Source of the DNA: an uncultured bacterium
GTDB taxonomy: Bacteria; Patescibacteriota; Minisyncoccia; UBA6257; 2-01-FULL-56-20
DNA: 64,000 nucleotides
Reading direction: 5' to 3'
Assembly: GCA_963719425.1 (NCBI GenBank)
Contig: OY970382.1
Location: 71,888 to 135,887, forward strand
Below are positions 1-64,000 of the stretch, piece after piece. Below the pieces are notes generated by a model. That model made no database searches and had not been told where the DNA came from. It saw nothing but the letters and a program-made list of their open reading frames with translations. The translations under genes were made by a program, and so were the position numbers. Within the stretch, counting starts at the first letter, position 1; each line of letters opens with the position of its first letter.

Positions 1-216
1 GCGGACACCGGGGTCGGCATCGCGAAGGAAGCACAGGAAAAGTTGTTTCAAAAATTCTACCGCGTGCAGACGGAGAAAACACGCGACATTACGGGCACCG
101 GGCTCGACCTTTTCATCGTACGGGAGATCGTTGAGAAAATGGGAGGAAAGATCTGGGTTGAGTCCGAGGAAGGAAAGGGATCCACGTTCAGCTTTAGTCT
201 GCCGCTCGTTCCATAG
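1..216 (+). CDS. Sensor histidine kinase, C-terminal HATPase_c fragment (5' truncated by window edge)
   Basis: In-frame translation ADTGVGIAKEAQEKLFQKFYRV...GTGLDLFIVREIVEKMGGKIWVESEEGKGSTFSFSLPLVP* contains the G1/G2-box motifs typical of histidine-kinase ATPase domains. Stop at 214-216. Confidence 0.6.
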   Translation, partial: ADTGVGIAKEAQEKLFQKFYRVQTEKTRDITGTGLDLFIVREIVEKMGGKIWVESEEGKGSTFSFSLPLVP

Positions 217-408
217 TCAGGGCTATCGGCCTTAGGACGGCAGGTGGGAGAATTCAAAACCTGTTCCTTCCCCACTATTAGTCTTTGCCTTTTCGTTTCT
301 TTGTTCTATAATACGGGCAGTTTTTAATCTTTGAAAAACAGGAGTTTTTCGGCTCTTTTTCAATTTAATAACTTTAAAGAGTCGAAAAAAACTAATATAC
401 AGGCAGAA

Positions 409-3400
409 ATGAATAGATTGAACAGGCTGAAAAAGATTACGGTAATAGGATTGGAGATCATGCTGATCGGAAGCACGCTGCTCTCCGCAGGGTTTGGGTC
501 TGCGCGGTTTTCCGTCGCGCGCGCCGAGGATGGGACCTCTATAGAGGTTGCCATCACTACGGCAAGTTCGGCGAGTGATGCTGCGGCGAGCAGCACCGCG
601 ACAAGCTCAAGCGCGACTGCGGGCGCGGGAGGCACTGCAAGTGCGACCGCGAGCGCGGGGGGCGCAAGTACGGACACGACGGCGAATGCAAGCACGAGCG
701 CGAACGGGAATGCCAATGCAAGCGCGAGTGCGAGCGCAAGCGCCGAAGCAACCGCGGGAGGGAACACGAACGGCGGATCCTGTAAAGAAAAGACCGGCTC
801 GATCACCATTTGCAAAGTGATCGAGAACGCGAGCGGTACGATCGTGAACGGTGCGGCATTTCCTGGGCAGACCTTTCTGGTCCCTGGGATAGCGACGGTG
901 CCCTCAACGACCGCGAGTGCGGCAGGACTTCTGCCGACCTCTGTCTTTACGACGCCGATTCCTTGGAATGAAAAACTCTTCGGTTCTCACTCGGACAACG
1001 CGGAATGCCTTACGTACGATCATCTCGCCCTCGGCCATTACTACTATGGTGAAGAGCAGATTGCGACTTCTACGTATCAGTGGGCGGCTCCGCGCTACAA
1101 CGACCAGGATACGGCCGTCGCAGCGACGCCGGCGAATATCTTCTCGTATAGCGGCGAGTTGTTTGATGGCAATCCAGCGAATGACAGTGAGCGGAACGTG
1201 AACGCTGACGGGGATATCTTCCTCACGAGCGCGCGCCCGAGTCGCGAGCTCATCGTTCTCAACCAATTCTTGGGGAACGTGACGCCGACGCCTCTGAACG
1301 CGGGCCTTGCGATCGCAAAGACCGCCGACGTGACCTCTACGGTCCCTGGCGGCACCGTGAACTATACGCTTACGGTGGATGCCTTGGGTCCTTCGACGTC
1401 AACAGGAGTGGTTGCGACGGATACGCTTCCTGCGGAGCTTACGTTTGAGAATGCCACCGCATCGGTGGGTTCCTACGCCAGTTCCACGGGCACGTGGACC
1501 ATCGGCGATCTCAGTCCGAGTTCCACGGCGACGCTTGCAATCCAAGCGACCGTGAAGCCGAGCACGTCAGTGGGCACGACGATCCTCAATACGGCGAACG
1601 TAGGGGAGAGCGCCAGTACGACGAATCCGAATCCGAACACGTCCTCAACCGTGCCGGTTATGATTGTGGCTCCTGCGGCAACGACGACACCTCTCACGAT
1701 CTCTCCGGCTACCTTGCCGAACGGGACCGTGGGCACGGCATACAGCCAAATGTTAACGGTATCGGGCGGTCCGGGTCCTTTTACCTGGACGCTCGCATCC
1801 GGCGCCTTGCCGAATGGTTTGGCCCTTAGCACCACGACGACGGCCGCAACGACAACGATTTCCGGAACGCCTTCGGTTGCCGGGACCTTTAACTTCGTGG
1901 TCGACGTTGCGAACAGCGCGACCTCCACGCAGCAGGCGTACTCGGTGACGGTGACGAGCGGCGGTGGTGGTGGCGGGGGTGGCACGAGCACGAGCACCTG
2001 CACCATAGTGAGCGATGCGAACAACTTGGTATACGGCAGCGGTCCGGTTACGATCAATAGTCCTTACACGGCTTCATGGCTTGATACCACGGGCCTCGCG
2101 AATGGCGCGAACGCTGCGCTTGTTGCGACTCCGTACAACACTCGTTGGACGGCGTCAATTCCGGGCGCGAGCTGGATCTGGGCGACGCCGACAGTTGATA
2201 ACTCGCTCGTGAACGAGGCATACACGTTCACAAAAACCTTCACGGTTGCGGGAACTCCGGCTTCGGCGATGTTGGACATCAACGCTGACAACTCCTACGG
2301 CGTCGTGCTGAATGGCGCCACGGTTGCTTCAAACCCGAACGAGTTCAATTACCTCGTTCAGAACGAAGGACAGTTCGATGTTGCTTCCGCGTTGCACAAC
2401 GGTACGAACACCATTGCGGTGACGGTTGCGAATTTCGGCGCGCCAAGCAGCACGCCGCAATCCAACCCGGCTGGCCTGCTGTATAAGCTCGCCATCCAGG
2501 GTGCGACCTGCACGATTCCCACGTCTACCCCAACTTCCACGCCGTCCGCCGGCCTCACCATTACGAAGACCGCCGACGTGACTTCTACAGTTCCCGGCGG
2601 CACCGTGCACTATATGCTCACGGTGGATGCGGAGGGGCCTGCGACCTCTTCTCTCGTCGTAGCAACCGATACCTTGCCTTCCACGCTCACCCTTGTGAAC
2701 GCGACGGCATCGCTCGGCACCTACACGAATTCCTCGGGAACGCTCACATGGGCCATCGGTGATATGAGCCCGAGTTCCACGGCGACGCTTGCAATCCAAG
2801 CGACCGTGAACCCGAGCACCCCCGTGGGCACCACGATTCTCAATACGGCGATTGTAGGGGAGAGCGCGAGCACAACGAACCCGAATCCGAACACGTCCTC
2901 AACCGTGCCGGTGACCGTAACAAGTACCAGCACGTGCACCTCCGGCTGCGGCGGGGGAGGGAACGAGGCCGATATTGCCATCCAGAAAATCGTGGATAAT
3001 GCCAATCCGCAAGGAGGCGATACGGTGCGCTACACGCTTACTGTGACCGACTTCGGCCCCGCAACCTCAACGATTGTGTACGCGATCGACCGACTGCCCT
3101 ACGGCACGAGCTTTGTTTCTGCGACCTCTTCAGTGGGGCCGGGGACATACAATATGACGTCGGGTAAGTGGGAGATCGGCACTGTTGCACCGAACGCGAC
3201 AGCAACCTTGGAAATTGCAGCCATGGTTGATCCGCGTGAAGCGGGTCAAAGCATCACGAACACTGCGACCGTTTTCGAATTAAGTTCGCTCGACGATCCG
3301 AATCCGGCGAACAATTCTTCTTCGGCTACGATCACCGTGCAGTCAACGAGTACCGCCGGCCTCACCATTACGAAGACCGCCGACGTGACTTCTACGGTCC

Positions 3401-4716
3401 CCGGCGGCACCGTGAACTATACGCTTACGGTGGATGCCCTGGGTCCTTCGACGTCAACGGGAGTGGTCGCGACGGATACTTTGTCGAGTGACCTCACCTT
3501 CGTGAATGCCACAGCCTCCGTGGGTTCTTACGCCAACTCCACAGGGATATGGACCATTGGCGATATGAGCCCGAGTTCCACGGCGACGCTTGCGATCCAA
3601 GCGACCGTGAAGCCGAGCACGTCAGTGGGCACGACGATCCTCAATACGGCGAACGTAGGGGAGAGCGCCAGTACGACGAATCCGAATCCGAACACGTCCT
3701 CAACCGTGCCGGTTATGATTGTGGCTCCTGCGGCAACGACGACACCTCTCACGATCTCTCCGGCTACCTTGCCGAACGGGACCGTGGGCACGGCATACAG
3801 CCAAATGTTAACGGTATCGGGCGGTCCGGGTCCTTTTACCTGGACGCTTGCCTCCGGCACATTGCCGACCGGCTTCACGCTTGCGACCACGACGACGGCC
3901 GCAACGACAACGATTTCCGGAACGCCATCAGTGGCCGGGACCTTTAACTTCGTGGTCGACGTTGCGAACAGCGCGACCTCCACGCAGCAGGCATACTCGG
4001 TGACGGTGACGAGTGGCGGCGGAGGAGGCGGCGGCGGCGGCGGAGGCGGAGTCACGGTTTCCGTGGGTGGTGGTGGCGCGGCGTATCTTATAACCATCAA
4101 TAACGGCGCGCCGTCCACACCGACCACGAGCGTGACACTTTCGCTCTACGGAACGGGAGCTCACACGATGGCGATCGCGAACGAGCCCTTCTCGAGCTCC
4201 ACCGCAACGTCAACTGCGGGCGATACCGGATGGATTCCGTACGTGACTTCCATGCCATGGACGCTCACGCCGGGCGCAGGATCAAAAACCGTTTATGCGC
4301 GGTACCGCGATGTGAACGGCAACATTCTTGCGACCGTGAACGCTTCCATTGAACTCCTGGGCGGGCAGGTGCTTGGCACTTCCACAAGCTGCGGCACCTA
4401 CCTGAATGATTACATCCGCCTCGGATGGAACAACAATCCCAGTGAGGTGACAAAGCTCCAGACATTCCTGAATAAAAATCTGGGACTGAATTTGCCGATC
4501 ACGGGTGTCTACAACCAAGAGGATTTCAACGCCGTGGAGCAATTCCAGCTCAAGTACCACGATCAGGTACTTGCGCCATGGGTGCCCCTCGGTTTGCTGA
4601 ACAACACGACGCCGACCGGTTTCGTCTATCAAACGACGAAATGGGAGATTAACGCGCTACAGTGCGCAGCGCTCAATCTTCCGCAGCCGGTCTTGCACGT
4701 CTACGGGACACCGTAA
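409..4716 (+). CDS. Giant cell-surface protein: signal/TM N-terminus, Ala/Ser/Thr-rich linker, >=4 DUF11 ('conserved repeat domain') modules, putative Ig-like (PLTISPATLPNG...) domains, poly-Gly linkers, C-terminal PG_binding_1-like domain
   Basis: 1461-aa ORF (ORF track start 331; likely start MNRLNRLKK at 409). Repeated LTITKTADVTSTVPGGTVNYTLTVDALGPS...ATLAIQATV blocks correspond to the DUF11 family. The C-terminal GWNNNPSEVTKLQTFLNKNLGLNLPITGVYNQEDFNAVEQFQ resembles a peptidoglycan-binding domain. Followed by the intrinsic terminator at 4734. Confidence 0.7.
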   Translation: MNRLNRLKKITVIGLEIMLIGSTLLSAGFGSARFSVARAEDGTSIEVAITTASSASDAAASSTATSSSATAGAGGTASATASAGGASTDTTANASTSANGNANASASASASAEATAGGNTNGGSCKEKTGSITICKVIENASGTIVNGAAFPGQTFLVPGIATVPSTTASAAGLLPTSVFTTPIPWNEKLFGSHSDNAECLTYDHLALGHYYYGEEQIATSTYQWAAPRYNDQDTAVAATPANIFSYSGELFDGNPANDSERNVNADGDIFLTSARPSRELIVLNQFLGNVTPTPLNAGLAIAKTADVTSTVPGGTVNYTLTVDALGPSTSTGVVATDTLPAELTFENATASVGSYASSTGTWTIGDLSPSSTATLAIQATVKPSTSVGTTILNTANVGESASTTNPNPNTSSTVPVMIVAPAATTTPLTISPATLPNGTVGTAYSQMLTVSGGPGPFTWTLASGALPNGLALSTTTTAATTTISGTPSVAGTFNFVVDVANSATSTQQAYSVTVTSGGGGGGGGTSTSTCTIVSDANNLVYGSGPVTINSPYTASWLDTTGLANGANAALVATPYNTRWTASIPGASWIWATPTVDNSLVNEAYTFTKTFTVAGTPASAMLDINADNSYGVVLNGATVASNPNEFNYLVQNEGQFDVASALHNGTNTIAVTVANFGAPSSTPQSNPAGLLYKLAIQGATCTIPTSTPTSTPSAGLTITKTADVTSTVPGGTVHYMLTVDAEGPATSSLVVATDTLPSTLTLVNATASLGTYTNSSGTLTWAIGDMSPSSTATLAIQATVNPSTPVGTTILNTAIVGESASTTNPNPNTSSTVPVTVTSTSTCTSGCGGGGNEADIAIQKIVDNANPQGGDTVRYTLTVTDFGPATSTIVYAIDRLPYGTSFVSATSSVGPGTYNMTSGKWEIGTVAPNATATLEIAAMVDPREAGQSITNTATVFELSSLDDPNPANNSSSATITVQSTSTAGLTITKTADVTSTVPGGTVNYTLTVDALGPSTSTGVVATDTLSSDLTFVNATASVGSYANSTGIWTIGDMSPSSTATLAIQATVKPSTSVGTTILNTANVGESASTTNPNPNTSSTVPVMIVAPAATTTPLTISPATLPNGTVGTAYSQMLTVSGGPGPFTWTLASGTLPTGFTLATTTTAATTTISGTPSVAGTFNFVVDVANSATSTQQAYSVTVTSGGGGGGGGGGGGVTVSVGGGGAAYLITINNGAPSTPTTSVTLSLYGTGAHTMAIANEPFSSSTATSTAGDTGWIPYVTSMPWTLTPGAGSKTVYARYRDVNGNILATVNASIELLGGQVLGTSTSCGTYLNDYIRLGWNNNPSEVTKLQTFLNKNLGLNLPITGVYNQEDFNAVEQFQLKYHDQVLAPWVPLGLLNNTTPTGFVYQTTKWEINALQCAALNLPQPVLHVYGTP

Positions 4717-4733
4717 TTGCGCGAATGCCCAAA

Positions 4734-4777
4734 AACAATCCAGCACCATCTTAAAAAATGGTGCTGGATTGTTTTTT
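4734..4777 (+). terminator. Rho-independent terminator after the giant surface-protein gene
   Basis: Stem aaaaacaatccagcaccat / atggtgctggattgttttt with loop cttaaaaa, followed by a T-tract gtttttt. Confidence 0.7.
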
Positions 4778-4881
4778 GGGGAGCTTTGTGATATAATATA
4801 GAGGAAGTCGCTTGCCTGTTGGCTTCTGGTCTCCTTTGAAGCCAGAGTCGGCCAGAAGCCAACAGGCAGGCAGCCACACCG

Positions 4882-5946
4882 ATGCTCAAGAAGCTGAAAA
4901 AATATTTTATACCGCACGACAGGAATGACCACCGACCGCACATCCTGCGGCCGCAGGTGGTCGCTTTTGTGTGCCTTATCGCGATTGTCGTGGAGGGCGT
5001 TTTTCTCCTCGGTTCGTCATTGGTGATCCCGCGTGTGAAGCTTTTCGGACTGATCATCGCGAATGCGCTCGTTGACGGCACGAACCAGGCGCGCGCTGCC
5101 GCCGATCTCCCTACGCTTCGCGAAAGCGGGCTTTTGGACGCGGCGGCGCAGGAAAAGGCGAACGACATGGTGACGAACAATTACTTTGCGCACACGAGCC
5201 CGTCGGGTATCACGCCATGGTATTGGTTCCAGAATGTAGGCTATCAGTTTGCCGTTGCAGGAGAGAATCTTGCAGTGGACTTTGCCGATTCGGCGGATGT
5301 GACGAATGCGTGGCTCAATTCCCCCGAGCACCGCGCGAACATCATGAACGCCGGCTATACCGAGATCGGCATGGCGACGGCGCAAGGTGAGTTCCAAGGG
5401 CGCTCCGCTGTTTACGTGGTGGAGCTTTTCGGCACACCGGCGGCTCCGGCCGTGCCTTTTGTGACGACTGCGGCAGCCGCATCACCTACGGGAGGCGCCG
5501 CGACCGCGAAGACAACTGCGCGCGTCCCGGTGACAAATCCCGTTGCGGCCGCGCCGCTCGTCGCCGCGACAAGCTCGGCAAATTCCGCTTCAGAGCAGAA
5601 TGTCGCGGTGGTGAAGGGTGCGCAAACAGAAACGGCTTCTGCGACAACGGCCGGCGTGACGACGACCGCGGGAGGAGCGCTCGCGTCGGCACAGACAGCC
5701 GCCCAGTCCCCGTCGCCGCAAACCAATTTCGTCCAAGGCGCCTTCGCCGATCCGCGGCGCACGGTTGACTATTTTTACTTCGGCGTCGCGCTCCTTTTTG
5801 TCATCGCCCTCTCCCTGAATATTTTTATCAAAATCCACATTCAGCACCCGCAGCTCATTCTTGGAGGGATGTTGGTTATCCTCCTCGCCGGGCTTTTCAT
5901 CGTCCTCAACCAGCACTTCGGCGCCTCGGGAGTCGTTATTTTATAG
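4882..5946 (+). CDS. CAP/SCP/PR-1-like (YkwD-type) extracellular domain protein with N-terminal TM, Ala/Thr-rich linker and C-terminal TM anchor
   Basis: ANALVDGTNQARAAADLPTL...NNYFAHTSPSG...AGENLA...NAWLNSPEHRANIMNAGYTEIGMA matches the CAP-domain signature. Hydrophobic segments at both termini. Confidence 0.6.
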   Translation: MLKKLKKYFIPHDRNDHRPHILRPQVVAFVCLIAIVVEGVFLLGSSLVIPRVKLFGLIIANALVDGTNQARAAADLPTLRESGLLDAAAQEKANDMVTNNYFAHTSPSGITPWYWFQNVGYQFAVAGENLAVDFADSADVTNAWLNSPEHRANIMNAGYTEIGMATAQGEFQGRSAVYVVELFGTPAAPAVPFVTTAAAASPTGGAATAKTTARVPVTNPVAAAPLVAATSSANSASEQNVAVVKGAQTETASATTAGVTTTAGGALASAQTAAQSPSPQTNFVQGAFADPRRTVDYFYFGVALLFVIALSLNIFIKIHIQHPQLILGGMLVILLAGLFIVLNQHFGASGVVIL

Positions 5947-6005
5947 TTTGTCAGGTCCGCCCCATTGCGGCCGTATTTTTTTTGGCATAAGCTCATAGCA
6001 TAGCG

Positions 6006-7727
6006 ATGCCGTCGCCCACGACCGAACTCATCAAGAGCAAGCTGGACATCGTGGATTTTCTCCGCGGCTATTTGACGCTCATGCCCGCGGGGAAAAATTT
6101 CAAGGCGCTGTGCCCGTTCCACAAAGAGAAGACGCCGTCCTTCATGGTGTCTCCCGAGCGGCAGTCGTGGTATTGCTTCGGCTGCGGGATCGGGGGTGAC
6201 ATCTTCGGCTTCGTGATGCGCTACGAGAACATGGAGTTCGGCGAGGCGCTCCGCCTGCTCGCCGAAAAAGCGGGTGTGGAACTGCGCCGCGAGAATCCCG
6301 CCGAGTACCGCTATGCCGGCCTGCTTTATGATTTGAACGAAGCGGCAAAAAATTATTTCAGGAAGGCGCTCGCGGCGGCACCCATCGCAAAAAAATACCT
6401 GGCTGAGCGCGGCCTCACGCCGGAAACGATTGAAGAGTTTGAACTCGGTTGGGCGCCGAACGAGCCGGAGGCGCTTTCCATGTTCCTTTTGAACTCTGGC
6501 AGCGCGCCGCAAGATCTCATCCAGGCCGGGCTTTCCATAAAGACCGAGCGCGGCCTGATGTTGGACCGCTTCCGCGGGCGCATCATGTTCCCGATCCATA
6601 ATCACCAGGGCAAGGTGGTTGGTTTTACCGGCCGCATCCTGCCGCAGATAGAAAAAACACTCACTGCAAACAGAGGCCAAGAGGTCGCGAAATATGTGAA
6701 CAGTCCCGAGACGCCGATTTTCCAGAAGTCGCGCCTTCTTTACGGATTTTGGAAAAGCAAGGATGCCATCCGCGAGGCGAAGTCGGCCTTCCTCGTAGAA
6801 GGTCAGATGGACTTTTTGATGAGCTGGCAGTCGGGGGTGAAGCACGTGGTCGCAAGTTCGGGCACGGCGCTCACCGCTGACCACCTGCGCTCCCTCCGTC
6901 GCCTCGCCGACGAATTAATAGTAAGCTTTGACAATGACATCGCCGGTTCCGACGCTGCGGAGCGGGCGATCGATCTTGCCGAGGCGAACGACTTCTCGGT
7001 GAAGGTGGCGATCATCAAGGATTTCAAGGATGCAGCCGATGCCGCGCAGGCGGATCCCGCAAACGTGCAAAAGGCGGTCGCCGGCGCCGTGGCTGCCCCC
7101 CTCTTTTATTTTGAAAAATACTTGCCGGAGGATCCAACAGGGCTCAAGACCCGCGAGGGCCTGCGGCAGCTGCGTGCAGTGCTCGGGAAATTGAAGAACA
7201 TTGCGAGCCCCGTGGAGCGCAGCTTTTGGCTGAAGGATCTTTCTGCGCGCACGGGCATCGCGGAAAAGACATTGGAGGAGGAGGCTGCGAGGGCGAACAC
7301 CGTGGGTATTCCGGTTGCCGCGCCGAAAGAAGAAGCGGCGTCAAGGCGCGAGGTAGGGCGCGCCGAGCTCATCGGTGAAGCATTGCTCGCCGCCGCGCTC
7401 GCAAAAAATGATTTCACAATATTTGATGATTGCATGACATTTTTGAATCCTGTCCAAAGAGAAATTCTCCGCATATTAAAGAGTGGAAAGACAAAGAGCG
7501 AAGACCTCTCGCTCGACGAGGCAATCGGGCTTATCGTGCTCCGCGCCTCGGGCGACGTCCCACACGAGGAAATTGAGGCGCTAAGGGCCGAACTTGCAAA
7601 GGAATATTATAAAGAGCGCCGCAAGATTCTCGCGCAGGCGATAAAGAATGCCGAGGCGAACGGGAACGATGTGGAGCTTAAAGCGGCGCTTGAGGAACTC
7701 GTGAGCTTGCCAAACGGCGAAAAATAG
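6006..7727 (+). CDS. dnaG: DNA primase
   Basis: CHC2 zinc-finger CPFHKEKTPSFMVSPERQSWYCFGCGIGGDIFGF. TOPRIM motif FLVEGQMDFL...SFDNDIAGSDAAERA. Confidence 0.9.
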   Translation: MPSPTTELIKSKLDIVDFLRGYLTLMPAGKNFKALCPFHKEKTPSFMVSPERQSWYCFGCGIGGDIFGFVMRYENMEFGEALRLLAEKAGVELRRENPAEYRYAGLLYDLNEAAKNYFRKALAAAPIAKKYLAERGLTPETIEEFELGWAPNEPEALSMFLLNSGSAPQDLIQAGLSIKTERGLMLDRFRGRIMFPIHNHQGKVVGFTGRILPQIEKTLTANRGQEVAKYVNSPETPIFQKSRLLYGFWKSKDAIREAKSAFLVEGQMDFLMSWQSGVKHVVASSGTALTADHLRSLRRLADELIVSFDNDIAGSDAAERAIDLAEANDFSVKVAIIKDFKDAADAAQADPANVQKAVAGAVAAPLFYFEKYLPEDPTGLKTREGLRQLRAVLGKLKNIASPVERSFWLKDLSARTGIAEKTLEEEAARANTVGIPVAAPKEEAASRREVGRAELIGEALLAAALAKNDFTIFDDCMTFLNPVQREILRILKSGKTKSEDLSLDEAIGLIVLRASGDVPHEEIEALRAELAKEYYKERRKILAQAIKNAEANGNDVELKAALEELVSLPNGEK

Positions 7728-7748
7728 TCAATAATAAAACATTCTCTG

Positions 7749-8975
7749 ATGCCCACCCATCGCAAGAAGCCCAGGAAGAGGCCGCAAAAAAAAGGCGGCG
7801 CGAGGAAGCGCACCCTCAAAAGAAAGGCTGCGAAAACGAAGACTGCGAAACGCCCAAAAGGCAAGAAAAAGCCGCTTTCAAAGCTTGAGAAGGCCATCAA
7901 GGCCAACGCGGCGGAGATTGAAGAACTTATTGAGCGCGGCCGGCCGCGCGGATTCGTCACGGACAACGAGATCCTTTATTATTTCCCGAAGATAGAGGAT
8001 AGCGTGGAATTGCTTGACGAGATCTACGATCGGCTGGAAAAAGCTGGGATCAAAGTGATTGAAACAAGCGCGCTTATAGATTTCTCAAAAGACGAAGGAG
8101 AAAAGAATATTGACGAGTCGCTCGCGTTTGAAGGCGACGTGCCGGACGCCGTGCAGATGTATTTGAAGGAGATCGGGAAGACGCCGCTCCTTTCAAAAGA
8201 CGAGGAACGCGAGCTCGCGAAGCGCTCGGAGAAAGGAGACGAGGATGCACGCCAGAAACTGATGAAGGCGAATTTGCGGCTCGTGGTTTCCATCGCAAAG
8301 CGTTATGTGAACCGCACGCCGCATTTGAGCATCCTTGATCTTATCCAAGAGGGGAATATCGGCCTCTCGCGCGCGGTGGAAAAATTTGACTATCGGCGGG
8401 GATTCAAGTTCAGCACGTACGCCACGTGGTGGATCCGTCAGGCGATCACGCGGGCGCTTGCCGACCAGTCGCGCACCGTCCGCATTCCGGTGCACATGGT
8501 AGAAACCATTTCCAAATATACGCAGGTGCGTCGGCAGCTTATCCAGGAACTGGGCCGCGATCCTTTGGCGGAAGAGATCGCCGCGGAGATGGGCATAGAC
8601 GTGGACAGGGTGCGGCACATCCAGAAGATTTCGCAGGAGGTGCTTTCCATTGAAACGCCGATCGGCGACGAGGAGGATTCCACGCTTTCCGACTTCATCC
8701 CTGACGAACGAAATGCAACGCCATCCCAGCTCACCGCGCGCGCGATGCTCCGCGACCTCATCCGCGAGATTATGATTGACCTCACGGAACGTGAGCAGCA
8801 GATTTTGAAGATGCGATTCGGCCTTGATGATGGCATCAGCCACACGCTTGAGGAAGTGGGGAGGGCCTTCGGCGTCACGCGCGAACGCATCCGGCAGATT
8901 GAAGCGAAGGCGTTGGAGAAGATTCGCGAGCACGGCAAGGCGCCGGCGCTGGAGGGCTTCGAGAGCCTCACGTAG
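7749..8975 (+). CDS. rpoD: RNA polymerase sigma-70 factor RpoD with unusually basic N-terminal extension
   Basis: Regions 2-4 are clear ([52 protein letters not shown], region 4 [26 protein letters not shown]). Directly downstream of dnaG, the classic MMS operon. The first ~45 aa are Lys/Arg-rich. Confidence 0.9.
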
Positions 8976-9125
8976 CCTGCACCGCATAGTTTTTGAGAGT
9001 GAGAATCCATCGCTCCTGCGGTGATGGTTTCTTGCCGCTCGCCCCGATTGCCGAAAACACCCCAATGTGTTTTCGGGCCAAGCCAATCGGGGCTGCGCGA
9101 TCCTCTCAAAAACTATGCGGTGCAG
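8973..9125. repeat. ~150-bp long inverted repeat with 28-bp perfect terminal arms and nested inner hairpins (MITE-like or structured RNA/terminator)
   Basis: gtagcctgcaccgcatagtttttgagag ... ctctcaaaaactatgcggtgcaggctac. Internal sub-hairpins ccatc/gatgg, ccccgattg/caatcgggg and ccgaaaacac/gtgttttcgg. Confidence 0.5.
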
Positions 9126-9199
9126 GCTACTAGCGTTCGAGTCCAGCCGCCAGACGGACAATAATAGCCCCTGGAAAGATTTTTTGATATAGTCAAACC

Positions 9200-10030
9200 A
9201 TGACAGAAGGGAATGAAACGACGCGAATAGAAACGGAAGACCAGAATGTTTCCACATTGTCGACCCTGATAGCCCACTTCGACGATATGAGAATGCTACC
9301 CGATAGAAAACCTGCCGTGGGGGATTTTGGACCCGTTTTAGATAGCGAATCTTTCCGCGAACATTCCTTCAAACAAAGCAAGGATGGATTCCTTTCTGTT
9401 ATCGACAAGGAAAAGGTAAAACGGTATTTGTCAGCCGAGGAGTCAACACAGGAAGCCTTCGCGTATTTGAAAAAAATAAGACGATTCGGCCAGATGTTGC
9501 GAGGCAATTATAGATTTTCAGATTCTTCACATGCAGTTCCGGAGAAGTTGCATCACTTTCTGCGCCTGCTGGGAGATTATAACGACCGCTATTGGTTGCC
9601 GGAGAAACAGGATGTGTCTCAATTACGCGCGGCGCTGGAATATATTGACGGGAAAGAATTAGTTCTTAATGGGGTCAGTAACCAAAATTTTGAGGAATAC
9701 GTGAGAAAAACCTTGGACGTTATAAAAACTCTTTTAAAGGAACCCGAGTTGCCAGCAAAAGAATTTCACGAGCTGAGAAAGCAGGTTCATCTATTTGCCG
9801 ATTTTCTGGCGGTTGCGGCATCGGAAAATTACAGAGGAGATATACATTGGCTATTTTCTTCGGTGTCGTCGCTGTCCCGCGAGCTGGGCGAACAACACGA
9901 CGATCTTGTTCGGCGGGATCTGCGTAAGGAGATAGACTATCAAAACGCCGTCGTGCAAGTAAACCCCAATATTCGTCAAGAATTTGAAAAATTAGAGCCT
10001 TATATAGAAAAAGTGACGGGGATTCAATAG
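9200..10030 (+). CDS. Hypothetical protein (276 aa, predicted all-alpha, no recognisable family), in AT-rich islet
   Basis: Long ORF with coding-like composition. Region is clearly AT-richer than its flanks. Confidence 0.5.
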   Translation: MTEGNETTRIETEDQNVSTLSTLIAHFDDMRMLPDRKPAVGDFGPVLDSESFREHSFKQSKDGFLSVIDKEKVKRYLSAEESTQEAFAYLKKIRRFGQMLRGNYRFSDSSHAVPEKLHHFLRLLGDYNDRYWLPEKQDVSQLRAALEYIDGKELVLNGVSNQNFEEYVRKTLDVIKTLLKEPELPAKEFHELRKQVHLFADFLAVAASENYRGDIHWLFSSVSSLSRELGEQHDDLVRRDLRKEIDYQNAVVQVNPNIRQEFEKLEPYIEKVTGIQ

Positions 10031-10077
10031 GAATTCTTTTAATAATTTTTTAATGTCCGGCGAGTATAATGTTCGTG

Positions 10078-10608
10078 ATGGACATCATAGGGATTTTGAA
10101 TTATCTCGGCATAACGCATGACAGGGCGCTTCCCTTTGCCATACTCATAGTGGCGATGGTTTATATTAGCTATGCTTTTACCGCGCCGATAAAACGATCT
10201 GTCTCAAAAATATCCAACGCGATATTGGAAATACAGACGATATTCCATCAGGATGGCGTGGATTTGAAATGCCATCTTGCGGAAGGAACAGGCAGCCCAT
10301 TGCGACCCACTCATTATGGGAAACAACTCATCGTGGAGAGCGGCCTGGAAACCATCTTGAATGACAAGAAGGATTTTTTGAGGACGGTGTTGACCAAGAA
10401 ACTTCCGGAGAACTATACGGAATACGACGTGCAAGAGAAAGCCCGCGAGCTTTTGATTGCGTTGAAAAGAGATCCATTGATGAATCCCGTCAAAACATAT
10501 GCGTACGAAAATGGAAAAGACATAGATATTATTTTGCGGATCGGAGGCCTGTGGCTGAGGGATGATTTTATCGGACAGGAAAGGAAGATAGTGCCCGAAA
10601 AAGGATAG
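10078..10608 (+). CDS. Hypothetical membrane-anchored protein (one N-terminal TM plus ~140-aa soluble domain)
   Basis: ORF track 10069..10608. The ATG at 10069 overlaps the TATAAT at 10060-10065, so 10078 (MDIIGILNYLG...) is the likelier start and may be leaderless. Confidence 0.45.
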   Translation: MDIIGILNYLGITHDRALPFAILIVAMVYISYAFTAPIKRSVSKISNAILEIQTIFHQDGVDLKCHLAEGTGSPLRPTHYGKQLIVESGLETILNDKKDFLRTVLTKKLPENYTEYDVQEKARELLIALKRDPLMNPVKTYAYENGKDIDIILRIGGLWLRDDFIGQERKIVPEKG

Positions 10609-10696
10609 GGCGGTTTTAACAATTTTTTAATGTGCCGTGAGTATAATGCTTTGCAAAGGTCGCAAAGCAGGCGTTGTTATTTTTATGGATACGCAT

Positions 10697-10936
10697 ACAA
10701 TGGAATGTGTGAAGACAAAATATAAATTCCCTTACATAATTGAACCGGACGAAGGCGGGTTTTATGCTACCTGCCCGGCCCTCAAAGGGTGTTCCACGCA
10801 GGGCGATACGTATGAAGAGGCACTCGCAAATATCAAAGAAGCAATCGAGGGCTATTTAGAGTGTCTTAAAAATAACGGAGAAGAAATTCCAACATCGTCA
10901 CATCATGGCTTGCCTACGGTAGAGATCGCCGTCTGA
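10697..10936 (+). CDS. hicB: HicB-family antitoxin (UPF0150/RNase H-like fold)
   Basis: YKFPYIIEPDEGGFYATCPALKGCSTQGDTYEEALANIKEAIEGYLECL is the typical HicB N-domain. Start uncertain (ORF track 10637). Confidence 0.6.
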   Translation, partial: TMECVKTKYKFPYIIEPDEGGFYATCPALKGCSTQGDTYEEALANIKEAIEGYLECLKNNGEEIPTSSHHGLPTVEIAV

Positions 10937-10939
10937 TCT

Positions 10940-11146
10940 ATGCCAAAACTTCCCCGCCTCACCGCACGACAAATAGCGGCTCGGTTAGAAGCGTGCAGGT
11001 TTTCGCTTTCGCATCAGCGCGGGAGCCATAGATTTTATCGTGATGCCGCCGGAAGATTAGTGACCGTCCCATTCCATGGCTCGCGCATCATCTGTCCCAA
11101 AACGCTGAAAGACATCATGCGCCAGGCTGGCATCGCCGAATGGTGA
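10940..11146 (+). CDS. hicA: HicA-family mRNA-interferase toxin (YcfA-like)
   Basis: LTARQIAARLEACRFSLSHQRGSHRFYRDAAGRLVTVPFHGSRIICPKTLKDIMRQAGI fits the HicA consensus (RGSH..Y......VPxH.....GTL..IL.QAG). Confidence 0.65.
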   Translation: MPKLPRLTARQIAARLEACRFSLSHQRGSHRFYRDAAGRLVTVPFHGSRIICPKTLKDIMRQAGIAEW

Positions 11147-11187
11147 AGCTTTGCAATTCCGCCGGTTTTATCTTAACTTTGAGATAC

Positions 11188-13020
11188 ATGGAATCAGCCG
11201 AAATCCGCAGGAAATTTCTAAAGTTTTTTGAGGAACGCGGGCATGTTGTGATGCCGTCGTCGTCCTTGATCCCAGACGACCCGTCAGTTCTCTTCACGAC
11301 CGCCGGCATGCAGCAGTTCAAGAAATACTATACGGGCGAGTTGGATGCCCGGAAGGATTTTCGTCTGTCCGACGGCACGCCGGCAAAAGGCATCGTTTCC
11401 ATCCAAAAATGTTTTCGCACCTCCGATATTGACGAAGTGGGCGATGCATCACACCTCACCTTCTTTGAGATGCTCGGCAACTTCAGCTTCGGCGGCTACG
11501 GAAAAAAAGAGGCGATTCGATATGCGCATGAATTTATCACTAAAGAAATGGAGCTTGCGATTGATTATGTGTCGGTCTTTGAAGGCGACCGCGACGTGCC
11601 AGCGGACGAAGAATCGGAGAAGATGTGGAAATTGCTTGATCCAAAGATCAAGATTGAACGGCATGGTCGTGAAGACAATTTCTGGGGTCCGACCGGCCCC
11701 GAGGGCCCCTGCGGCCCTACGGTGGAGATTTATGTGAAAAATGGCACGGGGAAGAGCATAGAGGTTTGGAACCTCGTTTTCAATCAATGCTACCGGCACG
11801 CGGACGGACGGCTCGCGCCGCTCAAGACGCTGGGCATTGACACCGGCATGGGCCTTGAGCGCCTTGCGATGGTCGTACAAAAAGCGCCCACAATTTTTGA
11901 GACGGATTTGTTTGCGCGGGTGATGCAAACGTTGCCGGCGGGAATTTCACCGATGGAAAAGAGAATCATTGGCGACCATAGTAGAGGGATTGTATTTTTA
12001 GTCGCGGATTGCGTTCGGCCGTCTAATAAGGGAGTTGGTTATGTGCTAAGAAGGTTGCTGAGGCGCTTGCTGAGGTATGAGGGGGAAAAGGTTATTTCTA
12101 AAGAGCTGTTTGAGAATCTTGCGACATCAATGAGCGATTACTATGGGAGATTTTACGGAGGACTCGATGGCAGGGAGGTTCTTGAGGTTATTAAGGCCGA
12201 GAGAGAAAAGTTCTCAACAAATCTTAAAAGTGCTACAAAGAACTTTATTAAAATTGCAGGCGAATACGATTTATACAGCGGCAGTCCAACAGAGATGGTA
12301 TGGAGAAAAAAGTATCAAAACGCCACTATTGCCAGTTTTATTTTCAAGATGTACGAGAGTTGCGGAAGTCCGTTTGAAATGACGGTGGATATGTTGAGGC
12401 CACACATGGAGGATTTCAATGAAGATAATTTGAAGGCAGTCCGCACCCTTTTTGATGAGAGGTTCAAAAAGCACCAGGAAATCTCCCGCGCGGGGGCGGA
12501 GAAAAAGTTCGGCGGACACGGGTTGGTTTTGGACACGGGCGAACTCAAAGCGGGAAGCGAAGAGGAGATGAAAAAAGTGCTGCGCCTGCACACGGCGACG
12601 CACTTGCTCCAGCAGGCGCTCCGCGAGGTGCTCGGCCCCGAGGTGCATCAGATGGGATCGGACATCACCCCCCTGCGCACGCGCTTTGACTTTTCCTTCC
12701 CGCGCAAAATGACGCCCGAGGAGGTTAAAAAAACAGAGGAGATCGTGAATCAAAAGATAAAGGAGGACTTGCCGGTGGGATTCAAGGAAATGCCGAAAAA
12801 CGAGGCGGAAAAACTGGGCGCACTGCACTTCTTCAAAGAGAAATATCCCGAGAGGGTGAAAGTGTATTACGTGGGCCGCGACTTCACACACGCATGGAGC
12901 AAGGAGTTCTGCGGCGGACCGCACGTCGCGCATACGGGAGAGATTGGCCATTTCAGAATTGTGAAGGAAGAAGCGGTTGGCGCCGGCATCCGGCGCATCC
13001 GCGGGACGTTGGATAATTGA
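11188..13020 (+). CDS. alaS: Alanine--tRNA ligase, short form (catalytic plus editing domains; no C-Ala domain)
   Basis: MESAEIRRKFLKFFEERGHVVMPSSSLIPDDPSVLFTTAGMQQFK...FFEMLGNFSFG (class II catalytic core). HTATHLLQQALREVLG...CGGPHVAHTGEIG (editing/SAD domain). 611 aa versus ~870 for canonical AlaRS. Confidence 0.85.
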   Translation: MESAEIRRKFLKFFEERGHVVMPSSSLIPDDPSVLFTTAGMQQFKKYYTGELDARKDFRLSDGTPAKGIVSIQKCFRTSDIDEVGDASHLTFFEMLGNFSFGGYGKKEAIRYAHEFITKEMELAIDYVSVFEGDRDVPADEESEKMWKLLDPKIKIERHGREDNFWGPTGPEGPCGPTVEIYVKNGTGKSIEVWNLVFNQCYRHADGRLAPLKTLGIDTGMGLERLAMVVQKAPTIFETDLFARVMQTLPAGISPMEKRIIGDHSRGIVFLVADCVRPSNKGVGYVLRRLLRRLLRYEGEKVISKELFENLATSMSDYYGRFYGGLDGREVLEVIKAEREKFSTNLKSATKNFIKIAGEYDLYSGSPTEMVWRKKYQNATIASFIFKMYESCGSPFEMTVDMLRPHMEDFNEDNLKAVRTLFDERFKKHQEISRAGAEKKFGGHGLVLDTGELKAGSEEEMKKVLRLHTATHLLQQALREVLGPEVHQMGSDITPLRTRFDFSFPRKMTPEEVKKTEEIVNQKIKEDLPVGFKEMPKNEAEKLGALHFFKEKYPERVKVYYVGRDFTHAWSKEFCGGPHVAHTGEIGHFRIVKEEAVGAGIRRIRGTLDN

Positions 13021-13073
13021 GATTACAGGAAGCGTTGCTTAACAAGTTCCGGCTTGGGCGCTAGAATGAAACC

Positions 13074-14267
13074 GTGAACCTGGATTTCTTCCGGCCGCGG
13101 GAAAAGTTTTTGATATTGGAGATCACGCCCACAGGCACGAACGGATTGTTTTTAAGCGTGGACGAGGGCCGGAATGTCGCGGTGGAAAAATTTGTAAGGC
13201 AGGACAATCTCAAAAAATTTCTGAGGACGCCCGCGCGGCGCATTTCCGAAACAACATGGGAAGGGGAACACCTCTTCCGTTCGCGGCGGCGCGTGGTTGC
13301 GGTGGCGGATGCAGCACTCGCGACTACGATCCCCATCCCTCTTGCGCTTCCCCGCGAGCGCGCAAACGCGAAGACGAAACTCACGATCGCGGAACTTGAA
13401 AATCTGATTGCGCAGGCGATGGCAAAGATTTTCAACGGTTGCCGGAGTGAGGCGGCGAAGCGGTTCGGGGTGGACGAGTTAGATGCGATTCTCGTCGGCG
13501 CGCATGCGAAGCATTTCACAGTGGACAGAAAGACGCATGCGAGCCCCGTGGGCGCAACAGGAAAGAAAATCTCGCTGCTTTTGGAACTTACCTTTACGAC
13601 GCGCGCGATTTTTGAAGATCTTAGGCCACTCTTCAATGCCCCGGAAGGATTCTTCTTTGGAGAAGCTCCACAGGCGCACCTCCGGGCGCTCGCGCGCATG
13701 CGCCCGCTGCCGCTCAACATAATCGCGGCGGACGGCGAAGGCGCTTCGCTCTACGTGTTTGAACGACCAAACGGGAATTACGCGGTGCTCTATCGCGAGA
13801 AGTTGGATTGGTCCTTTTCGTCGCTCATCAAAAAAGTGGTGGAAGCCCTTGCGGTGACGGAAGCAGCCGCGCAAGAGCTCTATTGCCGTTATCATAAAAA
13901 AGAAATGTCGGCGCATGCGGCGCGCGCGTTCAAGCGCATCGTGGAACCGCCGCTGCGCAATTTTCTGGAAACGATAAAAAAGAAAAGAATCAAAGGAACA
14001 ACGTATGTGGACATGCCGCATGCATTGCCGTTCACATTGCCCCACAAACACGGTAAGGCGACACTAGAGGAGTATCCCGTGGAAGAGTTGATTGGAAAAT
14101 TCGGGTTCAATCTTTCCGGGGAAGCGCGGGGGAGGGTGCGGGAAGAGGGCGAAGGCGGACGCGCCATCCTGCGGTCGCTTTTCTACTTCATAGAAGCTTA
14201 TAGTGACGAGGACCGATCTATCATCAACCAAAAGCTCCGACGCCGGCTTCATTGGCTTGTGGAGTGA
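13074..14267 (+). CDS. Hypothetical protein (possible actin-like ATPase fold, FtsA/PilM-like; weak)
   Basis: 397-aa ORF with coding composition. No confident motif. Confidence 0.45.
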   Translation: MNLDFFRPREKFLILEITPTGTNGLFLSVDEGRNVAVEKFVRQDNLKKFLRTPARRISETTWEGEHLFRSRRRVVAVADAALATTIPIPLALPRERANAKTKLTIAELENLIAQAMAKIFNGCRSEAAKRFGVDELDAILVGAHAKHFTVDRKTHASPVGATGKKISLLLELTFTTRAIFEDLRPLFNAPEGFFFGEAPQAHLRALARMRPLPLNIIAADGEGASLYVFERPNGNYAVLYREKLDWSFSSLIKKVVEALAVTEAAAQELYCRYHKKEMSAHAARAFKRIVEPPLRNFLETIKKKRIKGTTYVDMPHALPFTLPHKHGKATLEEYPVEELIGKFGFNLSGEARGRVREEGEGGRAILRSLFYFIEAYSDEDRSIINQKLRRRLHWLVE

Positions 14268-14374
14268 CGCTATACAGGCTGCCATGCCTCTTTTTCTCCT
14301 CCGAAGACGAAGTCGCAAAAAGAGGCATGGCGACCTGCCGGAAATGTGATATACTTTTTATAACTTGTGTCCCA

Positions 14375-16075
14375 ATGAAAAAATTAGCCGTTCTTAAAGA
14401 GGAGGGCGTTGCAGAGGTCATTGACCGCGTCCTTGATGAACCAGACGAGGAGATTGTGCTTGTTGTCCCGACTGGGTCCGCGCTCGGGCATTCGGTACGC
14501 AATTTCCACCTTTTGAAGCGCGAGGCCTCCGCGGAGGGAAAAACGGTGGTCATAGAATCCGTGGATGAGACGATTCTCGCCTTTGCGAAAGAAAGTGGTC
14601 TTGAAGGAAGCCATCCGCTCTGGCGCGGCGTGCGTGGCGCAGGCGGCGTTTCGGATATTGTTCCGGTAAGCGAGGAAATAGAAGAAACGGAAGAAACGGA
14701 AGAAACGCAACCGCCGAAAAGGCGCGGCAGGAAAAAAACGGAAGGGACAAGGCTCGTTGTGCACGAGGAGCCGTCCGTGGGCGAGGATGAGTCCGCTGAG
14801 GGCGAGATCGCAGAGGAAGCGGTCGCCATTGAGGAAGCGGAGCACAGGTTTTTCAAAAAAAGGAGCCCTACGGAACTTGCGGAACTGTCCGGATCAGAAG
14901 AGGAGAGAGAAGTGGAAAAAAGGGCTCGCCGATGGCTGCCTCGCAGATTCGTTTTTTGGGGGCCGGGCGTGGTTGTCCTTATCCTCATTATCCTTGGTGT
15001 GATGACGTGGTATTTCGGGCGCGTGAGCATTGCCATTGATTTCCAAAAAACGCCATGGATCTATAGCGGCGCTTTCGTGGCAGATAAGTCCGTTACGACA
15101 ACAACGCAAAAAGCGGGCGTAATCACGATTCCGGCGCAGATATTCTCCGCGCAAAAGAATACTACCCAACTTTTCCCGGCGTCCGGCAACGCGAATGTTT
15201 CCATAAAAGCGCAGGGAACCGTCACGATCTACAATGCCTATAGTTCTTCAAAGCAGGATCTTGTGGCTGCCACGCGTTTTGTGACGCCGGACGGGAAATT
15301 GTTCCGGCTTGTGAACGGCGTCACCGTGCCGGGCGCACAGGTGACGAATGGTGCGATTGTACCATCATCCATTGATGCGCAGGTCGTTGCCGATCAGCCT
15401 GGGGCTGACTATAACGTGGGCCCTGTGGACAAATTGACCATACCGGGTTTCCAAGGTTCTCCGAAGTATGACGCGTTCTACGGTCAGTTGAAGAATGGAA
15501 CGAGCGGCGGCTTTGTGGGGGCGAAAGCGGTGCCGACCGCGGCGGACATCGCGAGCGCAAAAACGAAGGTGACGAGTCTTCTGCAGGCGAGCCTCGCAAA
15601 CAACCCTACGACAAACTACCCCAGTATTAAAATTCCGGACGGGGCAACAAATATCATCGTAACAAAGCTCACGGCGAACACTTCAACGGACAGCAACGGC
15701 AATTTCAGCGTCTTCGGCGAGGCTTCGCTCCAGGCGGTCGGTTTTAACGAATCGGTGCTCAAGGCGTATCTCCTTGCACAAGCGCAGGCGCAAGAAGCAA
15801 GCTCAACTCTCAGTTCGTCCACACTAGAGTACAGTGGAGTAAAGGCGGACTTTACGAAAGGTACGGTCAGTTTTTCGGTCACGGGGCAGGGAGCGCTTGA
15901 ACCCACGTTTGATGAGGATGCATTCAAGGCAAGTATTGCGGGAAAGAGCATTAATGATGCCCGCCAAGCGATTGCGGCGCTCCCTGGGCTTGCAGACGGC
16001 AAGATTTCCGCATGGCCCATGTGGCTCTGGAACATCCCCTCGGATCCCAATAAGATAAAATTGACCGTGGACTGA
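14375..16075 (+). CDS. Hypothetical membrane protein (cytoplasmic N-domain, KE-rich linker, one TM, large extracytoplasmic domain)
   Basis: ORF track 14252..16075. Likely start MKKLAVLKEEG at 14375. TM FVFWGPGVVVLILIILGVMTWYF. Confidence 0.45.
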   Translation: MKKLAVLKEEGVAEVIDRVLDEPDEEIVLVVPTGSALGHSVRNFHLLKREASAEGKTVVIESVDETILAFAKESGLEGSHPLWRGVRGAGGVSDIVPVSEEIEETEETEETQPPKRRGRKKTEGTRLVVHEEPSVGEDESAEGEIAEEAVAIEEAEHRFFKKRSPTELAELSGSEEEREVEKRARRWLPRRFVFWGPGVVVLILIILGVMTWYFGRVSIAIDFQKTPWIYSGAFVADKSVTTTTQKAGVITIPAQIFSAQKNTTQLFPASGNANVSIKAQGTVTIYNAYSSSKQDLVAATRFVTPDGKLFRLVNGVTVPGAQVTNGAIVPSSIDAQVVADQPGADYNVGPVDKLTIPGFQGSPKYDAFYGQLKNGTSGGFVGAKAVPTAADIASAKTKVTSLLQASLANNPTTNYPSIKIPDGATNIIVTKLTANTSTDSNGNFSVFGEASLQAVGFNESVLKAYLLAQAQAQEASSTLSSSTLEYSGVKADFTKGTVSFSVTGQGALEPTFDEDAFKASIAGKSINDARQAIAALPGLADGKISAWPMWLWNIPSDPNKIKLTVD

Positions 16076-16079
16076 AGGT

Positions 16080-16110
16080 TTGACACAAAATGAAGGAAAG
16101 CGCTATAATC
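16080..16110 (+). promoter_or_regulatory. Candidate sigma-70 promoter for the infA-rpmJ-rpsM... operon
   Basis: TTGACA (16080-16085), ~18-bp spacer, then TATAAT. Confidence 0.35.
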
Positions 16111-16156
16111 GTTCCGTTGCGTCTACTATGAGCCTGAGCTCGGTTTTTATTTGGGA

Positions 16157-16363
16157 ATGACGGAAGGCGCGAAGGAAGGAAGAGTCCTGGAAGCCTTGCC
16201 GAGCTTGATGTTCCGGGTACAGCTCGCGGGAAGTGAAGCGCCCGTTCTCGCGCACCTCGCGGGAAAGATGAAGATGCACAACATCCGGGTTCTTCCCGGC
16301 GATCGGGTGCTCGTCACGCTTTCTCCCGATGGCACGCGAGGGCGTATCGTACGCCGGCTCTAG
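16157..16363 (+). CDS. infA: Translation initiation factor IF-1
   Basis: [64 protein letters not shown]1-like IF-1. Confidence 0.85.
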
Positions 16364-16394
16364 GCGTGGCATGGTACCAATGTGCACGCTATCT

Positions 16395-16508
16395 ATGAAA
16401 GTGCGAAGTTCGGTAAAAAAAATATGTGCGAGTTGCCAGGTCGTCAAACGCCGCGGCAAGGTTTATATTGTGTGCAAAAATCCGAAACATAAACAGCGGC
16501 AGGGCTAA
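16395..16508 (+). CDS. rpmJ: 50S ribosomal protein L36 (too short for the ORF track)
   Basis: Hand translation [37 protein letters not shown]. Canonical position between infA and rpsM. Confidence 0.8.
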
Positions 16509-16521
16509 TCCTGTTTTTCTC

Positions 16522-16905
16522 ATGCGTATTCTTGGCGTTAACATTCCAGACAATAAGAGAACGGAAATCGCGCTTACCTACCTCTACGGCATCGGGCGGT
16601 CTTTGAGCGCGAAAACGCTTGCGGCGGCAAAGGTAGACGGAGGGAAGCGTGCGAAGGATCTCACCGCCGACGAGGTTGCGCGCATCCAGGGCTTCATAGA
16701 AAAGAATTTTCTGGTGGAGGGAATGCTTCGCCAGCGTATCAAGACCAACATCAGCCGGCTGAAAGATCTGCAGACCTATCGCGGGTTGCGGCATCTTCGC
16801 CGGCTGCCCGTCCGCGGCCAGCGCACGCGCACAAATTCCCGCACCGTGCGCGGGAACGTACGAAAGACCGCCGGCAGCGGTAAGAGAAAGGTTGAGCTCA
16901 AGTAA
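16522..16905 (+). CDS. rpsM: 30S ribosomal protein S13
   Basis: MRILGVNIPDNKRTEIALTYLYGIGRSLS... Confidence 0.9.
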   Translation: MRILGVNIPDNKRTEIALTYLYGIGRSLSAKTLAAAKVDGGKRAKDLTADEVARIQGFIEKNFLVEGMLRQRIKTNISRLKDLQTYRGLRHLRRLPVRGQRTRTNSRTVRGNVRKTAGSGKRKVELK

Positions 16906-16910
16906 CGCCC

Positions 16911-17366
16911 ATGGGAAAGAAGAAAATCACAACGCCGGCGACGGAAGAAGCCCAGAAGACGCAAGCAGGGGCGGATTCGGCTGCGGCAAAGGCGGCGGCT
17001 CCCGCGAAGCGCGCGAAGAAGGTCGCGCAAGGGCGGGTATATATCAATGCTTCCTACAATAACACGACGATTACGGTAACCGACGAACAGGGCGACGTGC
17101 TTGCCTGGGCATCGGCGGGTTCGCTTGGTTTCTCCGGACCGAAGAAGGCGACGCCGTTCGCTTCGTCAAAAGTGATCGCCGCGATCGCCGAAAAGATCCA
17201 GGCAACAGGCCCTGCGGATATCCATGTAATCGTAAAGGGCATTGGCTCCGGCCGCGATTCGGCCATCCGATCGCTCATCAACCAGGGATTTAACATTCTT
17301 TCCATTAAAGATGCCACGCCGATCCCACATAACGGGCCTCGTCCGCCCAAAGTCCGCCGCGTCTAG
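16911..17366 (+). CDS. rpsK: 30S ribosomal protein S11
   Basis: RVYINASYNNTTITVTDEQGDVLAWASAGSLGFSGPKKATPFA... Confidence 0.9.
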   Translation: MGKKKITTPATEEAQKTQAGADSAAAKAAAPAKRAKKVAQGRVYINASYNNTTITVTDEQGDVLAWASAGSLGFSGPKKATPFASSKVIAAIAEKIQATGPADIHVIVKGIGSGRDSAIRSLINQGFNILSIKDATPIPHNGPRPPKVRRV

Positions 17367-17374
17367 AAATTTCC

Positions 17375-17992
17375 ATGATCGGTCCCAAAGAAAAAAAAGA
17401 ACGGGCGTTGGGCACTCACCTTGGGCTCAAGGGCGATCGCGGCATGTCGCCGAAGTCCGCGGTCCTGCGGAAACCTTACCGTCCCGGCGTGCATGGCCCG
17501 CGCTCGCGGCCCCGGGCGCTTTCGGAGTTCGGCCTCCAGATCCGCGAGAAGCGGAAATTCAAGCTGAGCTACGGCGTTGATGAACGCGGGTTGAAGCGGC
17601 TTTTCAAGATGGCACTCGCGGCCAAGGGCGCTTCCGGCGGAAAGATGCTAGAGTTCCTTGAGAGCCGCCTGGACAACGTGGTCTACCGCCTTGGTTTCGC
17701 TCCTACGAGGCTCGCCGCGCGGCAGCTTGTCGTCCACAGCCATATCGCGGTCAACAAAAAAAAGGTGCGGTCGCCGGGCTTCATGGTCAAAAAAGGGGAC
17801 ATTGTCGCCGTGCGCGAAGGTTCGGAGATGAACGTAGCGATCGCAAAGCGGAGGGAATTGCTCAAAAAGTACGATCCGCCTTCCTGGCTTTCACTCCATC
17901 CGGAAAAGATGGAAGGCACGGTGCTTTCCCCGCCGGTAGATTTGGACATTCCTTTTGAAATAAACCTTTTGGTCGAATCATTCTCAAAATAA
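17375..17992 (+). CDS. rpsD: 30S ribosomal protein S4
   Basis: LESRLDNVVYRLGFAPTRLAARQLVVHSHIAVNKKKVRSPGFMVKKGDIV. Confidence 0.9.
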   Translation: MIGPKEKKERALGTHLGLKGDRGMSPKSAVLRKPYRPGVHGPRSRPRALSEFGLQIREKRKFKLSYGVDERGLKRLFKMALAAKGASGGKMLEFLESRLDNVVYRLGFAPTRLAARQLVVHSHIAVNKKKVRSPGFMVKKGDIVAVREGSEMNVAIAKRRELLKKYDPPSWLSLHPEKMEGTVLSPPVDLDIPFEINLLVESFSK

Positions 17993-17997
17993 AAATT

Positions 17998-18780
17998 ATG
18001 GAATACGCGTACTTAAGCTCAACCGTTTCTATAAAAACCGTCTCCGAGGATGCGAAGAACGGCGTATTTGAGGTGGAAGGCCTTTTCGCCGGTTACGGGC
18101 TTACCATGGGGAACGCCTTGCGCAGGGTGCTCCTTTCATCCCTTCCGGGCGCAGCGGTTACGGAGATCAAAATCAAGGGCGTGCCGCACGAATTTTCCAC
18201 CTTGCCTGGCGTTAAGGAAGACGTGGTAGAGCTCATGCTCAACTTTAAGAAGCTCCGTTTTCGCCTGCACGTGGATGAGCCGCAGACGCTTGCCTTGAAG
18301 GTAAAGGGCGGGCGGATGGTCACCGGAAACGACATTGCGCTGAATTCCAGCGTGGAATTGATGAATCCTGATGAGGCGCTTGCGACGCTCACGGCGGATG
18401 ATGCGGAGCTTGATATGGAAGTAAAAGTGGAACGCGGTCTCGGCTATGTGCCCGTGGAGGCCAGAAAAACCGAAGGGCGCCTTGCCATCGGCACGATCGC
18501 GATAGATGCGATCTTCACGCCCGTCACGCGCGTGAACTACACCGTGGAAGACATGCGCGTGGGCGATCGGACGGACTACAACCGCCTGCGCCTTGAGATT
18601 GAAACCGACGGCACCGTAAGTCCTTCTTCGGCGCTCCACAAAGCGGCGAACGTTTTGAGAGACCACTCTGAAAAAGTGGCGGCGGTCGCCGTCGCGGAAT
18701 TTGAGACGCCGAAGGCCGCATCCGCATCGCATGCCGAACCGAAAAAGAAAAGTCGTTCAAAGAAAGCGAGCGAAAAATAG
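17998..18780 (+). CDS. rpoA: DNA-directed RNA polymerase alpha subunit, NTD only (no alpha-CTD; 260 aa)
   Basis: N-terminal dimerisation domain is clear (GYGLTMGNALRRVLLSSLPGAAVTEIKI...). Ends in a basic tail ...AEPKKKSRSKKASEK with no HhH CTD. rplQ starts 13 nt later. Confidence 0.85.
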   Translation: MEYAYLSSTVSIKTVSEDAKNGVFEVEGLFAGYGLTMGNALRRVLLSSLPGAAVTEIKIKGVPHEFSTLPGVKEDVVELMLNFKKLRFRLHVDEPQTLALKVKGGRMVTGNDIALNSSVELMNPDEALATLTADDAELDMEVKVERGLGYVPVEARKTEGRLAIGTIAIDAIFTPVTRVNYTVEDMRVGDRTDYNRLRLEIETDGTVSPSSALHKAANVLRDHSEKVAAVAVAEFETPKAASASHAEPKKKSRSKKASEK

Positions 18781-18792
18781 CCGAGGAATTCC

Positions 18793-19146
18793 ATGCGTCA
18801 CTTGAAGAAAGGGAAAAAATTTGGTCGTTTGCGCGGCGCGCGGATCACTTTCATACGCAATTTGGCAAACGACCTCATCCGCGCGGGGCGCGTCACAACG
18901 ACGGAAGCCCGCGCGAAGGCGATCCGCCCGCAGGTGGAGCGTTTGGTCACGTTCGCAAAGAAGCAGACGCTTGCCGCCCGCCGCGAACTTTTAAGTCGCG
19001 TGCATAACGAAAAGATCGTGAACAAGCTTTATCACGATCTTGGGCCGCGCTACGCCGAGCGCCATGGCGGATATCTTCGTATCACAAAACTTGCAAAGAG
19101 CCGCAAACGGGACGGTTCGCGCTTGGCGCGGATTGAATTTGTATAA
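18793..19146 (+). CDS. rplQ: 50S ribosomal protein L17
   Basis: MRHLKKGKKFGRLRGARITFIRNLANDLIRAGRVTTTEARAKAIRP... Confidence 0.9.
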   Translation: MRHLKKGKKFGRLRGARITFIRNLANDLIRAGRVTTTEARAKAIRPQVERLVTFAKKQTLAARRELLSRVHNEKIVNKLYHDLGPRYAERHGGYLRITKLAKSRKRDGSRLARIEFV

Positions 19147-19157
19147 TAAGCATTCCT

Positions 19158-19505
19158 ATGGATTATCACATTGACGCAAAAAACAAGGCATTGGGGCGCG
19201 TGGCATCGGAGATCGCACTCATGCTCCAGGGCAAGAAAAGCGCTTCCTACGTGCGGAACCGCGTTTCGGGCGACAAGGTATACGTGAAGAATTATAAGGA
19301 CATCATGGTGACCGGCGCGAAGCGCACGCAGAAGATCTATTACCGCCACACGGGCTACGTGGGGCACCTGAAGGAGCTTACGTTTGAACAGAAGTTTGCG
19401 AAGGATCCGAAGTCGGTCCTCCGCCATGCGGTCCGCAAAATGCTTCCCCGGAACTTCTTGACGCAGAAAAGGTTGAACAATTTGATTTTCGTGGATTCCG
19501 AATAA
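19158..19505 (+). CDS. rplM: 50S ribosomal protein L13
   Basis: KALGRVASEIALMLQGKKSASYVRNRVSGDKVYVKNYKDIMVTGAKRTQKIYYRHTGYVG. Confidence 0.85.
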   Translation: MDYHIDAKNKALGRVASEIALMLQGKKSASYVRNRVSGDKVYVKNYKDIMVTGAKRTQKIYYRHTGYVGHLKELTFEQKFAKDPKSVLRHAVRKMLPRNFLTQKRLNNLIFVDSE

Positions 19506-19506
19506 T

Positions 19507-20046
19507 ATGGCCGCAGAAAAAGAAACCAAGCATACTGCATCGCACGCCGCGCCGCGCGCGCATCGGGCACCCGCAGCGGCAACGCGTACGGCCGCTCTGC
19601 GCTCGGCGCACGCCGTTGCTGCCGCCGTGCATGGTTCCCGCCCAACACACGCTGCTCCCCAGGGACGTTACAGCGAGGCCATCGGCCGCAGGAAGACCGC
19701 TGTTGCGCGCGTGCGGATCATAGCTGGCAAAGGAAATGTGACCGTGAACGGCCGAGAGCCAACACAATATTTCGTGCTGCCGCGGCTTCTTGCAATCGCA
19801 CTCGCCCCGCTTCGCGAACTGAAGCTTGATGATGTTGATGTGAGCGTGAAGATCGGGGGTGGTGGCATAAGCGCCCAGGCCGAAGCCGTGCGCCACGGCA
19901 TCTCCCGCGCGATCGTTGTCCGGACGTCCGAATGGAAACCGCGCCTCCGCGCATTGGGTTACCTCACCCGCGACTCCCGTATGGTGGAGCGCAAGAAATA
20001 CGGTTTGAAAAAAGCGCGCAGAGCTCCGCAGTGGGCGAAGCGCTAA
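19507..20046 (+). CDS. rpsI: 30S ribosomal protein S9 with ~50-aa Ala/His/Arg-rich N-terminal extension
   Basis: C-terminal GRRKTAVARV...GGGISAQAEAVRHGISRAIV...KKARRAPQWAKR. Confidence 0.85.
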   Translation: MAAEKETKHTASHAAPRAHRAPAAATRTAALRSAHAVAAAVHGSRPTHAAPQGRYSEAIGRRKTAVARVRIIAGKGNVTVNGREPTQYFVLPRLLAIALAPLRELKLDDVDVSVKIGGGGISAQAEAVRHGISRAIVVRTSEWKPRLRALGYLTRDSRMVERKKYGLKKARRAPQWAKR

Positions 20047-20130
20047 GCTCGCGTTTAGAACCACGAACTTTACGAACTATAGCTCAACAAAAGCTTCGGC
20101 GACAACCATGTGTTCAAAATATGACTATCG

Positions 20131-20910
20131 GTGTATAATAGCTCTATGGAGTGGCTCGTATACCTAGCGGTCATCATCGTCATCATTCTTCTCGCGGGGA
20201 TCAAGGTGATAAAAGAATATCAGCGGGCGGTCGTCTTCCGCTTGGGTCGCCTTGTGGGCGCGCGCGGCCCTGGCCTGATTTACATCCTCCCGATTTTTGA
20301 AAAGATGGTGCGGGTCGGCCTTCGCACCGTCACCATGAACATCCCGTCGCAGAAGATCATCACGAAGGACAACGTTTCCATAGACATCGCGGCGGTGGCG
20401 TACTACCACGTGGTGGACGCTAAAAAATCCGTGGTCGCGATTGAAAACGTCCACGACGCGGTGAACCAGATCAGCCAAACGACGGTGAGGAACGTCGTCG
20501 GCCAGTTCATGCTTGACCAATTTTTATCGCAGACGGTTGATATCAATGAAAAGATAAAAAATGTGATTGACGTCCATACGGAGCCGTGGGGCATCCAGGT
20601 GACCGCAGTTGAGATCAAGGACGTTATCCTGCCCGAGAACATGCAGCGGGCGATGGCGAAGGAGGCCGAGGCCGAACGCGAGCGGCGGGCGAAGATCGTC
20701 GCCGCGCAGGGCGAATTCCAAGCGGCTGAAAAATTGGGGCAAGCGGCCGAAATCATTGCCGCGCACCCCGTCGCCCTCCAGCTCCGCACGCTCCAAACGA
20801 TGGCGGAGATCGCCACCGAAAAAAACTCCACGATCATTTTCCCGGCACAGTTCATGACGACGGTCAAAGAAGCCCTCGAGACGCTTCAACAGGATAAGAA
20901 GAATAAGTGA
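20131..20910 (+). CDS. SPFH/band-7 (stomatin-like) membrane protein
   Basis: N-terminal TM. IKVIKEYQRAVVFRLGRL...ITKDNVSIDIAAVAYYHVVD...ENMQRAMAKEAEAERERRAKI. Confidence 0.8.
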   Translation: MYNSSMEWLVYLAVIIVIILLAGIKVIKEYQRAVVFRLGRLVGARGPGLIYILPIFEKMVRVGLRTVTMNIPSQKIITKDNVSIDIAAVAYYHVVDAKKSVVAIENVHDAVNQISQTTVRNVVGQFMLDQFLSQTVDINEKIKNVIDVHTEPWGIQVTAVEIKDVILPENMQRAMAKEAEAERERRAKIVAAQGEFQAAEKLGQAAEIIAAHPVALQLRTLQTMAEIATEKNSTIIFPAQFMTTVKEALETLQQDKKNK

Positions 20911-21068
20911 AAGATGCTCCATAAAGTAAAGGCCGGGGATTCAATGCAACCCATAAAAAACGCAAATAAAATCACTTTGGATTTAGCAGGATCGCACGCA
21001 TGCGCGGCTTAGTCGACTGGCGCGGCGCGGACAATAAATCTTGTTTCTGCTAAAAACAAACAAAACAA

Positions 21069-22593
21069 ATGAAAAAAATTATTTCGGTCGGTTCTGTTTT
21101 AGTCCTTAGTGTGGGGCTTTTAGTTAGTGTTGCGCACGCGGCGACAATTTGTACTCCAATAACTGGAGGTGGAACGAAAACTGACACGATAGGAACGGGT
21201 GCGGCAAGTGTAGCTGGCAATAATTTAGATGCAGTTTATGGTCTGATTACTGCTTCCGCTTCTGGAGCGTTGCAGTCAATAGGAATTGATATGGTGGCTG
21301 GGAGGCAGTGGAGATGTAGCGGTTGCCCTTTATTCCGACGTTAGTGGAGCTCCTGGAGCTATACTTGCTCAAAGTGCGAGTGTTCCTACCACTTCTGGCT
21401 GGCAGGAGATTCCCATCACTGGTGCGAGCATTGTTGCAGGAACAAGCTATTACTTGGCAGAGGAGTTCAGTAGTTCCGCTGATACGTGGTATTACATAGC
21501 TACACCTAACGCTTGGTATTATCCTTATACTACTTTTGGGACTTTCCCGACGAGTGTCACTTGGGTTTCCAACACCAACATCATTGAGACGAGCATGACC
21601 TACACGACCGGAGCGACGCCGGTCGATTGGGGTGCTGTCCCTGTAACAAATGCTGCGGTCGTTGCAACGACGGGGCAAACGATAACCGGTCCGATTGACG
21701 CGACCGGATGCGACGTCGGAGTTTACGTAGGCCCTGCCGTTTCGGGAGTAACCGTCACCGCAAAGGTAAGTAATGCACATTATGTGGGGATATACGTAGA
21801 CGGTGGCAATGCAAATGTAACCGGTTCAACGGTCTCCAACGTCGGTGATAACCCCTTTGACGGAATGCAGTATGGCTGGGGCATAGCGTACGTAAACAAT
21901 GGTAGTAATGGAGCGACAGGGAAGGTGACCAACACCCGCGTCAGTTCTTATCAAAAGGCAGGAATAGTAGTCTTGGGCCAAGACACCAACGTGACCCTTT
22001 CTGGCGATACGGTAACCGGCAATGGACCAGTACCGTATATAGCGCAGAACGGCGTAGAGTTCGATTCTGGGGCCAACGGCTCTATAACGAACAGCCAGGT
22101 AAGCGGGGACAGCTGTACCCTCCCAGGAACTTGTGGAGAAGATTACTTTGCCACCACCCAGTCAGTTGGCATATTGTTAGATGATGCGGCGTCTGGCGTG
22201 GTAGTCTCAAACAATAAAGTGTCGTCGAGCGACATAGGAGTATGGGCGGGATACGACAGCCAGTATGGCTCGTCAGAACCGGAAAGTGTAAGTAACAATA
22301 CCCTTCAGAACAACTATGGCTATGGGCTTCTCTTTGACAGTGTCAACGGGACAAGCACGAACAACTACTTCCAGAACAATCCGGTGGGACTGCTCGTGAC
22401 AGACTATTCGGCTAATTCCTATGTGACGAGCATCAATGATCAGTTCATGAATAATAAGGTGAACAACGAGGCACTTCAGATGCCGGGATCCTCATTTAAT
22501 GAGAATCTTGTCGTTGAGACCAGTGCTTGGCCGATGCATTTCCCGTTTCCCGGACCGCACGGACCGCACGGACCGCACTTCCCTAAGTGGTAA
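21069..22593 (+). CDS. Secreted parallel beta-helix repeat protein with His/Pro-rich C-terminus; reading frame interrupted by an apparent +1 frameshift near 21290-21340 (pseudogene or sequencing/assembly error)
   Basis: Signal peptide MKKIISVGSVLVLSVGLLVSVAHA in frame 0 (21069..21344). Body in frame +1 (21286..22593) has NxTxSGxTVTGNG / SNNKVSSSDIG beta-helix-type repeats. Frame +1 opens only immediately after a TAG, so the shift must lie in the overlap (G-run ctgggagg). Confidence 0.5.
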
Positions 22594-22696
22594 CGACCCG
22601 GATTCCCGTGACTTCATAAAAGGGCAGCTGCGTCAATGACCCGGCGGGACGACCGCGGATGCTCAGTTTGCGCGCCGGTGTTACAATAAGTGCAAT

Positions 22697-23294
22697 GAAA
22701 AGGGCCATCATTGTGCATTGTTGGGAAGGATATCCGGAGTATTGTTGGTATCCGTGGGTGCAGCATCAACTTGAAGCAAAGGAATTTTTGGTGCAGGTCC
22801 CTGCTTTTCCGGAGACAGAAACTCCCCAGCAGGCAAAATGGGTTCCCTTCCTCGCGGAAAAAGTGGACAAGCCCGACGACGATCTGTTCCTTGTGGGTCA
22901 TAGCGTGGGATGCATCACCATTCTCCGATATCTTGAAACACTCAAGGAGGGTGAACGGGTAGGGGGCGTGGTCTTGGTCGCGGGATATACGGACGACCTC
23001 GGCTACAAGGAACTCAGTAATTTTTTCCAAGCCCCGCTTGACTTCCGGAAGATCAAATCCAGATCAAAGTGCGGTTTCGTTGCCATCCATTCCGATGATG
23101 ATCTGTATGTTGATCTCAAATTCGCCGCTGTTTTTAAAAAAGAACTCGGCGCCGAAGTGATTGTCAAGCATGCGATGGGACATTTCTCCGGTCCGATTGG
23201 AAAAGAAGGGTCGTGCACGGAACTTCCGGACGTCGTTCGGTCTATAGAAAGATTATCCGACGCGCGCTTCAAGCACGCGATGGCCAGCCCTTAG
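22697..23294 (+). CDS. Alpha/beta serine hydrolase, YdeN/RBBP9 (Ser_hydrolase) family
   Basis: IIVHCWEGYPEYCWYPW...LFLVGHSVGCITILRYLE...VVLVAGYTDD...FVAIHSDDDLYV...HAMGHFSG (GxSxG nucleophile elbow, Asp, His). Paralogous to the domain inserted in leuS. Confidence 0.65.
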
Positions 23295-23314
23295 TGTTAG
23301 AATTTAAACAACCC

Positions 23315-24460
23315 ATGTTTAAAAACCCTCTGAGGGGCGTTTACATAATGAACGCAATCTATGGTCTCGCAGGGTCTTTCGTGGGAATTTTTATACCGAT
23401 ATATCTGCTTCGAAAAAACCTGAATCCCGCCAACGTTTTCGGTTTCTATCTGGTCTACACCGTCGGCATTCTTATCTTCTTCTTTCTTGCCAATCATATC
23501 GTCCGCGCGCTTGGTCTCCGGAAGACCGTGCTCCTCGGCTATCCATTCCTCTTTTTATATTTCTTTCTGCTGTATACGCTCGACCAATATGGCACTCCGC
23601 TTTATGTCCTCGCTATCATAAATGCCTTTCAGACGTCACTCTATTGGTTTCCTCTTCACATGTGGCTTACGAATACCTCGCGCGAAGGAAGCATTGGAAA
23701 TGATCTAGGAAAATTCTTCGCGGCTTCACAAATAGTTGGACTGTTTGCGCCGGCCATCGCAGCATTTATCGTTCTTTTCTTGGGGTTCAAGGCGCTCTTT
23801 ATCTTTGCCGGCGTAATTTATCTCATATCGGCAATCCCTATGTTCTATTTGCCGGAATTCCCGTTCAAGGAAAAAATCCGAATGGACAGATTCATAATGT
23901 TATTGAAAGAATATCCGCATTATATTGTTGCAGAGATCTTTGAGAATATACGGGAAGATGCAGAAGCCATAATCTGGCCTGTCTTTATTTATTTAAGCTT
24001 CCGAAATATTCTTTCAATCGGTTACATCGGGACCATAAGCGGTGTGGGCAGCATTTTATTCATATGGCTCGTCGGAAAATATACCGATAAAATAGATAAG
24101 CGAAAACTGCTTGGTGTCGGTGCGATTATCATGGTTATTACCTGGATTCTTCGGTTATTCGCATATACTCCGCTTTCAGCCTATGTGCTCACTCTTGTCG
24201 CGGCGTTCTTTGCGGCACTTATCCTTATCCCTATCAACACTATCGTATACGGCGTAGCAAAGCGTGAAGGCGCTCCCACCTTTATCCTCTTTCGAGAATT
24301 CGGCGTCACGCTTGGGCGACTTCTTCTTTATCTCTTTGCCTTTTTAGTGCTCTCCTCCATAAACTACATATTCGTATTCACCGCAATAGCGTGCTTCGGT
24401 TTGTTTTACCTTTCACGAAAAAATCTGGAAAGGCCGGAACTGACTGTTATCACACCATGA
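23315..24460 (+). CDS. MFS transporter
   Basis: 12 predicted TM helices (MFKNPLRGVYIMNAIYGLAGSFVGIFIPIYLL...). Start chosen downstream of the hydrolase stop. Confidence 0.7.
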   Translation: MFKNPLRGVYIMNAIYGLAGSFVGIFIPIYLLRKNLNPANVFGFYLVYTVGILIFFFLANHIVRALGLRKTVLLGYPFLFLYFFLLYTLDQYGTPLYVLAIINAFQTSLYWFPLHMWLTNTSREGSIGNDLGKFFAASQIVGLFAPAIAAFIVLFLGFKALFIFAGVIYLISAIPMFYLPEFPFKEKIRMDRFIMLLKEYPHYIVAEIFENIREDAEAIIWPVFIYLSFRNILSIGYIGTISGVGSILFIWLVGKYTDKIDKRKLLGVGAIIMVITWILRLFAYTPLSAYVLTLVAAFFAALILIPINTIVYGVAKREGAPTFILFREFGVTLGRLLLYLFAFLVLSSINYIFVFTAIACFGLFYLSRKNLERPELTVITP

Positions 24461-24903
24461 AGATAAAAGACCGCTTCCGGCCGTTCGCAGCCGTATATGT
24501 ATTGTTCGTGAGGAACGACAAAATTTTAATGGCGCGCCGCGCCCATACTGGTTATCAGGATGGAATGTACAGCCTGCCGGCAGGCCATATTGACGGCAAT
24601 GAAACATTAAGAGCCGCGGCAGTACGTGAAGCCCGCGAGGAAACGGGAGCCACGATTGCCCAAAGAGACCTTGAACTAAAGCTCACCATGCACCGGATTC
24701 ATGACCGGGAATATCTTGACGTTTTCTTTCTTGTGAAAAAATGGCGCGGCACGATGCGGAACCGCGAACCGCACAAGTGCGACGATTTGAGTTGGTTTCC
24801 ACTCAACGCTATTCCTAAAAATACCATTCCCTACGTCCGCGAGGCGATCAGGTGCTATCGGAAGGGGATCCGGTATTCGGAATTCGGATGGGCAGGGCGG
24901 TAG
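24458..24903 (+). CDS. NUDIX hydrolase
   Basis: Nudix box GHIDGNETLRAAAVREAREETG. Confidence 0.75.
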
Positions 24904-24919
24904 GGGCGGGTACCGCGCG

Positions 24920-27208
24920 CTAAGCCGTTATGGCCGTTTCGGCGGGAGCGTCCTCAATTTCGCACACGCCGCCCACGCACGCGAGTTCTTTTTTCACATC
25001 GGTCATGTCTTCCCGTTCATAGAGGATGATCTGTGAGAAATCGAGCGCGGGCATTTTGGCGAGCATCTCCTCGTAGCGTTCCTTTGTGATTTCCTCGTAG
25101 GGCGCGAGGAGATATGCGTGGTCCTCGCGCGGAAGGAAGGAGACGCCGCCAATGATATCCCAGTTCTCGTAAACCCAATCCGCGACGCCAATCCATTCGT
25201 TTTCGCCCACGGAAATCGTGACCGAAGGATTATGTTCGGTGTAGTTCGTTTTCACCTTCTTCCAGTACTCAAGCTGATCGAGCGCCGTGAGATCGTTTTT
25301 TGTCAGCGCGCCCTCGGGGGCCTTCACGGGGAATTCCACCACATAGAGATTCGCCGAGGAAAGCGACTGGCCCACCTCGGGGAAGTAGTGCACCTTTTGG
25401 TCCTTCATCATCTGGAAAAGCGCGTCGGACGCCGCGATGCGCACGCGGCGGATGTAGTACTTTGCATGGCGCGCGTGAAGTCCCGAAGAGGAATCCACCG
25501 TTTGTGAGAGATTGCCGGACGGCTTCACGCAGGTGGTTGCCATGGAAGGATTGATGCCGAAGCGCTTGGCGTACTCGGCGTTCACCTGAATCGCGCAGTC
25601 GCGGAGTTTCCGGAACACATTTTCGTCGCGTACCGCGGCACAATCCCATTGGCCGGTCACGGAAACGCCCAAAAGCCGTTCGCGCTCGCAATTTTGCTTC
25701 CATTCTTTGGAAAGATAGGGGAAATTGGTGAGCGTGGATTGGTAGGTACCCAGAATGGTCGCGAGCCGCATCTTTTTAAGCAAGGTTTCTTCGGTATCCT
25801 CGGCGCGGGCCACGACCTCGGAGAGGTTGCAGAATTCCTTCGGCTGGAGGATGATTTCGCCGCACGGATTCGTGCCCAACCGGTTGATCTCTTCTTTCAG
25901 GAATTTCTTGCGGCGTTCGGGAAGCTGGAAGACCATACCGCCGCGATTGAAGATGCCCCGCTCGCCCGTGCCGCTCTTTGCAAGCGAGAGCCATTCCTCA
26001 AGGAATTGCGTGGAATTCGGCCTCTCGGTATAGACCGCGGAGTTGTTCGCCATGGAGCGCTGAGGTTCCGTGATCCAGAACTGTCCCGTCTTCGCTTGCC
26101 GCATTTCCGGATCGTCAAGGTCAGAGAGGGAGATCGTGGCGCTCCGGCGCACGCCGCCCGCGACGACGATCTCGCCGATCTTGCAGCAGATATCGTGCAC
26201 GTCAATATTGGAAAGCCGCCGTCCCTGCTTCGCAAGAATCTTTCTTCGTGCGAAAGAGAGCAATGCGCGCAAGGGTTCGGGACCCGAGCTTTTGCCGCCC
26301 ATCGTTTTCAAGCGTGCACCCGCAGGACGCAATTGCGAAAAATCAAACTCAATGTCCTTGCCGTCAAACCAGGTTTTGAGCCCTAAGGTGAGTGCGTTGC
26401 ACCATCCTTCTTTGCTGTCGTCGATCACATGCGCCGGCAATTTCTTCCCGGTTTGCTTTTTGATCTGCGGAAGTTTTTGTACGTTCTGGCTCTCCACGTT
26501 GAAGCCCACGCCCGTGCCGCACATGGAGATGTACATCATCTCGGCGAAGTCCTCCGATTTCTGCGGCGCGAGATACGAGCAATTGAATGCGGCGACGTTC
26601 GTGGAACGGGCTGCGACGCCTGCGAACTGCAAAAGCCGCATGGATGGCATCGCCTCCTGTTTCAAAATTCCTTCGCGGACTTCCGCGTACTCGGCATCGG
26701 TGAGTTTCCCGCCGAGATTTTCTTTCATAAAACTCACATAACGGTCCACCGTCTCTATCCACGTTTCGCGGCGGCCCTCTTCAGGGATCCACTTGGAATA
26801 CGTCCGATAGTACACGAACTCGGCGAGCTGGTTCCTGAAATATTGCTTGCTCTCTTCGGCAAGTTTTCGCACGCGCTCCGGGATCTCGCGTTTCATCTCG
26901 CGGATCTGCGCGCGGTCGGCGCGGTACAAAATATACGCCTTCGCGGTCTTTGAGTAGTCCATGAGGATGAGCTGCGTCTCCACAGTGTCCTGGACCTCCT
27001 CAATCGTGGGAATATGCTCTTTCGGAAACTTTTTTTCAAGCGTAGCAACCACTTGTTCCGAAACTTTCTCCGCGTCTTCCTTTGATTTTGCCTCCCCGGT
27101 CACGTTCATCGCTTTCGCGATGGCGTTCGTGATTTTATCTTGGTCAAATGGCACGATGCGCCCGTCCCTTTTTCTTACTTCCCCGAAGTGGTGTTTTCCG
27201 AAGATCAT
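24920..27208 (-). CDS. nrdJ: Class II (adenosylcobalamin-dependent) ribonucleotide reductase with N-terminal ATP-cone
   Basis: ATP-cone VRKRDGRIVPFDQDKITNAI. Active-site NPCGEIILQPKEFCNLSEV. C-terminal Cys pair ACVGGVCE. Confidence 0.8.
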   Translation of the reverse strand: MIFGKHHFGEVRKRDGRIVPFDQDKITNAIAKAMNVTGEAKSKEDAEKVSEQVVATLEKKFPKEHIPTIEEVQDTVETQLILMDYSKTAKAYILYRADRAQIREMKREIPERVRKLAEESKQYFRNQLAEFVYYRTYSKWIPEEGRRETWIETVDRYVSFMKENLGGKLTDAEYAEVREGILKQEAMPSMRLLQFAGVAARSTNVAAFNCSYLAPQKSEDFAEMMYISMCGTGVGFNVESQNVQKLPQIKKQTGKKLPAHVIDDSKEGWCNALTLGLKTWFDGKDIEFDFSQLRPAGARLKTMGGKSSGPEPLRALLSFARRKILAKQGRRLSNIDVHDICCKIGEIVVAGGVRRSATISLSDLDDPEMRQAKTGQFWITEPQRSMANNSAVYTERPNSTQFLEEWLSLAKSGTGERGIFNRGGMVFQLPERRKKFLKEEINRLGTNPCGEIILQPKEFCNLSEVVARAEDTEETLLKKMRLATILGTYQSTLTNFPYLSKEWKQNCERERLLGVSVTGQWDCAAVRDENVFRKLRDCAIQVNAEYAKRFGINPSMATTCVKPSGNLSQTVDSSSGLHARHAKYYIRRVRIAASDALFQMMKDQKVHYFPEVGQSLSSANLYVVEFPVKAPEGALTKNDLTALDQLEYWKKVKTNYTEHNPSVTISVGENEWIGVADWVYENWDIIGGVSFLPREDHAYLLAPYEEITKERYEEMLAKMPALDFSQIILYEREDMTDVKKELACVGGVCEIEDAPAETAITA

Positions 27209-27305
27209 TGATAAAAAATTAATGAATATTTAATTTCGACGTAAACCCATTGTACCACCACCCCCTGTCAAAGGGGAGGTGTGGATAGTAATTCTTTCAT
27301 CAACT

Positions 27306-28619
27306 TTATGATGGAAAGTCAAATTGTGTGAGTTTGCTCGCAGAATCTATGAGATAGAAAATATTTTCCTGCGATTTGTAAAGGGGAGAGGTCCCTTTTG
27401 CGACGGCGACAAAGTTGCGGAGGCCAAGGTCGTCAAGGTCTAGGAAAGAAACGGAATCGGGATACACGACGAAAAGATGATTCATATCCTTATACCAGAT
27501 CGTGCGGGTGGCGTCCTTTACGTCGGGGAGGTTGAACCGATGGTAGGTTTGCGCATCTGTGAGCGGGAGCACTTCCAAGCTCCTCTCTTCCAAAGCCGCG
27601 ATCGCCGAACCGTCGTCTGCGACCGAAAATGTTTTCACGGAGTCCGCTAATTTTTGGAACGTCGCGGCGTTACTGTCGTAAAGGTAGAGTGCACCGTCAT
27701 TTTGAAGGACGGCGAGAAGGCTTGGGGTTGCCCACGCGAGTGCGAGGGTCTTTCCGGGAACGGTCAATGCACTTTTCGTCATCGTTTTTGTGAATTTGTC
27801 GTAGAGAACGACGCTCGTCACGTCGGAAGCGTTTCTGAATCTTGTCCAGGCGATGAAGGAGGGGGAAGGCGCCGGCGATGCGGTTCCCAAGACGGCACCG
27901 GAGGGCACCTGCTCGATCATGGATGATGACGCGAGCGCCGCGTCAAAGATCCATATCCGGCGGTCGCCTGCGGCAATTACCTTGGTTGCGTCGGACGGAT
28001 CAATCGCGATGCTTGTGATCGCGCCCGTGAAGAATGCCGAAAGATTGGTGGAGGTACCATTGTCAAAATCATAGAGGAGGTACGCGCCAGTCCTTGTGCT
28101 TTTGAAAATAATATTTTTGAAATTTTCGCTTTCGCTCGCGAGTTCTCCATGGCCGATCGTATTGCCGCGCCAGACGATGGTGTCGCTCGCCGTCTCTGAA
28201 ATAAGTTCCCCCGTCGCGACAAAAAAATTTTTGAGGGAGGTCACCGAAGTGGTTGCGGGCGCATCAGGAACGAGGACCGCATACTTGAGTGCGGCGACGA
28301 GCGAAGGAAGCACTTCGGCATCCTCGTGCCAGTCAAGATAGCCGCCCTCTTTGAGTGTTAAGGAATAGTTGCGCGGGAAGAGTTCGGGAATGAACGTGCC
28401 GCGGGAAAGAAATCCCGACTGGTTCGGGACCGGCTCGCCGTTCAAAAAAATGCTGGCATCTCGCGGAAAGGATTGCACGTAGATCGCACCGACTTTTTCC
28501 GCGCGCCACAGCGCGAAATCAAATCGCCATCCTTGGGCGTAGAGCACGACGCCCACACCGAGGATAATAAAGAGCGCCACCAGGGCGTAAAATATGATTC
28601 TTCGCGTCTTTTTCGTCAT
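27306..28619 (-). CDS. Membrane-anchored hypothetical protein with PEGA-like domain
   Basis: N-terminal TM IIFYALVALFIILGVGVVLY. DASIFLNGEPVPNQSGF...YSLTLKEGGYLDWHE resembles PEGA. Confidence 0.5.
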   Translation of the reverse strand: MTKKTRRIIFYALVALFIILGVGVVLYAQGWRFDFALWRAEKVGAIYVQSFPRDASIFLNGEPVPNQSGFLSRGTFIPELFPRNYSLTLKEGGYLDWHEDAEVLPSLVAALKYAVLVPDAPATTSVTSLKNFFVATGELISETASDTIVWRGNTIGHGELASESENFKNIIFKSTRTGAYLLYDFDNGTSTNLSAFFTGAITSIAIDPSDATKVIAAGDRRIWIFDAALASSSMIEQVPSGAVLGTASPAPSPSFIAWTRFRNASDVTSVVLYDKFTKTMTKSALTVPGKTLALAWATPSLLAVLQNDGALYLYDSNAATFQKLADSVKTFSVADDGSAIAALEERSLEVLPLTDAQTYHRFNLPDVKDATRTIWYKDMNHLFVVYPDSVSFLDLDDLGLRNFVAVAKGTSPLYKSQENIFYLIDSASKLTQFDFPS

Positions 28620-28867
28620 TAGGGAGGGTTGTCAATAGATTGTAGAGGAGAGCAACCTGCGCCGTCCAGGTGCGTTTGTGCACCAAACTGTAGTCGGATG
28701 GGGTATAATGATAGTGTCCCGCCCCAGATCTCGGATCAAATAATTATAAAAAGGGAGGGCGAATCACTGCGGTCCGTGGACCACAGTTGAGCCCACCCAC
28801 TTGGCGTGAAGCCAGAGATCAGGCGGGATAAGCAAGAAGCCGGCACAATGCCGGCCTTTTGCTATCC

Positions 28868-29037
28868 CGCTGGTAATTTTGTTGTTCAAACCCGCTTCGA
28901 CTCGGGCACTGCGTTCACTCGCTTACGAAAATTTGACACCCTCCGCAGCAAGCACGGGGGTCCTGTCAAATTTTCTGCTCACTCGCGCAGTGCTGTTTCC
29001 TCGCCTCCGCTAGGTTCTCACAACAAAATTACCAGCA
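28868..29037. ncRNA. Candidate structured RNA element: three nested perfect helices (17 bp, 8 bp, 12 bp) in an ORF-free spacer; identity unknown
   Basis: gctggtaattttgttgt (28870) pairs with acaacaaaattaccagc (29021). gcactgcg pairs with cgcagtgc. gaaaatttgaca pairs with tgtcaaattttc (28927/28965). Confidence 0.3.
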
Positions 29038-29052
29038 CGACAGCAAACGCCG

Positions 29053-29382
29053 TTATTGCGCGGCAAGCTGATTGATCTTGGCGGCGAGGATGAAGTCGTT
29101 TTCGGAGAGGCCGCCGATGGCGTGCGTCGTGAGTTCAAAGCGGACAAGGTTATAGAAGATGTAGATATCGGGGTGGTGCCCTTCGGATTCCGCGAGGGCT
29201 GCCACCTTGTTGATGAACGCCATCGCTTCTTTGAAATCTTTAAATTTGAATTCCCTCGTTATCTTTTTGCCGTCGGGCGAGGTCCAGCCGGGCGCGTACT
29301 TCAAATAGTTCGGCACGCGCTCGGGGTCAAGGGGCGGCATGCCGCCTTCGCACGGGATGCAATGTTTTTTAGTGAGATCCAT
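29053..29382 (-). CDS. phhB: Pterin-4a-carbinolamine dehydratase (PCD/DCoH)
   Basis: ...EFKFKDFKEAMAFINKVAALAESEGHHPDIYIFYNLVRFELTTHAIGGLSENDFILAAKIN. Confidence 0.8.
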   Translation of the reverse strand: MDLTKKHCIPCEGGMPPLDPERVPNYLKYAPGWTSPDGKKITREFKFKDFKEAMAFINKVAALAESEGHHPDIYIFYNLVRFELTTHAIGGLSENDFILAAKINQLAAQ

Positions 29383-29496
29383 GGTTATATTAATACAATA
29401 TTTAAGTTGTAAATCAAATTTCTTGGTTTAGGGGAGTTGAACCCCTCGGATTCTGAATGTCGAATCAGTCCCGGAGTCCGCGTTCGGATTCGCAAA

Positions 29497-29530
29497 AGAC
29501 CCGAGTGATCGGGCCTTTTGTTTTTGTGGA
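29497..29530 (-). terminator. Intrinsic terminator downstream of the VIT-family gene (minus strand), with T-tract also on plus strand
   Basis: Minus strand ggCCCGAtcacTCGGGtctttt. Plus strand gacccgagtgatcgggccttttgttttt. Confidence 0.45.
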
Positions 29531-29570
29531 GTGCGGGAAGGACGCCACAGAAGGTGGGTACTTATCTTAT

Positions 29571-30458
29571 TTAAAAACTCTGCGAGCCGACGTGGAACGC
29601 GGCGCCGACGGCTTTGCCCAAAAGATAGGTCGCGAGCGCGGTGCCGAGCATGAGCGAAGCCGATTCGGCGAATTCGCGTGAGAACTTTCGGTCAAAAATG
29701 ACCGCGCCATAGAAAGTAAACGCGGCGAGGAGGATGATGCCGATCGCGGCGGAGGTGATGAACGCGGTGAGCATCGTTCGGATGAGAAAGTAGGGGAGCG
29801 CGAGGCAGATCACGGAGACCATGTACGAGATGCCGGTAATGAATGCGGAGAGGATCGGCGATTTGTCCGGGTCCTGCTTCGCTTGGAGGTATGCCGCCGA
29901 GCCCATGGAGATCGCTGCGGCGAAGCCCACGATGACGCCCGAGATACCGGCGATGAGCGTGGAGCCCGTGACGCCGAGGAAGCCCGCGTGCACGCCCGTG
30001 ATCTCTACGATCGCGTCGGCGAGTCCCAGGGCCACAAACCCAACGTACGCGACGCGCTTTTCTCTCAACTGTCCGATGAACGACTGTTCGTGCGATTGTT
30101 CGTCTTCAATAATTTTCTGCAAACGCTCTTTGTGCGGAGCGGGGAGGGCCGGGAGCATCGCTCGGTACGTCGCGGTTGAATTTTTTTCGTGCGATTCCAT
30201 CCACTTTGCCGTAAAGGTGACGCCGAAGACGCTTGCAAGAAGCGGCGTGGCCCAGCGGCCGAACCAATGTGGCTTCGGATCAATGCCCGGCAGAAGCGTT
30301 TTCCAGAATTCGTAATGTGTTTTTTCGTGCGCGGAAAGTTTTTGGAGCAGCGCTTTGTTTTCCGGCTTTTTCTCGCGTCGCGCAAGCGCATGATACACGT
30401 AATGTTCCGTGATCTCATTCCGCGCGTGGGAGAGGTATCGTTCTTCGTTGTTGTTCAT
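29571..30458 (-). CDS. VIT1/CCC1-family membrane protein with N-terminal ferritin-like (erythrin) domain
   Basis: MNNNEERYLSHARNEITEHYVYHALARREKKPENKALLQKLSAHEKTHYEFW plus C-terminal TM bundle GVHAGFLGVTGSTLIAGISGVIVGFAAAISM. The ORF track's longer ORF would overlap the tRNA, so the start was set at the ATG at 30458. Confidence 0.7.
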   Translation of the reverse strand: MNNNEERYLSHARNEITEHYVYHALARREKKPENKALLQKLSAHEKTHYEFWKTLLPGIDPKPHWFGRWATPLLASVFGVTFTAKWMESHEKNSTATYRAMLPALPAPHKERLQKIIEDEQSHEQSFIGQLREKRVAYVGFVALGLADAIVEITGVHAGFLGVTGSTLIAGISGVIVGFAAAISMGSAAYLQAKQDPDKSPILSAFITGISYMVSVICLALPYFLIRTMLTAFITSAAIGIILLAAFTFYGAVIFDRKFSREFAESASLMLGTALATYLLGKAVGAAFHVGSQSF

Positions 30459-30461
30459 TGT

Positions 30462-30531
30462 CGGGCCGCCGGGAATCGAACCCGGACATCGAGACCCCCA
30501 GCCTCGCGTACTACCACTATACGACGGCCCG
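30462..30531 (-). tRNA. tRNA-Pro (anticodon GGG)
   Basis: Minus-strand CGGGCCGTCGTATAGTGGTAGTACGCGAGGCTGGGGGTCTCGATGTCCGGGTTCGATTCCCGGCGGCCCG. 7-bp acceptor with C1-G72 (a tRNA-Pro hallmark). D-loop AGTGGTA. Anticodon loop CTGGGGG. T-loop TTCGATT. CCA not encoded. Confidence 0.8.
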
Positions 30532-30570
30532 TTTAATACTTTTTTAACCTCTCTATGATACGATTTTGCC

Positions 30571-31365
30571 ATGAAGAAAACAAGGTTTCGGAATGGTATC
30601 CGACATTCTGCAGTAGTCCGAGAGCGCGCAAGGCAACTACGGCACGATGGGGCAGCGCACCGAGAGATTGCAAAAGAATTAGGAACAAGCGTAAGTACGG
30701 CACATTTGTGGACCAAAGATATTACATTATCGGCGGAACAAAGAGTGGCGATTCTTGCCCGTGCAGCGCGTCATGCATTCTCGATTGAGCGCCGGAAAAA
30801 ATTGAGCGAGGCCGCTAAAATTCGTTTGGCGAAATATCGTGAACGATATACCAAAGCAGACCTCTTAAATAAAATCACAGACTTCTATCGGCGTTATGGC
30901 CGGATTCCGTTAAAACGCGAGTTTAATATGTACGATACCTACCGTCGACATTTCGGGAGTTGGAATAGCGCTATCCGTGCGGCGGGATTCAATACGAATC
31001 CACAAATTTTTTCATATAAATTCTTCGCTCGCGACGGCCACCGTTGTGATTCATTCACGGAAAGAATAATTGACGATTGGCTTTCGGAACGGAATATTTC
31101 TCATGAGAGAAATTGGAAATATCTTGGCACCAAAATGACGGCAGATTTCTTTGTACAGCCGGGGATCGTCATTGAATTTTTTGGGCTCGCCGGAGTTCAG
31201 AAAAGATATAACGAGCTTATTGAGGCGAAACGGGGATTTTGCGCTGGCCGCGGATTAGTGCTCATTGGATTATATCCATATGATGTATTTCCTGAAGACC
31301 ATTTAAATATAAAATTGGGTTTTCTCCAAGTGATAGTTGCAACAAAAACCGTTTTCTTGGTATAA
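30571..31365 (+). CDS. HTH DNA-binding domain plus DUF559/Vsr-like (PD-(D/E)xK) endonuclease-domain protein; mobile-element-associated
   Basis: N-terminal HTH HREIAKELGTSVSTAHLW. Homing-endonuclease-associated-like FGSWNSAIRAAGF. C-terminal ERIIDDWLSERNISHERNWKYLGTKMTADFFVQPGIVIEFFG fits DUF559. AT-rich, adjacent to tRNA-Pro. Confidence 0.55.
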   Translation: MKKTRFRNGIRHSAVVRERARQLRHDGAAHREIAKELGTSVSTAHLWTKDITLSAEQRVAILARAARHAFSIERRKKLSEAAKIRLAKYRERYTKADLLNKITDFYRRYGRIPLKREFNMYDTYRRHFGSWNSAIRAAGFNTNPQIFSYKFFARDGHRCDSFTERIIDDWLSERNISHERNWKYLGTKMTADFFVQPGIVIEFFGLAGVQKRYNELIEAKRGFCAGRGLVLIGLYPYDVFPEDHLNIKLGFLQVIVATKTVFLV

Positions 31366-31372
31366 TGCCTAT

Positions 31373-31732
31373 ATGAACCGCGAGATGCCGCAGCCAAGAA
31401 AAAATGGATCCGAACTCCCACCAGGGATAAGGCCTCCGTCGGAAGTGAGCTCTGGCCCATTAAGGAGCCCCCTAAATAAGGTGTTACAGAAGGAAACAAA
31501 AATTCCGGAAGGAAAAGAATGGGTGAAGGGCTTGATTGATGAAATCCCGGTCGCTTATCTTCCAATAGTCACCGACTTCTTGAGGAGGGTTCCTCCTAAT
31601 AAAGCTGAAGAAGCGGCACGAAAACTTTTTGACGTCATTACGGAGATGACCAACGGCGTGCTTCGGTCGCCCAATCCCAAAGAAACACTTCAAGAGTGCA
31701 TCAGAGAAGCGGAGAAACGCATAGGAAACTAA
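31373..31732 (+). CDS. Hypothetical small protein
   Basis: ORF 31337..31732 with internal start MNREMPQ. No recognisable motifs. Confidence 0.35.
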   Translation: MNREMPQPRKNGSELPPGIRPPSEVSSGPLRSPLNKVLQKETKIPEGKEWVKGLIDEIPVAYLPIVTDFLRRVPPNKAEEAARKLFDVITEMTNGVLRSPNPKETLQECIREAEKRIGN

Positions 31733-31941
31733 GCACCCTTTGCGGCTGCTTCATTCGTTGCCTTGCCCTTGCTCTGCGTCTTCAGGCAGTTTGTGCAGAT
31801 GAGCTCCCGCACGCCATTCACTTTAGCGTATTGCAGGTTGGGATACTTGCGGCTCCAGTTCACAGGGTTATAGTGGCCGCGCAACAGGCGGTGCGCGCCG
31901 CCCATTTGCGATCCCTTATGGCAGATGGCACATTGTCTCAT
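31729..31941 (-). CDS. rpmB: 50S ribosomal protein L28-like (zinc-ribbon)
   Basis: MRQCAICHKGSQMGGAHRLLRGHYNPVNWSRKYPNLQYAKVNGVRELICTNCLK matches the bL28 pattern C.ICGK....G...SH...R.W.PNLQ...V.G....VC..CLK. Confidence 0.6.
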   Translation of the reverse strand: MRQCAICHKGSQMGGAHRLLRGHYNPVNWSRKYPNLQYAKVNGVRELICTNCLKTQSKGKATNEAAAKGA

Positions 31942-32044
31942 GGCAATTATGATATGCGAAAATGGAACTTTTTGCAACGCCGTATTGTCACTTGTTGGAC
32001 ACCGCACGGGCGCGGCGCAGGGAACCGGTCGGCGGCATCGCGCG

Positions 32045-32530
32045 CTACTCCGCTTTCACATTCAGCTTCTTTGATTTCCTTTTGTTCGCTTTCGGCAGAT
32101 GCACCGTGAGGATGCCGTTCTTGAAATTTACGCTCGCGCCCTCCGGGTCAACTTCCTGGGGAAGGATGATGGAGCGTGCAAACCGGCCCCAGTAGCATTC
32201 CTGATACAAATAATCCTCGCTCTCGGCGCTCCGCGTGCGCTCCCGCGAGCCGCGGATCACGAGAGAATCGGGCGTCGCGTTCACGTCGATGTCCTCCGGC
32301 TTTACGCCCGCGATCGCGGACTCCACGACAATCTCCGAAGGCGTCTGGTACACGTCCACGGTGAGTTGCCCCTCCGGTTCGTTCGCGGGCTCCAGCTTCG
32401 GCCGCGCCGCCTTCGGCCGCGCGGCAAGCGCGCTTGCGTCGGCTTTTGCGAGCTCAACCTCGTAGTGCGTGTCGGCGTTTGACTTCGCTCCTGCCAATGA
32501 TTCAAAAAATTTTTCGTCTTGTGTGTCCAT
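32045..32530 (-). CDS. Hsp20/alpha-crystallin family small heat-shock protein
   Basis: LTVDVYQTPSEIVVESAIAGVKPEDIDVNATPDSLVIRGSRE...ASVNFKNGILTVHLPK. Confidence 0.8.
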   Translation of the reverse strand: MDTQDEKFFESLAGAKSNADTHYEVELAKADASALAARPKAARPKLEPANEPEGQLTVDVYQTPSEIVVESAIAGVKPEDIDVNATPDSLVIRGSRERTRSAESEDYLYQECYWGRFARSIILPQEVDPEGASVNFKNGILTVHLPKANKRKSKKLNVKAE

Positions 32531-32532
32531 GG

Positions 32533-33222
32533 TTATGCGGGCGATACCTTCAGTTTCTCAAAGTCGTTCAACACGAAGAAGCCGACGATGAGAAGAAATA
32601 CAACTACATACGTGATATCCCCATAATCCAGTATAAGATGGTTGAAAAATGTGTGCAAGGCGGTGGCGATCACAAGGCCAAACGCAAGGTTCCACCCCAC
32701 CTTCTTCCGTGCAACGCCGAGCGCCCAGTGGTATCCTACGATGCCCGAGGTGAGCGAGTGGAGCAGGGTGGCGCCCACGAACCGGAGTGAGGCGGTTGCG
32801 AAGAACGCGCCGACCATCGCCGTTTGGGAGGCCACGAGAGAGATGTTGGAAACCGCGCCGATATTCTCCAACGTCGCGAACCCCATCGCAGCGACGATCA
32901 TATAGAGCATCCGCTCCACCGGTTCATCTAAGAGCGGGCTTTTGCCGACAGCAAAGTATGCGGCGCCGAATTTCAGCACTTCCTCAATGAGCGCGAGTCC
33001 TGCGAGTGAGATAAGGGAAAGTTCTTGAATGTCCCATTGGCTCTCCGCATGGCTGAACATCTGTTCCACGACAATCGTAAAGAATCCGAATGCAACGCCC
33101 ACGAAAAATGTGAGCACGATCAGGCGCTTCGGCTCGGGGTGCGGTTCTTCGGTGAAATAGAAAATGAGCCACGCGAATCCGGGCAGGAGTCCGAACACGA
33201 GCGTGGCAACAAGGAAGGGCAT
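32533..33222 (-). CDS. PrsW-family intramembrane metalloprotease
   Basis: Multi-TM. EEVLKFGAAYF (EExxK) and FATLEN motifs. Confidence 0.65.
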   Translation of the reverse strand: MPFLVATLVFGLLPGFAWLIFYFTEEPHPEPKRLIVLTFFVGVAFGFFTIVVEQMFSHAESQWDIQELSLISLAGLALIEEVLKFGAAYFAVGKSPLLDEPVERMLYMIVAAMGFATLENIGAVSNISLVASQTAMVGAFFATASLRFVGATLLHSLTSGIVGYHWALGVARKKVGWNLAFGLVIATALHTFFNHLILDYGDITYVVVFLLIVGFFVLNDFEKLKVSPA

Positions 33223-33232
33223 CGTTTTTATT

Positions 33233-35827
33233 TTACCACCTCGCTACCATGAGCATTTTCCCCGGCCGGAAAATATCGTATATCTCTTCCGTGAGGAATG
33301 GCATGAACGGATGGAGCATGGTAAGCGACCCCAAAAGCAGGCGCTCAAGGAGGGCGTAGCTTTCCGCTTTTTCTGCCGCGGCACCGCCGTGAAGTTTGTT
33401 CTTCTCCGCTTCCACAATCTTGTCCGCAAGCGTGTGCCAGACGTAGTGATAAAGCTTTTCGGCGGCGAGATGGAAATCAAAATCTTCAAGGTGCGCCGTC
33501 ACTTCTTTTTTGAGCGCGGCGAACTCCTTTATTTCTTTGCGTTTCGCGAGCGCGGGCGCATCCGCACGCGCGGCAGCGGTCGTGGTGTCAGCGGCGTCCG
33601 TTTCCACGGGCTTGTTCATATAAATGAACCGCGCGATGTTCCACAGCTTTGTGGAAAAATTGCGATAGCCCTTCACTTTTTGCTCGTCAAACGTAACATC
33701 GTTGCCCGACGACGCGCCCGCGATGAGCGCCATGCGCAGGGCGTCCGCGCCGTACTTGTCGGCGAGCTCCAGGGGATCCGCGCCGTTGCCGAGCGATTTG
33801 CTGAACTTGCGGCGTTCTTTGTCGCGCACGATGCCGTGGAGATAGACCGTCCGGAAGGGGATTTGTCCAAGGAGTGATCCACTCATCAAAATCATCCGCG
33901 CGACCCACAGGAAGAGAATCTCGTAGCCGGGCCCCATAAAAGAGGTGGGGTGGAATGTTTTCAAATCGTCTGTCTCCTCCGGCCAGCCGAGCGTGCTGAA
34001 GGTCCACATCGCGGAAGAGAACCACGTGTCAAAGGTGTCCTCATCCTGCACGAGTTTGGTGCCACCGCACACCGGACATTTTTTGGGTGGGTTGTCGCTC
34101 ACGAAAATATTTCCGCATCCCTCTTCTGCGTCTTTTTTTGAGAATGGATGGAACTCGTATGCGTAAAGATACGCCGCCGATTTGGGTGTGACCGTTTTTC
34201 CGGGATTCCTCAGCTTGAGGGCCGCCATCAACTCATTGAGGTTCTCATACGTTTTGTAATGGGCCTCGTCGCGATAATTAATTTTTTCCACCGTTGTTTT
34301 CTCCACTTCGGTTATGATACCGTAGCCGAATAACGTCTTCGTTTGCGAATTTTCAAAAAGAACTTTGTCCCCTGTCTTAAAGCCGTAATCCTTCAACCTA
34401 TACGTCTTTGTCTTTCCACCCGGTACTTGCGATACCACCTTTTGGTGCCATCCCATTTTCGGCTGGTCCGCCCTCGCCGCGCCGCCGCAGTACCATGCGG
34501 GAATGCGGTGCCCGAACCACAATTGCCGTGAAACGCACCAGTCACGGAGATTGTCTATCCAATGGAAATAGATTTTTTTGAAACGATCGGGGAGAATTGC
34601 GATCTCGCCGCTCGCGACGACGTGCCGCATGATCTCTTTAAGCGTCGTTGTGGCGCCGCTTTTTATTCCCGTGAGTTCCGAGTGGGGGAGCTTGAACGGT
34701 TTATTCGCCGCCACAAACCATTGCTTTAGGATCTGGGGTTCAATGATGCCGCCGCCGCGGCTGTTCGTCGCCACGCGGTGAACGTAGTGCTCATCCACTT
34801 TCGTGAAAAGCCCCTTCTGCTTCAATTTTTCCACGATGAGTGGCCGTGCTTTCTTGATGTGCATGCCGGCGAACTCGCCCGCGATGGGGAGCAGTTTCCC
34901 ATGGAGATCAATGATCTGCTCCCTGTCCAGTCCGTGCCGCTCGGCAATATCGAAGTCCACCGCGTCGTGCCACGGCGTGATCGTCATCACGCCCGTGCCG
35001 AACGCCGTGTCTATAGAGGGGTCCTTCACGACCGTCGCCGTGACTGGACCGTTAATCCATTCCAGTTCTAGCTTCGCTCCGTGCTGGTACTTCGCGTAGC
35101 GCTTGTCGTCCGGATGCATCACTACATACTTGTCGCCGAACTTTGTTTCCGGCCGGGCCGTCGCGATCGTGAAGGGGCCGTATTTGAGGTAGTAGAAGGG
35201 CTCGGTCTTTTCCACCCATTCCACCTCGTCGTCGGAAACGGTCGTCTGGAGTTCCGGGTCCCAGTTCACGATGCGCCCGCCGCGGTATACGAGCCCGCAA
35301 TCATACAATCTCTTGAATGCGGTGCGCACGGCAAGGTTCCTTGTTTCGTCCAGGGTGTAGGCCTCGCGGCTCCAGTCAAGCGATGCTCCCAGCCGCTTCA
35401 CCTGGCGAACGATCGTATCGTGAGAGGACTTGGCGAACGCATCAACCCGCTTCAGGAATTCCTCGCGCCCGAGGTCATGCCGCGTCTTCCCCTCTTTCTT
35501 ATAGATTTCCTTTTCCACCTTCGCCTGCGTCGCGATCGCGGCATGGTCGGTCCCCGGGATCCAGAGCGTCCGCTTCCCCTTCATCCGTTCGTAACGGATG
35601 ACGATGTCCTGGATCGCGTCCTCAAATGCGTGGCCGATGTGCAACGTCCCCGTCACGTTCGGTGGCGGCAGGACCACGCAAAACGGCTCCGCGTCCGGCT
35701 TTGTCACTCCCTTCGCAACGCAAACATCCGGATTGAAATATCCGGATTTTTCCCAACGCGCGTAAATTTTTGACTCAACCTCTTTTATGTCGTAGCGCGA
35801 TTCCATGGGGCTCAATAATCCCATCAT
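33233..35827 (-). CDS. valS: Valine--tRNA ligase
   Basis: PPPNVTGTLHIGHAFEDAIQDIVIRYERMKG (HIGH). KFSKSLGN (KMSKS). CP1 and anticodon-binding domains present. Start set at the MMGLLSPMESRYDIKEV ATG (35827); the upstream in-frame extension in the ORF track is noncoding. Confidence 0.9.
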   Translation of the reverse strand: MMGLLSPMESRYDIKEVESKIYARWEKSGYFNPDVCVAKGVTKPDAEPFCVVLPPPNVTGTLHIGHAFEDAIQDIVIRYERMKGKRTLWIPGTDHAAIATQAKVEKEIYKKEGKTRHDLGREEFLKRVDAFAKSSHDTIVRQVKRLGASLDWSREAYTLDETRNLAVRTAFKRLYDCGLVYRGGRIVNWDPELQTTVSDDEVEWVEKTEPFYYLKYGPFTIATARPETKFGDKYVVMHPDDKRYAKYQHGAKLELEWINGPVTATVVKDPSIDTAFGTGVMTITPWHDAVDFDIAERHGLDREQIIDLHGKLLPIAGEFAGMHIKKARPLIVEKLKQKGLFTKVDEHYVHRVATNSRGGGIIEPQILKQWFVAANKPFKLPHSELTGIKSGATTTLKEIMRHVVASGEIAILPDRFKKIYFHWIDNLRDWCVSRQLWFGHRIPAWYCGGAARADQPKMGWHQKVVSQVPGGKTKTYRLKDYGFKTGDKVLFENSQTKTLFGYGIITEVEKTTVEKINYRDEAHYKTYENLNELMAALKLRNPGKTVTPKSAAYLYAYEFHPFSKKDAEEGCGNIFVSDNPPKKCPVCGGTKLVQDEDTFDTWFSSAMWTFSTLGWPEETDDLKTFHPTSFMGPGYEILFLWVARMILMSGSLLGQIPFRTVYLHGIVRDKERRKFSKSLGNGADPLELADKYGADALRMALIAGASSGNDVTFDEQKVKGYRNFSTKLWNIARFIYMNKPVETDAADTTTAAARADAPALAKRKEIKEFAALKKEVTAHLEDFDFHLAAEKLYHYVWHTLADKIVEAEKNKLHGGAAAEKAESYALLERLLLGSLTMLHPFMPFLTEEIYDIFRPGKMLMVARW

Positions 35828-36427
35828 ACGCGATTTTCGCCCGCTTTTAAAGATATAAAAGTGAAGCCGCCCGGTCCTTTCTACGAAGAATCCGGGCGGA
35901 AGATGAATCTGACGGCGGTTACACAAACCGACACTAGTGCCACCGCCACGATGGCCTCGGTGCCAGCGCCCACACCGAGGGTATAGACCCACAGGCAAAG
36001 AACGCCGAGGCAGGAATTGCTTATGGAGCGTTCCATTCCTGCCTCGACGCGAATTCCTAAAACGAGTGCAGCGATTGCTGTCGCCGCCACCGCCCACAGG
36101 ACGGGATGCTGGTTCAATCAACAAAAGCAGCGCGATAATCGCAGCTATGCCCAGCATTCCTAATACCAAACCGAAGACTGAGCATAGGATGACTCTCGGC
36201 CATGTCATACGCCACCATCGCTTTAGCAGGTAGCGCAAGGCCCGCATGCGGCGCTGGACAGTCCGTTCCTTTTTAGGTAGTACTTGTTGGTGCATACCCA
36301 CCCCCCTTCCACTTATATGTGTATGACTTGATGCCCGCGCTGTCAACCTATTCGCCCGGTTTTTTCTACCGCATCGATTGCTTGTGGATAACGCAGATGT
36401 GCTATACTCAAACCTACAACCGAATAG

Positions 36428-36540
36428 CTTATCGTGAGCGTGGCGAGGGAACTGGCCCAACGACCCACCGACAACCCCCGGCGATGCGCAATTGCGCGGC
36501 AATAGGAAGGTGTCACATCCAGCCCGCAAGGGAAAGATAA
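36428..36540 (+). promoter_or_regulatory. SAM-I (S-box) riboswitch in the metK leader
   Basis: CUUAUCGUGAGCGUGGCGAGGGAACUGGCCCAACGACCCACCGACAACC...GGUGUCACAUCCAGCCCGCAAGGGAAAGAUAAAGG matches the S-box consensus (CUUAUCAAGAG.GG.GGAGGGACUGGCCC.AUGAAACCC.GCAACC...GGUGC.AAUUCC.GC...GAAAGAUGAG). P1 cttatc/gataag. Confidence 0.8.
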
Positions 36541-36550
36541 AGGTCGCAAT

Positions 36551-36578
36551 GCTTTTCTTTCGGGAAAGGCGTTTTTTA
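36551..36578 (+). terminator. Riboswitch expression-platform intrinsic terminator
   Basis: GCUUUUC-UUUCGG-GAAAGGC (one G-U wobble) followed by GUUUUUUAUU, ~40 nt before the metK ATG. Confidence 0.6.
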
Positions 36579-36618
36579 TTCTGTTCGGTTGGAACTTTCA
36601 AGAATAAAATTAAAAACA

Positions 36619-37602
36619 ATGAGTACGATCATAAAAACCGCGGAATTCGTTTCGCCGAAACATCCGGACAAGGCCTGTGACCAGATCGCGGACGCGCTTC
36701 TGGACGCCTATCTTGCGGGCGACAAAGCGGGCGGACCGCGAAGCCGCGTGGCGGTGGAGGTGATGGGCGGGCACGGCCACATCACGATCTCGGGAGAAGT
36801 GACGAGCGCGACCGAGGTAGACATTCCAAATGTGGTGAAGGGCATCGTTGGCCAGGAATATGCCGTGCACCCCTACCTTACGAAGCAGAGCCCGGAGATC
36901 GCGCGGGGCGTGGACACGGGCGGCGCGGGGGACCAGGGAATCATGATGGGCTATGCCACGCGCGAAACGGAAAACTTCATGCCGGTTGAATACGAGCTCG
37001 CGCGGAAACTCTGCCGTGCGATTTACGAAAAATATCCGTACGACGGAAAGACGCAGGTGACCGTGGAATGGCCGGACGGCGCGGGGAACGGGAAGCCAAA
37101 AGTGCGCACGGTCGTCACGAGCTTCCAGAACACGAAGAGCGCGGAACTCCTTGCGCTTGTGAAGGAGGTCATCGCCGCGGATGAATATTTGATAAACCCC
37201 ACAGGCGAGTGGACACTTGGGAGTTTTGATGCGGACTCGGGACTTTCCGGCCGGAAGATCGTAATAGACAACTACGGGCCGGAGGTCGGCGTGGGCGGCG
37301 GTTCGTTCTCAGGAAAGGATTATACGAAGGTGGACCGGTCGGGTGCATACATGGCGCGGCGGATCGCGGTGGATTATTTGAAGAACCATCCGGAGGCAAA
37401 AACCGCGCGCGCGAAGCTCGCCTACGCGATCGGAAAAGCGGAACCCGTGATGGCGGTCGTAGAGGTGAATGGCGATGAGTTCCCAATAGAAGGATACGAC
37501 CTTACGCCGAAAGGAATCTTCGCGTTCCTGAAATTGAGCGAAGTGAAGTGGGCAGAGACCGCCGCGTGGGGCCACTTCGGGAGGGAATTCAGCTGGGGAT
37601 AG
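36619..37602 (+). CDS. metK: S-adenosylmethionine synthetase
   Basis: MSTIIKTAEFVSPKHPDKACDQIADALLDAYL...GGGSFSGKDYTKVDRSGAYMARRIAV. Confidence 0.9.
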   Translation: MSTIIKTAEFVSPKHPDKACDQIADALLDAYLAGDKAGGPRSRVAVEVMGGHGHITISGEVTSATEVDIPNVVKGIVGQEYAVHPYLTKQSPEIARGVDTGGAGDQGIMMGYATRETENFMPVEYELARKLCRAIYEKYPYDGKTQVTVEWPDGAGNGKPKVRTVVTSFQNTKSAELLALVKEVIAADEYLINPTGEWTLGSFDADSGLSGRKIVIDNYGPEVGVGGGSFSGKDYTKVDRSGAYMARRIAVDYLKNHPEAKTARAKLAYAIGKAEPVMAVVEVNGDEFPIEGYDLTPKGIFAFLKLSEVKWAETAAWGHFGREFSWG

Positions 37603-37623
37603 GGAAGCGCTGGGCGTTGCCCG

Positions 37624-38085
37624 CTAGTTCAGCATCCAGACGGCGTAGTTCAGATACGCAGCGAAGCTGACCCAGAGGATGTAGGGCAGAAGAAGATATG
37701 CAGCCGCGGGAGAGATTTTATAGAACGTAATAATAGTGGCGAGGACCGCGAGCCAGAGAAGAACGATATCCGCGAACGCGCCCGCGGGGTTGTGTGCGCC
37801 AAAGAATATCGCCGACCACGCCACGTTCAAAAGCAGCTGGACACCAAAGATGACGAGCGCGGTCCGTACCTCAGTGCGTCCAAATCCTTTTTGCCACACA
37901 AGAAACGCCGCGATGCCCATCAAAAGGTAAAGCGTCGTCCAGACAGGGCCGAAGATCCAGTTCGGCGGATTGAGCGCGGGCTTCGCAAGTCCGGCGTACC
38001 AGCCGGAAATGGCGGGGACGGTGAATAGGGAACCCACGGCGCCCGCGAGCTCGCATATCACAACGGAGGCGATGAGCTGGAGCAT
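37624..38085 (-). CDS. TspO/MBR tryptophan-rich sensory protein
   Basis: GWYAGLAKPALNPPNWIFGPVWTTLYLLMGIAAFLVW. Confidence 0.8.
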   Translation of the reverse strand: MLQLIASVVICELAGAVGSLFTVPAISGWYAGLAKPALNPPNWIFGPVWTTLYLLMGIAAFLVWQKGFGRTEVRTALVIFGVQLLLNVAWSAIFFGAHNPAGAFADIVLLWLAVLATIITFYKISPAAAYLLLPYILWVSFAAYLNYAVWMLN

Positions 38086-38100
38086 AAGAAAATTATAACA

Positions 38101-38164
38101 GGTTCTAAAATGAAGAGCGCCGTTCCCTAGCGGAACGGCGCCGTCTTGTCACGTGGACAAGACG
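38101..38164 (-). terminator. Tandem hairpins downstream (minus strand) of the 38194-39558 gene
   Basis: gcgccgttcc-ctagc-ggaacggcgc and cgtcttgtc-acgtg-gacaagacg, followed on the minus strand by tcttcatttt. Confidence 0.4.
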
Positions 38165-38193
38165 AAATATCAGAAAACGTAATTCAGACCGAA

Positions 38194-39558
38194 TCAGGGT
38201 GTGAGGACGCCACCGGAGATATTTGTATTCAGACCAAGTCTTAGGTGTTTCCATGACTTGCGCCTCAACCAAACTTCCGGTTCGGCAGCATCGGGCCGAT
38301 GACCGCTGCGTGCACGGTAGTAACCGGCTCCGGACAGCAGCATCCCGTGGCCGAGCGGCAACTCCTTGGTTCCCCAAACAATGAGTGTCTCTTGTGGAAC
38401 GCGCACGCCGGCAACCCGGGAAAACTGGCCGACGGTGAGATTCTTGAATATCTTACTCAACGGCTTCCCGACTAGGGGAGCCTCGGTCAGCCGAACTTTT
38501 CCTCCCAATTGCATGAAGGGGTGTTTTGAAGTCCCCCCTTGTTCTGAGGTGAAAGAGAGGAATTGTAGGCGTTTCAGGGGAGGCGAGTAGTTAACCGCGT
38601 TGTTTGTGAGAAACGGTAACTCGCCGATTTCCGCGAATCCGGAGCCCGAGATTTTCCCGTACGGCGTCCGGACCGCCCAAGTGTAATTTGGTTCCACCAT
38701 ATCACCGGCGAAGCCATTAGGCGTGAACGGCAGAACTTCTACATTCAGGCTGCCAGTGGTCTTGGCTATCTGCGCAGAACTGTCTGTGTTGCGCCTTTTC
38801 CCGCCCGCGCCGGTTTGCGCTTTTGCGATCCCACCCATGCTTCCAAAAAAAAGCACAGTGGTGATGACGAATGACGCGAACCGCAGAGCAGCTTTAAGCT
38901 GTTTCCGAGGATCGATCTTGGTCGGGTACAGAAAAATTGATATCGGCCAAACAATAGCTGCCAGAAAAATGCGCCAGGTTTCGATGGGAATCTTCAACCC
39001 CTTACCCCGGAGCCGCAGGAGAAAGAAAACAAGCGCCAGCGGCAACGATTGAAGATACGCAATACGGAGGATCGGTAAAAGTTCTGCATAATTCGGAGCG
39101 TTGCGTTCCCCATGTCCGCGATCCGTGCCGTAATACGCAAGGCTCGCCTTCTGCATCGCTTCCTCGGGGTAACGCTTGTCGTACTTCTGCTTGAGCTCCT
39201 CGAGGTGGCTGCTTCGGAGAGCGTTTGTTCGAATTCTCAAGATCACTAGCGTTTGCGGGTCTTTCTCTTGCCACCTACGAGTTTCGTACTTTTGGAGTAA
39301 AAGCTCCGCACGTCTCGCGCGTCCCTGGAGTTTGAAATATTCCTGGGGATCATCACTCGCAGGTTTTTGGAATTCCCGCTTTAGCGAATCGAGTTCGCCC
39401 ATAATTTCATCGGCTTTCAGAGACGGTACATCCTTCATAGTCAGCCATTCCGACTCACTGTCGAGCCGGTTGATTTCCAAAACCACCGGAAGGACGACCA
39501 AAGCGAACAGAACAACAACAGCGAAGTAGAACCACCCCCACTTAATCTCCAATCGCAT
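38194..39558 (-). CDS. Hypothetical multi-pass membrane protein
   Basis: 454-aa ORF. N-terminal TM, internal TMs (LPLALVFFLLRL, FLAAIVWPISIFLY, FASFVITTVLFFG). Confidence 0.5.
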   Translation of the reverse strand: MRLEIKWGWFYFAVVVLFALVVLPVVLEINRLDSESEWLTMKDVPSLKADEIMGELDSLKREFQKPASDDPQEYFKLQGRARRAELLLQKYETRRWQEKDPQTLVILRIRTNALRSSHLEELKQKYDKRYPEEAMQKASLAYYGTDRGHGERNAPNYAELLPILRIAYLQSLPLALVFFLLRLRGKGLKIPIETWRIFLAAIVWPISIFLYPTKIDPRKQLKAALRFASFVITTVLFFGSMGGIAKAQTGAGGKRRNTDSSAQIAKTTGSLNVEVLPFTPNGFAGDMVEPNYTWAVRTPYGKISGSGFAEIGELPFLTNNAVNYSPPLKRLQFLSFTSEQGGTSKHPFMQLGGKVRLTEAPLVGKPLSKIFKNLTVGQFSRVAGVRVPQETLIVWGTKELPLGHGMLLSGAGYYRARSGHRPDAAEPEVWLRRKSWKHLRLGLNTNISGGVLTP

Positions 39559-39701
39559 GCTATCCCCCTTATCCTTCTTTTTTTGTGATTCAACAAGCCT
39601 AGTAAAGCAAGTTAAAGGCCGATCATATTTTAGTATATTTATAAATTAATGTCAAGCGATTCGTCATAATGCCTTCGTTGAGCGGGTGTATACTGAACCT
39701 A

Positions 39702-40406
39702 ATGCCTCATCCCAAAAAGCTCGCCATCTTTGACATTGACGGGACGGTCTTCCGGTCCAGCTTGCTCATTGAGCTTGTGGACGCGCTGATCCACGAGGGC
39801 GTTTTCAAACCAAGCGCGATGCGGATCTACGAGCGGGATAAACGCGCATGGCTTGACCGGAAGGGGGACTACGACGCCTATATTGAAAGCGTCATCCGCG
39901 CGTTCCTCAAAAATATCAAAGGCGTGCCGTACGCCCGTTTCGCGCGCGTGGCGAAAAAAGTGGTCGCGCTTCACAAAAACCGCGTGTACCGCTATACGCG
40001 CGATCTCGTCCGCGCCTTAAGGCGCAAGGGATACTGGCTCGTCGCGATCTCGCACTCGCCGCGCGGCGTTGTGGGACCGTTCGCCGCGCAGATTGGGTTC
40101 AACAAAGTGTACGGGCTGCTGTACGAGCTCGGCCCCACGAGACGGTTCAACGGGAAGGTGATGTTTGAAGATCTCATTTTTGACAAGGCAAAGATCGTGG
40201 CGCGCGTGCTCGCGAAGGAAGGCGTCACGCTCCGCGGGTCCGTGGGCGTGGGGGATACGGAAAGCGACATTCCTTTTTTGAAGCTTGTCACCCGGGCGAT
40301 TTGCTTCAATCCGAACGAGAAGCTCTACCGCGCGGCGCGCCGCCATAGCTGGGAGATCGTCGTGGAGCGGAAGGATGTGGTGTACCGGATAGGAGAGGCA
40401 AGGTAG
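39702..40406 (+). CDS. HAD-superfamily phosphatase
   Basis: LAIFDIDGTVF (motif I DxDG). VGVGDTESDIPFLK (motif IV). Confidence 0.65.
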   Translation: MPHPKKLAIFDIDGTVFRSSLLIELVDALIHEGVFKPSAMRIYERDKRAWLDRKGDYDAYIESVIRAFLKNIKGVPYARFARVAKKVVALHKNRVYRYTRDLVRALRRKGYWLVAISHSPRGVVGPFAAQIGFNKVYGLLYELGPTRRFNGKVMFEDLIFDKAKIVARVLAKEGVTLRGSVGVGDTESDIPFLKLVTRAICFNPNEKLYRAARRHSWEIVVERKDVVYRIGEAR

Positions 40407-40435
40407 CTCTTGCTCGGCGTGGTATTATTAAGGGG

Positions 40436-41173
40436 ATGAATGCCCTCTCCGTTGAAAGACTCACGAAAATATTCGGTACGAGGGACGGCAATGTGGCGGT
40501 CAATGACATTTCGCTAACGCTCACCGCGGGCGAGGTCTATGCGCTCATTGGGCCGAACGGATCGGGAAAGACGACGTTCATAAAGATAATCGTTGGCCTT
40601 TTGCACCCGTCGCGGGGGAAGGTGTTCGTGAACGGCATTGACGTAACAAAAGATCCTGCGCGCGCGAAGGCTGTGATCGGATATATTCCGGACGAACCGG
40701 ATGCGTGGGCGGGGATGACGGGGGAGGAATTTCTGCACTTTGTCGGCGCGCTTTTCGGCGTTCCCGCAGCCCTCCGGCGCGACCGCATCCGGGAGCTCTT
40801 GGGGAAGTTTCATCTCGGAGGTGTGGAGAAAGGGTACTTTGAGGATTACTCGCGCGGCAACAAACAGAAATTTTCCATCATGGCGGCGCTGCTCCACCAT
40901 CCTCAGTTCCTGCTCATTGATGAGCCGATCGTGGGGCTGGATCCGGAGAGCGCGGAGATCGCGAAGCACGAATTCCGCGAATTCGCGAACCGCGGAGGGA
41001 CGGTCCTCATTGCGACGCACACGCTCCCCGTGGCAGAGGAGATCGCCGACGTGATCGGCGTCTTGAAGAACGGCAAGCTCGTCGCTTCGGCGCCGCTTGC
41101 AGCGTTGCGCAAGAAGGCGGAGCTGGGTCCCACGGCCGATCTCGCGGACATCTACCGCGCGCTCACGAAATAA
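40436..41173 (+). CDS. ABC transporter ATP-binding protein
   Basis: Walker A GPNGSGKTT. Signature YSRGNKQKFSIMAAL. Walker B LLIDEPIVGLD. Confidence 0.85.
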   Translation: MNALSVERLTKIFGTRDGNVAVNDISLTLTAGEVYALIGPNGSGKTTFIKIIVGLLHPSRGKVFVNGIDVTKDPARAKAVIGYIPDEPDAWAGMTGEEFLHFVGALFGVPAALRRDRIRELLGKFHLGGVEKGYFEDYSRGNKQKFSIMAALLHHPQFLLIDEPIVGLDPESAEIAKHEFREFANRGGTVLIATHTLPVAEEIADVIGVLKNGKLVASAPLAALRKKAELGPTADLADIYRALTK

Positions 41174-41184
41174 ACGCGCTCACC

Positions 41185-42885
41185 ATGTTCTCGTTGAGAA
41201 AATATCTGAGGACGCAACGGGCGGCGAAGATCATCACGATCATTCTCTTTCTTGCGGTACTCTTCGCCGTCGCCTCCGGCGTCTACTATTTCTTCCGCTG
41301 GGAATTCTCGGCTATCGCGCATGATGCGTATCTCCGCGTCGCACTCCCGCTCTACTTCTACGAAAATCTTTTCCTTGTCGTGTTCATGCTTGTTTTTGTG
41401 AGCAGTTTCATAAGCGGGATGTTCGCGCTCTTCCGTGGTGCGCATGACGCGTTCGTCATGGCATCGCCGCGCTTCACGATGGTCTTCTGGCGCGCCTACC
41501 GGCGCACCTTCCTCTCGTCGCTTTGGCCGGTCGTCGTCATCCTGATCCCGGCGTTCCTCGGTTCAAGCGCCGTTTTTCCGGTATCGCTCGCGGGCGGCGC
41601 GCTCTTTCTTCTCTCCATCGCATGTTTGGCGGGCATAGCGGTCGCGCTCGCACTCGCCCTTCTTATTGTGTGCGCGTGCGCATTGTATTTGTTGCAGCGC
41701 TTTTTCTTGAAATATTTTGACGTGGACGGACTTTTCGGTTTCGGCAAGTCGGCGGTTCTCGGTGTCCTTGTGATCGCCGCTGGGTTCGTCGCTGTCTGGC
41801 GCCGCGCATGGACGGGGGACGTTGTGTCCCTCTTCGCGCCGACGAACGCGACGTGGGCGGCGTCGCGTCTGGACGTCGTTCTCACGCGCTTCAGCGCCTT
41901 TCCGACCCACCTTGCGACCCTCTCGCTTTGGAACGCCCAAATGGGCTCGCCGGGCAGCGCCTTCATCGCAAGCATCGGGCTTGCCGCAATATGCGCCCTG
42001 TGCCTGCTCATCATGCGCGTCACGCAGCCGGCGTTCCTGACGCTCTGGCAGCTTTTTCAAGAAGGGAGCTTCCAAGCCAAGACCTCCGTTGCGGAGCGGG
42101 CGGGAGGCGCGGGGCAGGGAGGAGGGCGCGGCCCCGTCGCCTTCCCGCGTTTTTTCAAAAGCCCGCGCGGGGCGATCTTTGAAAAAGAAGGACTCATGTT
42201 GTTCCGCGAGATGCGCAGCGCCCTTTGGTTCTTCTTCTTGTTCCTCCTGTGGATGGTGCAGCTCGTGCTTGAATTCTTCGTCCGCGAGAACCTCGTGCGG
42301 CACAGTACGGACCTCGGGGCGGTCGTCGCGAGCGTGGAAGCGCTCCAGCTTGCGACCGCCGTCTACTTCGTGAGCGCATTTATCCTGCGGTTCGTGTTCC
42401 CGGCATTCAGCAGCGAGCGCCGCACGGCGTGGATCCTGGGCACGGCGCCGCTCCGCATGCGGAGCGTCTTCTGGGGAAAGTTCTTTTTCTACGCGCTCGT
42501 ATTCCTCTGTCTCGGCGCGGTGTTTTGCGGCGTGAATTTCTTCGTCCTTCAGATGGCGCTCGCGCAAGCCGCGGCATTTTTCATTTTCGTGTTCCTGATG
42601 ATCGTATTTTTGGTCGCGTTCGGCCTTGGCCTCGGGGCAATGTTCCCGAATTTTGACAGCGACGATCCAGAAGTGTTGAGCACAACGCTCCCGGGCCTCG
42701 GGTTCACGTTCGGGTCGCTTCTCTACGGCGGCGTGGGGACGTATGTCTTTTACCAATTCTTGTCCCACGGCGCGGCCGCATTCCTCGTGGGCTTCAATGT
42801 CCTCACCATTGCGCTCACGGTGCTTCTTTTGTTCCTCGCGCTCCGCGCACTGGATAGCTTTGAGTTCACGAAGGAATATTCTTAG
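41185..42885 (+). CDS. Multi-pass membrane protein, putative ABC permease partner
   Basis: 566 aa, >=10 hydrophobic helices. Immediately downstream of the ATPase. Confidence 0.55.
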   Translation: MFSLRKYLRTQRAAKIITIILFLAVLFAVASGVYYFFRWEFSAIAHDAYLRVALPLYFYENLFLVVFMLVFVSSFISGMFALFRGAHDAFVMASPRFTMVFWRAYRRTFLSSLWPVVVILIPAFLGSSAVFPVSLAGGALFLLSIACLAGIAVALALALLIVCACALYLLQRFFLKYFDVDGLFGFGKSAVLGVLVIAAGFVAVWRRAWTGDVVSLFAPTNATWAASRLDVVLTRFSAFPTHLATLSLWNAQMGSPGSAFIASIGLAAICALCLLIMRVTQPAFLTLWQLFQEGSFQAKTSVAERAGGAGQGGGRGPVAFPRFFKSPRGAIFEKEGLMLFREMRSALWFFFLFLLWMVQLVLEFFVRENLVRHSTDLGAVVASVEALQLATAVYFVSAFILRFVFPAFSSERRTAWILGTAPLRMRSVFWGKFFFYALVFLCLGAVFCGVNFFVLQMALAQAAAFFIFVFLMIVFLVAFGLGLGAMFPNFDSDDPEVLSTTLPGLGFTFGSLLYGGVGTYVFYQFLSHGAAAFLVGFNVLTIALTVLLLFLALRALDSFEFTKEYS

Positions 42886-42891
42886 GACACC

Positions 42892-44025
42892 ATGGAAAGG
42901 CTTGAGGCAAAGGACCGGGTCTTCACGGTCGCGGAATATATAGAGCTCCTGAACGAGTTCTTCAAGGCGCAGGCGGCGAGGATCACGGGGGAGGTTTCGG
43001 AACTCACGCGCGCGGCGTCGGGCCACGTGTATTTCACGGTGAAGGACAAGGCTGACGGCGCGGTTCTGGACTGCATCATGTGGCGCCACAACTACGAACT
43101 CTGCGGCGTCACGCTTGAAGTGGGAATGGAGGTGATCCTCTCCGGGCACCCGAACATTTACGCGCCATCCGGGCGGCTGTCGTTTATCGCGGACACCGTG
43201 GAGCTTGTGGGCGAAGGGGCTTTGAAGAAGGCGTACGAAGCGCTTAAGCGCAAACTGGAAGCGGAGGGCATGTTCGCGCCAGAACGGAAGCGGCCGCTTC
43301 CGGAATATCCGACGAAGATCGGCGTCATCACCTCTTTGAAGGGCGCCGTGATCCACGATTTTGAAAATAATCTGGGAAAATTCGGGTTCAAAGTGAACGT
43401 GCTGGACTCGCGCGTGGAGGGCCAGCAGGCGGTGGCGCCGCTTTCGGAAGCGCTCGCCGTCATGCGGCGCCTGGCGGAAGCTGGCCGCATAGAGGTGCTC
43501 GTCGTGATCCGCGGCGGCGGATCGCTTGAGTCACTCCAGGCATTCAATAACGAAAAGCTTGTGCACGCGGTTGCGGATTTTCCGGTACCCGTCATCGCGG
43601 GGATCGGGCACGAAAAAGATGTGCCGCTCGTTGCGCTCGCGGCGGACTTCATGACCTCCACCCCCACGGCCGCAGCGCATCTTTTGAGCCGTCCTTGGGA
43701 AGAGGCGTATGCGAAGTTGCGCGAGGTGGCGTATCTTTTTTCGCGTGTGGAAGCGCAGTTCGAACGAGTTCGCGCGGAGTTGGATACGGTGTGGAGCTCT
43801 ATCGTGGACCATACGGCGCAGGGGATCCTGCACGTCAAAGAAACGCTCGTGAACGCAGAGCGGCTTTTGCGCGTGCACGATCCGCGGCGGCCATTGCGGC
43901 TCGGGTATGCCATCGTGCGGCGGGAGGGGAAATTGGTGCGGAGCGTCCGGGATGTGGATGTCGGAGACGTGCTCCACACGGAACTTGCGGACGGGGTGGT
44001 GAGGTCAAAGGTGGAAGATCCTTAA
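42892..44025 (+). CDS. xseA: Exodeoxyribonuclease VII large subunit
   Basis: OB-fold N-term (ITGEVSELTRAASGHVYFTVKD). Catalytic core IGVITSLKGAVIHDF...IRGGGSLE. Confidence 0.8.
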   Translation: MERLEAKDRVFTVAEYIELLNEFFKAQAARITGEVSELTRAASGHVYFTVKDKADGAVLDCIMWRHNYELCGVTLEVGMEVILSGHPNIYAPSGRLSFIADTVELVGEGALKKAYEALKRKLEAEGMFAPERKRPLPEYPTKIGVITSLKGAVIHDFENNLGKFGFKVNVLDSRVEGQQAVAPLSEALAVMRRLAEAGRIEVLVVIRGGGSLESLQAFNNEKLVHAVADFPVPVIAGIGHEKDVPLVALAADFMTSTPTAAAHLLSRPWEEAYAKLREVAYLFSRVEAQFERVRAELDTVWSSIVDHTAQGILHVKETLVNAERLLRVHDPRRPLRLGYAIVRREGKLVRSVRDVDVGDVLHTELADGVVRSKVEDP

Positions 44026-44290
44026 CGCTGGAAGCAACCAGGAGGACTGGGTTAAGGCCTTACCTGGAACTTAGCGCGGTGTGGTACTGCCCCTTTGTTC
44101 GATTTTTAAGTCGTGTAGGAGTTGCGCCTCGCACTCTCCCTCCTCCTGCCTCAGGCACTTGCCCGTCGGCTTAGACGATGGCATTTCAGCCACCGGCGTC
44201 AGGCGTTCGGTATCACCCTACTTGCCACGGGGGAGATGCTTTATCCCATACCACGAGGATTATTCAGCCACTACTTCCAGCGTTAAGAAT
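44026..44290. ncRNA. Candidate structured ncRNA (~265 nt) closed by a 9-bp terminal helix; identity unknown
   Basis: No credible ORF. cgctggaag (44026) pairs with cttccagcg (44282). GC-rich with many local hairpins. Confidence 0.3.
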
Positions 44291-44391
44291 CTCATGTGAG
44301 ATAACGGTGGCCAATAGCGAGCATTACGACTTTTTTAATAATTTTTTAATCTTGGGGTGAAGCTTTTCCCGAACGCGGTATAATAGAGGCC

Positions 44392-44862
44392 ATGGATGAC
44401 TGTCTCTTCTGCAAGATCATAAAAGGTGAGATAGAGTCCGTAAAGATCTGGGAGGACGGGAAATTTCTCGCTATCCTTGACGTGAGTCCAAATACGAAGG
44501 GGATGACACTTCTTCTTACGAAAGCCCACTACGATTCATATGCGTTCGATATGCCGGGCGAGGTCTACGCGGAATTCATGCTCGCCGCAAAGCGGGTGGC
44601 GAAGGTCCTTGAGGTGGGGCTTCACGTCATGCGGGTCGCGATGGTGATGGAGGGGATGGGGATCAACCATGCACACATCAAGCTTTATCCGCTCCAGGGG
44701 GTTACGGAGAAATTCAAGGAGATGTGGGCGAAAGAGAGAATCTATTTCGAAAGATACCCGGGTTATCTTTCAACCCAACTCGGCCCAGCGGCCACCATGG
44801 AGGCATTGCGCAAGGTCGCGGAGGAAATAAAAGAAAATTGTGGCGAAAAAGGAAAACTTTAA
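44392..44862 (+). CDS. HIT-family (histidine triad) nucleotide hydrolase
   Basis: DCLFCKIIKGEI...INHAHIKLYPL (HxHxHxx). Confidence 0.8.
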   Translation: MDDCLFCKIIKGEIESVKIWEDGKFLAILDVSPNTKGMTLLLTKAHYDSYAFDMPGEVYAEFMLAAKRVAKVLEVGLHVMRVAMVMEGMGINHAHIKLYPLQGVTEKFKEMWAKERIYFERYPGYLSTQLGPAATMEALRKVAEEIKENCGEKGKL

Positions 44863-45037
44863 GGATCAGTTGAAGGAGATAAGCGATATCCTTGCGTGGT
44901 TTGACGCGCAGGAGGAGCTTGACGTGGAAGCGGCGCTCGTGAAGATCAAGAAAGCGGCCGAGCTTATTAAGGCAAGCCGGAAGCGGCTCGGGGAGATAGA
45001 GAACGAGTTCAAGGAGGTGAAGGGGGAGGCGGAGTAA
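44840..45037 (+). CDS. xseB: Exodeoxyribonuclease VII small subunit
   Basis: 65 aa. MAKKENFKDQLKEISDILAWFDAQEELDVEAALVKIKKAAELIKASRKRLGEIENEF fits the XseB helical pattern. Confidence 0.55.
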   Translation: MAKKENFKDQLKEISDILAWFDAQEELDVEAALVKIKKAAELIKASRKRLGEIENEFKEVKGEAE

Positions 45038-45223
45038 GATTGATGGACGTAAATCAAAAAACGCCATGGGTATGGCATTCTTTGACGGCGCTTGGCTACG
45101 GTTTAACAAGTAGTGACCGTGACAGGGCCGAAACCCTCCAAGCGTCATGTTTAGGTTAGCAGAATAATTGCATTCGTCAAATTTCTTTTAAGAACTTTTT
45201 AATGCCTTGTTTGATATGGTTCT

Positions 45224-45568
45224 TTGGTGACGAAGGATGAAATAACGCAATTTCTTGATTCGTTCCAGGCGAAGCGTGAGCGGACGATGGTGATCGTTGA
45301 TTTCGGCAATGTTGCCAAGTGGACGCAGAGTCTGCGTTGGCGGATAGGCATTAAAGAACTTGGTCATTTCGCCCGCAAACTTTCGATCGGCAAAACTTTT
45401 TTGCGAAGGTTTTATTATGGCGCCGATTACGGCCCGCGCGAATCAAACATGATGGTAAATGAGCGGTCGCGGTTGGTTTATGAAAAAGCGCGGATGAGCG
45501 GGTTTGAGCCGGTTGTTAAGCGAGTGAAATATATTCACGACCGAGACAATGTCCACGGCTGGATTTGA
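45224..45568 (+). CDS. Hypothetical protein (TTG/GTG start)
   Basis: ORF with TTG at 45224 or GTG at 45227. No family assigned. Confidence 0.35.
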   Translation: MVTKDEITQFLDSFQAKRERTMVIVDFGNVAKWTQSLRWRIGIKELGHFARKLSIGKTFLRRFYYGADYGPRESNMMVNERSRLVYEKARMSGFEPVVKRVKYIHDRDNVHGWI

Positions 45569-46126
45569 TTATTCGCCAAGAGATTGATACGTAGCAATAA
45601 TGAGGCGGCCATTATAAGTGTGATTGTCAGGACAACACCAGGCACGAAATATGCAATGAAGTGGCTAAAGTTCTTGAACGGCTCCATGTCTTTATTTTAT
45701 CACGATCCGACCTTTGGCAATCCCAAAGTCCGTGTTGGCGAGGAGACTTGAAAAAGCGGCCATCCGCCAAGTGAAACCGCCGTACAATAAAGCGCTGAAG
45801 AGGACAAGAAGATATTCCTAATAGCAGGTATAGAAACCCATCCGTGGAAGTGAGTTTCGCGGCGGTTTTTCTTGCGCTAGCTTTTCTGTTCTCATGCGGC
45901 CATGATAATCCTTTGCACTCGTTCTTGCAATCGCGATTTTCTTCTGGATAGTTCTTGGACATGGATTCGTCGCGGGCCGGTAAGACCGGCCCGCTCCTGC
46001 GGAACCTCTCGGTTCCGCACTGCCCAGCCGTAAAACTTACGGCTGGGCCCTCCTACACGGGGAAACTACCGTTTCCCCGACCCCCTCCCCACATCTAGAT
46101 CTAGTGCGGTGTAGTATGGTTATGAA

Positions 46127-47236
46127 ATGAGAATTATTGCGCACATAGACCTAGACGCCTTCTTCGCGGCGATAGAAGAGAGGGATCGGCCGCGGTTGCG
46201 GGGCTTGCCTATTGTTATTGGCGCGGATCCGGAGGATGGGAGAGGCAGAGGGGTTGTGTCTACGGCGAATTATAAGGCGCGGGAATATGGGATTCGGTCT
46301 GCCTTGCCGATCGCGACGGCGTGGCGGTATTCGGAGGCGGCGCGGAGGAAGGGGCTCCCGCCTGCGGTCTTTCTCGGAGTCAATATGGAAAAATATGCGG
46401 AGGAATCGCGGCGCGTGATGGGGATTGTGCGCGAGGTCTTGAGGGCGGGGGCGCTTGTGGAGGAGGCCTCGGTGGACGAGGCGTTCGTTGATCTATCATT
46501 CGCGGGTTCGTACGAGCATGCGGAAAAGGTGGCGCGGGCGGTCGCGCGTGCGATCAAAGAAAAAACGGGACTTACGGCATCCGTGGGCGTGGGGCCGAAC
46601 AAACTTATCGCAAAGATCGCGTCGGACCGCGAGAAGCCGGACGGGTTCACGCTTGTGCGCGAGCGTGATGCGGAAAAATTTCTTGAGCCCTTGCCGATTC
46701 GCACGATCCCGGGCGTGGGGCCAAAAACAGAGGCGCGGTTCAAGGAGCTTCGCGTGCGCACGGTGGGGGACGCGAGGCGGTTCTCGCGTGAGGAACTTAC
46801 GGAGATGATGGGAAAATGGGGTGCGGAGCTTTATGAGAAACTGCGCGGGCGGGACGAGTCGCCGCTTGTTACAGAGTGGATCGCGAAGTCCGTGGGGGAG
46901 CAGGAGACCTTTCCGCGCGACACGCACGATCCGAAGTTCCTGCGCGAGCGCTTGGCGGCGCTTGCGGCGGGCGTTTTTGCGCGGTTCGCGGCGGAGGCCC
47001 GGGCGGGTCACTTCAAAAGCTTCCGCGGTGTCACGATCACCGTCCGTTTCGCGGACTTTACGACCGTGACGCGCGCGGCCACGCTTGATGAGCCCGTTAT
47101 GGCCAGCGACCCCGCGGCGCTCCGCACGCTCCAATTCCAGGCCTTACGCCTTTTTATGCCATTCCTTGACCGCCGCGAGAATCCCAACCGCAAGGCCTTC
47201 CGGCTCCTTGGGGTGCGCGTGGAGAAGCTGGTTTAG
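46127..47236 (+). CDS. dinB: DNA polymerase IV (Y-family)
   Basis: MRIIAHIDLDAFFAAIEERDRPRLRGLPIVIG...SVDEAFVDLS...SVGVGPNKLIAKIASD. Confidence 0.85.
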   Translation: MRIIAHIDLDAFFAAIEERDRPRLRGLPIVIGADPEDGRGRGVVSTANYKAREYGIRSALPIATAWRYSEAARRKGLPPAVFLGVNMEKYAEESRRVMGIVREVLRAGALVEEASVDEAFVDLSFAGSYEHAEKVARAVARAIKEKTGLTASVGVGPNKLIAKIASDREKPDGFTLVRERDAEKFLEPLPIRTIPGVGPKTEARFKELRVRTVGDARRFSREELTEMMGKWGAELYEKLRGRDESPLVTEWIAKSVGEQETFPRDTHDPKFLRERLAALAAGVFARFAAEARAGHFKSFRGVTITVRFADFTTVTRAATLDEPVMASDPAALRTLQFQALRLFMPFLDRRENPNRKAFRLLGVRVEKLV

Positions 47237-47328
47237 GTCAGCGGATTTTAGAATTTTTTAATGACCTTTATGGTACCTTTGCCCAAAGGTCGTCTAAATC
47301 ATTGTGGAAGGGAATATATTTTGCTACC

Positions 47329-47628
47329 ATGGAGTTTATGAAGAAAGTTTCTTTTCGCGCGAGTTTGCCGGTCATCTTTTTGAAAGAAAGAAGGCAATTC
47401 GTGGCGTATACCCCCGCGCTTGACCTGTCCACTTCCGGGAAAAGCCTTAAGGAAGCGCAAAAGAATTTTACGGAAGCGGCTCAGATTTTTCTTGAGGAAT
47501 GTTACAAAATGGGAACCTTAAGCAGGGTGCTCACGGAACTTGGTTGGAAAAGAAAAAAGAACGCCTGGACACCGCCTGCGATCGTTGCGCAAGATTCCCG
47601 CGAAGTGAATATTCCCGTCCTGGCATAG
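47329..47628 (+). CDS. hicB: HicB-like antitoxin (second locus)
   Basis: VIFLKERRQFVAYTPALDLSTSGKSLKEAQKNFTEAAQIFLEE parallels the 10697 HicB. Confidence 0.5.
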   Translation: MEFMKKVSFRASLPVIFLKERRQFVAYTPALDLSTSGKSLKEAQKNFTEAAQIFLEECYKMGTLSRVLTELGWKRKKNAWTPPAIVAQDSREVNIPVLA

Positions 47629-47635
47629 AGCACTC

Positions 47636-47863
47636 TTGTCGGGCATTGTTCCTGTCCATTGGAAGGAATTTGAGAGATTCCTGGCTTCCCTCGGCTGTAT
47701 TTTGGTGCGCGAAAAAGGGGATCATCGCGTTTGGAGAAAGGAAGGCCTTACACGACCGGTAGTGGTTCCCAAGAAAAGCGCCATTCCGGTGTTCGTCATT
47801 AAAAATAACTTACGTGTGCTCGGCGTTTCCGTTGTCGAGTATTTGGAAATGGTGAGGCACTGA
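47636..47863 (+). CDS. hicA: HicA-family toxin (second locus)
   Basis: HWKEFERFLASLGCILVREKGDHRVWRKEGLTRPVVVPKKSAIPVFVIKNNLRVLGVS. Confidence 0.6.
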   Translation: MSGIVPVHWKEFERFLASLGCILVREKGDHRVWRKEGLTRPVVVPKKSAIPVFVIKNNLRVLGVSVVEYLEMVRH

Positions 47864-47883
47864 ATTAGAATGGGAACATAGCG

Positions 47884-48195
47884 ATGAGAGTCTTTGTGAA
47901 AGCCAAGCCGGGCGCGAAAAAAGAGAGCATTACGAAAATTGATGTGTCAACCGAAGGATTGTTTGAAAAACGGGGTAGAGATGACGATCACGGGGAAAGC
48001 GGTCGCGCCGGAATGCATTTTATTGTCGCGGTCAAAGAACCAGCCATAGACGGCCGCGCGAACCGCGCGATAGAGAGAGCGCTCGCGGAGTATTTTAAGG
48101 TGCCGTTGTCCCGCGTGCGGATGGTACGGGGCCATTCCGCCAAACAGAAAGTAGTGGAGATTTTGGACCGCCCCGCCGAATCAGCGCCGCATTAG
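47884..48195 (+). CDS. DUF167/YggU-family protein
   Basis: VKAKPGAKKESI...IVAVKEPAIDGRANRAIERALAEYFKVPLSRVRMVRGHSAKQKVVEI. Confidence 0.7.
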   Translation: MRVFVKAKPGAKKESITKIDVSTEGLFEKRGRDDDHGESGRAGMHFIVAVKEPAIDGRANRAIERALAEYFKVPLSRVRMVRGHSAKQKVVEILDRPAESAPH

Positions 48196-48205
48196 CCGTT
48201 TCGTT

Positions 48206-49267
48206 TTATATGGAAAGAGTCCCATCCGCCTTGAGCGGGTAGCGCTTTTTGCGGAGATAGGCCATGTAGCCTGCGGCGCCGATCATGGCGGCGTTGTCCA
48301 GGTTGTATCTGAAGTCGGGGACGAAGAAGTTGCAGCCGATGAGGCCCGCGGTGCGTGCGAGGGCACGCCTTAGGTGCTTGTTCGCCGCGACGCCGCCGCA
48401 GAGCAATATTGATTCCGCCGCGCATTCTTGCGCGGCGCGGCGCGTTTTCGCAACGAGGACGTCCACGGCGGCTTGTTCAAATCCGGCGGCGACGTCGGCT
48501 TTGTTCACGCGCCGTTTTGCCTCCTTCGCGTCGCGCAGATAATAGAGCACAGCGGTTTTGAGGCCGGAAAAGCTGAAATCGTAGTTGCGTTGGTCCAGCA
48601 TCGGGCGCGGGAAGGTGATGGCGAACGAGTTGCCGCGCGCGGAGAGCTTTTCTATCTCCGGCCCGCCGGGGTAGGGGAGGTCAAGCAAGCGCGCCACCTT
48701 ATCAAACGCCTCGCCCGCGGCGTCGTCGCGCGTCTCGCCGAGCCGCCGCCACTTCGCGAACGATTCCATGCGGAGGAGGATTGTGTGCCCGCCGGAGACG
48801 ATGAGCGCCGCGGCGGGGAAAATCTTTCGCGCCTGCGGGAGCAGCGCCGACGTATAGGCCTTGGAAGACCGCGAAGGCAAAAGAAAACTGTAGAGATGCC
48901 CTTCTAAGTGATTTGCGCCCGTGAGCGGCACGTTATATTGTTTCGCGAGTTCCTTCGCGAAGCCGATGCCGGTCCAGAGCGCAGGCTCCAAGCCGGGACC
49001 GACTGTGACCGTAACGAGGTCGGGATCCAATTTCTTTTTTTGCGCCCGCAGTTTTTTCACGAGCTGTGCGAGAAGGATCGGCAGATTTTTCAAATGCTCG
49101 CGTTTTGCGAGGTTCGGCACCACGCCGCCAAACGGCCGGTGGATCGGGATCTGCGACGCGACCAGGCTCTCGCACACCTCAAAGCGCGGCGCACGGAGGC
49201 CGCCTGTCGCCCGCAGCAATGCAATACCCGTTTCATCGCACGAGGTTTCAATGGCAAGGATTTTCAT
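48206..49267 (-). CDS. tsaD: tRNA N6-adenosine threonylcarbamoyltransferase
   Basis: MKILAIETSCDETGIALL...HLEGHLYS...GGVAANKHLR. Confidence 0.9.
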   Translation of the reverse strand: MKILAIETSCDETGIALLRATGGLRAPRFEVCESLVASQIPIHRPFGGVVPNLAKREHLKNLPILLAQLVKKLRAQKKKLDPDLVTVTVGPGLEPALWTGIGFAKELAKQYNVPLTGANHLEGHLYSFLLPSRSSKAYTSALLPQARKIFPAAALIVSGGHTILLRMESFAKWRRLGETRDDAAGEAFDKVARLLDLPYPGGPEIEKLSARGNSFAITFPRPMLDQRNYDFSFSGLKTAVLYYLRDAKEAKRRVNKADVAAGFEQAAVDVLVAKTRRAAQECAAESILLCGGVAANKHLRRALARTAGLIGCNFFVPDFRYNLDNAAMIGAAGYMAYLRKKRYPLKADGTLSI

Positions 49268-49306
49268 GGCGTATTTTGATGTCGGTTATATCATGTGGCA
49301 AAAAGG

Positions 49307-49354
49307 GGTCCGACCGCAACACGGTCGCAACACGGTCGCAGCACGGCCGCGCCC
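49307..49354. repeat. Short tandem repeat, ~3.5 copies of an 11-bp unit (GGTCGCAACAC)
   Basis: ggtccgaccgcaacac ggtcgcaacac ggtcgcagcac ggccgcgccc, in the tsaD/small-ORF divergent spacer. Confidence 0.6.
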
Positions 49355-49440
49355 TGCGCCACCTTGCACCAAGAGGGACTTGACAGCCGTACTATACTAT
49401 AAGGGAAGATCTTCAAAGGTCGTTATTTTCTTTTAATTTC

Positions 49441-49794
49441 ATGGAAAACATGGACAATAAAGCCAACCAAACCGGTCACCCGGAGGGGTGCAGGTGTATG
49501 GTGTGCACGTGCAGGGGGTGCGGTTGCAGGCATTGGGGAGGCAGGTTTTCTTTGCTCCGGGTCCTCATTGGGATCATCATTCTCATCTTTGTGTTCTGCG
49601 CAGGCTTCGCGCTAGGCGATCTCAAGGGGTCGCTTCAAGGATATGGCCGGCACTCCGGCTATCGTATGATGGGAACGCCGTACTACATGAACTACCCGGG
49701 CCAGGGCATGATGAGGGGGTATTACGGTAACAGTGCGGGCGGTGTTGGCAACGTAGCGCCGCAGGCGACGGGCACGGCGCCAGCCGCGAAGTAG
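49441..49794 (+). CDS. Small Cys-rich, single-TM protein with Gly/Tyr/Met-rich tail (hypothetical)
   Basis: CRCMVCTCRGCGCRHWGG, then TM LLRVLIGIIILIFVFCAGFAL, then GYGRHSGYRMMGTPYYMNYPGQGMMRGYYG. Confidence 0.4.
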   Translation: MENMDNKANQTGHPEGCRCMVCTCRGCGCRHWGGRFSLLRVLIGIIILIFVFCAGFALGDLKGSLQGYGRHSGYRMMGTPYYMNYPGQGMMRGYYGNSAGGVGNVAPQATGTAPAAK

Positions 49795-49920
49795 GGGATT
49801 CGCAACCGTTGGGCGTTCGAACCGACGTTTGTAAGCAAACAAGTAAACAAGAGGATAAAGAAGAGCGCCTACAAAGGCGTTCTTCTCGTCCATATGAGAA
49901 ATATAAGGTATAGTATTGCC

Positions 49921-50469
49921 ATGAACAGCATAAAGATTGTAGGTATCATAGGAAGCTTGCGGAAGGGATCGCTGAACCGCATGCTTGTAAATGCCATCAA
50001 AGAACTTGCGCCCCAAGGGATGACGGTTGAAATCGCGGAGATCGGGAATCTGCCGCTCTTCAATCAGGACCTTGAGGCGAATTTTCCGAAGGAGGCGCAG
50101 GAGCTGAAGGATAAGATCAGCGCGGCGGACAGCGTGATCATCGCGACGCCGGAATACGACCGTTCCGTTCCGGGTGTCTTGAAGAACGCGCTTGATTGGA
50201 CCTCGCGGCCGTATGGGCAAAGCGCTTGGCCGGGAAAAGTGGTTGCCGTGGTCGGCGCTTCCGGCGGCGCCATCGGCACCGCGGTCGCGCAGTCGCATTT
50301 GAAGCAGATCCTACTCTACCTTGACGCGCGCGTGCTCGGTCAGCCGGAGTTCTACCTCGGCGGTGCCGTGGGGAAGTTTGATAAAGACGGAAAGCTCACC
50401 GACGAAACGACAAAGGAGCGCATTGCGAAGCTCCTCGACGTGCTTGGGGAAAAGATTCGTCAAAAGTAG
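49921..50469 (+). CDS. NAD(P)H-dependent FMN reductase
   Basis: IVGIIGSLRKGSLNRMLV...ATPEYDRSVPGVLKNALDW. Confidence 0.8.
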   Translation: MNSIKIVGIIGSLRKGSLNRMLVNAIKELAPQGMTVEIAEIGNLPLFNQDLEANFPKEAQELKDKISAADSVIIATPEYDRSVPGVLKNALDWTSRPYGQSAWPGKVVAVVGASGGAIGTAVAQSHLKQILLYLDARVLGQPEFYLGGAVGKFDKDGKLTDETTKERIAKLLDVLGEKIRQK

Positions 50470-50528
50470 CACGCGGCCGTTTTTCCCTTGCGGCGCCTTC
50501 CTTGCGGAGGCGGTCGGGTTCTGTTAGT

Positions 50529-51260
50529 ATGACCCCTATGGATTTGTTGGTGCAAAAGAGGGAAAAATTCGGGAAACAGGTGAAGGCGCTCCGGAGGGAG
50601 GGCCTCATTCCTGCCGAACTTTACGGGCATGGCCTTCTGAATGTCCACCTTGCAGTGCCGGCGCGGGATTTTGGAAAAGCGTTCAAGGAGGCGGGCACGA
50701 ATACGGTGGTCACGCTCATTATTGATAAGGAGAAAAAACCGGCGCTTATTTATGATGTCGCACACGATGCGCTCTCGGGCGAGGTGGCGCACGTTGATTT
50801 TTATCAGGTGAGGATGGATGAGAAAATTAAGGCGAAGGTGCCGCTCATGTTTGTGGGCGAGTCGGCGGCGGTGAAGGAGAAAGGAGCGATTCTCAATAAA
50901 TCAATGTCCGAAGTTGAGGTGGAGGCGCTGCCACAGGATCTGCCGCACAGCTTCGCCGTCAGCCTTTCGCTCCTTGACGATATCGGGAAGAGCGCGTACG
51001 TGCGCGACCTTGCGGTGCCGGAAACGGTGAAGCTTCTTATTGACGGGAATACGGCGATCGTGACGGCGACGCCGCCCGCGCCGAAGGAGGAGGAAAAGCC
51101 AGTGGAGGAGGTGGTGCCGGACGTGTCTGAGGTGAAAGTGGAGACAGAGGAGAAAAAGGCGGAACGGGTTACGGAGAAGGTGGAGAAACCGGAGAAAGCC
51201 GAGAAGGCGGAAAAGGAAGGAAAAACCGAAGTGAAAGCGGGGAAGCCCGATACCAAATAA
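50529..51260 (+). CDS. rplY: 50S ribosomal protein L25/general stress protein Ctc, with KE-rich C-terminal tail
   Basis: REGLIPAELYGHGLLNVHLAVPARDF...VAHVDFYQVRMDEKIKAKVPL. Confidence 0.8.
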   Translation: MTPMDLLVQKREKFGKQVKALRREGLIPAELYGHGLLNVHLAVPARDFGKAFKEAGTNTVVTLIIDKEKKPALIYDVAHDALSGEVAHVDFYQVRMDEKIKAKVPLMFVGESAAVKEKGAILNKSMSEVEVEALPQDLPHSFAVSLSLLDDIGKSAYVRDLAVPETVKLLIDGNTAIVTATPPAPKEEEKPVEEVVPDVSEVKVETEEKKAERVTEKVEKPEKAEKAEKEGKTEVKAGKPDTK

Positions 51261-51272
51261 GCATTGAAAAAG

Positions 51273-53702
51273 TCATTCCTTGGTTAATAACCTCACCACT
51301 CCCTCATCCGCATCTACTTCAACAAGGTCGCCGTCTTTCAAGACTTGAGTAGCGATCTTCGTACCGATGATACATGGAATCCCCATTTCGCGGGAGATGA
51401 TTGCGGCATGTGAGGTAACTCCGCCTTCATCAGTTATGATCGCAGCAGCAAGTTTCATAGCGGGCACCATTTCCGGCCTCGTCATCGAAGAAACCAGAAC
51501 GTCACCTTCTTCCATGTTTGCCATGTCATGGATTTTCAATATCTTTTTTACGTGACCGCGAACTTTACCGGTTGAAGCTATCATTCCCTTGATCTCCTTC
51601 GCTTCGCCCAATTGGCGCTGGAAAAAGTCGAGCGCCTCTTGGGCCAACGTGCCACTTACAACCTTAAAACCGTCAGCGGTATGAATACAGACGCATCCTT
51701 TGTGCCGCTCATCAAAAACTTTCTTATCAAGATTTCCAGCAAGTGCGTCGCGGAACTCGGGGTAGATTGAATACTGAAGCTTCTCAAATGGGATGCCGCC
51801 GCGCCGTTCGGCTTCTTTCAGAAACTGGAACTGATAATAGTTAGAAATAAGAACATATTTTTTGCGCGTATCTTGAAGTTCAAAGAATTCGTCCATCACA
51901 TACAGCAACGTTCGGCGCCATGGTGATAGCTTGTATTTCTTTATCAGATTCGCTTTTTCGGTGAGGAGTTTTTTGCGGTGGTCTTTGGTTGGTTCCACCT
52001 CTTTTTTCGCATCCTCGCGGAGCACAGACGCAAAATCGTCGGCGGTGAGGCGAATAGCTTTAGCGTAATTGTTGTGAATGTAGAAAAACCTGTTTGCATG
52101 CTGTTCAAGCACCCTGCGATCAAGCTTGCCGGTTTTCCGGAAAGTCTGGACAAGTTTCTCCCGCGCAATACCCTCTTCTTCAATAAAAGAAAGGTGGCGT
52201 GGAGAGAGCAGTTTCGGAAAATCGACCGTAAAATTCTTGCCAAGAACTTTCTGAAATTCCGGCGTAAGATAACGATCCGCATGCATCGAAATGGCATCGC
52301 CAAGCACCATGAAGTATTTAAACTCGTCGACGTACTTCCGGTAGAAATCATCGTAGAGTTCCGCAATCTTCTCGTTCGAGAGTTTTTTGAGGTCGGTTTC
52401 GTTGATGCGCTTCAGGACGGCATCAAACGCTTTGACCTTCGCGTCACACTCTTTTCGTAGCTTTTCTAAGTAGTGCTTGTCTTTTTTGAGACGTCCTAAG
52501 AACTCCTCGCGGATGCGCGTGAGATCATTGTCGTTCCAATACCAGTGAACATAATCGCTCTGGACGAAAAACAGTGTAATTGAGACGGCATCGCCAAAGA
52601 AATCGCGCATCGCTATGCCGGTTTCCCCCACCGGAAAGAACGGATGGAGAACTCCATGGAAACCCTTATACGTCCACGTGGAGTCATTGAGATGATATTT
52701 CTCCCTGAGAGAGATCGTTCGCCGTCCCTCGCCTTCGATGCTTGTTTTCAATGTCGTAATCGGCCTACTTTGAGCGACGTAGAATTTCCCCTTTTCTTGT
52801 GCCCATTCGATGTCGCACGGAAAGCCGTAGTGATTTTCTATGCGAAGGATAAGTTCGCTGAGTTCAAGAATCTCTTTATCTGAAAGAACCTGCCGTCCGC
52901 CGACGGCGTTTGAGAGATTGCGCCATCCGGTACCGCCCGTCTTGCCGCGATAGAGCGCCCGAGTTTGTTCTGAAACATTTTTTTCTATGATGCGGCGAGG
53001 CGCTTTCTCAACCACGTAGCTATTGGGCGTTACGGAACCGGAGACAATTGCCTCGCCAAGCCCGAACCCTGCCTCAATGATAATTTGGTTCCTGTCCTGG
53101 GTCACTGGATGCACCGAGAAGGCAATACCCGACGTTTCGCTTTCTACCATTTTTTGCACTACGACGGCCACGGAAATCTTCTGGCCATGTAGTCCTTTTT
53201 CAAAGCGGTAGAAAATCGCGCGAGGTGTGAAGAGCGACGCCCAACACTTCTGTACGTTGAGAAGGAGTGTCTTCTCTGTTGTATTCAGATAGCTCTCAAG
53301 TTGCCCTGCCCAGGCAGCGCTTGAGGAATCTTCTGCCGTTGCGCTTGAACGCACCGCCACATACTTTGCGCCAAGTTTTTTGAACGATATCTCAATCTCT
53401 TTCGCTATATTTTTCGGCATTATGGCGTTCTCTACGAGCGCTCGGATCTTTTCGGAGGCGTGTTCAACAATATGGATTTCTTTATGATTCACCGCATCGA
53501 GCGCGGCATCAATTTCAGCATCGAGATCGGTTTCCTCGAGGAAGCGCTCAAAAGCGGCGGCAAGAACGACAAAACCGGGCGGAACCGGGATGCCTGCCCG
53601 TGTCATCTCGCCCAAAGAAGCACCTTTGCCACCAGCGGTCGCGGCATCGTTTTTGCTGATTCCACTAAAAAACTCGATTAAGCCTGCTTTGTTTCTCGGC
53701 AT
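51273..53702 (-). CDS. PEP-utilising enzyme, rifampicin-phosphotransferase-like architecture (PPDK_N ATP-grasp, central domain, C-terminal mobile His domain; no TIM-barrel)
   Basis: N-term AGGKGASLGEM...VAVRSSATAEDS. C-term GGVTSHAAIISREMGIPCIIG. ~810 aa. Confidence 0.7.
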   Translation of the reverse strand: MPRNKAGLIEFFSGISKNDAATAGGKGASLGEMTRAGIPVPPGFVVLAAAFERFLEETDLDAEIDAALDAVNHKEIHIVEHASEKIRALVENAIMPKNIAKEIEISFKKLGAKYVAVRSSATAEDSSSAAWAGQLESYLNTTEKTLLLNVQKCWASLFTPRAIFYRFEKGLHGQKISVAVVVQKMVESETSGIAFSVHPVTQDRNQIIIEAGFGLGEAIVSGSVTPNSYVVEKAPRRIIEKNVSEQTRALYRGKTGGTGWRNLSNAVGGRQVLSDKEILELSELILRIENHYGFPCDIEWAQEKGKFYVAQSRPITTLKTSIEGEGRRTISLREKYHLNDSTWTYKGFHGVLHPFFPVGETGIAMRDFFGDAVSITLFFVQSDYVHWYWNDNDLTRIREEFLGRLKKDKHYLEKLRKECDAKVKAFDAVLKRINETDLKKLSNEKIAELYDDFYRKYVDEFKYFMVLGDAISMHADRYLTPEFQKVLGKNFTVDFPKLLSPRHLSFIEEEGIAREKLVQTFRKTGKLDRRVLEQHANRFFYIHNNYAKAIRLTADDFASVLREDAKKEVEPTKDHRKKLLTEKANLIKKYKLSPWRRTLLYVMDEFFELQDTRKKYVLISNYYQFQFLKEAERRGGIPFEKLQYSIYPEFRDALAGNLDKKVFDERHKGCVCIHTADGFKVVSGTLAQEALDFFQRQLGEAKEIKGMIASTGKVRGHVKKILKIHDMANMEEGDVLVSSMTRPEMVPAMKLAAAIITDEGGVTSHAAIISREMGIPCIIGTKIATQVLKDGDLVEVDADEGVVRLLTKE

Positions 53703-53817
53703 ATAAAAATTAGTAGGGTACTTAGGTTCAAAATAACTCTTTATTGGCTGAAAATAAAGGCACATATGTCGAAGAGATTAAGCTTTCACTTTTGGCCCGC
53801 GGCAAAGTATAATGTGA

Positions 53818-55290
53818 GTGATGCAAAGACCTTTGCGGCCAAGAGTTTTGGGTGATGTTACGCCGCGGCAGGGAACGCGTGGGAGCCAATGGAACGCATT
53901 CGGCGGGGTATCCGCACGAATCAATTTGTCTTACAAAAAGACGCTGCAGCTTCCCGTCGTGAAGGTGTTCAAAACAGCGGTCGTTTTCTGCGGGGCGATT
54001 TTTCTGGTCGTGGGATCGGTCGTGGCGCCTGCCATTTTCACCCGCGCCTCGGGCGATGCGGCGACGACTACTGACACGACGGCGGAGCGTGCCCAACTGC
54101 AAGATCAGCTCCAGCAGCTTGAGACGCAAATCAATCAGTACGAGGGTCAGATTGAGAGCTATGAGAAGCAGGGGAATACGCTGAACGGCGAGATTTCCAC
54201 ATTGAATGCCAAAATCGCGAAATTAAATTTACAGATCCAGGCGACCAACCTGACTGTTTCCCAGTTGAACGGCCAGATTGCGGACACCCAAACGCAGATT
54301 GCGACCACGCAGGCGGACATCGTGGGCAAGAAAGCGGCAATCGGAGGGCTCATGCAGAGCTTGTACGAGAACGACCAGGTAAATCTGCTCCAAATGTTTT
54401 TAAAGAACCCGCACCTTTCGGATTTTTGGAACGATACCGAGAATATCACGCTTGCGCAGGATAGTCTGCGCGTGACCGTGCAGCAGATTACGGATCTTCA
54501 AAGCCAGCTGCAGGACCAAGAGCAGCAATTCCAAGCGTCCAAGGCGGACGCGGCGAGCGCGGCAGCGTACCAGCAGGCGCAGGCGAGTGAAGTGGCGGGA
54601 ACGAAGAGTCAGAAATCGGAGCTTCTCGCGGAAACCAAAGGACAGGAATCAAAATATCAGGCGCTCCTCGTGCAAACGAAGGCCACGGCGGCGGATATCA
54701 GGAGTCGCATCTTCCAATTGTTGGGCGGGGGACAGCTTACCTTTGAGCAGGCGTATCAATACGCAAAACTTGCCTCAAGCGCGACGGGAATAGACCCCGC
54801 TTTTATCCTCGCGATTTTGGACCGCGAGTCGGCGTTGGGCGAGAACGTGGGGAAGTGCAACTACAAGACGGCGATGCGGCCCTCAGACATCCCCATTTTT
54901 CTTCAAATCACCCAGTCGCTCAATCTTGACCCGAATACGATGACGGTATCCTGCCCGAATGCGGACGGTGCGTACGGCGGCGCCATGGGACCGGCGCAAT
55001 TCGTCCCTTCCACATGGATGTTGTATACGAACGAAGTGCAAACTATCACGAGCGACAATCCTCCGTCGCCATGGAACAATGCGGATGCGTTCGTGGCGAC
55101 CGCGCTCTACTTGCAGGATGCGATGACCGGCTGCAAATCCGTCTACAGCTCCACCGTGAGCCAGGAGCGATGCACGGCGGCGAAGTATTACGCGGGGAGC
55201 CGCTGGAAGAACTATTTGTGGACCTACGGCGAGGCCGTCGTGGAACGGGCACAGAGCTTCACGGGCGACATTCAGACGATCACGTCATGA
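53818..55290 (+). CDS. Secreted coiled-coil protein with C-terminal lytic-transglycosylase (SLT/lysozyme-like) domain
   Basis: Signal/TM, Q-rich heptad region, then IDPAFILAILDRESALGENVGKCNY...GAMGPAQFVPSTW. Exact start uncertain. Confidence 0.65.
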   Translation: MMQRPLRPRVLGDVTPRQGTRGSQWNAFGGVSARINLSYKKTLQLPVVKVFKTAVVFCGAIFLVVGSVVAPAIFTRASGDAATTTDTTAERAQLQDQLQQLETQINQYEGQIESYEKQGNTLNGEISTLNAKIAKLNLQIQATNLTVSQLNGQIADTQTQIATTQADIVGKKAAIGGLMQSLYENDQVNLLQMFLKNPHLSDFWNDTENITLAQDSLRVTVQQITDLQSQLQDQEQQFQASKADAASAAAYQQAQASEVAGTKSQKSELLAETKGQESKYQALLVQTKATAADIRSRIFQLLGGGQLTFEQAYQYAKLASSATGIDPAFILAILDRESALGENVGKCNYKTAMRPSDIPIFLQITQSLNLDPNTMTVSCPNADGAYGGAMGPAQFVPSTWMLYTNEVQTITSDNPPSPWNNADAFVATALYLQDAMTGCKSVYSSTVSQERCTAAKYYAGSRWKNYLWTYGEAVVERAQSFTGDIQTITS

Positions 55291-56564
55291 GGCCTGTAAA
55301 AAAGATCGTTCTCAAAAACGGTTTGCGCCTGATCCTTGTGCCGCAGCCCTCGGGGCTCGCGGCAAGCGTTTTGATACTGGTCACCACCGGGTCGGAATAC
55401 GAGACGAAAAACAGGAACGGAATCTCGCATTTTTTGGAGCATATGACCTTTAAGGGTACGGCACGCCGACCGCGGCCTGGGATGATCGCCGAGGAGATTG
55501 CGGCGTTGGGCGCCCAGTCCAATGCGTTCACCGCGCAGGAATTCACGGGCTATTGGGCGAAGGCGGAAGCGCGGAAGCTCCCCCAAATTTTTGATATCGT
55601 ATCCGATCTTTACTTGAACCCGCTCTTCGCACCAGAGGAGATAGAGAAAGAACGGGGAGTGATCATTGAGGAAATGAACATGTATGAGGATATGCCGATG
55701 CGGCGCGTGCAAGATGTGCTGCTCCGCCTCCTCTACGGAGACCAGCCGGCCGGCTGGAAGGTGGACGGTGAAAAGGAGATCGTAAAAAAGATTTCGCGGG
55801 AAGATTTTGTCGCGTACCGCAACGAACGATACGTGATGCCGGGGACGGTGGTAGTCGTTGCCGGGAAGTTCAATAAGAAAAGGGTAGTGGGCGAGGTGCG
55901 CCGCGCGTTCGGCGAAGCGAAGCGCTACCCCGTGCGTAAGAAAACGAAGACCCGCGAGCGCCAATCGGGGCCGCGGCTTGCGGTGAAATTCAAAGAGTCC
56001 GACCAGGGACACCTCGCCCTTGGCTTTCGGGCATTCAGTATCTTTGACCCACGGCGCTATGCGCTCCAGGTGCTCGCGGATGTTCTTGGAGGAGGGATGA
56101 GCTCGCGGCTTTGGAAGCGCGTGCGCGAGGAGCTCGGCGCGGCGTACTATGTGCAGGCGGAGGCCGATCTTTCCCTTGATCATGGCGTTCTGGGGATATC
56201 CGCCGGCGCGGATCGCGCGAGAATTGGGACCGTATTGGAAACCATTCTTGCGGAATGCCGGAAACTGAGCCGGGAATCGGTCCCCGAAAAGGAACTTCAG
56301 AAATCAAAGGACCATCTTATAGGAAGTCTCATCCTTGGCCTTGAGACCTCGGATGAGCTCGGCAGCTTTTATGGAGGGCAGGAGATCCTCACGAAGGCCC
56401 TTTTGCCGCCGGAACGAATTATAGATAGAATAAAGACGACGACGGCAGAGGAAGTGCGGGCGGTCGCCCGGACCATTTTCAAAAATAAAGGGCTCAATCT
56501 TGCCGTCATCGGGCCCTACCGCACCCGAGCCATGTTCAAAAAAATTCTCACGTTACCACGATGA
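55287..56564 (+). CDS. M16-family zinc peptidase (insulinase-like)
   Basis: HFLEHMTFKG (HxxEH). Start ATG overlaps the upstream stop (ATGA). Confidence 0.8.
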   Translation: MRPVKKIVLKNGLRLILVPQPSGLAASVLILVTTGSEYETKNRNGISHFLEHMTFKGTARRPRPGMIAEEIAALGAQSNAFTAQEFTGYWAKAEARKLPQIFDIVSDLYLNPLFAPEEIEKERGVIIEEMNMYEDMPMRRVQDVLLRLLYGDQPAGWKVDGEKEIVKKISREDFVAYRNERYVMPGTVVVVAGKFNKKRVVGEVRRAFGEAKRYPVRKKTKTRERQSGPRLAVKFKESDQGHLALGFRAFSIFDPRRYALQVLADVLGGGMSSRLWKRVREELGAAYYVQAEADLSLDHGVLGISAGADRARIGTVLETILAECRKLSRESVPEKELQKSKDHLIGSLILGLETSDELGSFYGGQEILTKALLPPERIIDRIKTTTAEEVRAVARTIFKNKGLNLAVIGPYRTRAMFKKILTLPR

Positions 56565-57580
56565 TGGAGAAACGGCTCTATGAAATTTCCTGGGCAAGCT
56601 TGTGGCGAATGCTTCTCTTCGTCGTTTTAGTCGCGATTTTGTACGAAGGGAGGCAGATCATCCTCGGGCTTTTCCTTGCCATTATCATTTCTTCTGGCCT
56701 TGAGTGGTTCGTGGATATTCTTGAGCGCGCAGGGCTCCCACGCAGCGTGGGCGTAATTCTCATATTCCTCGCCGCGGTCGTCCTGCTTGTCTTTATCATT
56801 TATTCCCTTGCCCCTGTTATCATCGTGGAGTTGAACACGATTTTCTCCGGCAGCGGGCAGGGAGTGACGAGCAGCTGGGGGGCGCTCTTGAGCTTGAAGG
56901 CATCGCAGTCCGTGAGTGGCTTCGTGAGTAAGTTTTCTTCATCACTTTTTGCGGGCAATACTTCGCCCTTGGATCTCTTTTCCAATGCCGTAGGAAGCGT
57001 GGGGCTCGTTGTAGCCGTCATTCTCTGCTCGTTTTATCTGAGTTTGAGCAAAGACGGGGTGGAGCGGTTCCTCCGGGTGGTCGTTCCGCCGGCGTATGAA
57101 GCGACGGCTCTCACCATCTACGAACGCTCGCGAAAGCTCATCAGCTCGTGGTTCCGCATGCAGATTCTCTTGAGTTTCATCTTCGGATTTACGGTGTGGG
57201 CCGGCCTTGCACTCCTCGGCGTGAAGTATAGTTTCCTTATCGCATTTCTCGCGGGCATTTTTGAACTCGTGCCGTTCGTGGGGCCGTTTCTTTCCGGCGC
57301 GCTTGCCGTAATCTCGGCGCTCTCCACGTCTACAACGCTCGCAATCTACACGTTGATATTCTTCGTCATCGCCGAACAGTTTGAGGCAAACGTTCTTGTG
57401 CCGCTCCTGAACCAGCAGATCGTGGGTATCCATCCGGTCATCGTGATCGTCGCATTGCTCATCGGCGCCGAGGTGGGCGGCGTTTTGGGCATCATCATTT
57501 CGGTTCCTGCCGCAGGTATCTTCCAGGAGGTTATTCAGGAGTGGTCAACCAAACGACGCAGCACGACAACGGCAACGTAA
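56561..57580 (+). CDS. AI-2E family transporter (UPF0118/PerM-like)
   Basis: 8 TM. FLAGIFELVPFVGPFLSGALAVISAL. Confidence 0.8.
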   Translation: MMEKRLYEISWASLWRMLLFVVLVAILYEGRQIILGLFLAIIISSGLEWFVDILERAGLPRSVGVILIFLAAVVLLVFIIYSLAPVIIVELNTIFSGSGQGVTSSWGALLSLKASQSVSGFVSKFSSSLFAGNTSPLDLFSNAVGSVGLVVAVILCSFYLSLSKDGVERFLRVVVPPAYEATALTIYERSRKLISSWFRMQILLSFIFGFTVWAGLALLGVKYSFLIAFLAGIFELVPFVGPFLSGALAVISALSTSTTLAIYTLIFFVIAEQFEANVLVPLLNQQIVGIHPVIVIVALLIGAEVGGVLGIIISVPAAGIFQEVIQEWSTKRRSTTTAT

Positions 57581-57582
57581 GC

Positions 57583-59013
57583 ATGGACCGGTTTTACGTT
57601 ACGACCCCCATTTATTACGTGAACGATAAGCCGCATATCGGCCATGCGTACACGACGATCGTGGCGGACATGCTCGCGCGCTCACGGCGCGCGTACGGCG
57701 AGGACGTGTGCTTCCTTACCGGCACCGACGAGTTTGCGCAGAAGACTGTGGACGCGGCGAAGAAGGCGGGAGAGGAAACGCAGGCCTATGCCGACCGGAT
57801 GGCCGCAATATGGCGCTCCACATGGGAAAAACTCGGCATCTCCAATACGGATTTTATCCGCACGACCGAGCCGAGGCACATGGAGGTCGTGCAGGAGGTT
57901 TGGCGGCGCGTGCAGGCTGCCGGGGATATCTACAAGGGGCAATACCAGGGGCTCTATTGCAAAGGCTGTGAGGCCTTCAAAAACGAGGACGAACTCACGG
58001 ACGGTCTCTGTCCGGAGCATAAGACGAAGCCCGAACTCGTATCCGAGGAAAATTATTTCTTCCGACTTTCCAAATATCAAAAGAGGCTTCTGGATTTCTA
58101 CGACACACAAAGTGACTTCGTCACGCCCGCGTATCGCCTCAATGAGGTAAGGAGTTTCGTCGCGGCGGGCCTTGAGGATATCAGTATTTCCCGCGAGAAG
58201 CGTTCGTGGGGGATCCCGGTGCCGGACGATCCGGGACAGGTAATCTACGTATGGTTTGACGCGCTCGTCAATTACATTTCGGCGGTCGGCATTGAGGGAT
58301 GGGAAGCGCATCCGGCGGACGCCCACGTGATGGCGAAAGACATCATCCGTTTCCATGCAGTGATCTGGCCCGCGATGCTCATGTCTGCGGGACTGCCGCT
58401 CCCGGGGCAGGTCGTCGTCCACGGTTTCTTCACCGTGAATGGCGTGAAAATATCAAAGTCACTGGGGAACGTGATTGATCCACTGGACATTGCGAAAAAA
58501 TACGGCACCGACGCCCTTCGCTACTTCCTGCTCCGCGAGATACCGTTCGGGGAGGACGGGGATTTTTCGGAAGCGAAGGCGGGGGAGCGATACCGAAGCG
58601 ACCTTGCGAACGGATTGGGGAATTTTGCCGCGCGCGTGCTCACGCTCGCGGAAAAAGAGGAATTGGCATGCGCGTTGCCGAGCCACGAATTTGAGGAGCG
58701 AATCGCGGAAATGAAGCGTATCGTGCACGCAAAGATGGGCGAGTACAGGTTTTCGGAGGCGCTTGCGGCCGTTTGGGCGGCGATCGCGTTCGGCGATCGT
58801 TATATGGAGGAGAAAAAGGCCTGGGGGATAAAGGACGAGGCGAAACGGAGGCTCGTGCTCTGCAATCTCACGCTCCTCTTGGAGAGTGTTGCCGAGGCAC
58901 TCGTGCCGTTCCTGCCGGACGCGGCCGCAAAGATACGCGGGGCGATCGTGCGGAACGAAGAGGTCCTGACCGCAAAGAAAACGGAGAGCCTTTTCCCACG
59001 GCTCAAAGAATAG
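57583..59013 (+). CDS. metG: Methionine--tRNA ligase (minimal form, no C-terminal dimerisation domain)
   Basis: PIYYVNDKPHIGHAYTTIVADMLAR (HIGH). KISKSLGN (KMSKS). Confidence 0.9.
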   Translation: MDRFYVTTPIYYVNDKPHIGHAYTTIVADMLARSRRAYGEDVCFLTGTDEFAQKTVDAAKKAGEETQAYADRMAAIWRSTWEKLGISNTDFIRTTEPRHMEVVQEVWRRVQAAGDIYKGQYQGLYCKGCEAFKNEDELTDGLCPEHKTKPELVSEENYFFRLSKYQKRLLDFYDTQSDFVTPAYRLNEVRSFVAAGLEDISISREKRSWGIPVPDDPGQVIYVWFDALVNYISAVGIEGWEAHPADAHVMAKDIIRFHAVIWPAMLMSAGLPLPGQVVVHGFFTVNGVKISKSLGNVIDPLDIAKKYGTDALRYFLLREIPFGEDGDFSEAKAGERYRSDLANGLGNFAARVLTLAEKEELACALPSHEFEERIAEMKRIVHAKMGEYRFSEALAAVWAAIAFGDRYMEEKKAWGIKDEAKRRLVLCNLTLLLESVAEALVPFLPDAAAKIRGAIVRNEEVLTAKKTESLFPRLKE

Positions 59014-59014
59014 C

Positions 59015-59884
59015 ATGGAGTTTTTTGACGCGCATGCACATATGCAGTTTTCCGCATACGACGTCGACCGCGCATCGGTGATCCGGCGCGCAGAGGACGC
59101 GGGCGTCCGCGTCGTGAACATAGGCACCCAGCGCGACACCTCCGCGCGCGCCGTCGCGCTTGCGGAACAGCATGCCGGATTCTACGCTGCGGTGGGGCTC
59201 CATCCCATCCATACAAGCGAGTCGTACCATGATGCGGACGAGCTTGGCGGGGGCGAGGCGGCGAAGGCGTTCACCTCGCGTGGCGAAATATTCGACGCCG
59301 ATCATTACAGGACGCTTGCCCTTCATCCGAAAACGGTTGCGATCGGGGAATGCGGTCTTGATTATTTCCGTTTCAACGAGGACGAGAGCCGCGAGGAGCA
59401 AATAGAAAGACAGAAAGCGGCGTTCCTCGCGCAGATAGCATTCGCGCGCGAAGTGAAAAAGCCGCTCATGATCCATTGCCGCGACGCGTTCGCGGACCTC
59501 GTTCATTTATTGAAGGACAACGCATCCGGGTTTCCCGCCAGCGGTCCCGGTATCATTCACTTTTTCACTGGCAGCACCGCAGACGCAAAACAGCTGCTTG
59601 ATCTTAGATTTTATTTCACATTCGGCGGCGCGATCACGTTTCCACCGCGGAAAGGGAAAGCCGAAGGTGACTACGATGCGATCGTGAAAATGATTCCGGT
59701 GGACAAAATCTTATCCGAGACCGACGCGCCCTATGTCGCGCCCGCGCCCTATCGCGGCAAGCGCAATGAACCCGCCTACGTAGTTGAGGTGGTTAAAAAA
59801 CTCGCCGAGCTCAAAGGTATTTCTTTTGAAAAAATGGCGGAGCAGGTATTTCGGAATGCCCAGCGGATTTTCATAACATCTTGA
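59015..59884 (+). CDS. tatD: TatD-family metal-dependent DNase
   Basis: FFDAHAHMQF...IGECGLDYFR...ETDAPYVAPAPYRGKRNEPAYV. Confidence 0.85.
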   Translation: MEFFDAHAHMQFSAYDVDRASVIRRAEDAGVRVVNIGTQRDTSARAVALAEQHAGFYAAVGLHPIHTSESYHDADELGGGEAAKAFTSRGEIFDADHYRTLALHPKTVAIGECGLDYFRFNEDESREEQIERQKAAFLAQIAFAREVKKPLMIHCRDAFADLVHLLKDNASGFPASGPGIIHFFTGSTADAKQLLDLRFYFTFGGAITFPPRKGKAEGDYDAIVKMIPVDKILSETDAPYVAPAPYRGKRNEPAYVVEVVKKLAELKGISFEKMAEQVFRNAQRIFITS

Positions 59885-60050
59885 CCGGCGGAAGTTCTCG
59901 TATTATCCTAAAAGATGTTCCTTTTGGGCGTTTTTCTTAACCCGGCCGCGCCGCCTCGGCGCGGCCCCAACCAAGTCCCCGTTGGTGATTTTGACCAACG
60001 GGGCAAATTCTTTTCAATGCCCGCAAATCGGTTTACAATATGAAATATCT

Positions 60051-63000
60051 ATGTCCAAATACGAACCGAAGGATTTTGAGGCGAAATGGCAGAAAAAATG
60101 GCTGGAGGAAGGTGTCTATGAACCGGACTTAGATAAAGCAAAGAAACCGTTCTACAACCTAATGATGTTTCCGTACCCCTCGGCGGAGGGGTTACATGTG
60201 GGAAACATGTACGCGTTCACGGGCGCGGACATCTACGGGCGGATGAAGCGCATGCAGGGCAATGACGTGTTTGAACCGATCGGCCTGGACGGTTTCGGCA
60301 TCCATTCGGAAAATTATGCGCTGAAGATCGGTGCGCATCCGATGGACCGGGCAAAGGTTTCGGAGGAGCGTTTTTATAAACAGCTCGCCGCCATCGGCAA
60401 CGGTTTTGCGTGGAACGAGCGATTGGAGACCTATGACCCCGAATACTACCGCTGGACGCAGTGGATCTTCGTCCAAATGTGGAAGCACGGCCTTGCGTAC
60501 CGAAAAAAGCAGTCGGTCAATTGGTGCCCGAAGGACCAGACGGTGCTTGCCGATGAACAGGTGATCGCGGGCGCCTGTGAGCGCTGTGGGACGCCGGTCA
60601 TCCAAAGGGAGCTTGAGCAATGGTTTTTCAAAATCACCGAGTACGCCGGCCGTCTGCTCAAGAATCTGGAAACGTTGGATTGGTCGGAAAAAGTGAAAAT
60701 CGCGCAGAAGAAATGGATAGGGAAGTCGGAAGGAGCGGTAATAGAATTTCCGATAAAAACTGATGTAAAAAAAGTTGTACTGATGCATGGTAAAGATACG
60801 AATCCCAGTCAAAAATGGTACCCCTGGATGATTAAAGAAATTAAAAAAAGGAAAATTGAATGTGTCGCTCCTTATTTGCCCAATCCAAACAATCCAGAGA
60901 TTGATGCTTGGATTAAAGAAGTTGAAAAGACACATCCGGACAAAAATACTGTTTTAGTAGGTCACTCCCGCGGCGGGGTCGCGATTTTGCGATGGTTGGA
61001 AAGTATGCCGAGGGGCGATAAGGTTAAGCAGGTGATCTTGGTAGCGGCCAACAGAGGAGACAATAAAGAATCGGATGGTAAGTTTTTAGGGAAACCGTAT
61101 AATTTCGAAAAAATAAAATCGCATTGCGATGATTTTGTGGTTTTACATTCCCGCGATGACGAATGGGTGCCCTTTGAAGTGGGAGAATATCTTGCGAAGG
61201 GGTTAAACGCCGATTTCCTGATTTTTGATGGGAAGGGGCATTTTGGAAAATATTTAAAATCGCCCGAAATTCCAGAAATCATCGCTAAACTTTTCCCTTC
61301 GATTAGGGTTTTCACGACGAGGCCGGATACGCTTTTCGGCGCGACCTACATGGTGCTCGCGCCCGAGCATCCGTTGGTTGCGCAGCTTGAATCTCGTATC
61401 GCCAATTTGAGCGAGGTGAAGAAATATATAAAGAATGCGAAGGATAAAACCGACGCCGAGCGCATCGCGGAAGGAAAAGAGAAAAGCGGCGTGGAGCTGA
61501 AAGGCATCAGGGCCATCAATCCGGCCACCAAAGAAGAAATACCGATTTGGGTCGCCGACTATGTTTTGGCGATCTATGGAACGGGCGCCATTATGGCCGT
61601 TCCCGCGCACGACGGGCGCGACTTTGCGTTTGCAAAGAAGTTCAGGCTGCCTATCAGGAAAGTGGTAATTCCCGTTTTGCGCTCGCAATCGGCCATAGCG
61701 GGGGCTACCGGGATTGCGGAGAGCGGGATTTCGATTGAAAGCGAAATGTGGGAAGGGGACGGCGAGCTTGTGGATTCCGGGGAGTTTGATGGCATGGATT
61801 CTGAAAAAGCGAAGTGGGAAATCGCGAAATTTGTGGGCGGCGAGCGGAAAACGACCTACCGCCTGCGCGACTGGCTTATCTCGCGCCAGCGCTACTGGGG
61901 GCCGCCGATCCCGATGGTGCACTGCGAAGCGTGCGCGCGTGCGAAAAAAGGCGAGCATGCGGACATGCCCGGTTGGTATGCGGTGCCCGAGGAAGACCTG
62001 CCCGTGAAGCTTCCCTATGTGAAGGATTTCCGTCCGACGGGGAGCGGTGTTTCACCTCTCGCTGCAGTGAAGGAATTTTATGAGACCAAGTGCCCCGCGT
62101 GCGGCGGCCCCGCGCGGCGGGAAACGGACGTATCGGACACATTCCTGGATTCGGCGTGGTACTATCTCCGCTATCTTGATCCGCAGAATACGAAGGGAGC
62201 GTTCAATTACAAGCGGACTGAGAAATGGCTGCCGATAGAAAAAGGAACCGCCACGCGGCTCTACACGGGCGGCGCGGAGCACTCGGTACTTCACCTGCTC
62301 TATGTGCGATTCGTGGCGATGGCGCTTGCCGATTGGGGATTCGTCGTCTCGCCGGAACCGTTCAAAAAATTCCGCGCGCACGGGTTGCTCATCAAAGAAG
62401 GCGCCAAAATGTCCAAATCCAAAGGCAACGTCATCAATCCTGACGAATACATTCAGAAATTCGGCGCGGACACGCTGCGGATGTACCTTATGTTCTTGGC
62501 GCCATTTGAGGACGGCGGCGATTTCCGCGACCAGGCGATCCTCGGTATTCTCCGTTTTTTGGAGCGTGTGTGGAAATTGGGCGAGGCGGTCGCCTCCGAA
62601 AAACGGATGGACAGCGCCCCCACGAGCGCAAAAAGAAAAGGAAGCAGAGTGATCGCGATTGCAGTGAAAAAGGTATCCGAGGACATCGAGCGGCTGCACT
62701 ACAACACCGCGGTGAGCGCGCTCATGATATGCCTCCGCGCGCTGGAAGAGGAACGTGAAGAGGGATATGTCGCCCGCGGGGACTTTGAAACATTTCTGAA
62801 ACTGCTCGCGCCCTTCGCGCCGCACATCGCAGAGGAACTTTGGCGCAGCGCCCTCGGCGAGGTTGCCTCCGTCCATCGCGCCGCATGGCCAGTATACGAT
62901 CCGGCGCTTATCGCGCAGGAGTCGATCGCGCTCGTCGTCCAGGTGAACGGCAAGGTGCGCGACGTAATTGCGGCGGATGCCTCCACCATCACCGAGGCGG

Positions 63001-63113
63001 CCGCGAAGGAACTCGCGCTCCGGAGCAAAAAGGTGCAAAATGCTCTGGGGGGCCGGACGCCCGCAAAGGTCATTTATGTAGATAAAAAACTAGTGAATAT
63101 CGTACTTCCATAA
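60051..63113 (+). CDS. leuS: Leucine--tRNA ligase carrying an in-frame ~183-aa alpha/beta serine-hydrolase (YdeN/RBBP9-type) insertion (about 60757-61305) between the KWIGKSEG strand and the CP1 editing domain
   Basis: HVGNMYAFTGADIYGR (HIGH). Zn-1 CPKDQ...CERCG. Insertion VVLMHGKDTNPSQKWYPW...TVLVGHSRGGVAILRWLE...VVLHSRDDEWV...GKGHFG. Then canonical CP1 VFTTRPDTLFGATYMVLAPEHP. KMSKSKGN later. Insertion DNA is conspicuously AT-rich. Confidence 0.9.
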   Translation: MSKYEPKDFEAKWQKKWLEEGVYEPDLDKAKKPFYNLMMFPYPSAEGLHVGNMYAFTGADIYGRMKRMQGNDVFEPIGLDGFGIHSENYALKIGAHPMDRAKVSEERFYKQLAAIGNGFAWNERLETYDPEYYRWTQWIFVQMWKHGLAYRKKQSVNWCPKDQTVLADEQVIAGACERCGTPVIQRELEQWFFKITEYAGRLLKNLETLDWSEKVKIAQKKWIGKSEGAVIEFPIKTDVKKVVLMHGKDTNPSQKWYPWMIKEIKKRKIECVAPYLPNPNNPEIDAWIKEVEKTHPDKNTVLVGHSRGGVAILRWLESMPRGDKVKQVILVAANRGDNKESDGKFLGKPYNFEKIKSHCDDFVVLHSRDDEWVPFEVGEYLAKGLNADFLIFDGKGHFGKYLKSPEIPEIIAKLFPSIRVFTTRPDTLFGATYMVLAPEHPLVAQLESRIANLSEVKKYIKNAKDKTDAERIAEGKEKSGVELKGIRAINPATKEEIPIWVADYVLAIYGTGAIMAVPAHDGRDFAFAKKFRLPIRKVVIPVLRSQSAIAGATGIAESGISIESEMWEGDGELVDSGEFDGMDSEKAKWEIAKFVGGERKTTYRLRDWLISRQRYWGPPIPMVHCEACARAKKGEHADMPGWYAVPEEDLPVKLPYVKDFRPTGSGVSPLAAVKEFYETKCPACGGPARRETDVSDTFLDSAWYYLRYLDPQNTKGAFNYKRTEKWLPIEKGTATRLYTGGAEHSVLHLLYVRFVAMALADWGFVVSPEPFKKFRAHGLLIKEGAKMSKSKGNVINPDEYIQKFGADTLRMYLMFLAPFEDGGDFRDQAILGILRFLERVWKLGEAVASEKRMDSAPTSAKRKGSRVIAIAVKKVSEDIERLHYNTAVSALMICLRALEEEREEGYVARGDFETFLKLLAPFAPHIAEELWRSALGEVASVHRAAWPVYDPALIAQESIALVVQVNGKVRDVIAADASTITEAAAKELALRSKKVQNALGGRTPAKVIYVDKKLVNIVLP

Positions 63114-64000
63114 TGACGCGCGTTATCTTTGTGATAGTGATTATTTTCGTCCTTGGCGCGCTGCTTTATTTTTTCAGCACGGGCCACACCAGTTTCAAGC
63201 TTTTCCCTCTCATTCCTCCGGCGCCCTCGTCTTCGTACCAAGCCGCTTCTTCGGCGCAGTCGTACGCGGTTTCCAATCCCGCCTCCACCACTATAACGGC
63301 GGCGCCCACTCCCACTTCCACCGCCACCACCACCACCTCCTCTCCGGTGAACGTTCCCGAAGGGTTTACGGCAGACGAACTCTCACCGTACTACGGGCAA
63401 GTTCGCTTCGGCGGCGTATCCCCCTCGTATTCTTATTACTACGGTTCCTACGGCCAGATTACGCTCTACGCGTATCCTGTGAACCAGTCATCAAGCATTG
63501 ACGTAACAGGATGGGAGATCAAAGGGAACCAGGGTGGTGAATATATTCCCCAAGCCGTCAATATTTACGATCCGCTGGGGTTGAATCCTTCCACAGACAT
63601 CTTCCTCAAGAGCAGCGACTATCTGAATCTTTACTCGGACTCCGCGCCAGTGAATCTCCGGCTCAACGAATGCGTCGGCTATCTTCCGAATCAGAGCCAG
63701 TTCAATCCTTCGTTGCCGCAGAACTGTCCCTACGTTGACTGGTCGGAGATCCAAACGTTCAGCGGCGCGTGCCAGAATTACATTCTTTCGCTCGGCAGCT
63801 GCCAACGTCCCAACTTCAACAGTTTTTCCATTCCGCAAAACGATTATGCCTGCTTGAATTATTTAAATACCCACTTTAACTATCTCTCGTGCTTCAATGC
63901 GCACTACGGCGATTCCGGTTTTCTTTCTCACGAGGTACGCGTGTGGATGGGGGCGAGCCCCATTGACCAGTTCCACGATCGTGTGGAGCTACTTGATAGG
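63113..64000 (+). CDS. Hypothetical secreted/membrane-anchored protein (3' truncated by window edge)
   Basis: ATG overlaps the leuS stop (TAATG). Hand translation shows no stop through 64000: MTRVIFVIVIIFVLGALLYFFSTGHTSFKLFPLIPPAPSSS...TPTSTATTTTSSPVNVPEG... (TM plus Thr/Ser/Pro linker plus Cys-containing domain). Absent from the ORF track because there is no in-window stop. Confidence 0.45.
   Translation, partial: MTRVIFVIVIIFVLGALLYFFSTGHTSFKLFPLIPPAPSSSYQAASSAQSYAVSNPASTTITAAPTPTSTATTTTSSPVNVPEGFTADELSPYYGQVRFGGVSPSYSYYYGSYGQITLYAYPVNQSSSIDVTGWEIKGNQGGEYIPQAVNIYDPLGLNPSTDIFLKSSDYLNLYSDSAPVNLRLNECVGYLPNQSQFNPSLPQNCPYVDWSEIQTFSGACQNYILSLGSCQRPNFNSFSIPQNDYACLNYLNTHFNYLSCFNAHYGDSGFLSHEVRVWMGASPIDQFHDRVELLDR

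Follow-up and report, generated by a model that had tools for sequence, protein, structure and literature searches.

The interval between the stop codon of rpoD and the start codon of alaS is probably (rough probability 0.7) a hot spot of recombination and gene turnover, which carries three functionally independent modules with a promoter of their own each. The first gene, P1, would be a stand-alone single-gene cassette that consists of an open reading frame and an extended -10 promoter, the position of which suits a leaderless transcript. Its product would be an all-helical protein with two repeats, which is distantly related to CHAD proteins and may bind a phosphate-rich ligand. The second gene, P2, is predicted to encode a membrane protein with an N-terminal anchor and a C-terminal helical domain that faces the cytoplasm. 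The third module, the gene pair hicBA, would be transcribed from a copy of the P2 promoter, and this transcription probably reads through into alaS.

Layout of the interval and its promoter-like elements

The window, i.e., the complete stretch of 64,000 nucleotides that was analysed, stems from a Minisyncoccia-like member of the Patescibacteria with a genome of about 0.9 Mb. The features are compiled in Table 1. It was verified that the left flank is formed by dnaG (6006-7727) and rpoD, and Pfam matches bore out all earlier assignments of the flanks and the toxin-antitoxin genes (dnaG, rpoD, HicB, HicA and alaS). The true start of alaS is likely the one that begins with MESAEIRRKF.

Table 1. 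Features of the rpoD-alaS interval and its flanks (positions in the window).
Feature	Position	Strand	Description
rpoD	7749-8975	+	Primary sigma factor, Pfam Sigma70 regions 1.1-4; left housekeeping flank
Long Y-shaped hairpin	8972-9130		159 nt; perfect 28-bp basal stem, two internal sub-hairpins
P1 promoter-like element	9180-9199	+	TTTTTTGATATAGTC (9180-9194), extended -10 (TGATATAGT); read from the sequence
P1	9200-10030	+	276-aa ORF, predicted all-alpha; putative distant CHAD-like family member
Direct repeat D1, copy 1	10037-10071	+	AT-rich tract and TATAAT (10065-10070); precedes P2
P2	10078-10608	+	176-aa ORF, predicted single-pass membrane protein, one N-terminal hydrophobic helix
Direct repeat D1, copy 2	10614-10648	+	TATAAT at 10642-10647; precedes hicB
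hicB	10685-10936	+	83-aa short antitoxin; PF15919 41.8 bits (cut-off 27); PHROG 497 E 1.8e-20
hicA	10940-11146	+	68-aa toxin; PF07927 52.9 bits (cut-off 27); PHROG 353 E 8e-12
alaS	11188-13020	+	Pfam tRNA-synt_2c, tRNA_SAD, PF01411; right housekeeping flank

In the sequence-only reading the interval had been described as an AT-rich islet, and this shift in composition was directly observed when GC and GC3 were calculated. The GC content is 0.39-0.47 over positions 9100-10900 and 0.55-0.60 in the flanks, and positions 9101-11000 form the longest low-GC run of the window (GC 0.446 versus a mean of 0.545, sd 0.049). The GC3 values are 0.47 for P1, 0.54 for P2 and 0.45 for hicB, and 0.71 for dnaG and rpoD. 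ARAGORN detected neither a tRNA nor a tmRNA, and therefore a tRNA-type attachment site is lacking.

A perfect hairpin of 150 bp had been proposed to bound the islet on the left. The hairpin is real and very stable, with a dG of -109.4 kcal/mol and a z-score of -12.9 in comparison with shuffled sequences, but perfect pairing is limited to the 28 bp of the basal stem (8972-8999 with 9103-9130), and the 103 nt that separate the two arms fold into two imperfect sub-hairpins. The TAG stop codon of rpoD lies inside the left arm, and a U-tract is absent 3′ of the structure. The role as a boundary had to be given up, because related genomes without P1 also have long hairpins of other sequence after rpoD. 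At the loci of P1 homologues a comparable upstream hairpin was not found, and therefore the hairpin is not a component of the P1 cassette. Neither further copies of it within the window nor an exact match of the 23-nt core of its arm in the JGI metagenome contigs were found, and thus there is no sign that it might be a multi-copy mobile element. An Rfam search of positions 8000-12000 had a plant microRNA as its sole match (29 bits versus a threshold of 268), which was rejected as spurious.

Nearly identical elements of about 35 bp had been reported before P1, P2 and hicB. This is true for P2 and hicB, which are preceded by two copies of the direct repeat D1 (35 nt each, 89% identical), while the element of P1 differs. 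A third copy of D1 was not found, even when three mismatches were allowed. The idea that one element co-regulates all three units was thus abandoned, as the repeat is common to P2 and hicB only. As a -35 hexamer is missing from all three promoter-like elements, a consensus promoter scanner called none of them. A 7-nt inverted repeat (GCTTTGC-N7-GCAAAGC, 10648-10668) follows the second copy of D1 and is a candidate operator.

The -10 hexamer of P1 (9188-9193) is arranged as TATAGT-N6-ATG. The sequence TT(C/T)TTTGATATAGTC is also present upstream of P1 homologues in two unrelated loci (L002, L097), and the homologue in L004 is preceded by TTTGATATGCT-N6-ATG. The start of P2 has the arrangement TATAAT-N7-ATG with the hexamer of the first D1 copy. 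P1 and P2 thus combine a -10 hexamer 5-8 nt before the start codon with the absence of a Shine-Dalgarno sequence, the combination that was used to define leaderless genes, and their spacing is conserved in homologous loci, which suggests that both may be transcribed without a leader. The earlier proposal of leaderless translation is therefore supported for these two genes, but not for hicB, where the TATAAT lies about 37 nt ahead of the ATG. Nor is this geometry a trait of the islet; it is genome-wide, as 24 sites with a -10 hexamer 5-8 nt before an ATG were counted, versus 11 +/- 2.6 expected from shuffled sequences.

Independent gain and loss of the islet genes

The synteny analysis was based on contigs that carry a P2 with 96% identity. 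The comparison with three sister genomes, which have a nucleotide identity of about 87%, directly revealed that the parts of the islet turn over independently. In L087-L096 the nucleotide identity is 86-91% up to position 8971 and again from 10035, so that homology of this group ends exactly at 8971/8972, the edge of the hairpin. The gene order there is rpoD-P2-hicBA-alaS, P1 is absent, and a different hairpin is found in its place; the P2 protein of L087 has 96% identity to that of the window. In L107, P1 is reduced to its last 38 nt, which encode PYIEKVTGIR and the stop, and P2 lacks positions 10378-10604 and is truncated to 99 aa. The hicBA pair is intact in all three lineages, and this includes hicA of L087 and L107, although it was not called as a gene there. 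However, the pair of L107 is a different allele, with an amino acid identity of 64-67%, versus 99% for RpoD among the sister genomes. Both copies of D1 are conserved in L087 and L107, and an identity profile showed that alaS is a mosaic across the sister genomes. Outside this genus alaS is not the next gene after rpoD, as judged from rpoD in 80 genome loci. The absence or deletion of P1, the truncation of P2 and the differing alleles of hicBA supported the earlier view of an accessory islet, one that is compositionally distinct and variably present.

Outside the genus, co-occurrence was analysed at six loci with P1 homologues and at three with P2 homologues. The P1 homologues (L002, L004, L097, L099, L114, L116) have unrelated neighbours and are accompanied neither by P2 nor by hicBA, in the vicinity of the P2 homologues (L102, L104, L105) both hicBA and P1 are missing, and a common partner was not observed at any of these loci.

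These results bear on the proposal that P1, P2 and hicBA form one uncharacterised phage-defence or abortive-infection cassette, in which P1 would be a HEPN-like nuclease. The foreign base composition, the toxin-antitoxin pair beside a membrane protein and the Rx5H string RFSDSSH in P1 had suggested it. The proposal is highly improbable, as it is contradicted by the separate gain and loss of the islet genes in the sister genomes and by the fact that they were never found together at the loci examined elsewhere. In addition, a scan with PADLOC-DB 2.0 yielded no match for P2, HicB and HicA and no significant match for P1. The HEPN reading of the string also failed, because, of the six closest homologues, four have K and two have I at the position of its arginine (R105), and only H111 is conserved; HEPN families are missing from the Pfam, NCBIfam and PADLOC matches of P1, and Foldseek returned neither a HEPN structure nor a nuclease-like match for its fold. 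The label "new defence cassette" was tempting but wrong, and it has now been removed.

The islet findings do not overturn current understanding. They illustrate, at base-pair resolution, the turnover at one hot spot in the ultra-small genomes of Patescibacteria, which affects accessory genes as well as toxin-antitoxin alleles and even a part of alaS.

Products of P1, P2 and hicBA

Remote-homology and structure searches of the first two proteins were successful only in part: sequence profiles linked P1 distantly to CHAD, but Foldseek gave nothing significant, and P2 remained without a match of known function. In accordance with the earlier description of P1 as all-alpha, its predicted structure is all-helical with about nine helices (pLDDT 87.7). 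The P1 family is devoid of annotation and amounts to at least 400 clusters when clustered at 50% identity. The Pfam model of CHAD, the conserved histidine alpha-helical domain (PF05235), matched P1 with 16.6 bits (E 0.008), which is below the gathering threshold of 25.6 bits. Among 121 members of the family, 36 match CHAD at E <= 0.01 (best value 2.7e-8), and four relatives (P0085, P0097, P0093, P0143), which a search with the P1 profile retrieved with E values of 1e-33 to 1e-17, are above the gathering threshold with 27-37 bits; in P0085 and P0097 the match falls within the P1-like region. The top two PDB profile matches of P1 were the CHAD structures 3e0s and 6qv7 (E 0.012). The alignment of P1 with the CHAD structures centres on the motif FHELRK...LGxxHD, the first part of which aligns with LHELRI of CtCHAD. 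R94, H190 and R193 are invariant in the 121 sequences, and the close subfamily additionally conserves K194, R101, H111, H216 and H233.

CHAD is a polyphosphate-binding module, represented by CtCHAD (3e0s/6qv7/6qva) and the C-terminus of ygiF, and it is built of two four-helix bundles with pseudo-twofold symmetry (PMC6537752). The N-terminal and C-terminal halves of P1 could be aligned with each other by hhalign with an E value of 8e-4, but with a probability of only 24%, and this alignment would fit the twofold architecture. A comparison of the P1 model with the PDB using Foldseek yielded nothing significant; CHAD structures (6qva, 3e0s) ranked third and seventh with an E of about 0.5 and a TM of 0.26. 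Foldseek against BFVD was negative as well, PDB searches with the P1 sequence alone and with seven sequences returned nothing, and with the multidomain relatives P0097 and P0093 as single queries, CHAD structures were not reached in the PDB either. P1 had no match in IMG/VR, INPHARED phages and PLSDB plasmids. A sub-threshold PADLOC match of P1 to Cas4 (E 0.025, 13 bits) was regarded as noise. Taken together, the Pfam matches of relatives, the PDB profile matches and the internal repeat suggest that P1 is a distant relative of CHAD domains, while Foldseek did not confirm this.

P1 may thus bind polyphosphate or a similar phosphate-rich ligand. Basic surfaces are needed for polyphosphate binding, and the acidic character of P1 (pI 5.6) argues for caution. 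Binding of a phosphate polymer in a CHAD-like manner would be the first testable annotation for a family of several hundred clusters.

P2 had been read as a protein with a single transmembrane segment, and one N-terminal hydrophobic helix was indeed predicted. Its C-terminal helical domain (pLDDT above 90) is conserved and includes the motifs SPLxPT, YDVQEKAR and GGLWLRDD; it would be cytoplasmic because of the positive-inside rule. A profile search retrieved 152 clusters with 45-65% identity, and each of them has a single domain, a length of about 175-195 aa and neither a fusion nor an annotation. Searches with Pfam on 30 members, with a profile against the PDB, with Foldseek against the PDB and in INPHARED phages yielded nothing. 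P2 represents a family restricted to Patescibacteria-type genomes, for which relatives of known function are not detectable, and this compact, well conserved family, which also occurs on predicted phages, is flagged as fully uncharacterised. Relatives of P2 are present on two predicted viral contigs of IMG/VR, one of them adjacent to an integrase; the viral status of these contigs is a prediction, and few of the neighbouring genes match PHROGs.

HicA proteins are mRNA interferases that are neutralised by HicB, and hicB-hicA of the islet is, by its domain matches, a type II toxin-antitoxin pair. Residues 10-65 of HicA span positions 2-58 of the 58 positions of its Pfam model, the GSH motif is present, and 3 nt separate the stop codon of hicB from the start codon of hicA. 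HicB has an alternative start at 10700 and thus a length of 78-83 aa. It covers positions 1-60 of the 123 positions of PF15919, i.e., the N-terminal HicB fold alone, and Pfam did not match a C-terminal HTH or RHH domain. HicB would therefore be devoid of the C-terminal DNA-binding domain.

P2, hicB and hicA could be seen as a three-gene unit, e.g., a membrane sensor or effector with a toxin-antitoxin system for abortive infection or phage exclusion, which would be co-regulated through the duplicated promoter, with P1 as an unrelated later insertion. Toxin-antitoxin modules often belong to defence islands, the order D1-P2-D1-hicB-hicA with both promoter copies is kept in the L087 group and partly in L107, and the P2 relatives on predicted viral contigs point in the same direction. 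Such a unit is nevertheless unlikely: hicBA is still intact in L107 despite the truncated P2, the three P2 loci outside the genus have neither HicA nor HicB as neighbours and their small neighbouring ORFs are without a Pfam match, the P2 family is free of fusions, and PADLOC was negative. A functional link between P2 and hicBA is still conceivable, as they are adjacent, have promoter sequence in common and occur together in two of three lineages.

A further reading, in which hicBA alone is functional and P1 and P2 are remnants of earlier insertions that decay or have no function, seems similarly doubtful. The fate of both genes in L107 and the lack of annotation of both families would be in line with decay. 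However, both families are conserved, their motifs are invariant, their folds are predicted with confidence, the P2 protein is 96% identical between genomes with a DNA identity of about 87%, and in the window both ORFs are intact and have promoters. The reading of three independent modules was thus preferred. A tentative extension, which is possible rather than probable, would make P1 a large branch of the CHAD superfamily that is enriched in Patescibacteria, has rearranged helices, spreads between genomes as a self-promoted leaderless single-gene cassette and binds polyphosphate or another phosphate-rich ligand; fusions of family members to a ComF-like PRTase and to APH-type kinases hint at such binding. 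In the same extension, P2 would be a new membrane-protein fold that Patescibacteria and their phages have in common and that plays a part in infection or exclusion.

Comparison with known systems

The islet resembles variable intergenic hot spots in its low GC and GC3, its presence/absence polymorphism, its mosaic alleles and its small self-promoted genes. In contrast to such hot spots, an integrase, a transposase, a tRNA and a flanking target duplication are all absent, the sole direct repeat is the promoter duplication that flanks P2, and the mosaicism reaches into the essential gene alaS.

With CHAD proteins P1 would share the all-helical character, the size of about 270 aa, which is that of a "long" CHAD, the stand-alone form, and two repeated halves that each have a (H/K)xxR(K)...LGxxxD motif; the profile matches of P1 to Pfam and PDB are located on this motif, sub-threshold for P1 itself and above the Pfam threshold for some family members. 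P1 differs from them in its score of 16.6 versus 25.6 bits, the low TM and the acidic pI. Furthermore, genes for a polyphosphate kinase or phosphatase or for TTM/CYTH proteins are missing beside P1, and the fusion partners of its family, which also include a ParB-like nuclease, are not CYTH domains.

The HicAB pair agrees with known systems in that both Pfam models are well over threshold, the genes are closely spaced, HicA has its GSH motif, and a palindrome is situated just downstream of the -10 hexamer of the promoter. A DNA-binding C-terminus (RHH/HTH) for autoregulation is typical of HicB, but not universal, and the short HicB of the islet differs in this respect. The antitoxin gene comes first, in contrast to the order hicA-hicB of the classical locus of E. 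coli, and the pair is located directly upstream of the essential gene alaS.

Composition and turnover of the rpoD-alaS interval

The islet between rpoD and alaS, which encodes two unknown proteins (P1 and the single-pass membrane protein P2) and the HicB/HicA pair, had been described from the sequence as AT-rich, and calculation confirmed this. The GC content was 0.39-0.47 at 9100-10900 compared with 0.55-0.60 in both flanks, and the longest low-GC run of the window was 9101-11000 (GC 0.446; window mean 0.545, sd 0.049). The GC3 values of P1 (0.47), P2 (0.54) and hicB (0.45) were likewise below the 0.71 of dnaG and rpoD, and therefore the composition shift is real. Four other low-GC patches (0.45-0.47; 23201-24500, 30601-31800, 51401-52700 and 60501-61500) might be further accessory islets. 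P1 and P2 were both found on one contig of 887,956 bp, and the nearest named relatives carry the labels Minisyncoccia or Patescibacteria.

Coordinates of features in the window and at compared loci (L numbers) in other genomes
Feature	Coordinates	Remark
dnaG	6006-7727	left of rpoD
rpoD	7749-8975	upstream of hairpin
Hairpin	8972-9130	at rpoD 3' end
P1, 276-aa ORF	9200-10030	
P2, 176-aa ORF	10078-10608	
hicB	10685-10936	
hicA	10940-11146	
alaS	likely true start 11188	right of hicA; protein beginning MESAEIRRKF
ATGs with a -10-like hexamer 5-8 nt upstream (examples)	20146, 22695, 31373, 39702, 44392, 49921, 53821	
Long, very stable hairpins directly after rpoD	L087 7955-8131; L007 2783-2985; L018 about 9120-9270	related genomes
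Extra dnaG-rpoD DNA	L087 5523-6698; L092 4285-4758	sister genomes
Recurring NUDIX/His_Phos_1/HD/pyrophosphatase neighbourhoods	L114 5908-6962; L002 14069-16557; L116 3364-3891	

Sister genomes, with about 86-91% DNA identity to the window, were reached via contigs carrying a 96%-identical P2. In one group (L087-L096) the gene order was dnaG, about 1.2 kb with extra small ORFs, rpoD, P2, hicB, hicA and alaS. The homology to the window broke exactly at 8971/8972 and restarted at 10035, and in place of the 1,063 nt with the hairpin and P1 there were 174 nt, which fold into a long hairpin distinct from that of the window (dG -81, z -8.8). In a third lineage (L107, a contig of 898,885 bp) the last 38 nt of P1, encoding the conserved C-terminus of the P1 family (PYIEKVTGIR and stop), were joined directly to the repeat D1 that precedes P2. 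Because L107 retains this remnant, an ancestor that it shares with the window lineage possessed P1, which L107 then lost by deletion. In L107, P2 is also decaying, the loss of 10378-10604 having left a stub of 99 aa.

HicB and hicA were intact in all three lineages. The hicBA module of L107 (8376-8835) and that of the window (10685-11146) shared a protein identity of only 64-67%, compared with 99% for RpoD and flanks of about 90% in DNA; it seems that the module was exchanged and not vertically inherited. The mosaic extended into alaS: 11300-11900 had 84-91% identity to L107 and only 56-73% to L087, while the AT-rich stretch 11900-12500 (GC 0.41-0.47) had 38-59% identity to both alike. Among the sister genomes the AlaRS proteins were only 60-70% identical, versus 99% for RpoD, which suggests an allelic replacement inside this essential gene. 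From the presence/absence and identity profiles it was concluded that the rpoD-alaS interval is a hot spot of independent gain, loss and exchange. The interval thus holds a real accessory islet, distinct in composition and variable in presence, the contents of which had mostly been described correctly.

Further variation was observed nearby. The dnaG-rpoD gap, 21 nt in the window, holds about 1.2 kb of extra DNA in the sister genomes; its small ORFs of 125, 61 and 74 aa had no Pfam match, and one variant of the insert encodes a PBECR3-domain gene. The gap is thereby another variable site within this operon. In L107, some 3.4 kb upstream of dnaG, a CLIPPER-domain gene and the ORF after it are separated by an IS481-type transposase gene (rve; L107 390-1340). 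A gene with an AIPR (abortive-infection) domain is called in the sister genomes downstream of rpsI, some 9 kb beyond alaS (L087 18309-18712).

The rpoD hairpin and the promoter elements

The hairpin at the end of rpoD, taken at first for a perfect 150-bp structure, is real and extremely stable (dG -109 kcal/mol, z = -12.9), but perfect pairing is limited to the basal 28 bp, with two imperfect sub-hairpins formed by the 103 nt that separate the arms. No U-tract trails it, Rfam contained no family for it, and neither a second copy in the window nor an exact match to a 23-nt core of its arm in JGI metagenome contigs was found. The L087 and L007 hairpins (Table) are homologues of one another that share conserved blocks and show four compensatory base pairs, and the hairpins after rpoD in related genomes might constitute a structured element conserved at the 3' end of the dnaG-rpoD operon. 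The window hairpin had no detectable sequence in common with these hairpins. It looks like an rpoD 3'-end feature of conserved position and replaceable sequence, not like the boundary of a mobile element, and could possibly act as a terminator, processing site or stabiliser. Another long inverted repeat of the window is located at 28858-29047 (35-nt arms, 83% complementary, 120 nt apart).

A near-identical element had been proposed ahead of both unknown genes and hicB. This held for P2 and hicB, which are preceded by the 35-nt direct repeat D1 (10037-10071 and 10614-10648), but not for P1, upstream of which no copy was found with three mismatches allowed. P1 is instead preceded by TTTTTTGATATAGTC, an extended -10 element 6 nt from the ATG. 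The same type of element precedes P1 homologues at unrelated loci, and therefore this promoter travels with its gene. At P2 the layout is TATAAT-N7-ATG, which is kept in the sister genomes, and no Shine-Dalgarno sequence was visible upstream of P1 or P2. The proposed leaderless geometry thus applies to both genes, but not to hicB, where the palindrome GCTTTGC-N7-GCAAAGC follows the same promoter copy and about 37 nt separate the TATAAT from the ATG. Nor is it specific to the islet: at 24 sites in the window, versus 11 +/- 2.6 in shuffles, an ATG has a -10-like hexamer 5-8 nt ahead of it. Of the 24, 16 begin an ORF of 60 codons or more, and many have a preceding TG or GG. Judged from these motifs, the genome appears to make common use of leaderless-type starts.

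Independence of the modules and the P2 family

The sequence-only reading had likened the islet to a phage-defence or abortive-infection cassette. P1 homologues were found in six other genomic contexts with unrelated neighbours (L002/L003, L004-L006, L097, L099-L101, L114 and L116), and neither P2 nor HicAB was beside them in any of the six. Conversely, neither HicAB nor P1 adjoined the P2 homologues in L102, L104 and L105, where the adjoining small ORFs had no Pfam match. PADLOC returned only one noise-level match for all four islet proteins. The missing co-occurrence and the PADLOC result argue against a single multi-gene system, and together with the separate turnover in the sister genomes they contradict the cassette. 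Three independent modules make up the islet as a patchwork; it is not a new defence system.

In the P2 model, a hydrophobic helix at the N-terminus (about residues 14-58) is followed by basic residues and a compact helical domain (pLDDT above 90) with the invariant motifs SPLxPT, YDVQEKAR and GGLWLRDD. Pfam, PDB sequence profiles and Foldseek yielded nothing. A profile search revealed 152 clusters, all of about 175-195 aa and free of fusions or annotations, almost all on very short contigs of Patescibacteria-type metagenomes. Relatives on two predicted viral contigs (IMG/VR), one near an integrase and one with the soluble domain only, make a phage-related origin plausible.

The novelty is modest: a CHAD-like assignment for the large unannotated P1 family, an entirely uncharacterised membrane-protein family also encoded by predicted phages, and a clear view of gene and allele turnover beside essential genes in a reduced genome.

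P1 and the CHAD domain

A first database search with P1 returned only seven proteins. When 1.84 billion cluster representatives were searched with a profile, at least 400 matched at E <= 1e-3, and 177 had E <= 1e-10; most are about 270 aa long. A few were fusions, with APH-type kinase domains (P0085, P0097, P0134), a ComF-like PRTase (P0114) or a ParB-like nuclease (P0200). NUDIX, His_Phos_1 and HD genes and a weak pyrophosphatase match recurred near P1-family genes, no farther than a few kb away (Table); the sample is too small, and an association is not claimed.

P1 had been suspected to contain a HEPN motif (RFSDSSH). This was abandoned, as the closest homologues have K or I in place of its arginine and there was no HEPN match anywhere. 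The AlphaFold2 model is confident (pLDDT 87.7, pTM 0.84) and consists of helices only. Pfam CHAD matched P1 itself with 16.6 bits (E 0.008), below the threshold of 25.6 bits, and 36 of 121 family members at E <= 0.01 (best 2.7e-8). Four multidomain relatives passed the threshold, and in P0085 and P0097 the match falls inside the P1-like region. With the 121-sequence profile, the top PDB matches were the CHAD structures 3e0s and 6qv7 (E 0.012), with FHELRK...LGxxHD aligned on LHELRI...LGTFVD. R94, H190, R193, G125 and D129 are invariant in these 121 sequences. Foldseek with the P1 model gave no significant match; CHAD structures ranked 3 and 7 (E about 0.5, TM 0.26).

Taken together, the odds that P1 is homologous to CHAD were put at roughly two in three. 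CHAD domains have a twofold four-helix-bundle architecture and bind inorganic polyphosphate via conserved basic residues (PMC6537752); by this homology P1 might bind a polyphosphate-like ligand. Against the likeness, P1 is acidic overall (pI 5.6). In its favour, the two halves of P1 align with one another (hhalign, probability 24%, E 8e-4), which fits the twofold architecture of CHAD (PMC6537752).

What the first reader, a model, noticed from the sequence alone, without database searches (positions are those of the whole stretch)
60757..61305. Leucyl-tRNA synthetase with an inserted alpha/beta serine-hydrolase domain, plus a free-standing paralog
The leuS reading frame is continuous. Between the conserved KWIG(K/R)SEG...F strand and the TTRPDTLFGATY start of the CP1 editing domain sits a ~183-aa module. 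Canonical LeuRS has only ~10 residues at this position.

The module has a GHSRG nucleophile elbow and downstream HSRDDEW and GKGHFG motifs, the YdeN/RBBP9 'serine hydrolase' fold. It is clearly homologous to the stand-alone gene at 22697-23294 (WYPW, LVGHSxG..ILRYLE, VxLVA, IHSDDD, GHF shared). The inserted DNA is strikingly AT-rich relative to the rest of leuS, suggesting a relatively recent in-frame acquisition.

An esterase-type hydrolase grafted directly onto the editing domain of an aaRS is, to my knowledge, an undescribed architecture. It could be an additional deacylation or proofreading activity (a trans-editing-like function in cis), or an unrelated moonlighting domain. It is not an intein: there are no Cys/Ser-His-Asn splicing motifs or endonuclease blocks.
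Basis: partly seen in the sequence, partly recalled or inferred. Interest (0 to 1): 0.78.

Follow-up and report, generated by a model that had tools for sequence, protein, structure and literature searches.

The report
Serine hydrolase gene inserted into LeuRS
A complete, apparently active serine-hydrolase gene sits in frame in a surface loop of the proofreading domain of an essential tRNA-charging enzyme. This turns out to be one case of a widespread, repeatedly evolved and apparently undescribed habit of candidate-phyla-radiation bacteria.

Summary
leuS (60051-63113, +) is one continuous ORF. A 181-aa module (60756-61298) replaces a ~5-residue loop just before the TTRPDT editing motif. The module is an RBBP9/YdeN-type serine hydrolase (PF06821) with its Ser306/Asp370/His397 triad intact.

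It is not unique. 80 of the 121 nearest LeuRS proteins (Patescibacteria) carry cargo at this loop (site A), at a second loop after the editing core (site B), or at both. The cargo is PF06821, NUDIX or Ham1.

It does not derive from the window's stand-alone paralog (31% identity). It groups with free-standing hydrolases (50-65%) and with embedded copies in three other leuS genes.

The 87%-identical syntenic ortholog lacks it, and insert GC3 is 0.42 against 0.64-0.70 for the rest of the gene. This points to a recent lateral gain.

Relatives of the same hydrolase are also embedded in PheRS-beta, Met-tRNA formyltransferase and UvrB.

Function is inferred, not shown. RBBP9 cleaves single hydrophobic alpha-amino acids that have a free amine. 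The best guess is therefore an extra aminoacyl-ester hydrolase acting beside an intact CP1 editing site. I found no paper describing this architecture.

The parts
60051..63113 (+). leuS, bacterial-type leucyl-tRNA synthetase, 1020 aa (an upstream in-frame TTG at 59982 is probably not the start)
   Evidence: ORF. TIGR00396 leuS_bact scores 870.6 bits (cut-off 548.4) in two stretches broken by the insert. The N-terminus MSKYEPKD aligns with homologues. It matches T. thermophilus LeuRS 1h3n at E=2.5e-206.
60723..60755 (+). Outgoing beta-strand of the hairpin that carries the insert (residues 225-235, ...KSEGAVIEFPI)
   Evidence: Strand E225-235 in the full-length AF2 model, with pLDDT ~92-96. Homology with the ortholog L001 ends at ...TTTCCGATA.
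60756..61298 (+). Inserted module (residues 236-416). It is a complete PF06821 hydrolase reading frame without start or stop codons, plus a 5-residue N-linker and a 2-residue C-linker.
   Evidence: It is absent from the syntenic orthologs L001 and L002. It aligns end to end with free-standing ~180-aa proteins. PF06821 E=9e-18. The AF2 model has pLDDT 92.4 and pTM 0.90. Foldseek top hits are RBBP9 7oex and YdeN 1uxo at TM 0.82-0.85. GC3 is 0.42 against 0.64-0.70 elsewhere in the gene.
60966..60968 (+). Codon of Ser306, the predicted nucleophile (GHS*RGG)
   Evidence: It aligns to RBBP9 Ser75. This position is invariant in 109/109 free-standing, 52/52 site-A embedded and 5/5 B-type embedded copies.
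61158..61160 (+). Codon of Asp370, the predicted triad acid (HSRDD*EW)
   Evidence: It aligns to RBBP9 Asp138 (residues counted from the printed alignment). The position is Asp or Glu in all groups.
61239..61241 (+). Codon of His397, the predicted triad base (GKGH*FG)
   Evidence: It aligns to RBBP9 His165. The position is conserved in 108/109 free-standing and 52/52 site-A embedded copies.
61299..61841 (+). CP1 editing domain (residues 417-597), with intact TTRPDT (422-427) and GTG...AHDGRD (510-524) motifs
   Evidence: PF13603 E=1.4e-57. The motifs are equally conserved in cargo-bearing and plain LeuRS. The returning strand E417-422 leads straight into the T-rich motif.
61662..61760 (+). Site B, the second insertion point. 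Here it holds only a ~33-aa peptide (residues 538-570). Relatives hold NUDIX or a second hydrolase at this position.
   Evidence: Alignment, insert lengths, and classes. The sister L001 has a 153-codon NUDIX here with GC3 0.40.
22695..23294 (+). Stand-alone PF06821 hydrolase, a distant family member (an alternative start lies at 22659)
   Evidence: PF06821 E=3e-23. It is 31% identical to the insert. It falls outside the clade of the insert plus free-standing relatives (188/200 bootstrap).
24454..24903 (+). Stand-alone NUDIX hydrolase, two genes downstream of the stand-alone PF06821 gene (an MFS transporter lies between them)
   Evidence: NUDIX box found, ORF, and PF00293 E=2e-20 with MFS_1 for 23345-24460.
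57541..59884 (+). metG and tatD upstream of leuS. This gene order is conserved in the loci of the nearest relatives.
   Evidence: ORFs. The same metG-tatD-leuS order is seen in L001 and L002.

Best explanation
SHOWN. A whole RBBP9/YdeN-type serine-hydrolase gene, without its start and stop codons, is embedded in frame at the tip of the beta-hairpin that leads into the T-rich motif of the LeuRS CP1 editing domain. The Ser-Asp-His triad is intact. The LeuRS synthetic and editing motifs are also intact, so the hydrolase is an addition, not a replacement.

SHOWN. This is one instance of a recurrent cargo habit in Patescibacteria. Two loops flanking the CP1 core (sites A and B) repeatedly acquire PF06821, NUDIX or Ham1 domains. 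These are the same three families that are also fused to one another as free-standing proteins.

INFERRED. This copy belongs to a small clade of embedded copies (window, P0390, L006). It entered a previously cargo-free leuS recently, by lateral transfer from an AT-richer source. The route was most likely recombination with a cargo-bearing leuS allele, because the junctions and a loop deletion are shared.

INFERRED. The closest characterised relative, RBBP9, forms an acyl-enzyme with single hydrophobic alpha-amino acids (Leu/Ile, Phe, Tyr, Trp) and requires a free alpha-amine. I therefore propose that the domain is an alpha-aminoacyl ester/anhydride hydrolase held within roughly 2 nm of the CP1 pocket. 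It would remove amino acids from mischarged tRNA-Leu 3' ends, or from released aminoacyl-adenylate or aminoacyl-nucleoside by-products. That would be a second quality-control or housecleaning site working beside the canonical editing site.
For: Anatomy. In the AF2 model, strand 225-235 is followed by a 5-residue linker, the hydrolase (241-414), a 2-residue linker, then strand 417-422 and TTRPDT. The junction blocks have pLDDT 92-96.

Active-enzyme signature: the triad aligns to RBBP9 S75/D138/H165 and is conserved in all embedded lineages. The model is confident and its fold matches the RBBP9-Phe complex 7oex and YdeN.

Additive, not replacement: HIGH-type, KMSKS, TTRPDT and AHDxRD motifs are equally conserved in all four cargo classes.

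Recurrence: 80 of 121 nearest LeuRS carry cargo. PF06821 entered LeuRS as at least five lineages: the site-A clade (149/200), the B-type clade (199/200), the window/P0390/L006 clade (149/200), L008 and L009.

Recent lateral gain: the sister P0121 (87% identity, syntenic) and 7 further clade members lack a hydrolase. GC3 is 0.42 against 0.64-0.70, lower than all 394 control windows. The insert is about equally similar to P0390's and L006's inserts (65% and 62%), although their LeuRS cores differ greatly in similarity to ours (70-78% vs 43-56%).

Chemistry: RBBP9 traps Leu/Ile/Phe/Tyr/Trp on the catalytic residue, needs a free alpha-amine, and the bond cleaved may be 'amide (or ester or thioester)' (PMC8866121). 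RBBP9 is reported as a valacyclovir-activating enzyme (title of Shenoy et al. 2020, seen as reference 5 of PMC7730578). Valacyclovir being an amino-acid ester of a nucleoside analogue is my own knowledge. A bacterial YdeN homologue is an esterase (PMC6119806).

Guilt by association: the same hydrolase subfamily is embedded in PheRS-beta, in three Met-tRNA formyltransferase representatives, and is fused to NUDIX, Ham1 and a cytidylate-kinase-like domain.
Against: No activity has been measured for any bacterial member of this subfamily on aminoacyl-tRNA or aminoacyl-adenylate. The same hydrolase is also embedded in UvrB, which has no connection with aminoacyl-tRNA. In PheRS-beta it sits in a B5 hairpin rather than in the B3/4 editing domain itself. 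The RBBP9 residues that hold the alpha-amine are not clearly conserved: Ser76 is Arg, Tyr99 is Asn, and the Glu108 alignment is ambiguous by one position in a loop that carries a deletion and is poorly modelled. The structure tool returns no coordinates, so the distance and orientation between Ser306 and the CP1 pocket could not be measured. The ~2 nm figure is only a chain-length argument. Evidence for allele-to-allele recombination is suggestive only. The trees are neighbour-joining, and key nodes have ~75% support.
Confidence: 0.45

Rival explanations
1. Independent passenger enzyme. The hydrolase (like the NUDIX and Ham1 cargo) does its own housecleaning or esterase job, unrelated to leucylation. 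It sits in LeuRS only because these CP1 loops tolerate compact domains whose ends lie close together. Embedding in an essential, constitutively expressed gene guarantees expression and retention in a tiny genome.
For: The same hydrolase subfamily is embedded in UvrB and fused to a cytidylate-kinase-like domain, so hosts are not confined to tRNA enzymes. Free-standing copies are by far the commonest form, and several paralogs occur per genome. In every host the insertion is in a surface loop. LeuRS motifs are unchanged by the presence of cargo. The cargo families are fused to each other without any LeuRS.
Against: Only three families are seen as cargo in 80 LeuRS proteins. PF06821 entered the same two CP1-flanking loops at least five separate times, which is more than simple tolerance predicts. 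Three of the hosts (LeuRS, PheRS-beta, Fmt) handle the aminoacylated tRNA 3' end. RBBP9 chemistry fits aminoacyl esters.
Confidence: 0.35
2. Cis-acting resistance module. The hydrolase (and NUDIX/Ham1 in relatives) destroys natural LeuRS inhibitors that mimic leucyl-adenylate or aminoacyl-nucleotides. This would protect the enzyme at the site of attack.
For: The cargo families cleave esters/amides (PF06821) and nucleotide pyrophosphate bonds (NUDIX, Ham1). Together these are the bonds of aminoacyl-nucleotide antibiotics (inference). The patchy, laterally moving distribution resembles that of resistance traits. NCBIfam lists an IleRS with an N-acetyltransferase domain (NF040702). From my own knowledge, that domain class detoxifies aminoacyl-nucleotides in microcin C immunity.
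Against: No inhibitor is known for these organisms. The hydrolase gives no hit in defence or phage libraries. The UvrB and Fmt hosts are not explained.
Confidence: 0.07
3. Selfish in-frame element. The hydrolase cassette spreads by inserting into conserved essential genes, as inteins do. It persists because precise deletion is rare, and it brings no benefit to the host.
For: It has AT-rich foreign composition. Its distribution on the LeuRS tree is patchy, with a minimum of 18 state changes at site A. Its hosts are essential housekeeping genes of the kind inteins favour.
Against: There is no Hint, endonuclease or recombinase domain, and no splice-junction residues (the insert begins with Lys and ends with Pro). 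There are no terminal repeats or target duplication above chance. The catalytic triad is strictly conserved in ancient embedded lineages, which indicates selection on hydrolase activity. Most family members are ordinary free-standing genes.
Confidence: 0.08
4. Assembly artefact. The segment is a chimeric join of a hydrolase gene into leuS.
For: There is an abrupt GC drop confined to the segment. The exact protein is not on record in the public collection.
Against: Both junctions are in frame and fall exactly in the loop where 52 other LeuRS proteins carry the same family. Four independent assemblies (P0390, L006, L008, L009) carry the same subfamily at the same place, and two of them share the junction structure. 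The full-length AF2 model is confident across both junctions.
Confidence: 0.02

Closest known systems
RBBP9 (human) and YdeN (B. subtilis) serine hydrolases, Pfam PF06821 / DUF1234
   Same: They share the family (PF06821 E=9e-18) and the compact ~185-aa alpha/beta fold (TM 0.82-0.85 to 7oex, 2qs9 and 1uxo). The Ser-Asp-His triad is aligned. RBBP9 releases single hydrophobic alpha-amino acids from substrates with a free amine (PMC8866121).
   Different: Sequence identity is only 25-27%. The residue after the nucleophile is an invariant Arg (GHSRGG) instead of Ser. The loop that holds the alpha-amine in RBBP9 is shortened and poorly modelled. Here the domain is embedded inside another enzyme, and its substrate is unknown.
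LeuRS CP1 editing domain and its known peripheral insertions and hairpins
   Same: The host is a bacterial-type LeuRS with CP1 inserted after the zinc hairpin and with intact editing motifs. Lineage-specific peptide insertions in or around CP1 that modulate activity are known (discussed in PMC4138327).
   Different: The known insertions are short peptides or hairpins without catalytic residues. Here a complete second hydrolase, with its own active site, occupies a loop that has 5 residues in T. thermophilus. This LeuRS also lacks the leucine-specific domain.
Free-standing and fused aaRS editing factors (AlaX, YbaK/ProXp, Dtd, and the B3/4 domain of PheRS)
   Same: The proposed role is the same: hydrolysis of an aminoacyl ester on tRNA as extra quality control, in cis or in trans (for example ProXp-ala, PMC10164551).
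   Different: The fold and catalytic mechanism are unrelated (alpha/beta hydrolase with a Ser nucleophile). The insert has no Pfam match to any of those families, and no activity has been shown.
aaRS with appended non-canonical catalytic domains, for example IleRS with an N-acetyltransferase domain (NCBIfam NF040702)
   Same: A class Ia synthetase carries an extra small-molecule-modifying enzyme domain (the family is listed).
   Different: The domain family and position differ. Here it is an internal insertion in CP1, not a terminal extension, and the cargo at the same site can be swapped (PF06821, NUDIX, Ham1).
Inteins
   Same: Both are foreign, compositionally distinct, in-frame insertions in conserved essential genes, with a patchy phylogenetic distribution.
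   Different: There is no Hint or endonuclease domain and there are no splice-junction residues. The insert is a conserved enzyme that is presumably retained in the mature protein.

Membership tests
Bacterial-type leucyl-tRNA synthetase (TIGR00396 leuS_bact) | Whole-protein score above the curated equivalog cut-off | tested here: met
   870.6 bits against a cut-off of 548.4, in two stretches interrupted by the insert.
Bacterial-type leucyl-tRNA synthetase (TIGR00396 leuS_bact) | Class I signature motifs (HIGH-type and KMSKS) | tested here: met
   HVGN and KMSKS are present, as in 108 and 123 respectively of the 124 related LeuRS proteins compared.
Bacterial-type leucyl-tRNA synthetase (TIGR00396 leuS_bact) | CP1 editing domain with a T-rich motif and the conserved Asp (AHDxRD) | tested here: met
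   PF13603 E=1.4e-57. TTRPDT lies at residues 422-427 and AHDGRD at 519-524.
Bacterial-type leucyl-tRNA synthetase (TIGR00396 leuS_bact) | Leucine-specific domain before KMSKS (present in most bacterial LeuRS) | tested here: not met
   Query residues 781 to 782 align to T. thermophilus 578 to 633, so the ~54-residue domain is absent. A functional LeuRS without it is known (Mycoplasma mobile, PMC3643597), so membership is not excluded.
Bacterial-type leucyl-tRNA synthetase (TIGR00396 leuS_bact) | Leucylation and editing activity | not testable with these tools
   This needs enzyme assays.
PF06821 Ser_hydrolase (RBBP9/YdeN) | Pfam score above the gathering threshold | tested here: met
   65.2 bits against 22 for the insert alone, and 60.2 bits within the whole protein.
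PF06821 Ser_hydrolase (RBBP9/YdeN) | Ser-Asp-His catalytic triad at the family positions | tested here: met
   Ser306, Asp370 and His397 align to RBBP9 Ser75, Asp138 and His165.
PF06821 Ser_hydrolase (RBBP9/YdeN) | Compact alpha/beta-hydrolase fold like 2qs9 and 1uxo | tested here: met
   The AF2 model has pLDDT 92.4. Foldseek E values are 2e-15 to 1e-13, with TM 0.81-0.85.
PF06821 Ser_hydrolase (RBBP9/YdeN) | RBBP9-like alpha-amine pocket (Ser76, Tyr99, Glu108) | tested here: inconclusive
   Ser76 is Arg and Tyr99 is Asn. A Glu lies at or next to the Glu108 column, depending on the aligner. The loop carries a deletion and has low pLDDT.
PF06821 Ser_hydrolase (RBBP9/YdeN) | Hydrolase activity | not testable with these tools
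   This needs an assay, for example with aminoacyl-AMC, pNP esters or aminoacyl-tRNA.
Intein | Hint domain, a Cys/Ser/Thr at the first residue, and a C-terminal His-Asn followed by Cys/Ser/Thr | tested here: not met
   The insert begins with Lys236 and ends ...Phe415-Pro416. There is no Hint, LAGLIDADG or HNH Pfam hit.
Known aaRS editing-domain families (YbaK/ProX, AlaX, Dtd, B3/4) | Sequence membership of the inserted module | tested here: not met
   Only alpha/beta-hydrolase families match the insert in Pfam, and nothing matches in NCBIfam.
Transposable or insertion element | Terminal inverted repeats, target-site duplication, or a transposase/recombinase | tested here: not met
   Only short chance-level repeats occur around 60600-61450. 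The insert is fully accounted for by the hydrolase reading frame.
Anti-phage defence protein families (PADLOC) and phage protein families (PHROGs) | Profile match of the hydrolase | tested here: not met
   No PADLOC hit. There is only a weak partial PHROG 'esterase/lipase' match (4.5e-6, with no stretch passing on its own).

The most novel reading that the evidence does not exclude
PF06821 hydrolases, together with NUDIX and Ham1 domains, form a previously unrecognised, laterally exchangeable set of accessory modules in candidate-phyla-radiation bacteria. These modules are plugged repeatedly into enzymes that handle the aminoacylated tRNA 3' end (LeuRS, PheRS-beta, Met-tRNA formyltransferase). 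In this reading the hydrolase is a new class of aminoacyl-ester (aa-tRNA or aa-AMP) deacylase. That would amount to a second, serine-nucleophile proofreading site on a class I synthetase.
Probability: 0.3. Interest if true: 0.85.

Novelty: new variant of a known kind. Interest (0 to 1): 0.68.

Why it matters
Synthetase fidelity is thought to rest on a small set of editing folds. A serine-hydrolase domain recruited again and again to the editing domain of LeuRS would be a new solution to proofreading or by-product clearance. It occurs in organisms with minimal genomes, where every retained domain is likely to matter.

It would also give a physiological substrate class to the RBBP9/YdeN family, whose bacterial function is unknown. 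It would link that family to the NUDIX and Ham1 housecleaning enzymes with which it is fused.

Independently of function, the data show an unusual evolutionary process. Whole enzyme genes enter the same two loops of an essential protein many times, and sister genomes (87% LeuRS identity) carry different AT-rich cargo at different sites.

The hypothesis is directly testable with one recombinant protein and two point mutants.

Tried and rejected
1. A combined alignment of LeuRS with the short free-standing hydrolases (A2) scattered the short sequences across LeuRS, so I discarded it. Separate alignments A3 and A4 were used for the models.

2. My first conclusion, 'independent capture directly from a free-standing gene', was revised. 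A genome scan and a junction-spanning search found embedded copies of the same subfamily with the same junctions. The word-indexed search was not exhaustive (247 candidates).

3. I tested for a recombination tract covering the insert plus CP1. Identity to the sister drops from >=0.9 to 0.7-0.9 across residues ~211-597, and the best match switches to other alleles. But CP1 GC3 is host-like (0.68) and CP1 evolves faster in all pairs, so the result is inconclusive.

4. Terminal repeats or target duplication: none above chance.

5. Intein: rejected.

6. Defence-island link, suggested by the context of P0003 (Bro-N, methylase): no support from PADLOC or PHROGs.

7. The exact protein is not on record in the public gene index, so the source sample was not identified.

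8. Six literature searches for the architecture found nothing.

10. Inter-site distances could not be measured because the structure tool returns no coordinates.
Full report
**1. What is there**

The + strand carries one uninterrupted reading frame from 59982/60051 to 63113. From the ATG at 60051 it encodes a 1020-aa protein. This protein scores 870.6 bits against the bacterial LeuRS equivalog model TIGR00396 (cut-off 548.4), in two stretches. It matches T. thermophilus LeuRS (1h3n) at E=2.5e-206. Query residues 1-236 align to Tt 1-237 and query 418-781 to Tt 243-578. The extra segment therefore replaces a loop of five residues (Tt 238-242), immediately before the T-rich editing motif (TTRPDT, residues 422-427 here).

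Pfam places PF06821 (Ser_hydrolase) on the segment: E=9e-18 and 65 bits against a cut-off of 22. By DNA alignment with the closest ortholog, the foreign segment is 60756-61298 (181 codons). The stand-alone gene at 22695-23294 is also PF06821 and is 31% identical to the insert.

**2. The domain looks like a working enzyme, and LeuRS looks intact**

The insert aligns to human RBBP9 (E=1.4e-19) and B. subtilis YdeN (1.5e-15). Counting along the printed alignment, RBBP9 Ser75, Asp138 and His165 correspond to Ser306 (GHSRGG), Asp370 (RDDEW, second D) and His397 (GHFG).

An AlphaFold2 model of the insert has pLDDT 92.4 and pTM 0.90. The only soft region is residues ~101-115 of the insert. Its best structural matches are the RBBP9-phenylalanine complex 7oex, RBBP9 2qs9/9fcr and YdeN 1uxo (TM 0.81-0.85).

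In the full-length model (pLDDT 86, pTM 0.78), strand 225-235 runs out, five residues later hydrolase strand 241-245 begins, and the hydrolase ends with helix 408-414. Two residues later, strand 417-422 returns into TTRPDT. So the domain sits at the tip of a beta-hairpin on very short linkers. By chain length alone its C-terminus is about six residues (about 2 nm at most) from the first Thr of the editing motif. This is an inference, because the tool gives no coordinates.

The class I motifs (HVGN, KMSKS) and the editing motifs (TTRPDT, GTG...AHDxRD) are present here. They are equally conserved in cargo-bearing and cargo-free relatives. The hydrolase is therefore an addition to an intact editing domain, not a substitute.

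**3. It is not unique: two cargo sites flank the CP1 core**

The 120 best LeuRS hits in the 5.8-billion-protein collection are, where named, Patescibacteria (Liptonbacteria, Paceibacterota, Minisyncoccia). Their lengths cluster at ~810-860, ~950-1070 and ~1130-1210 aa.

Alignment shows two insertion points:
- **Site A** is the loop described above.
- **Site B** lies after '...FAKKFxLPIxxVI' and before 'GxLVNSGxFDG'.

Classification with a hydrolase HMM and the NUDIX box, counting our protein among the 121:

| Site A | Site B | Count |
|---|---|---|
| none | none | 41 |
| PF06821 | none | 28 |
| PF06821 | NUDIX | 21 (plus 3 with an unclassified site-B insert) |
| none | NUDIX | 18 (plus 6 with an unclassified site-B insert) |
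| none | PF06821 | 2 |
| PF06821 | PF06821 | 1 |
| Ham1/ITPase | NUDIX | 1 (P0179, confirmed by Pfam) |

Five of the nine unclassified site-B inserts carry PF00293 in the precomputed Pfam column.

One of these proteins (P0125) has been in GenBank and UniRef simply as 'Leucine-tRNA ligase' (KKW46454.1, UniRef100_A0A1G2CHR4). JGI names another 'leucyl-tRNA synthetase/predicted alpha/beta hydrolase family esterase'. Six full-text searches found no paper that describes the architecture.

**4. Where this copy came from**

The window's own stand-alone gene is not the source. The insert is 50-65% identical to 120 free-standing ~180-aa proteins of other Patescibacteria. It is only 25-36% identical to the 55 embedded hydrolases of the nearest LeuRS relatives, and 31% to the resident paralog. 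A neighbour-joining tree separates {insert + free-standing proteins + free hydrolase-NUDIX fusions} from {site-A embedded clade, B-type embedded clade, resident paralog} in 188/200 bootstraps.

The insert matches the free-standing proteins from their second residue to their last. It is therefore a whole gene minus its start and stop codons. The free-standing relatives are real genes that are not adjacent to leuS.

My first reading was direct capture from a free-standing gene, and it had to be revised. A scan of GTDB species genomes and a junction-spanning search found the same subfamily embedded at site A in L006, L008, L009 and P0390. The copies in the window, P0390 and L006 share the linker lengths at both junctions and a six-residue loop deletion, and they form a clade (149/200). 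L008's copy is nearest to free-standing genes (distance 0.33) and sits in tandem with a B-type hydrolase. L009's copy is separate and is accompanied by a B-type hydrolase at site B. PF06821 therefore entered LeuRS at least five times.

On a LeuRS core tree, the window's protein is sister to P0121. P0121 is 87% identical overall (92% over the core regions), shares the metG-tatD-leuS gene order, has nothing at site A and has NUDIX at site B. The pair is nested among seven cargo-free sequences.

Insert GC3 is 0.42, against 0.64-0.70 in every other segment of leuS, including CP1 at 0.68. It is below all 394 same-sized control windows. The sister's NUDIX is likewise AT-rich (GC3 0.40 against 0.60-0.73), and so is L006's hydrolase (0.39 against 0.49-0.59).

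The insert is about equally similar to the P0390 and L006 copies (65% and 62%). Yet their LeuRS cores are 70-78% and 43-56% identical to ours.

The simplest account is a recent lateral gain of an already embedded copy, by recombination between leuS alleles. This would also explain the exact reuse of the site. A wider recombination tract through CP1 is suggested but not established. No repeats or target duplication flank the insert.

**5. Other hosts of the same hydrolase**

An exhaustive HMMER search of 1.84 billion cluster representatives, followed by Pfam scans and inspection of the sequences, found relatives that are 45-50% identical to our insert in several other contexts:
- **PheRS beta-subunit (P0245):** in a B5 hairpin directly after the B3/4 domain.
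- **UvrB (P0243).**
- **Met-tRNA formyltransferase (P0248, P0252/P0414, P0265):** just after the PDxPxGRGxK loop. From my own knowledge of the E. coli Fmt-tRNA structure, that loop contacts the acceptor end.
- **Fusions:** with Ham1 (P0244), with a cytidylate-kinase-like domain (P0359), with NUDIX (many), and with a second hydrolase (P0241).

Each embedded copy is nearest to different free-standing genes. These proteins lie on contigs of 154 kb, 218 kb and 1.66 Mb.

**6. How it most likely works**

Shown: the anatomy, the intact triad in every embedded lineage, the intact host motifs, and the recurrent gain.

Inferred: the function. [quoted passage not shown] It requires a free alpha-amine, and its authors note that the scissile bond could be amide, ester or thioester (PMC8866121). 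RBBP9 has also been reported as a valacyclovir-activating enzyme (title cited in PMC7730578). That valacyclovir is an amino-acid ester of a nucleoside analogue is my own knowledge. A bacterial YdeN homologue is a short-chain esterase (PMC6119806).

An aminoacyl-tRNA 3' end and an aminoacyl-adenylate are exactly such alpha-amino acyl esters or anhydrides. Three of the hosts (LeuRS, PheRS, Fmt) bind that end, and the fusion partners NUDIX and Ham1 clear aberrant nucleotides. I therefore favour a cis-tethered aminoacyl-ester/adenylate hydrolase that supplements CP1 editing (confidence 0.45).

The main rival (0.35) is that the domain is an independent passenger in a permissive loop. The UvrB host, the kinase fusion and the dominance of free-standing copies speak for this rival. 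The restriction to three cargo families and the repeated use of the two CP1-flanking loops speak against it.

Three further rivals are less likely: a cis-acting resistance module against adenylate-mimic inhibitors (0.07), a selfish in-frame element (0.08) and an assembly artefact (0.02). The reasons are given under the rival explanations.

**7. Limits**

- The trees are neighbour-joining on 177-783 columns, and key nodes have ~75% support.
- The parsimony counts of gains and losses (18 at site A, 33 at site B) are inflated by tree error.
- The homolog searches list only the best 120-150 hits.
- The alpha-amine pocket of RBBP9 is not clearly conserved.
- No coordinates, reads or expression data were available.

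**8. Verdict**

This is a real, in-frame, recently and laterally acquired, probably active RBBP9/YdeN-type hydrolase domain on the editing domain of LeuRS. It is one member of a widespread, recurrent and apparently undescribed cargo architecture in Patescibacteria. It is a new variant of a known kind (a synthetase with an accessory domain). Interest is 0.68. The function is open but directly testable.

Noticed in passing
window 62388-62396 (residues 780-782): This LeuRS lacks the leucine-specific domain. Query residues 781 to 782 align to T. thermophilus 578 to 633. The region around KMSKS (779-793) is the least confident part of the full-length model.
   Followed up: partly
L001 6001-8937 (P0121): The 87%-identical, syntenic sister LeuRS has no hydrolase. 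Instead it has a NUDIX domain at site B with an intact NUDIX box and GC3 0.40, against 0.60-0.73 for the rest of the gene. Two sister genomes therefore hold different AT-rich cargo at different sites.
   Followed up: partly
window 22695-24903 (+): A stand-alone PF06821 hydrolase, an MFS transporter and a stand-alone NUDIX hydrolase lie in a row. This stretch and the beta-helix protein gene upstream (21286-22593) have the lowest GC3 of the long ORFs in the window (0.49-0.56, against a mean of 0.66).
   Followed up: partly
P0245, P0243, P0248, P0252/P0414, P0265 (proteins from the exhaustive search): Close relatives of the insert (45-50% identity) are embedded in surface loops of PheRS beta-subunit, UvrB and Met-tRNA formyltransferase.
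   Followed up: partly
P0252, P0414, P0265: The Fmt-embedded hydrolases show Trp where Gly is invariant (HSRWW for HSRGG, LLHWK for LLHGK, GHFW for GHFG). This suggests that the source genomes read UGA as Gly (code 25, Gracilibacteria/Absconditabacteria) and were translated with UGA=Trp.
   Followed up: no
P0179 (1172-aa LeuRS): A Ham1/ITPase-like domain (PF01725, 9.6e-15) occupies site A in place of the hydrolase, and NUDIX is at site B. Ham1 is also found fused to the hydrolase as a free protein (P0244).
   Followed up: partly
L008 2690-6319 and L009 3257-6805: L008's LeuRS carries two different PF06821 hydrolases in tandem at site A. L009's carries one at site A and another at site B. The MAG labels ('Micavibrio', 'Gammaproteobacteria') look doubtful for such LeuRS sequences. 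L008 has 32% GC.
   Followed up: partly
P0250/P0417 (1169 aa, on a 13-kb contig): This LeuRS reading frame begins at the hydrolase (site A) and continues through CP1, NUDIX and the C-terminal half. It may be a leuS gene split at the insertion site, or a stop-codon recoding artefact.
   Followed up: no
L005 3309-7888 (Falkowbacteria GCA_018656705.1): Three PF06821 genes lie within 5 kb (one of them fused to NUDIX), together with MazG, HAD and SNase genes. This is a cluster of housecleaning-type hydrolases.
   Followed up: no
L006 6255-6740: The leuS gene of this MAG changes frame near residue ~870: ORF 3281-6325 is followed by the overlapping ORF 6255-6740. This is either a frameshift or a sequencing error.
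   Followed up: no
window 61662-61760 (residues 538-570): The ~33-aa peptide at site B (VLRSQSAIAGATGIAESGISIESEMWEGDG) is shared with hydrolase-bearing LeuRS such as P0123 and P0125. It is absent from the closer cargo-free relatives P0122 and P0128. This hints that the CP1 region is mosaic.
   Followed up: partly
A3 alignment; insert residue 74 (protein Arg307): The residue after the nucleophile is Arg in all 109 free-standing proteins of this subfamily and in the four LeuRS-embedded copies of our type. It is Leu in the site-A embedded clade and Cys in the B-type clade. This may be a marker of subfamily-specific substrates.
   Followed up: no
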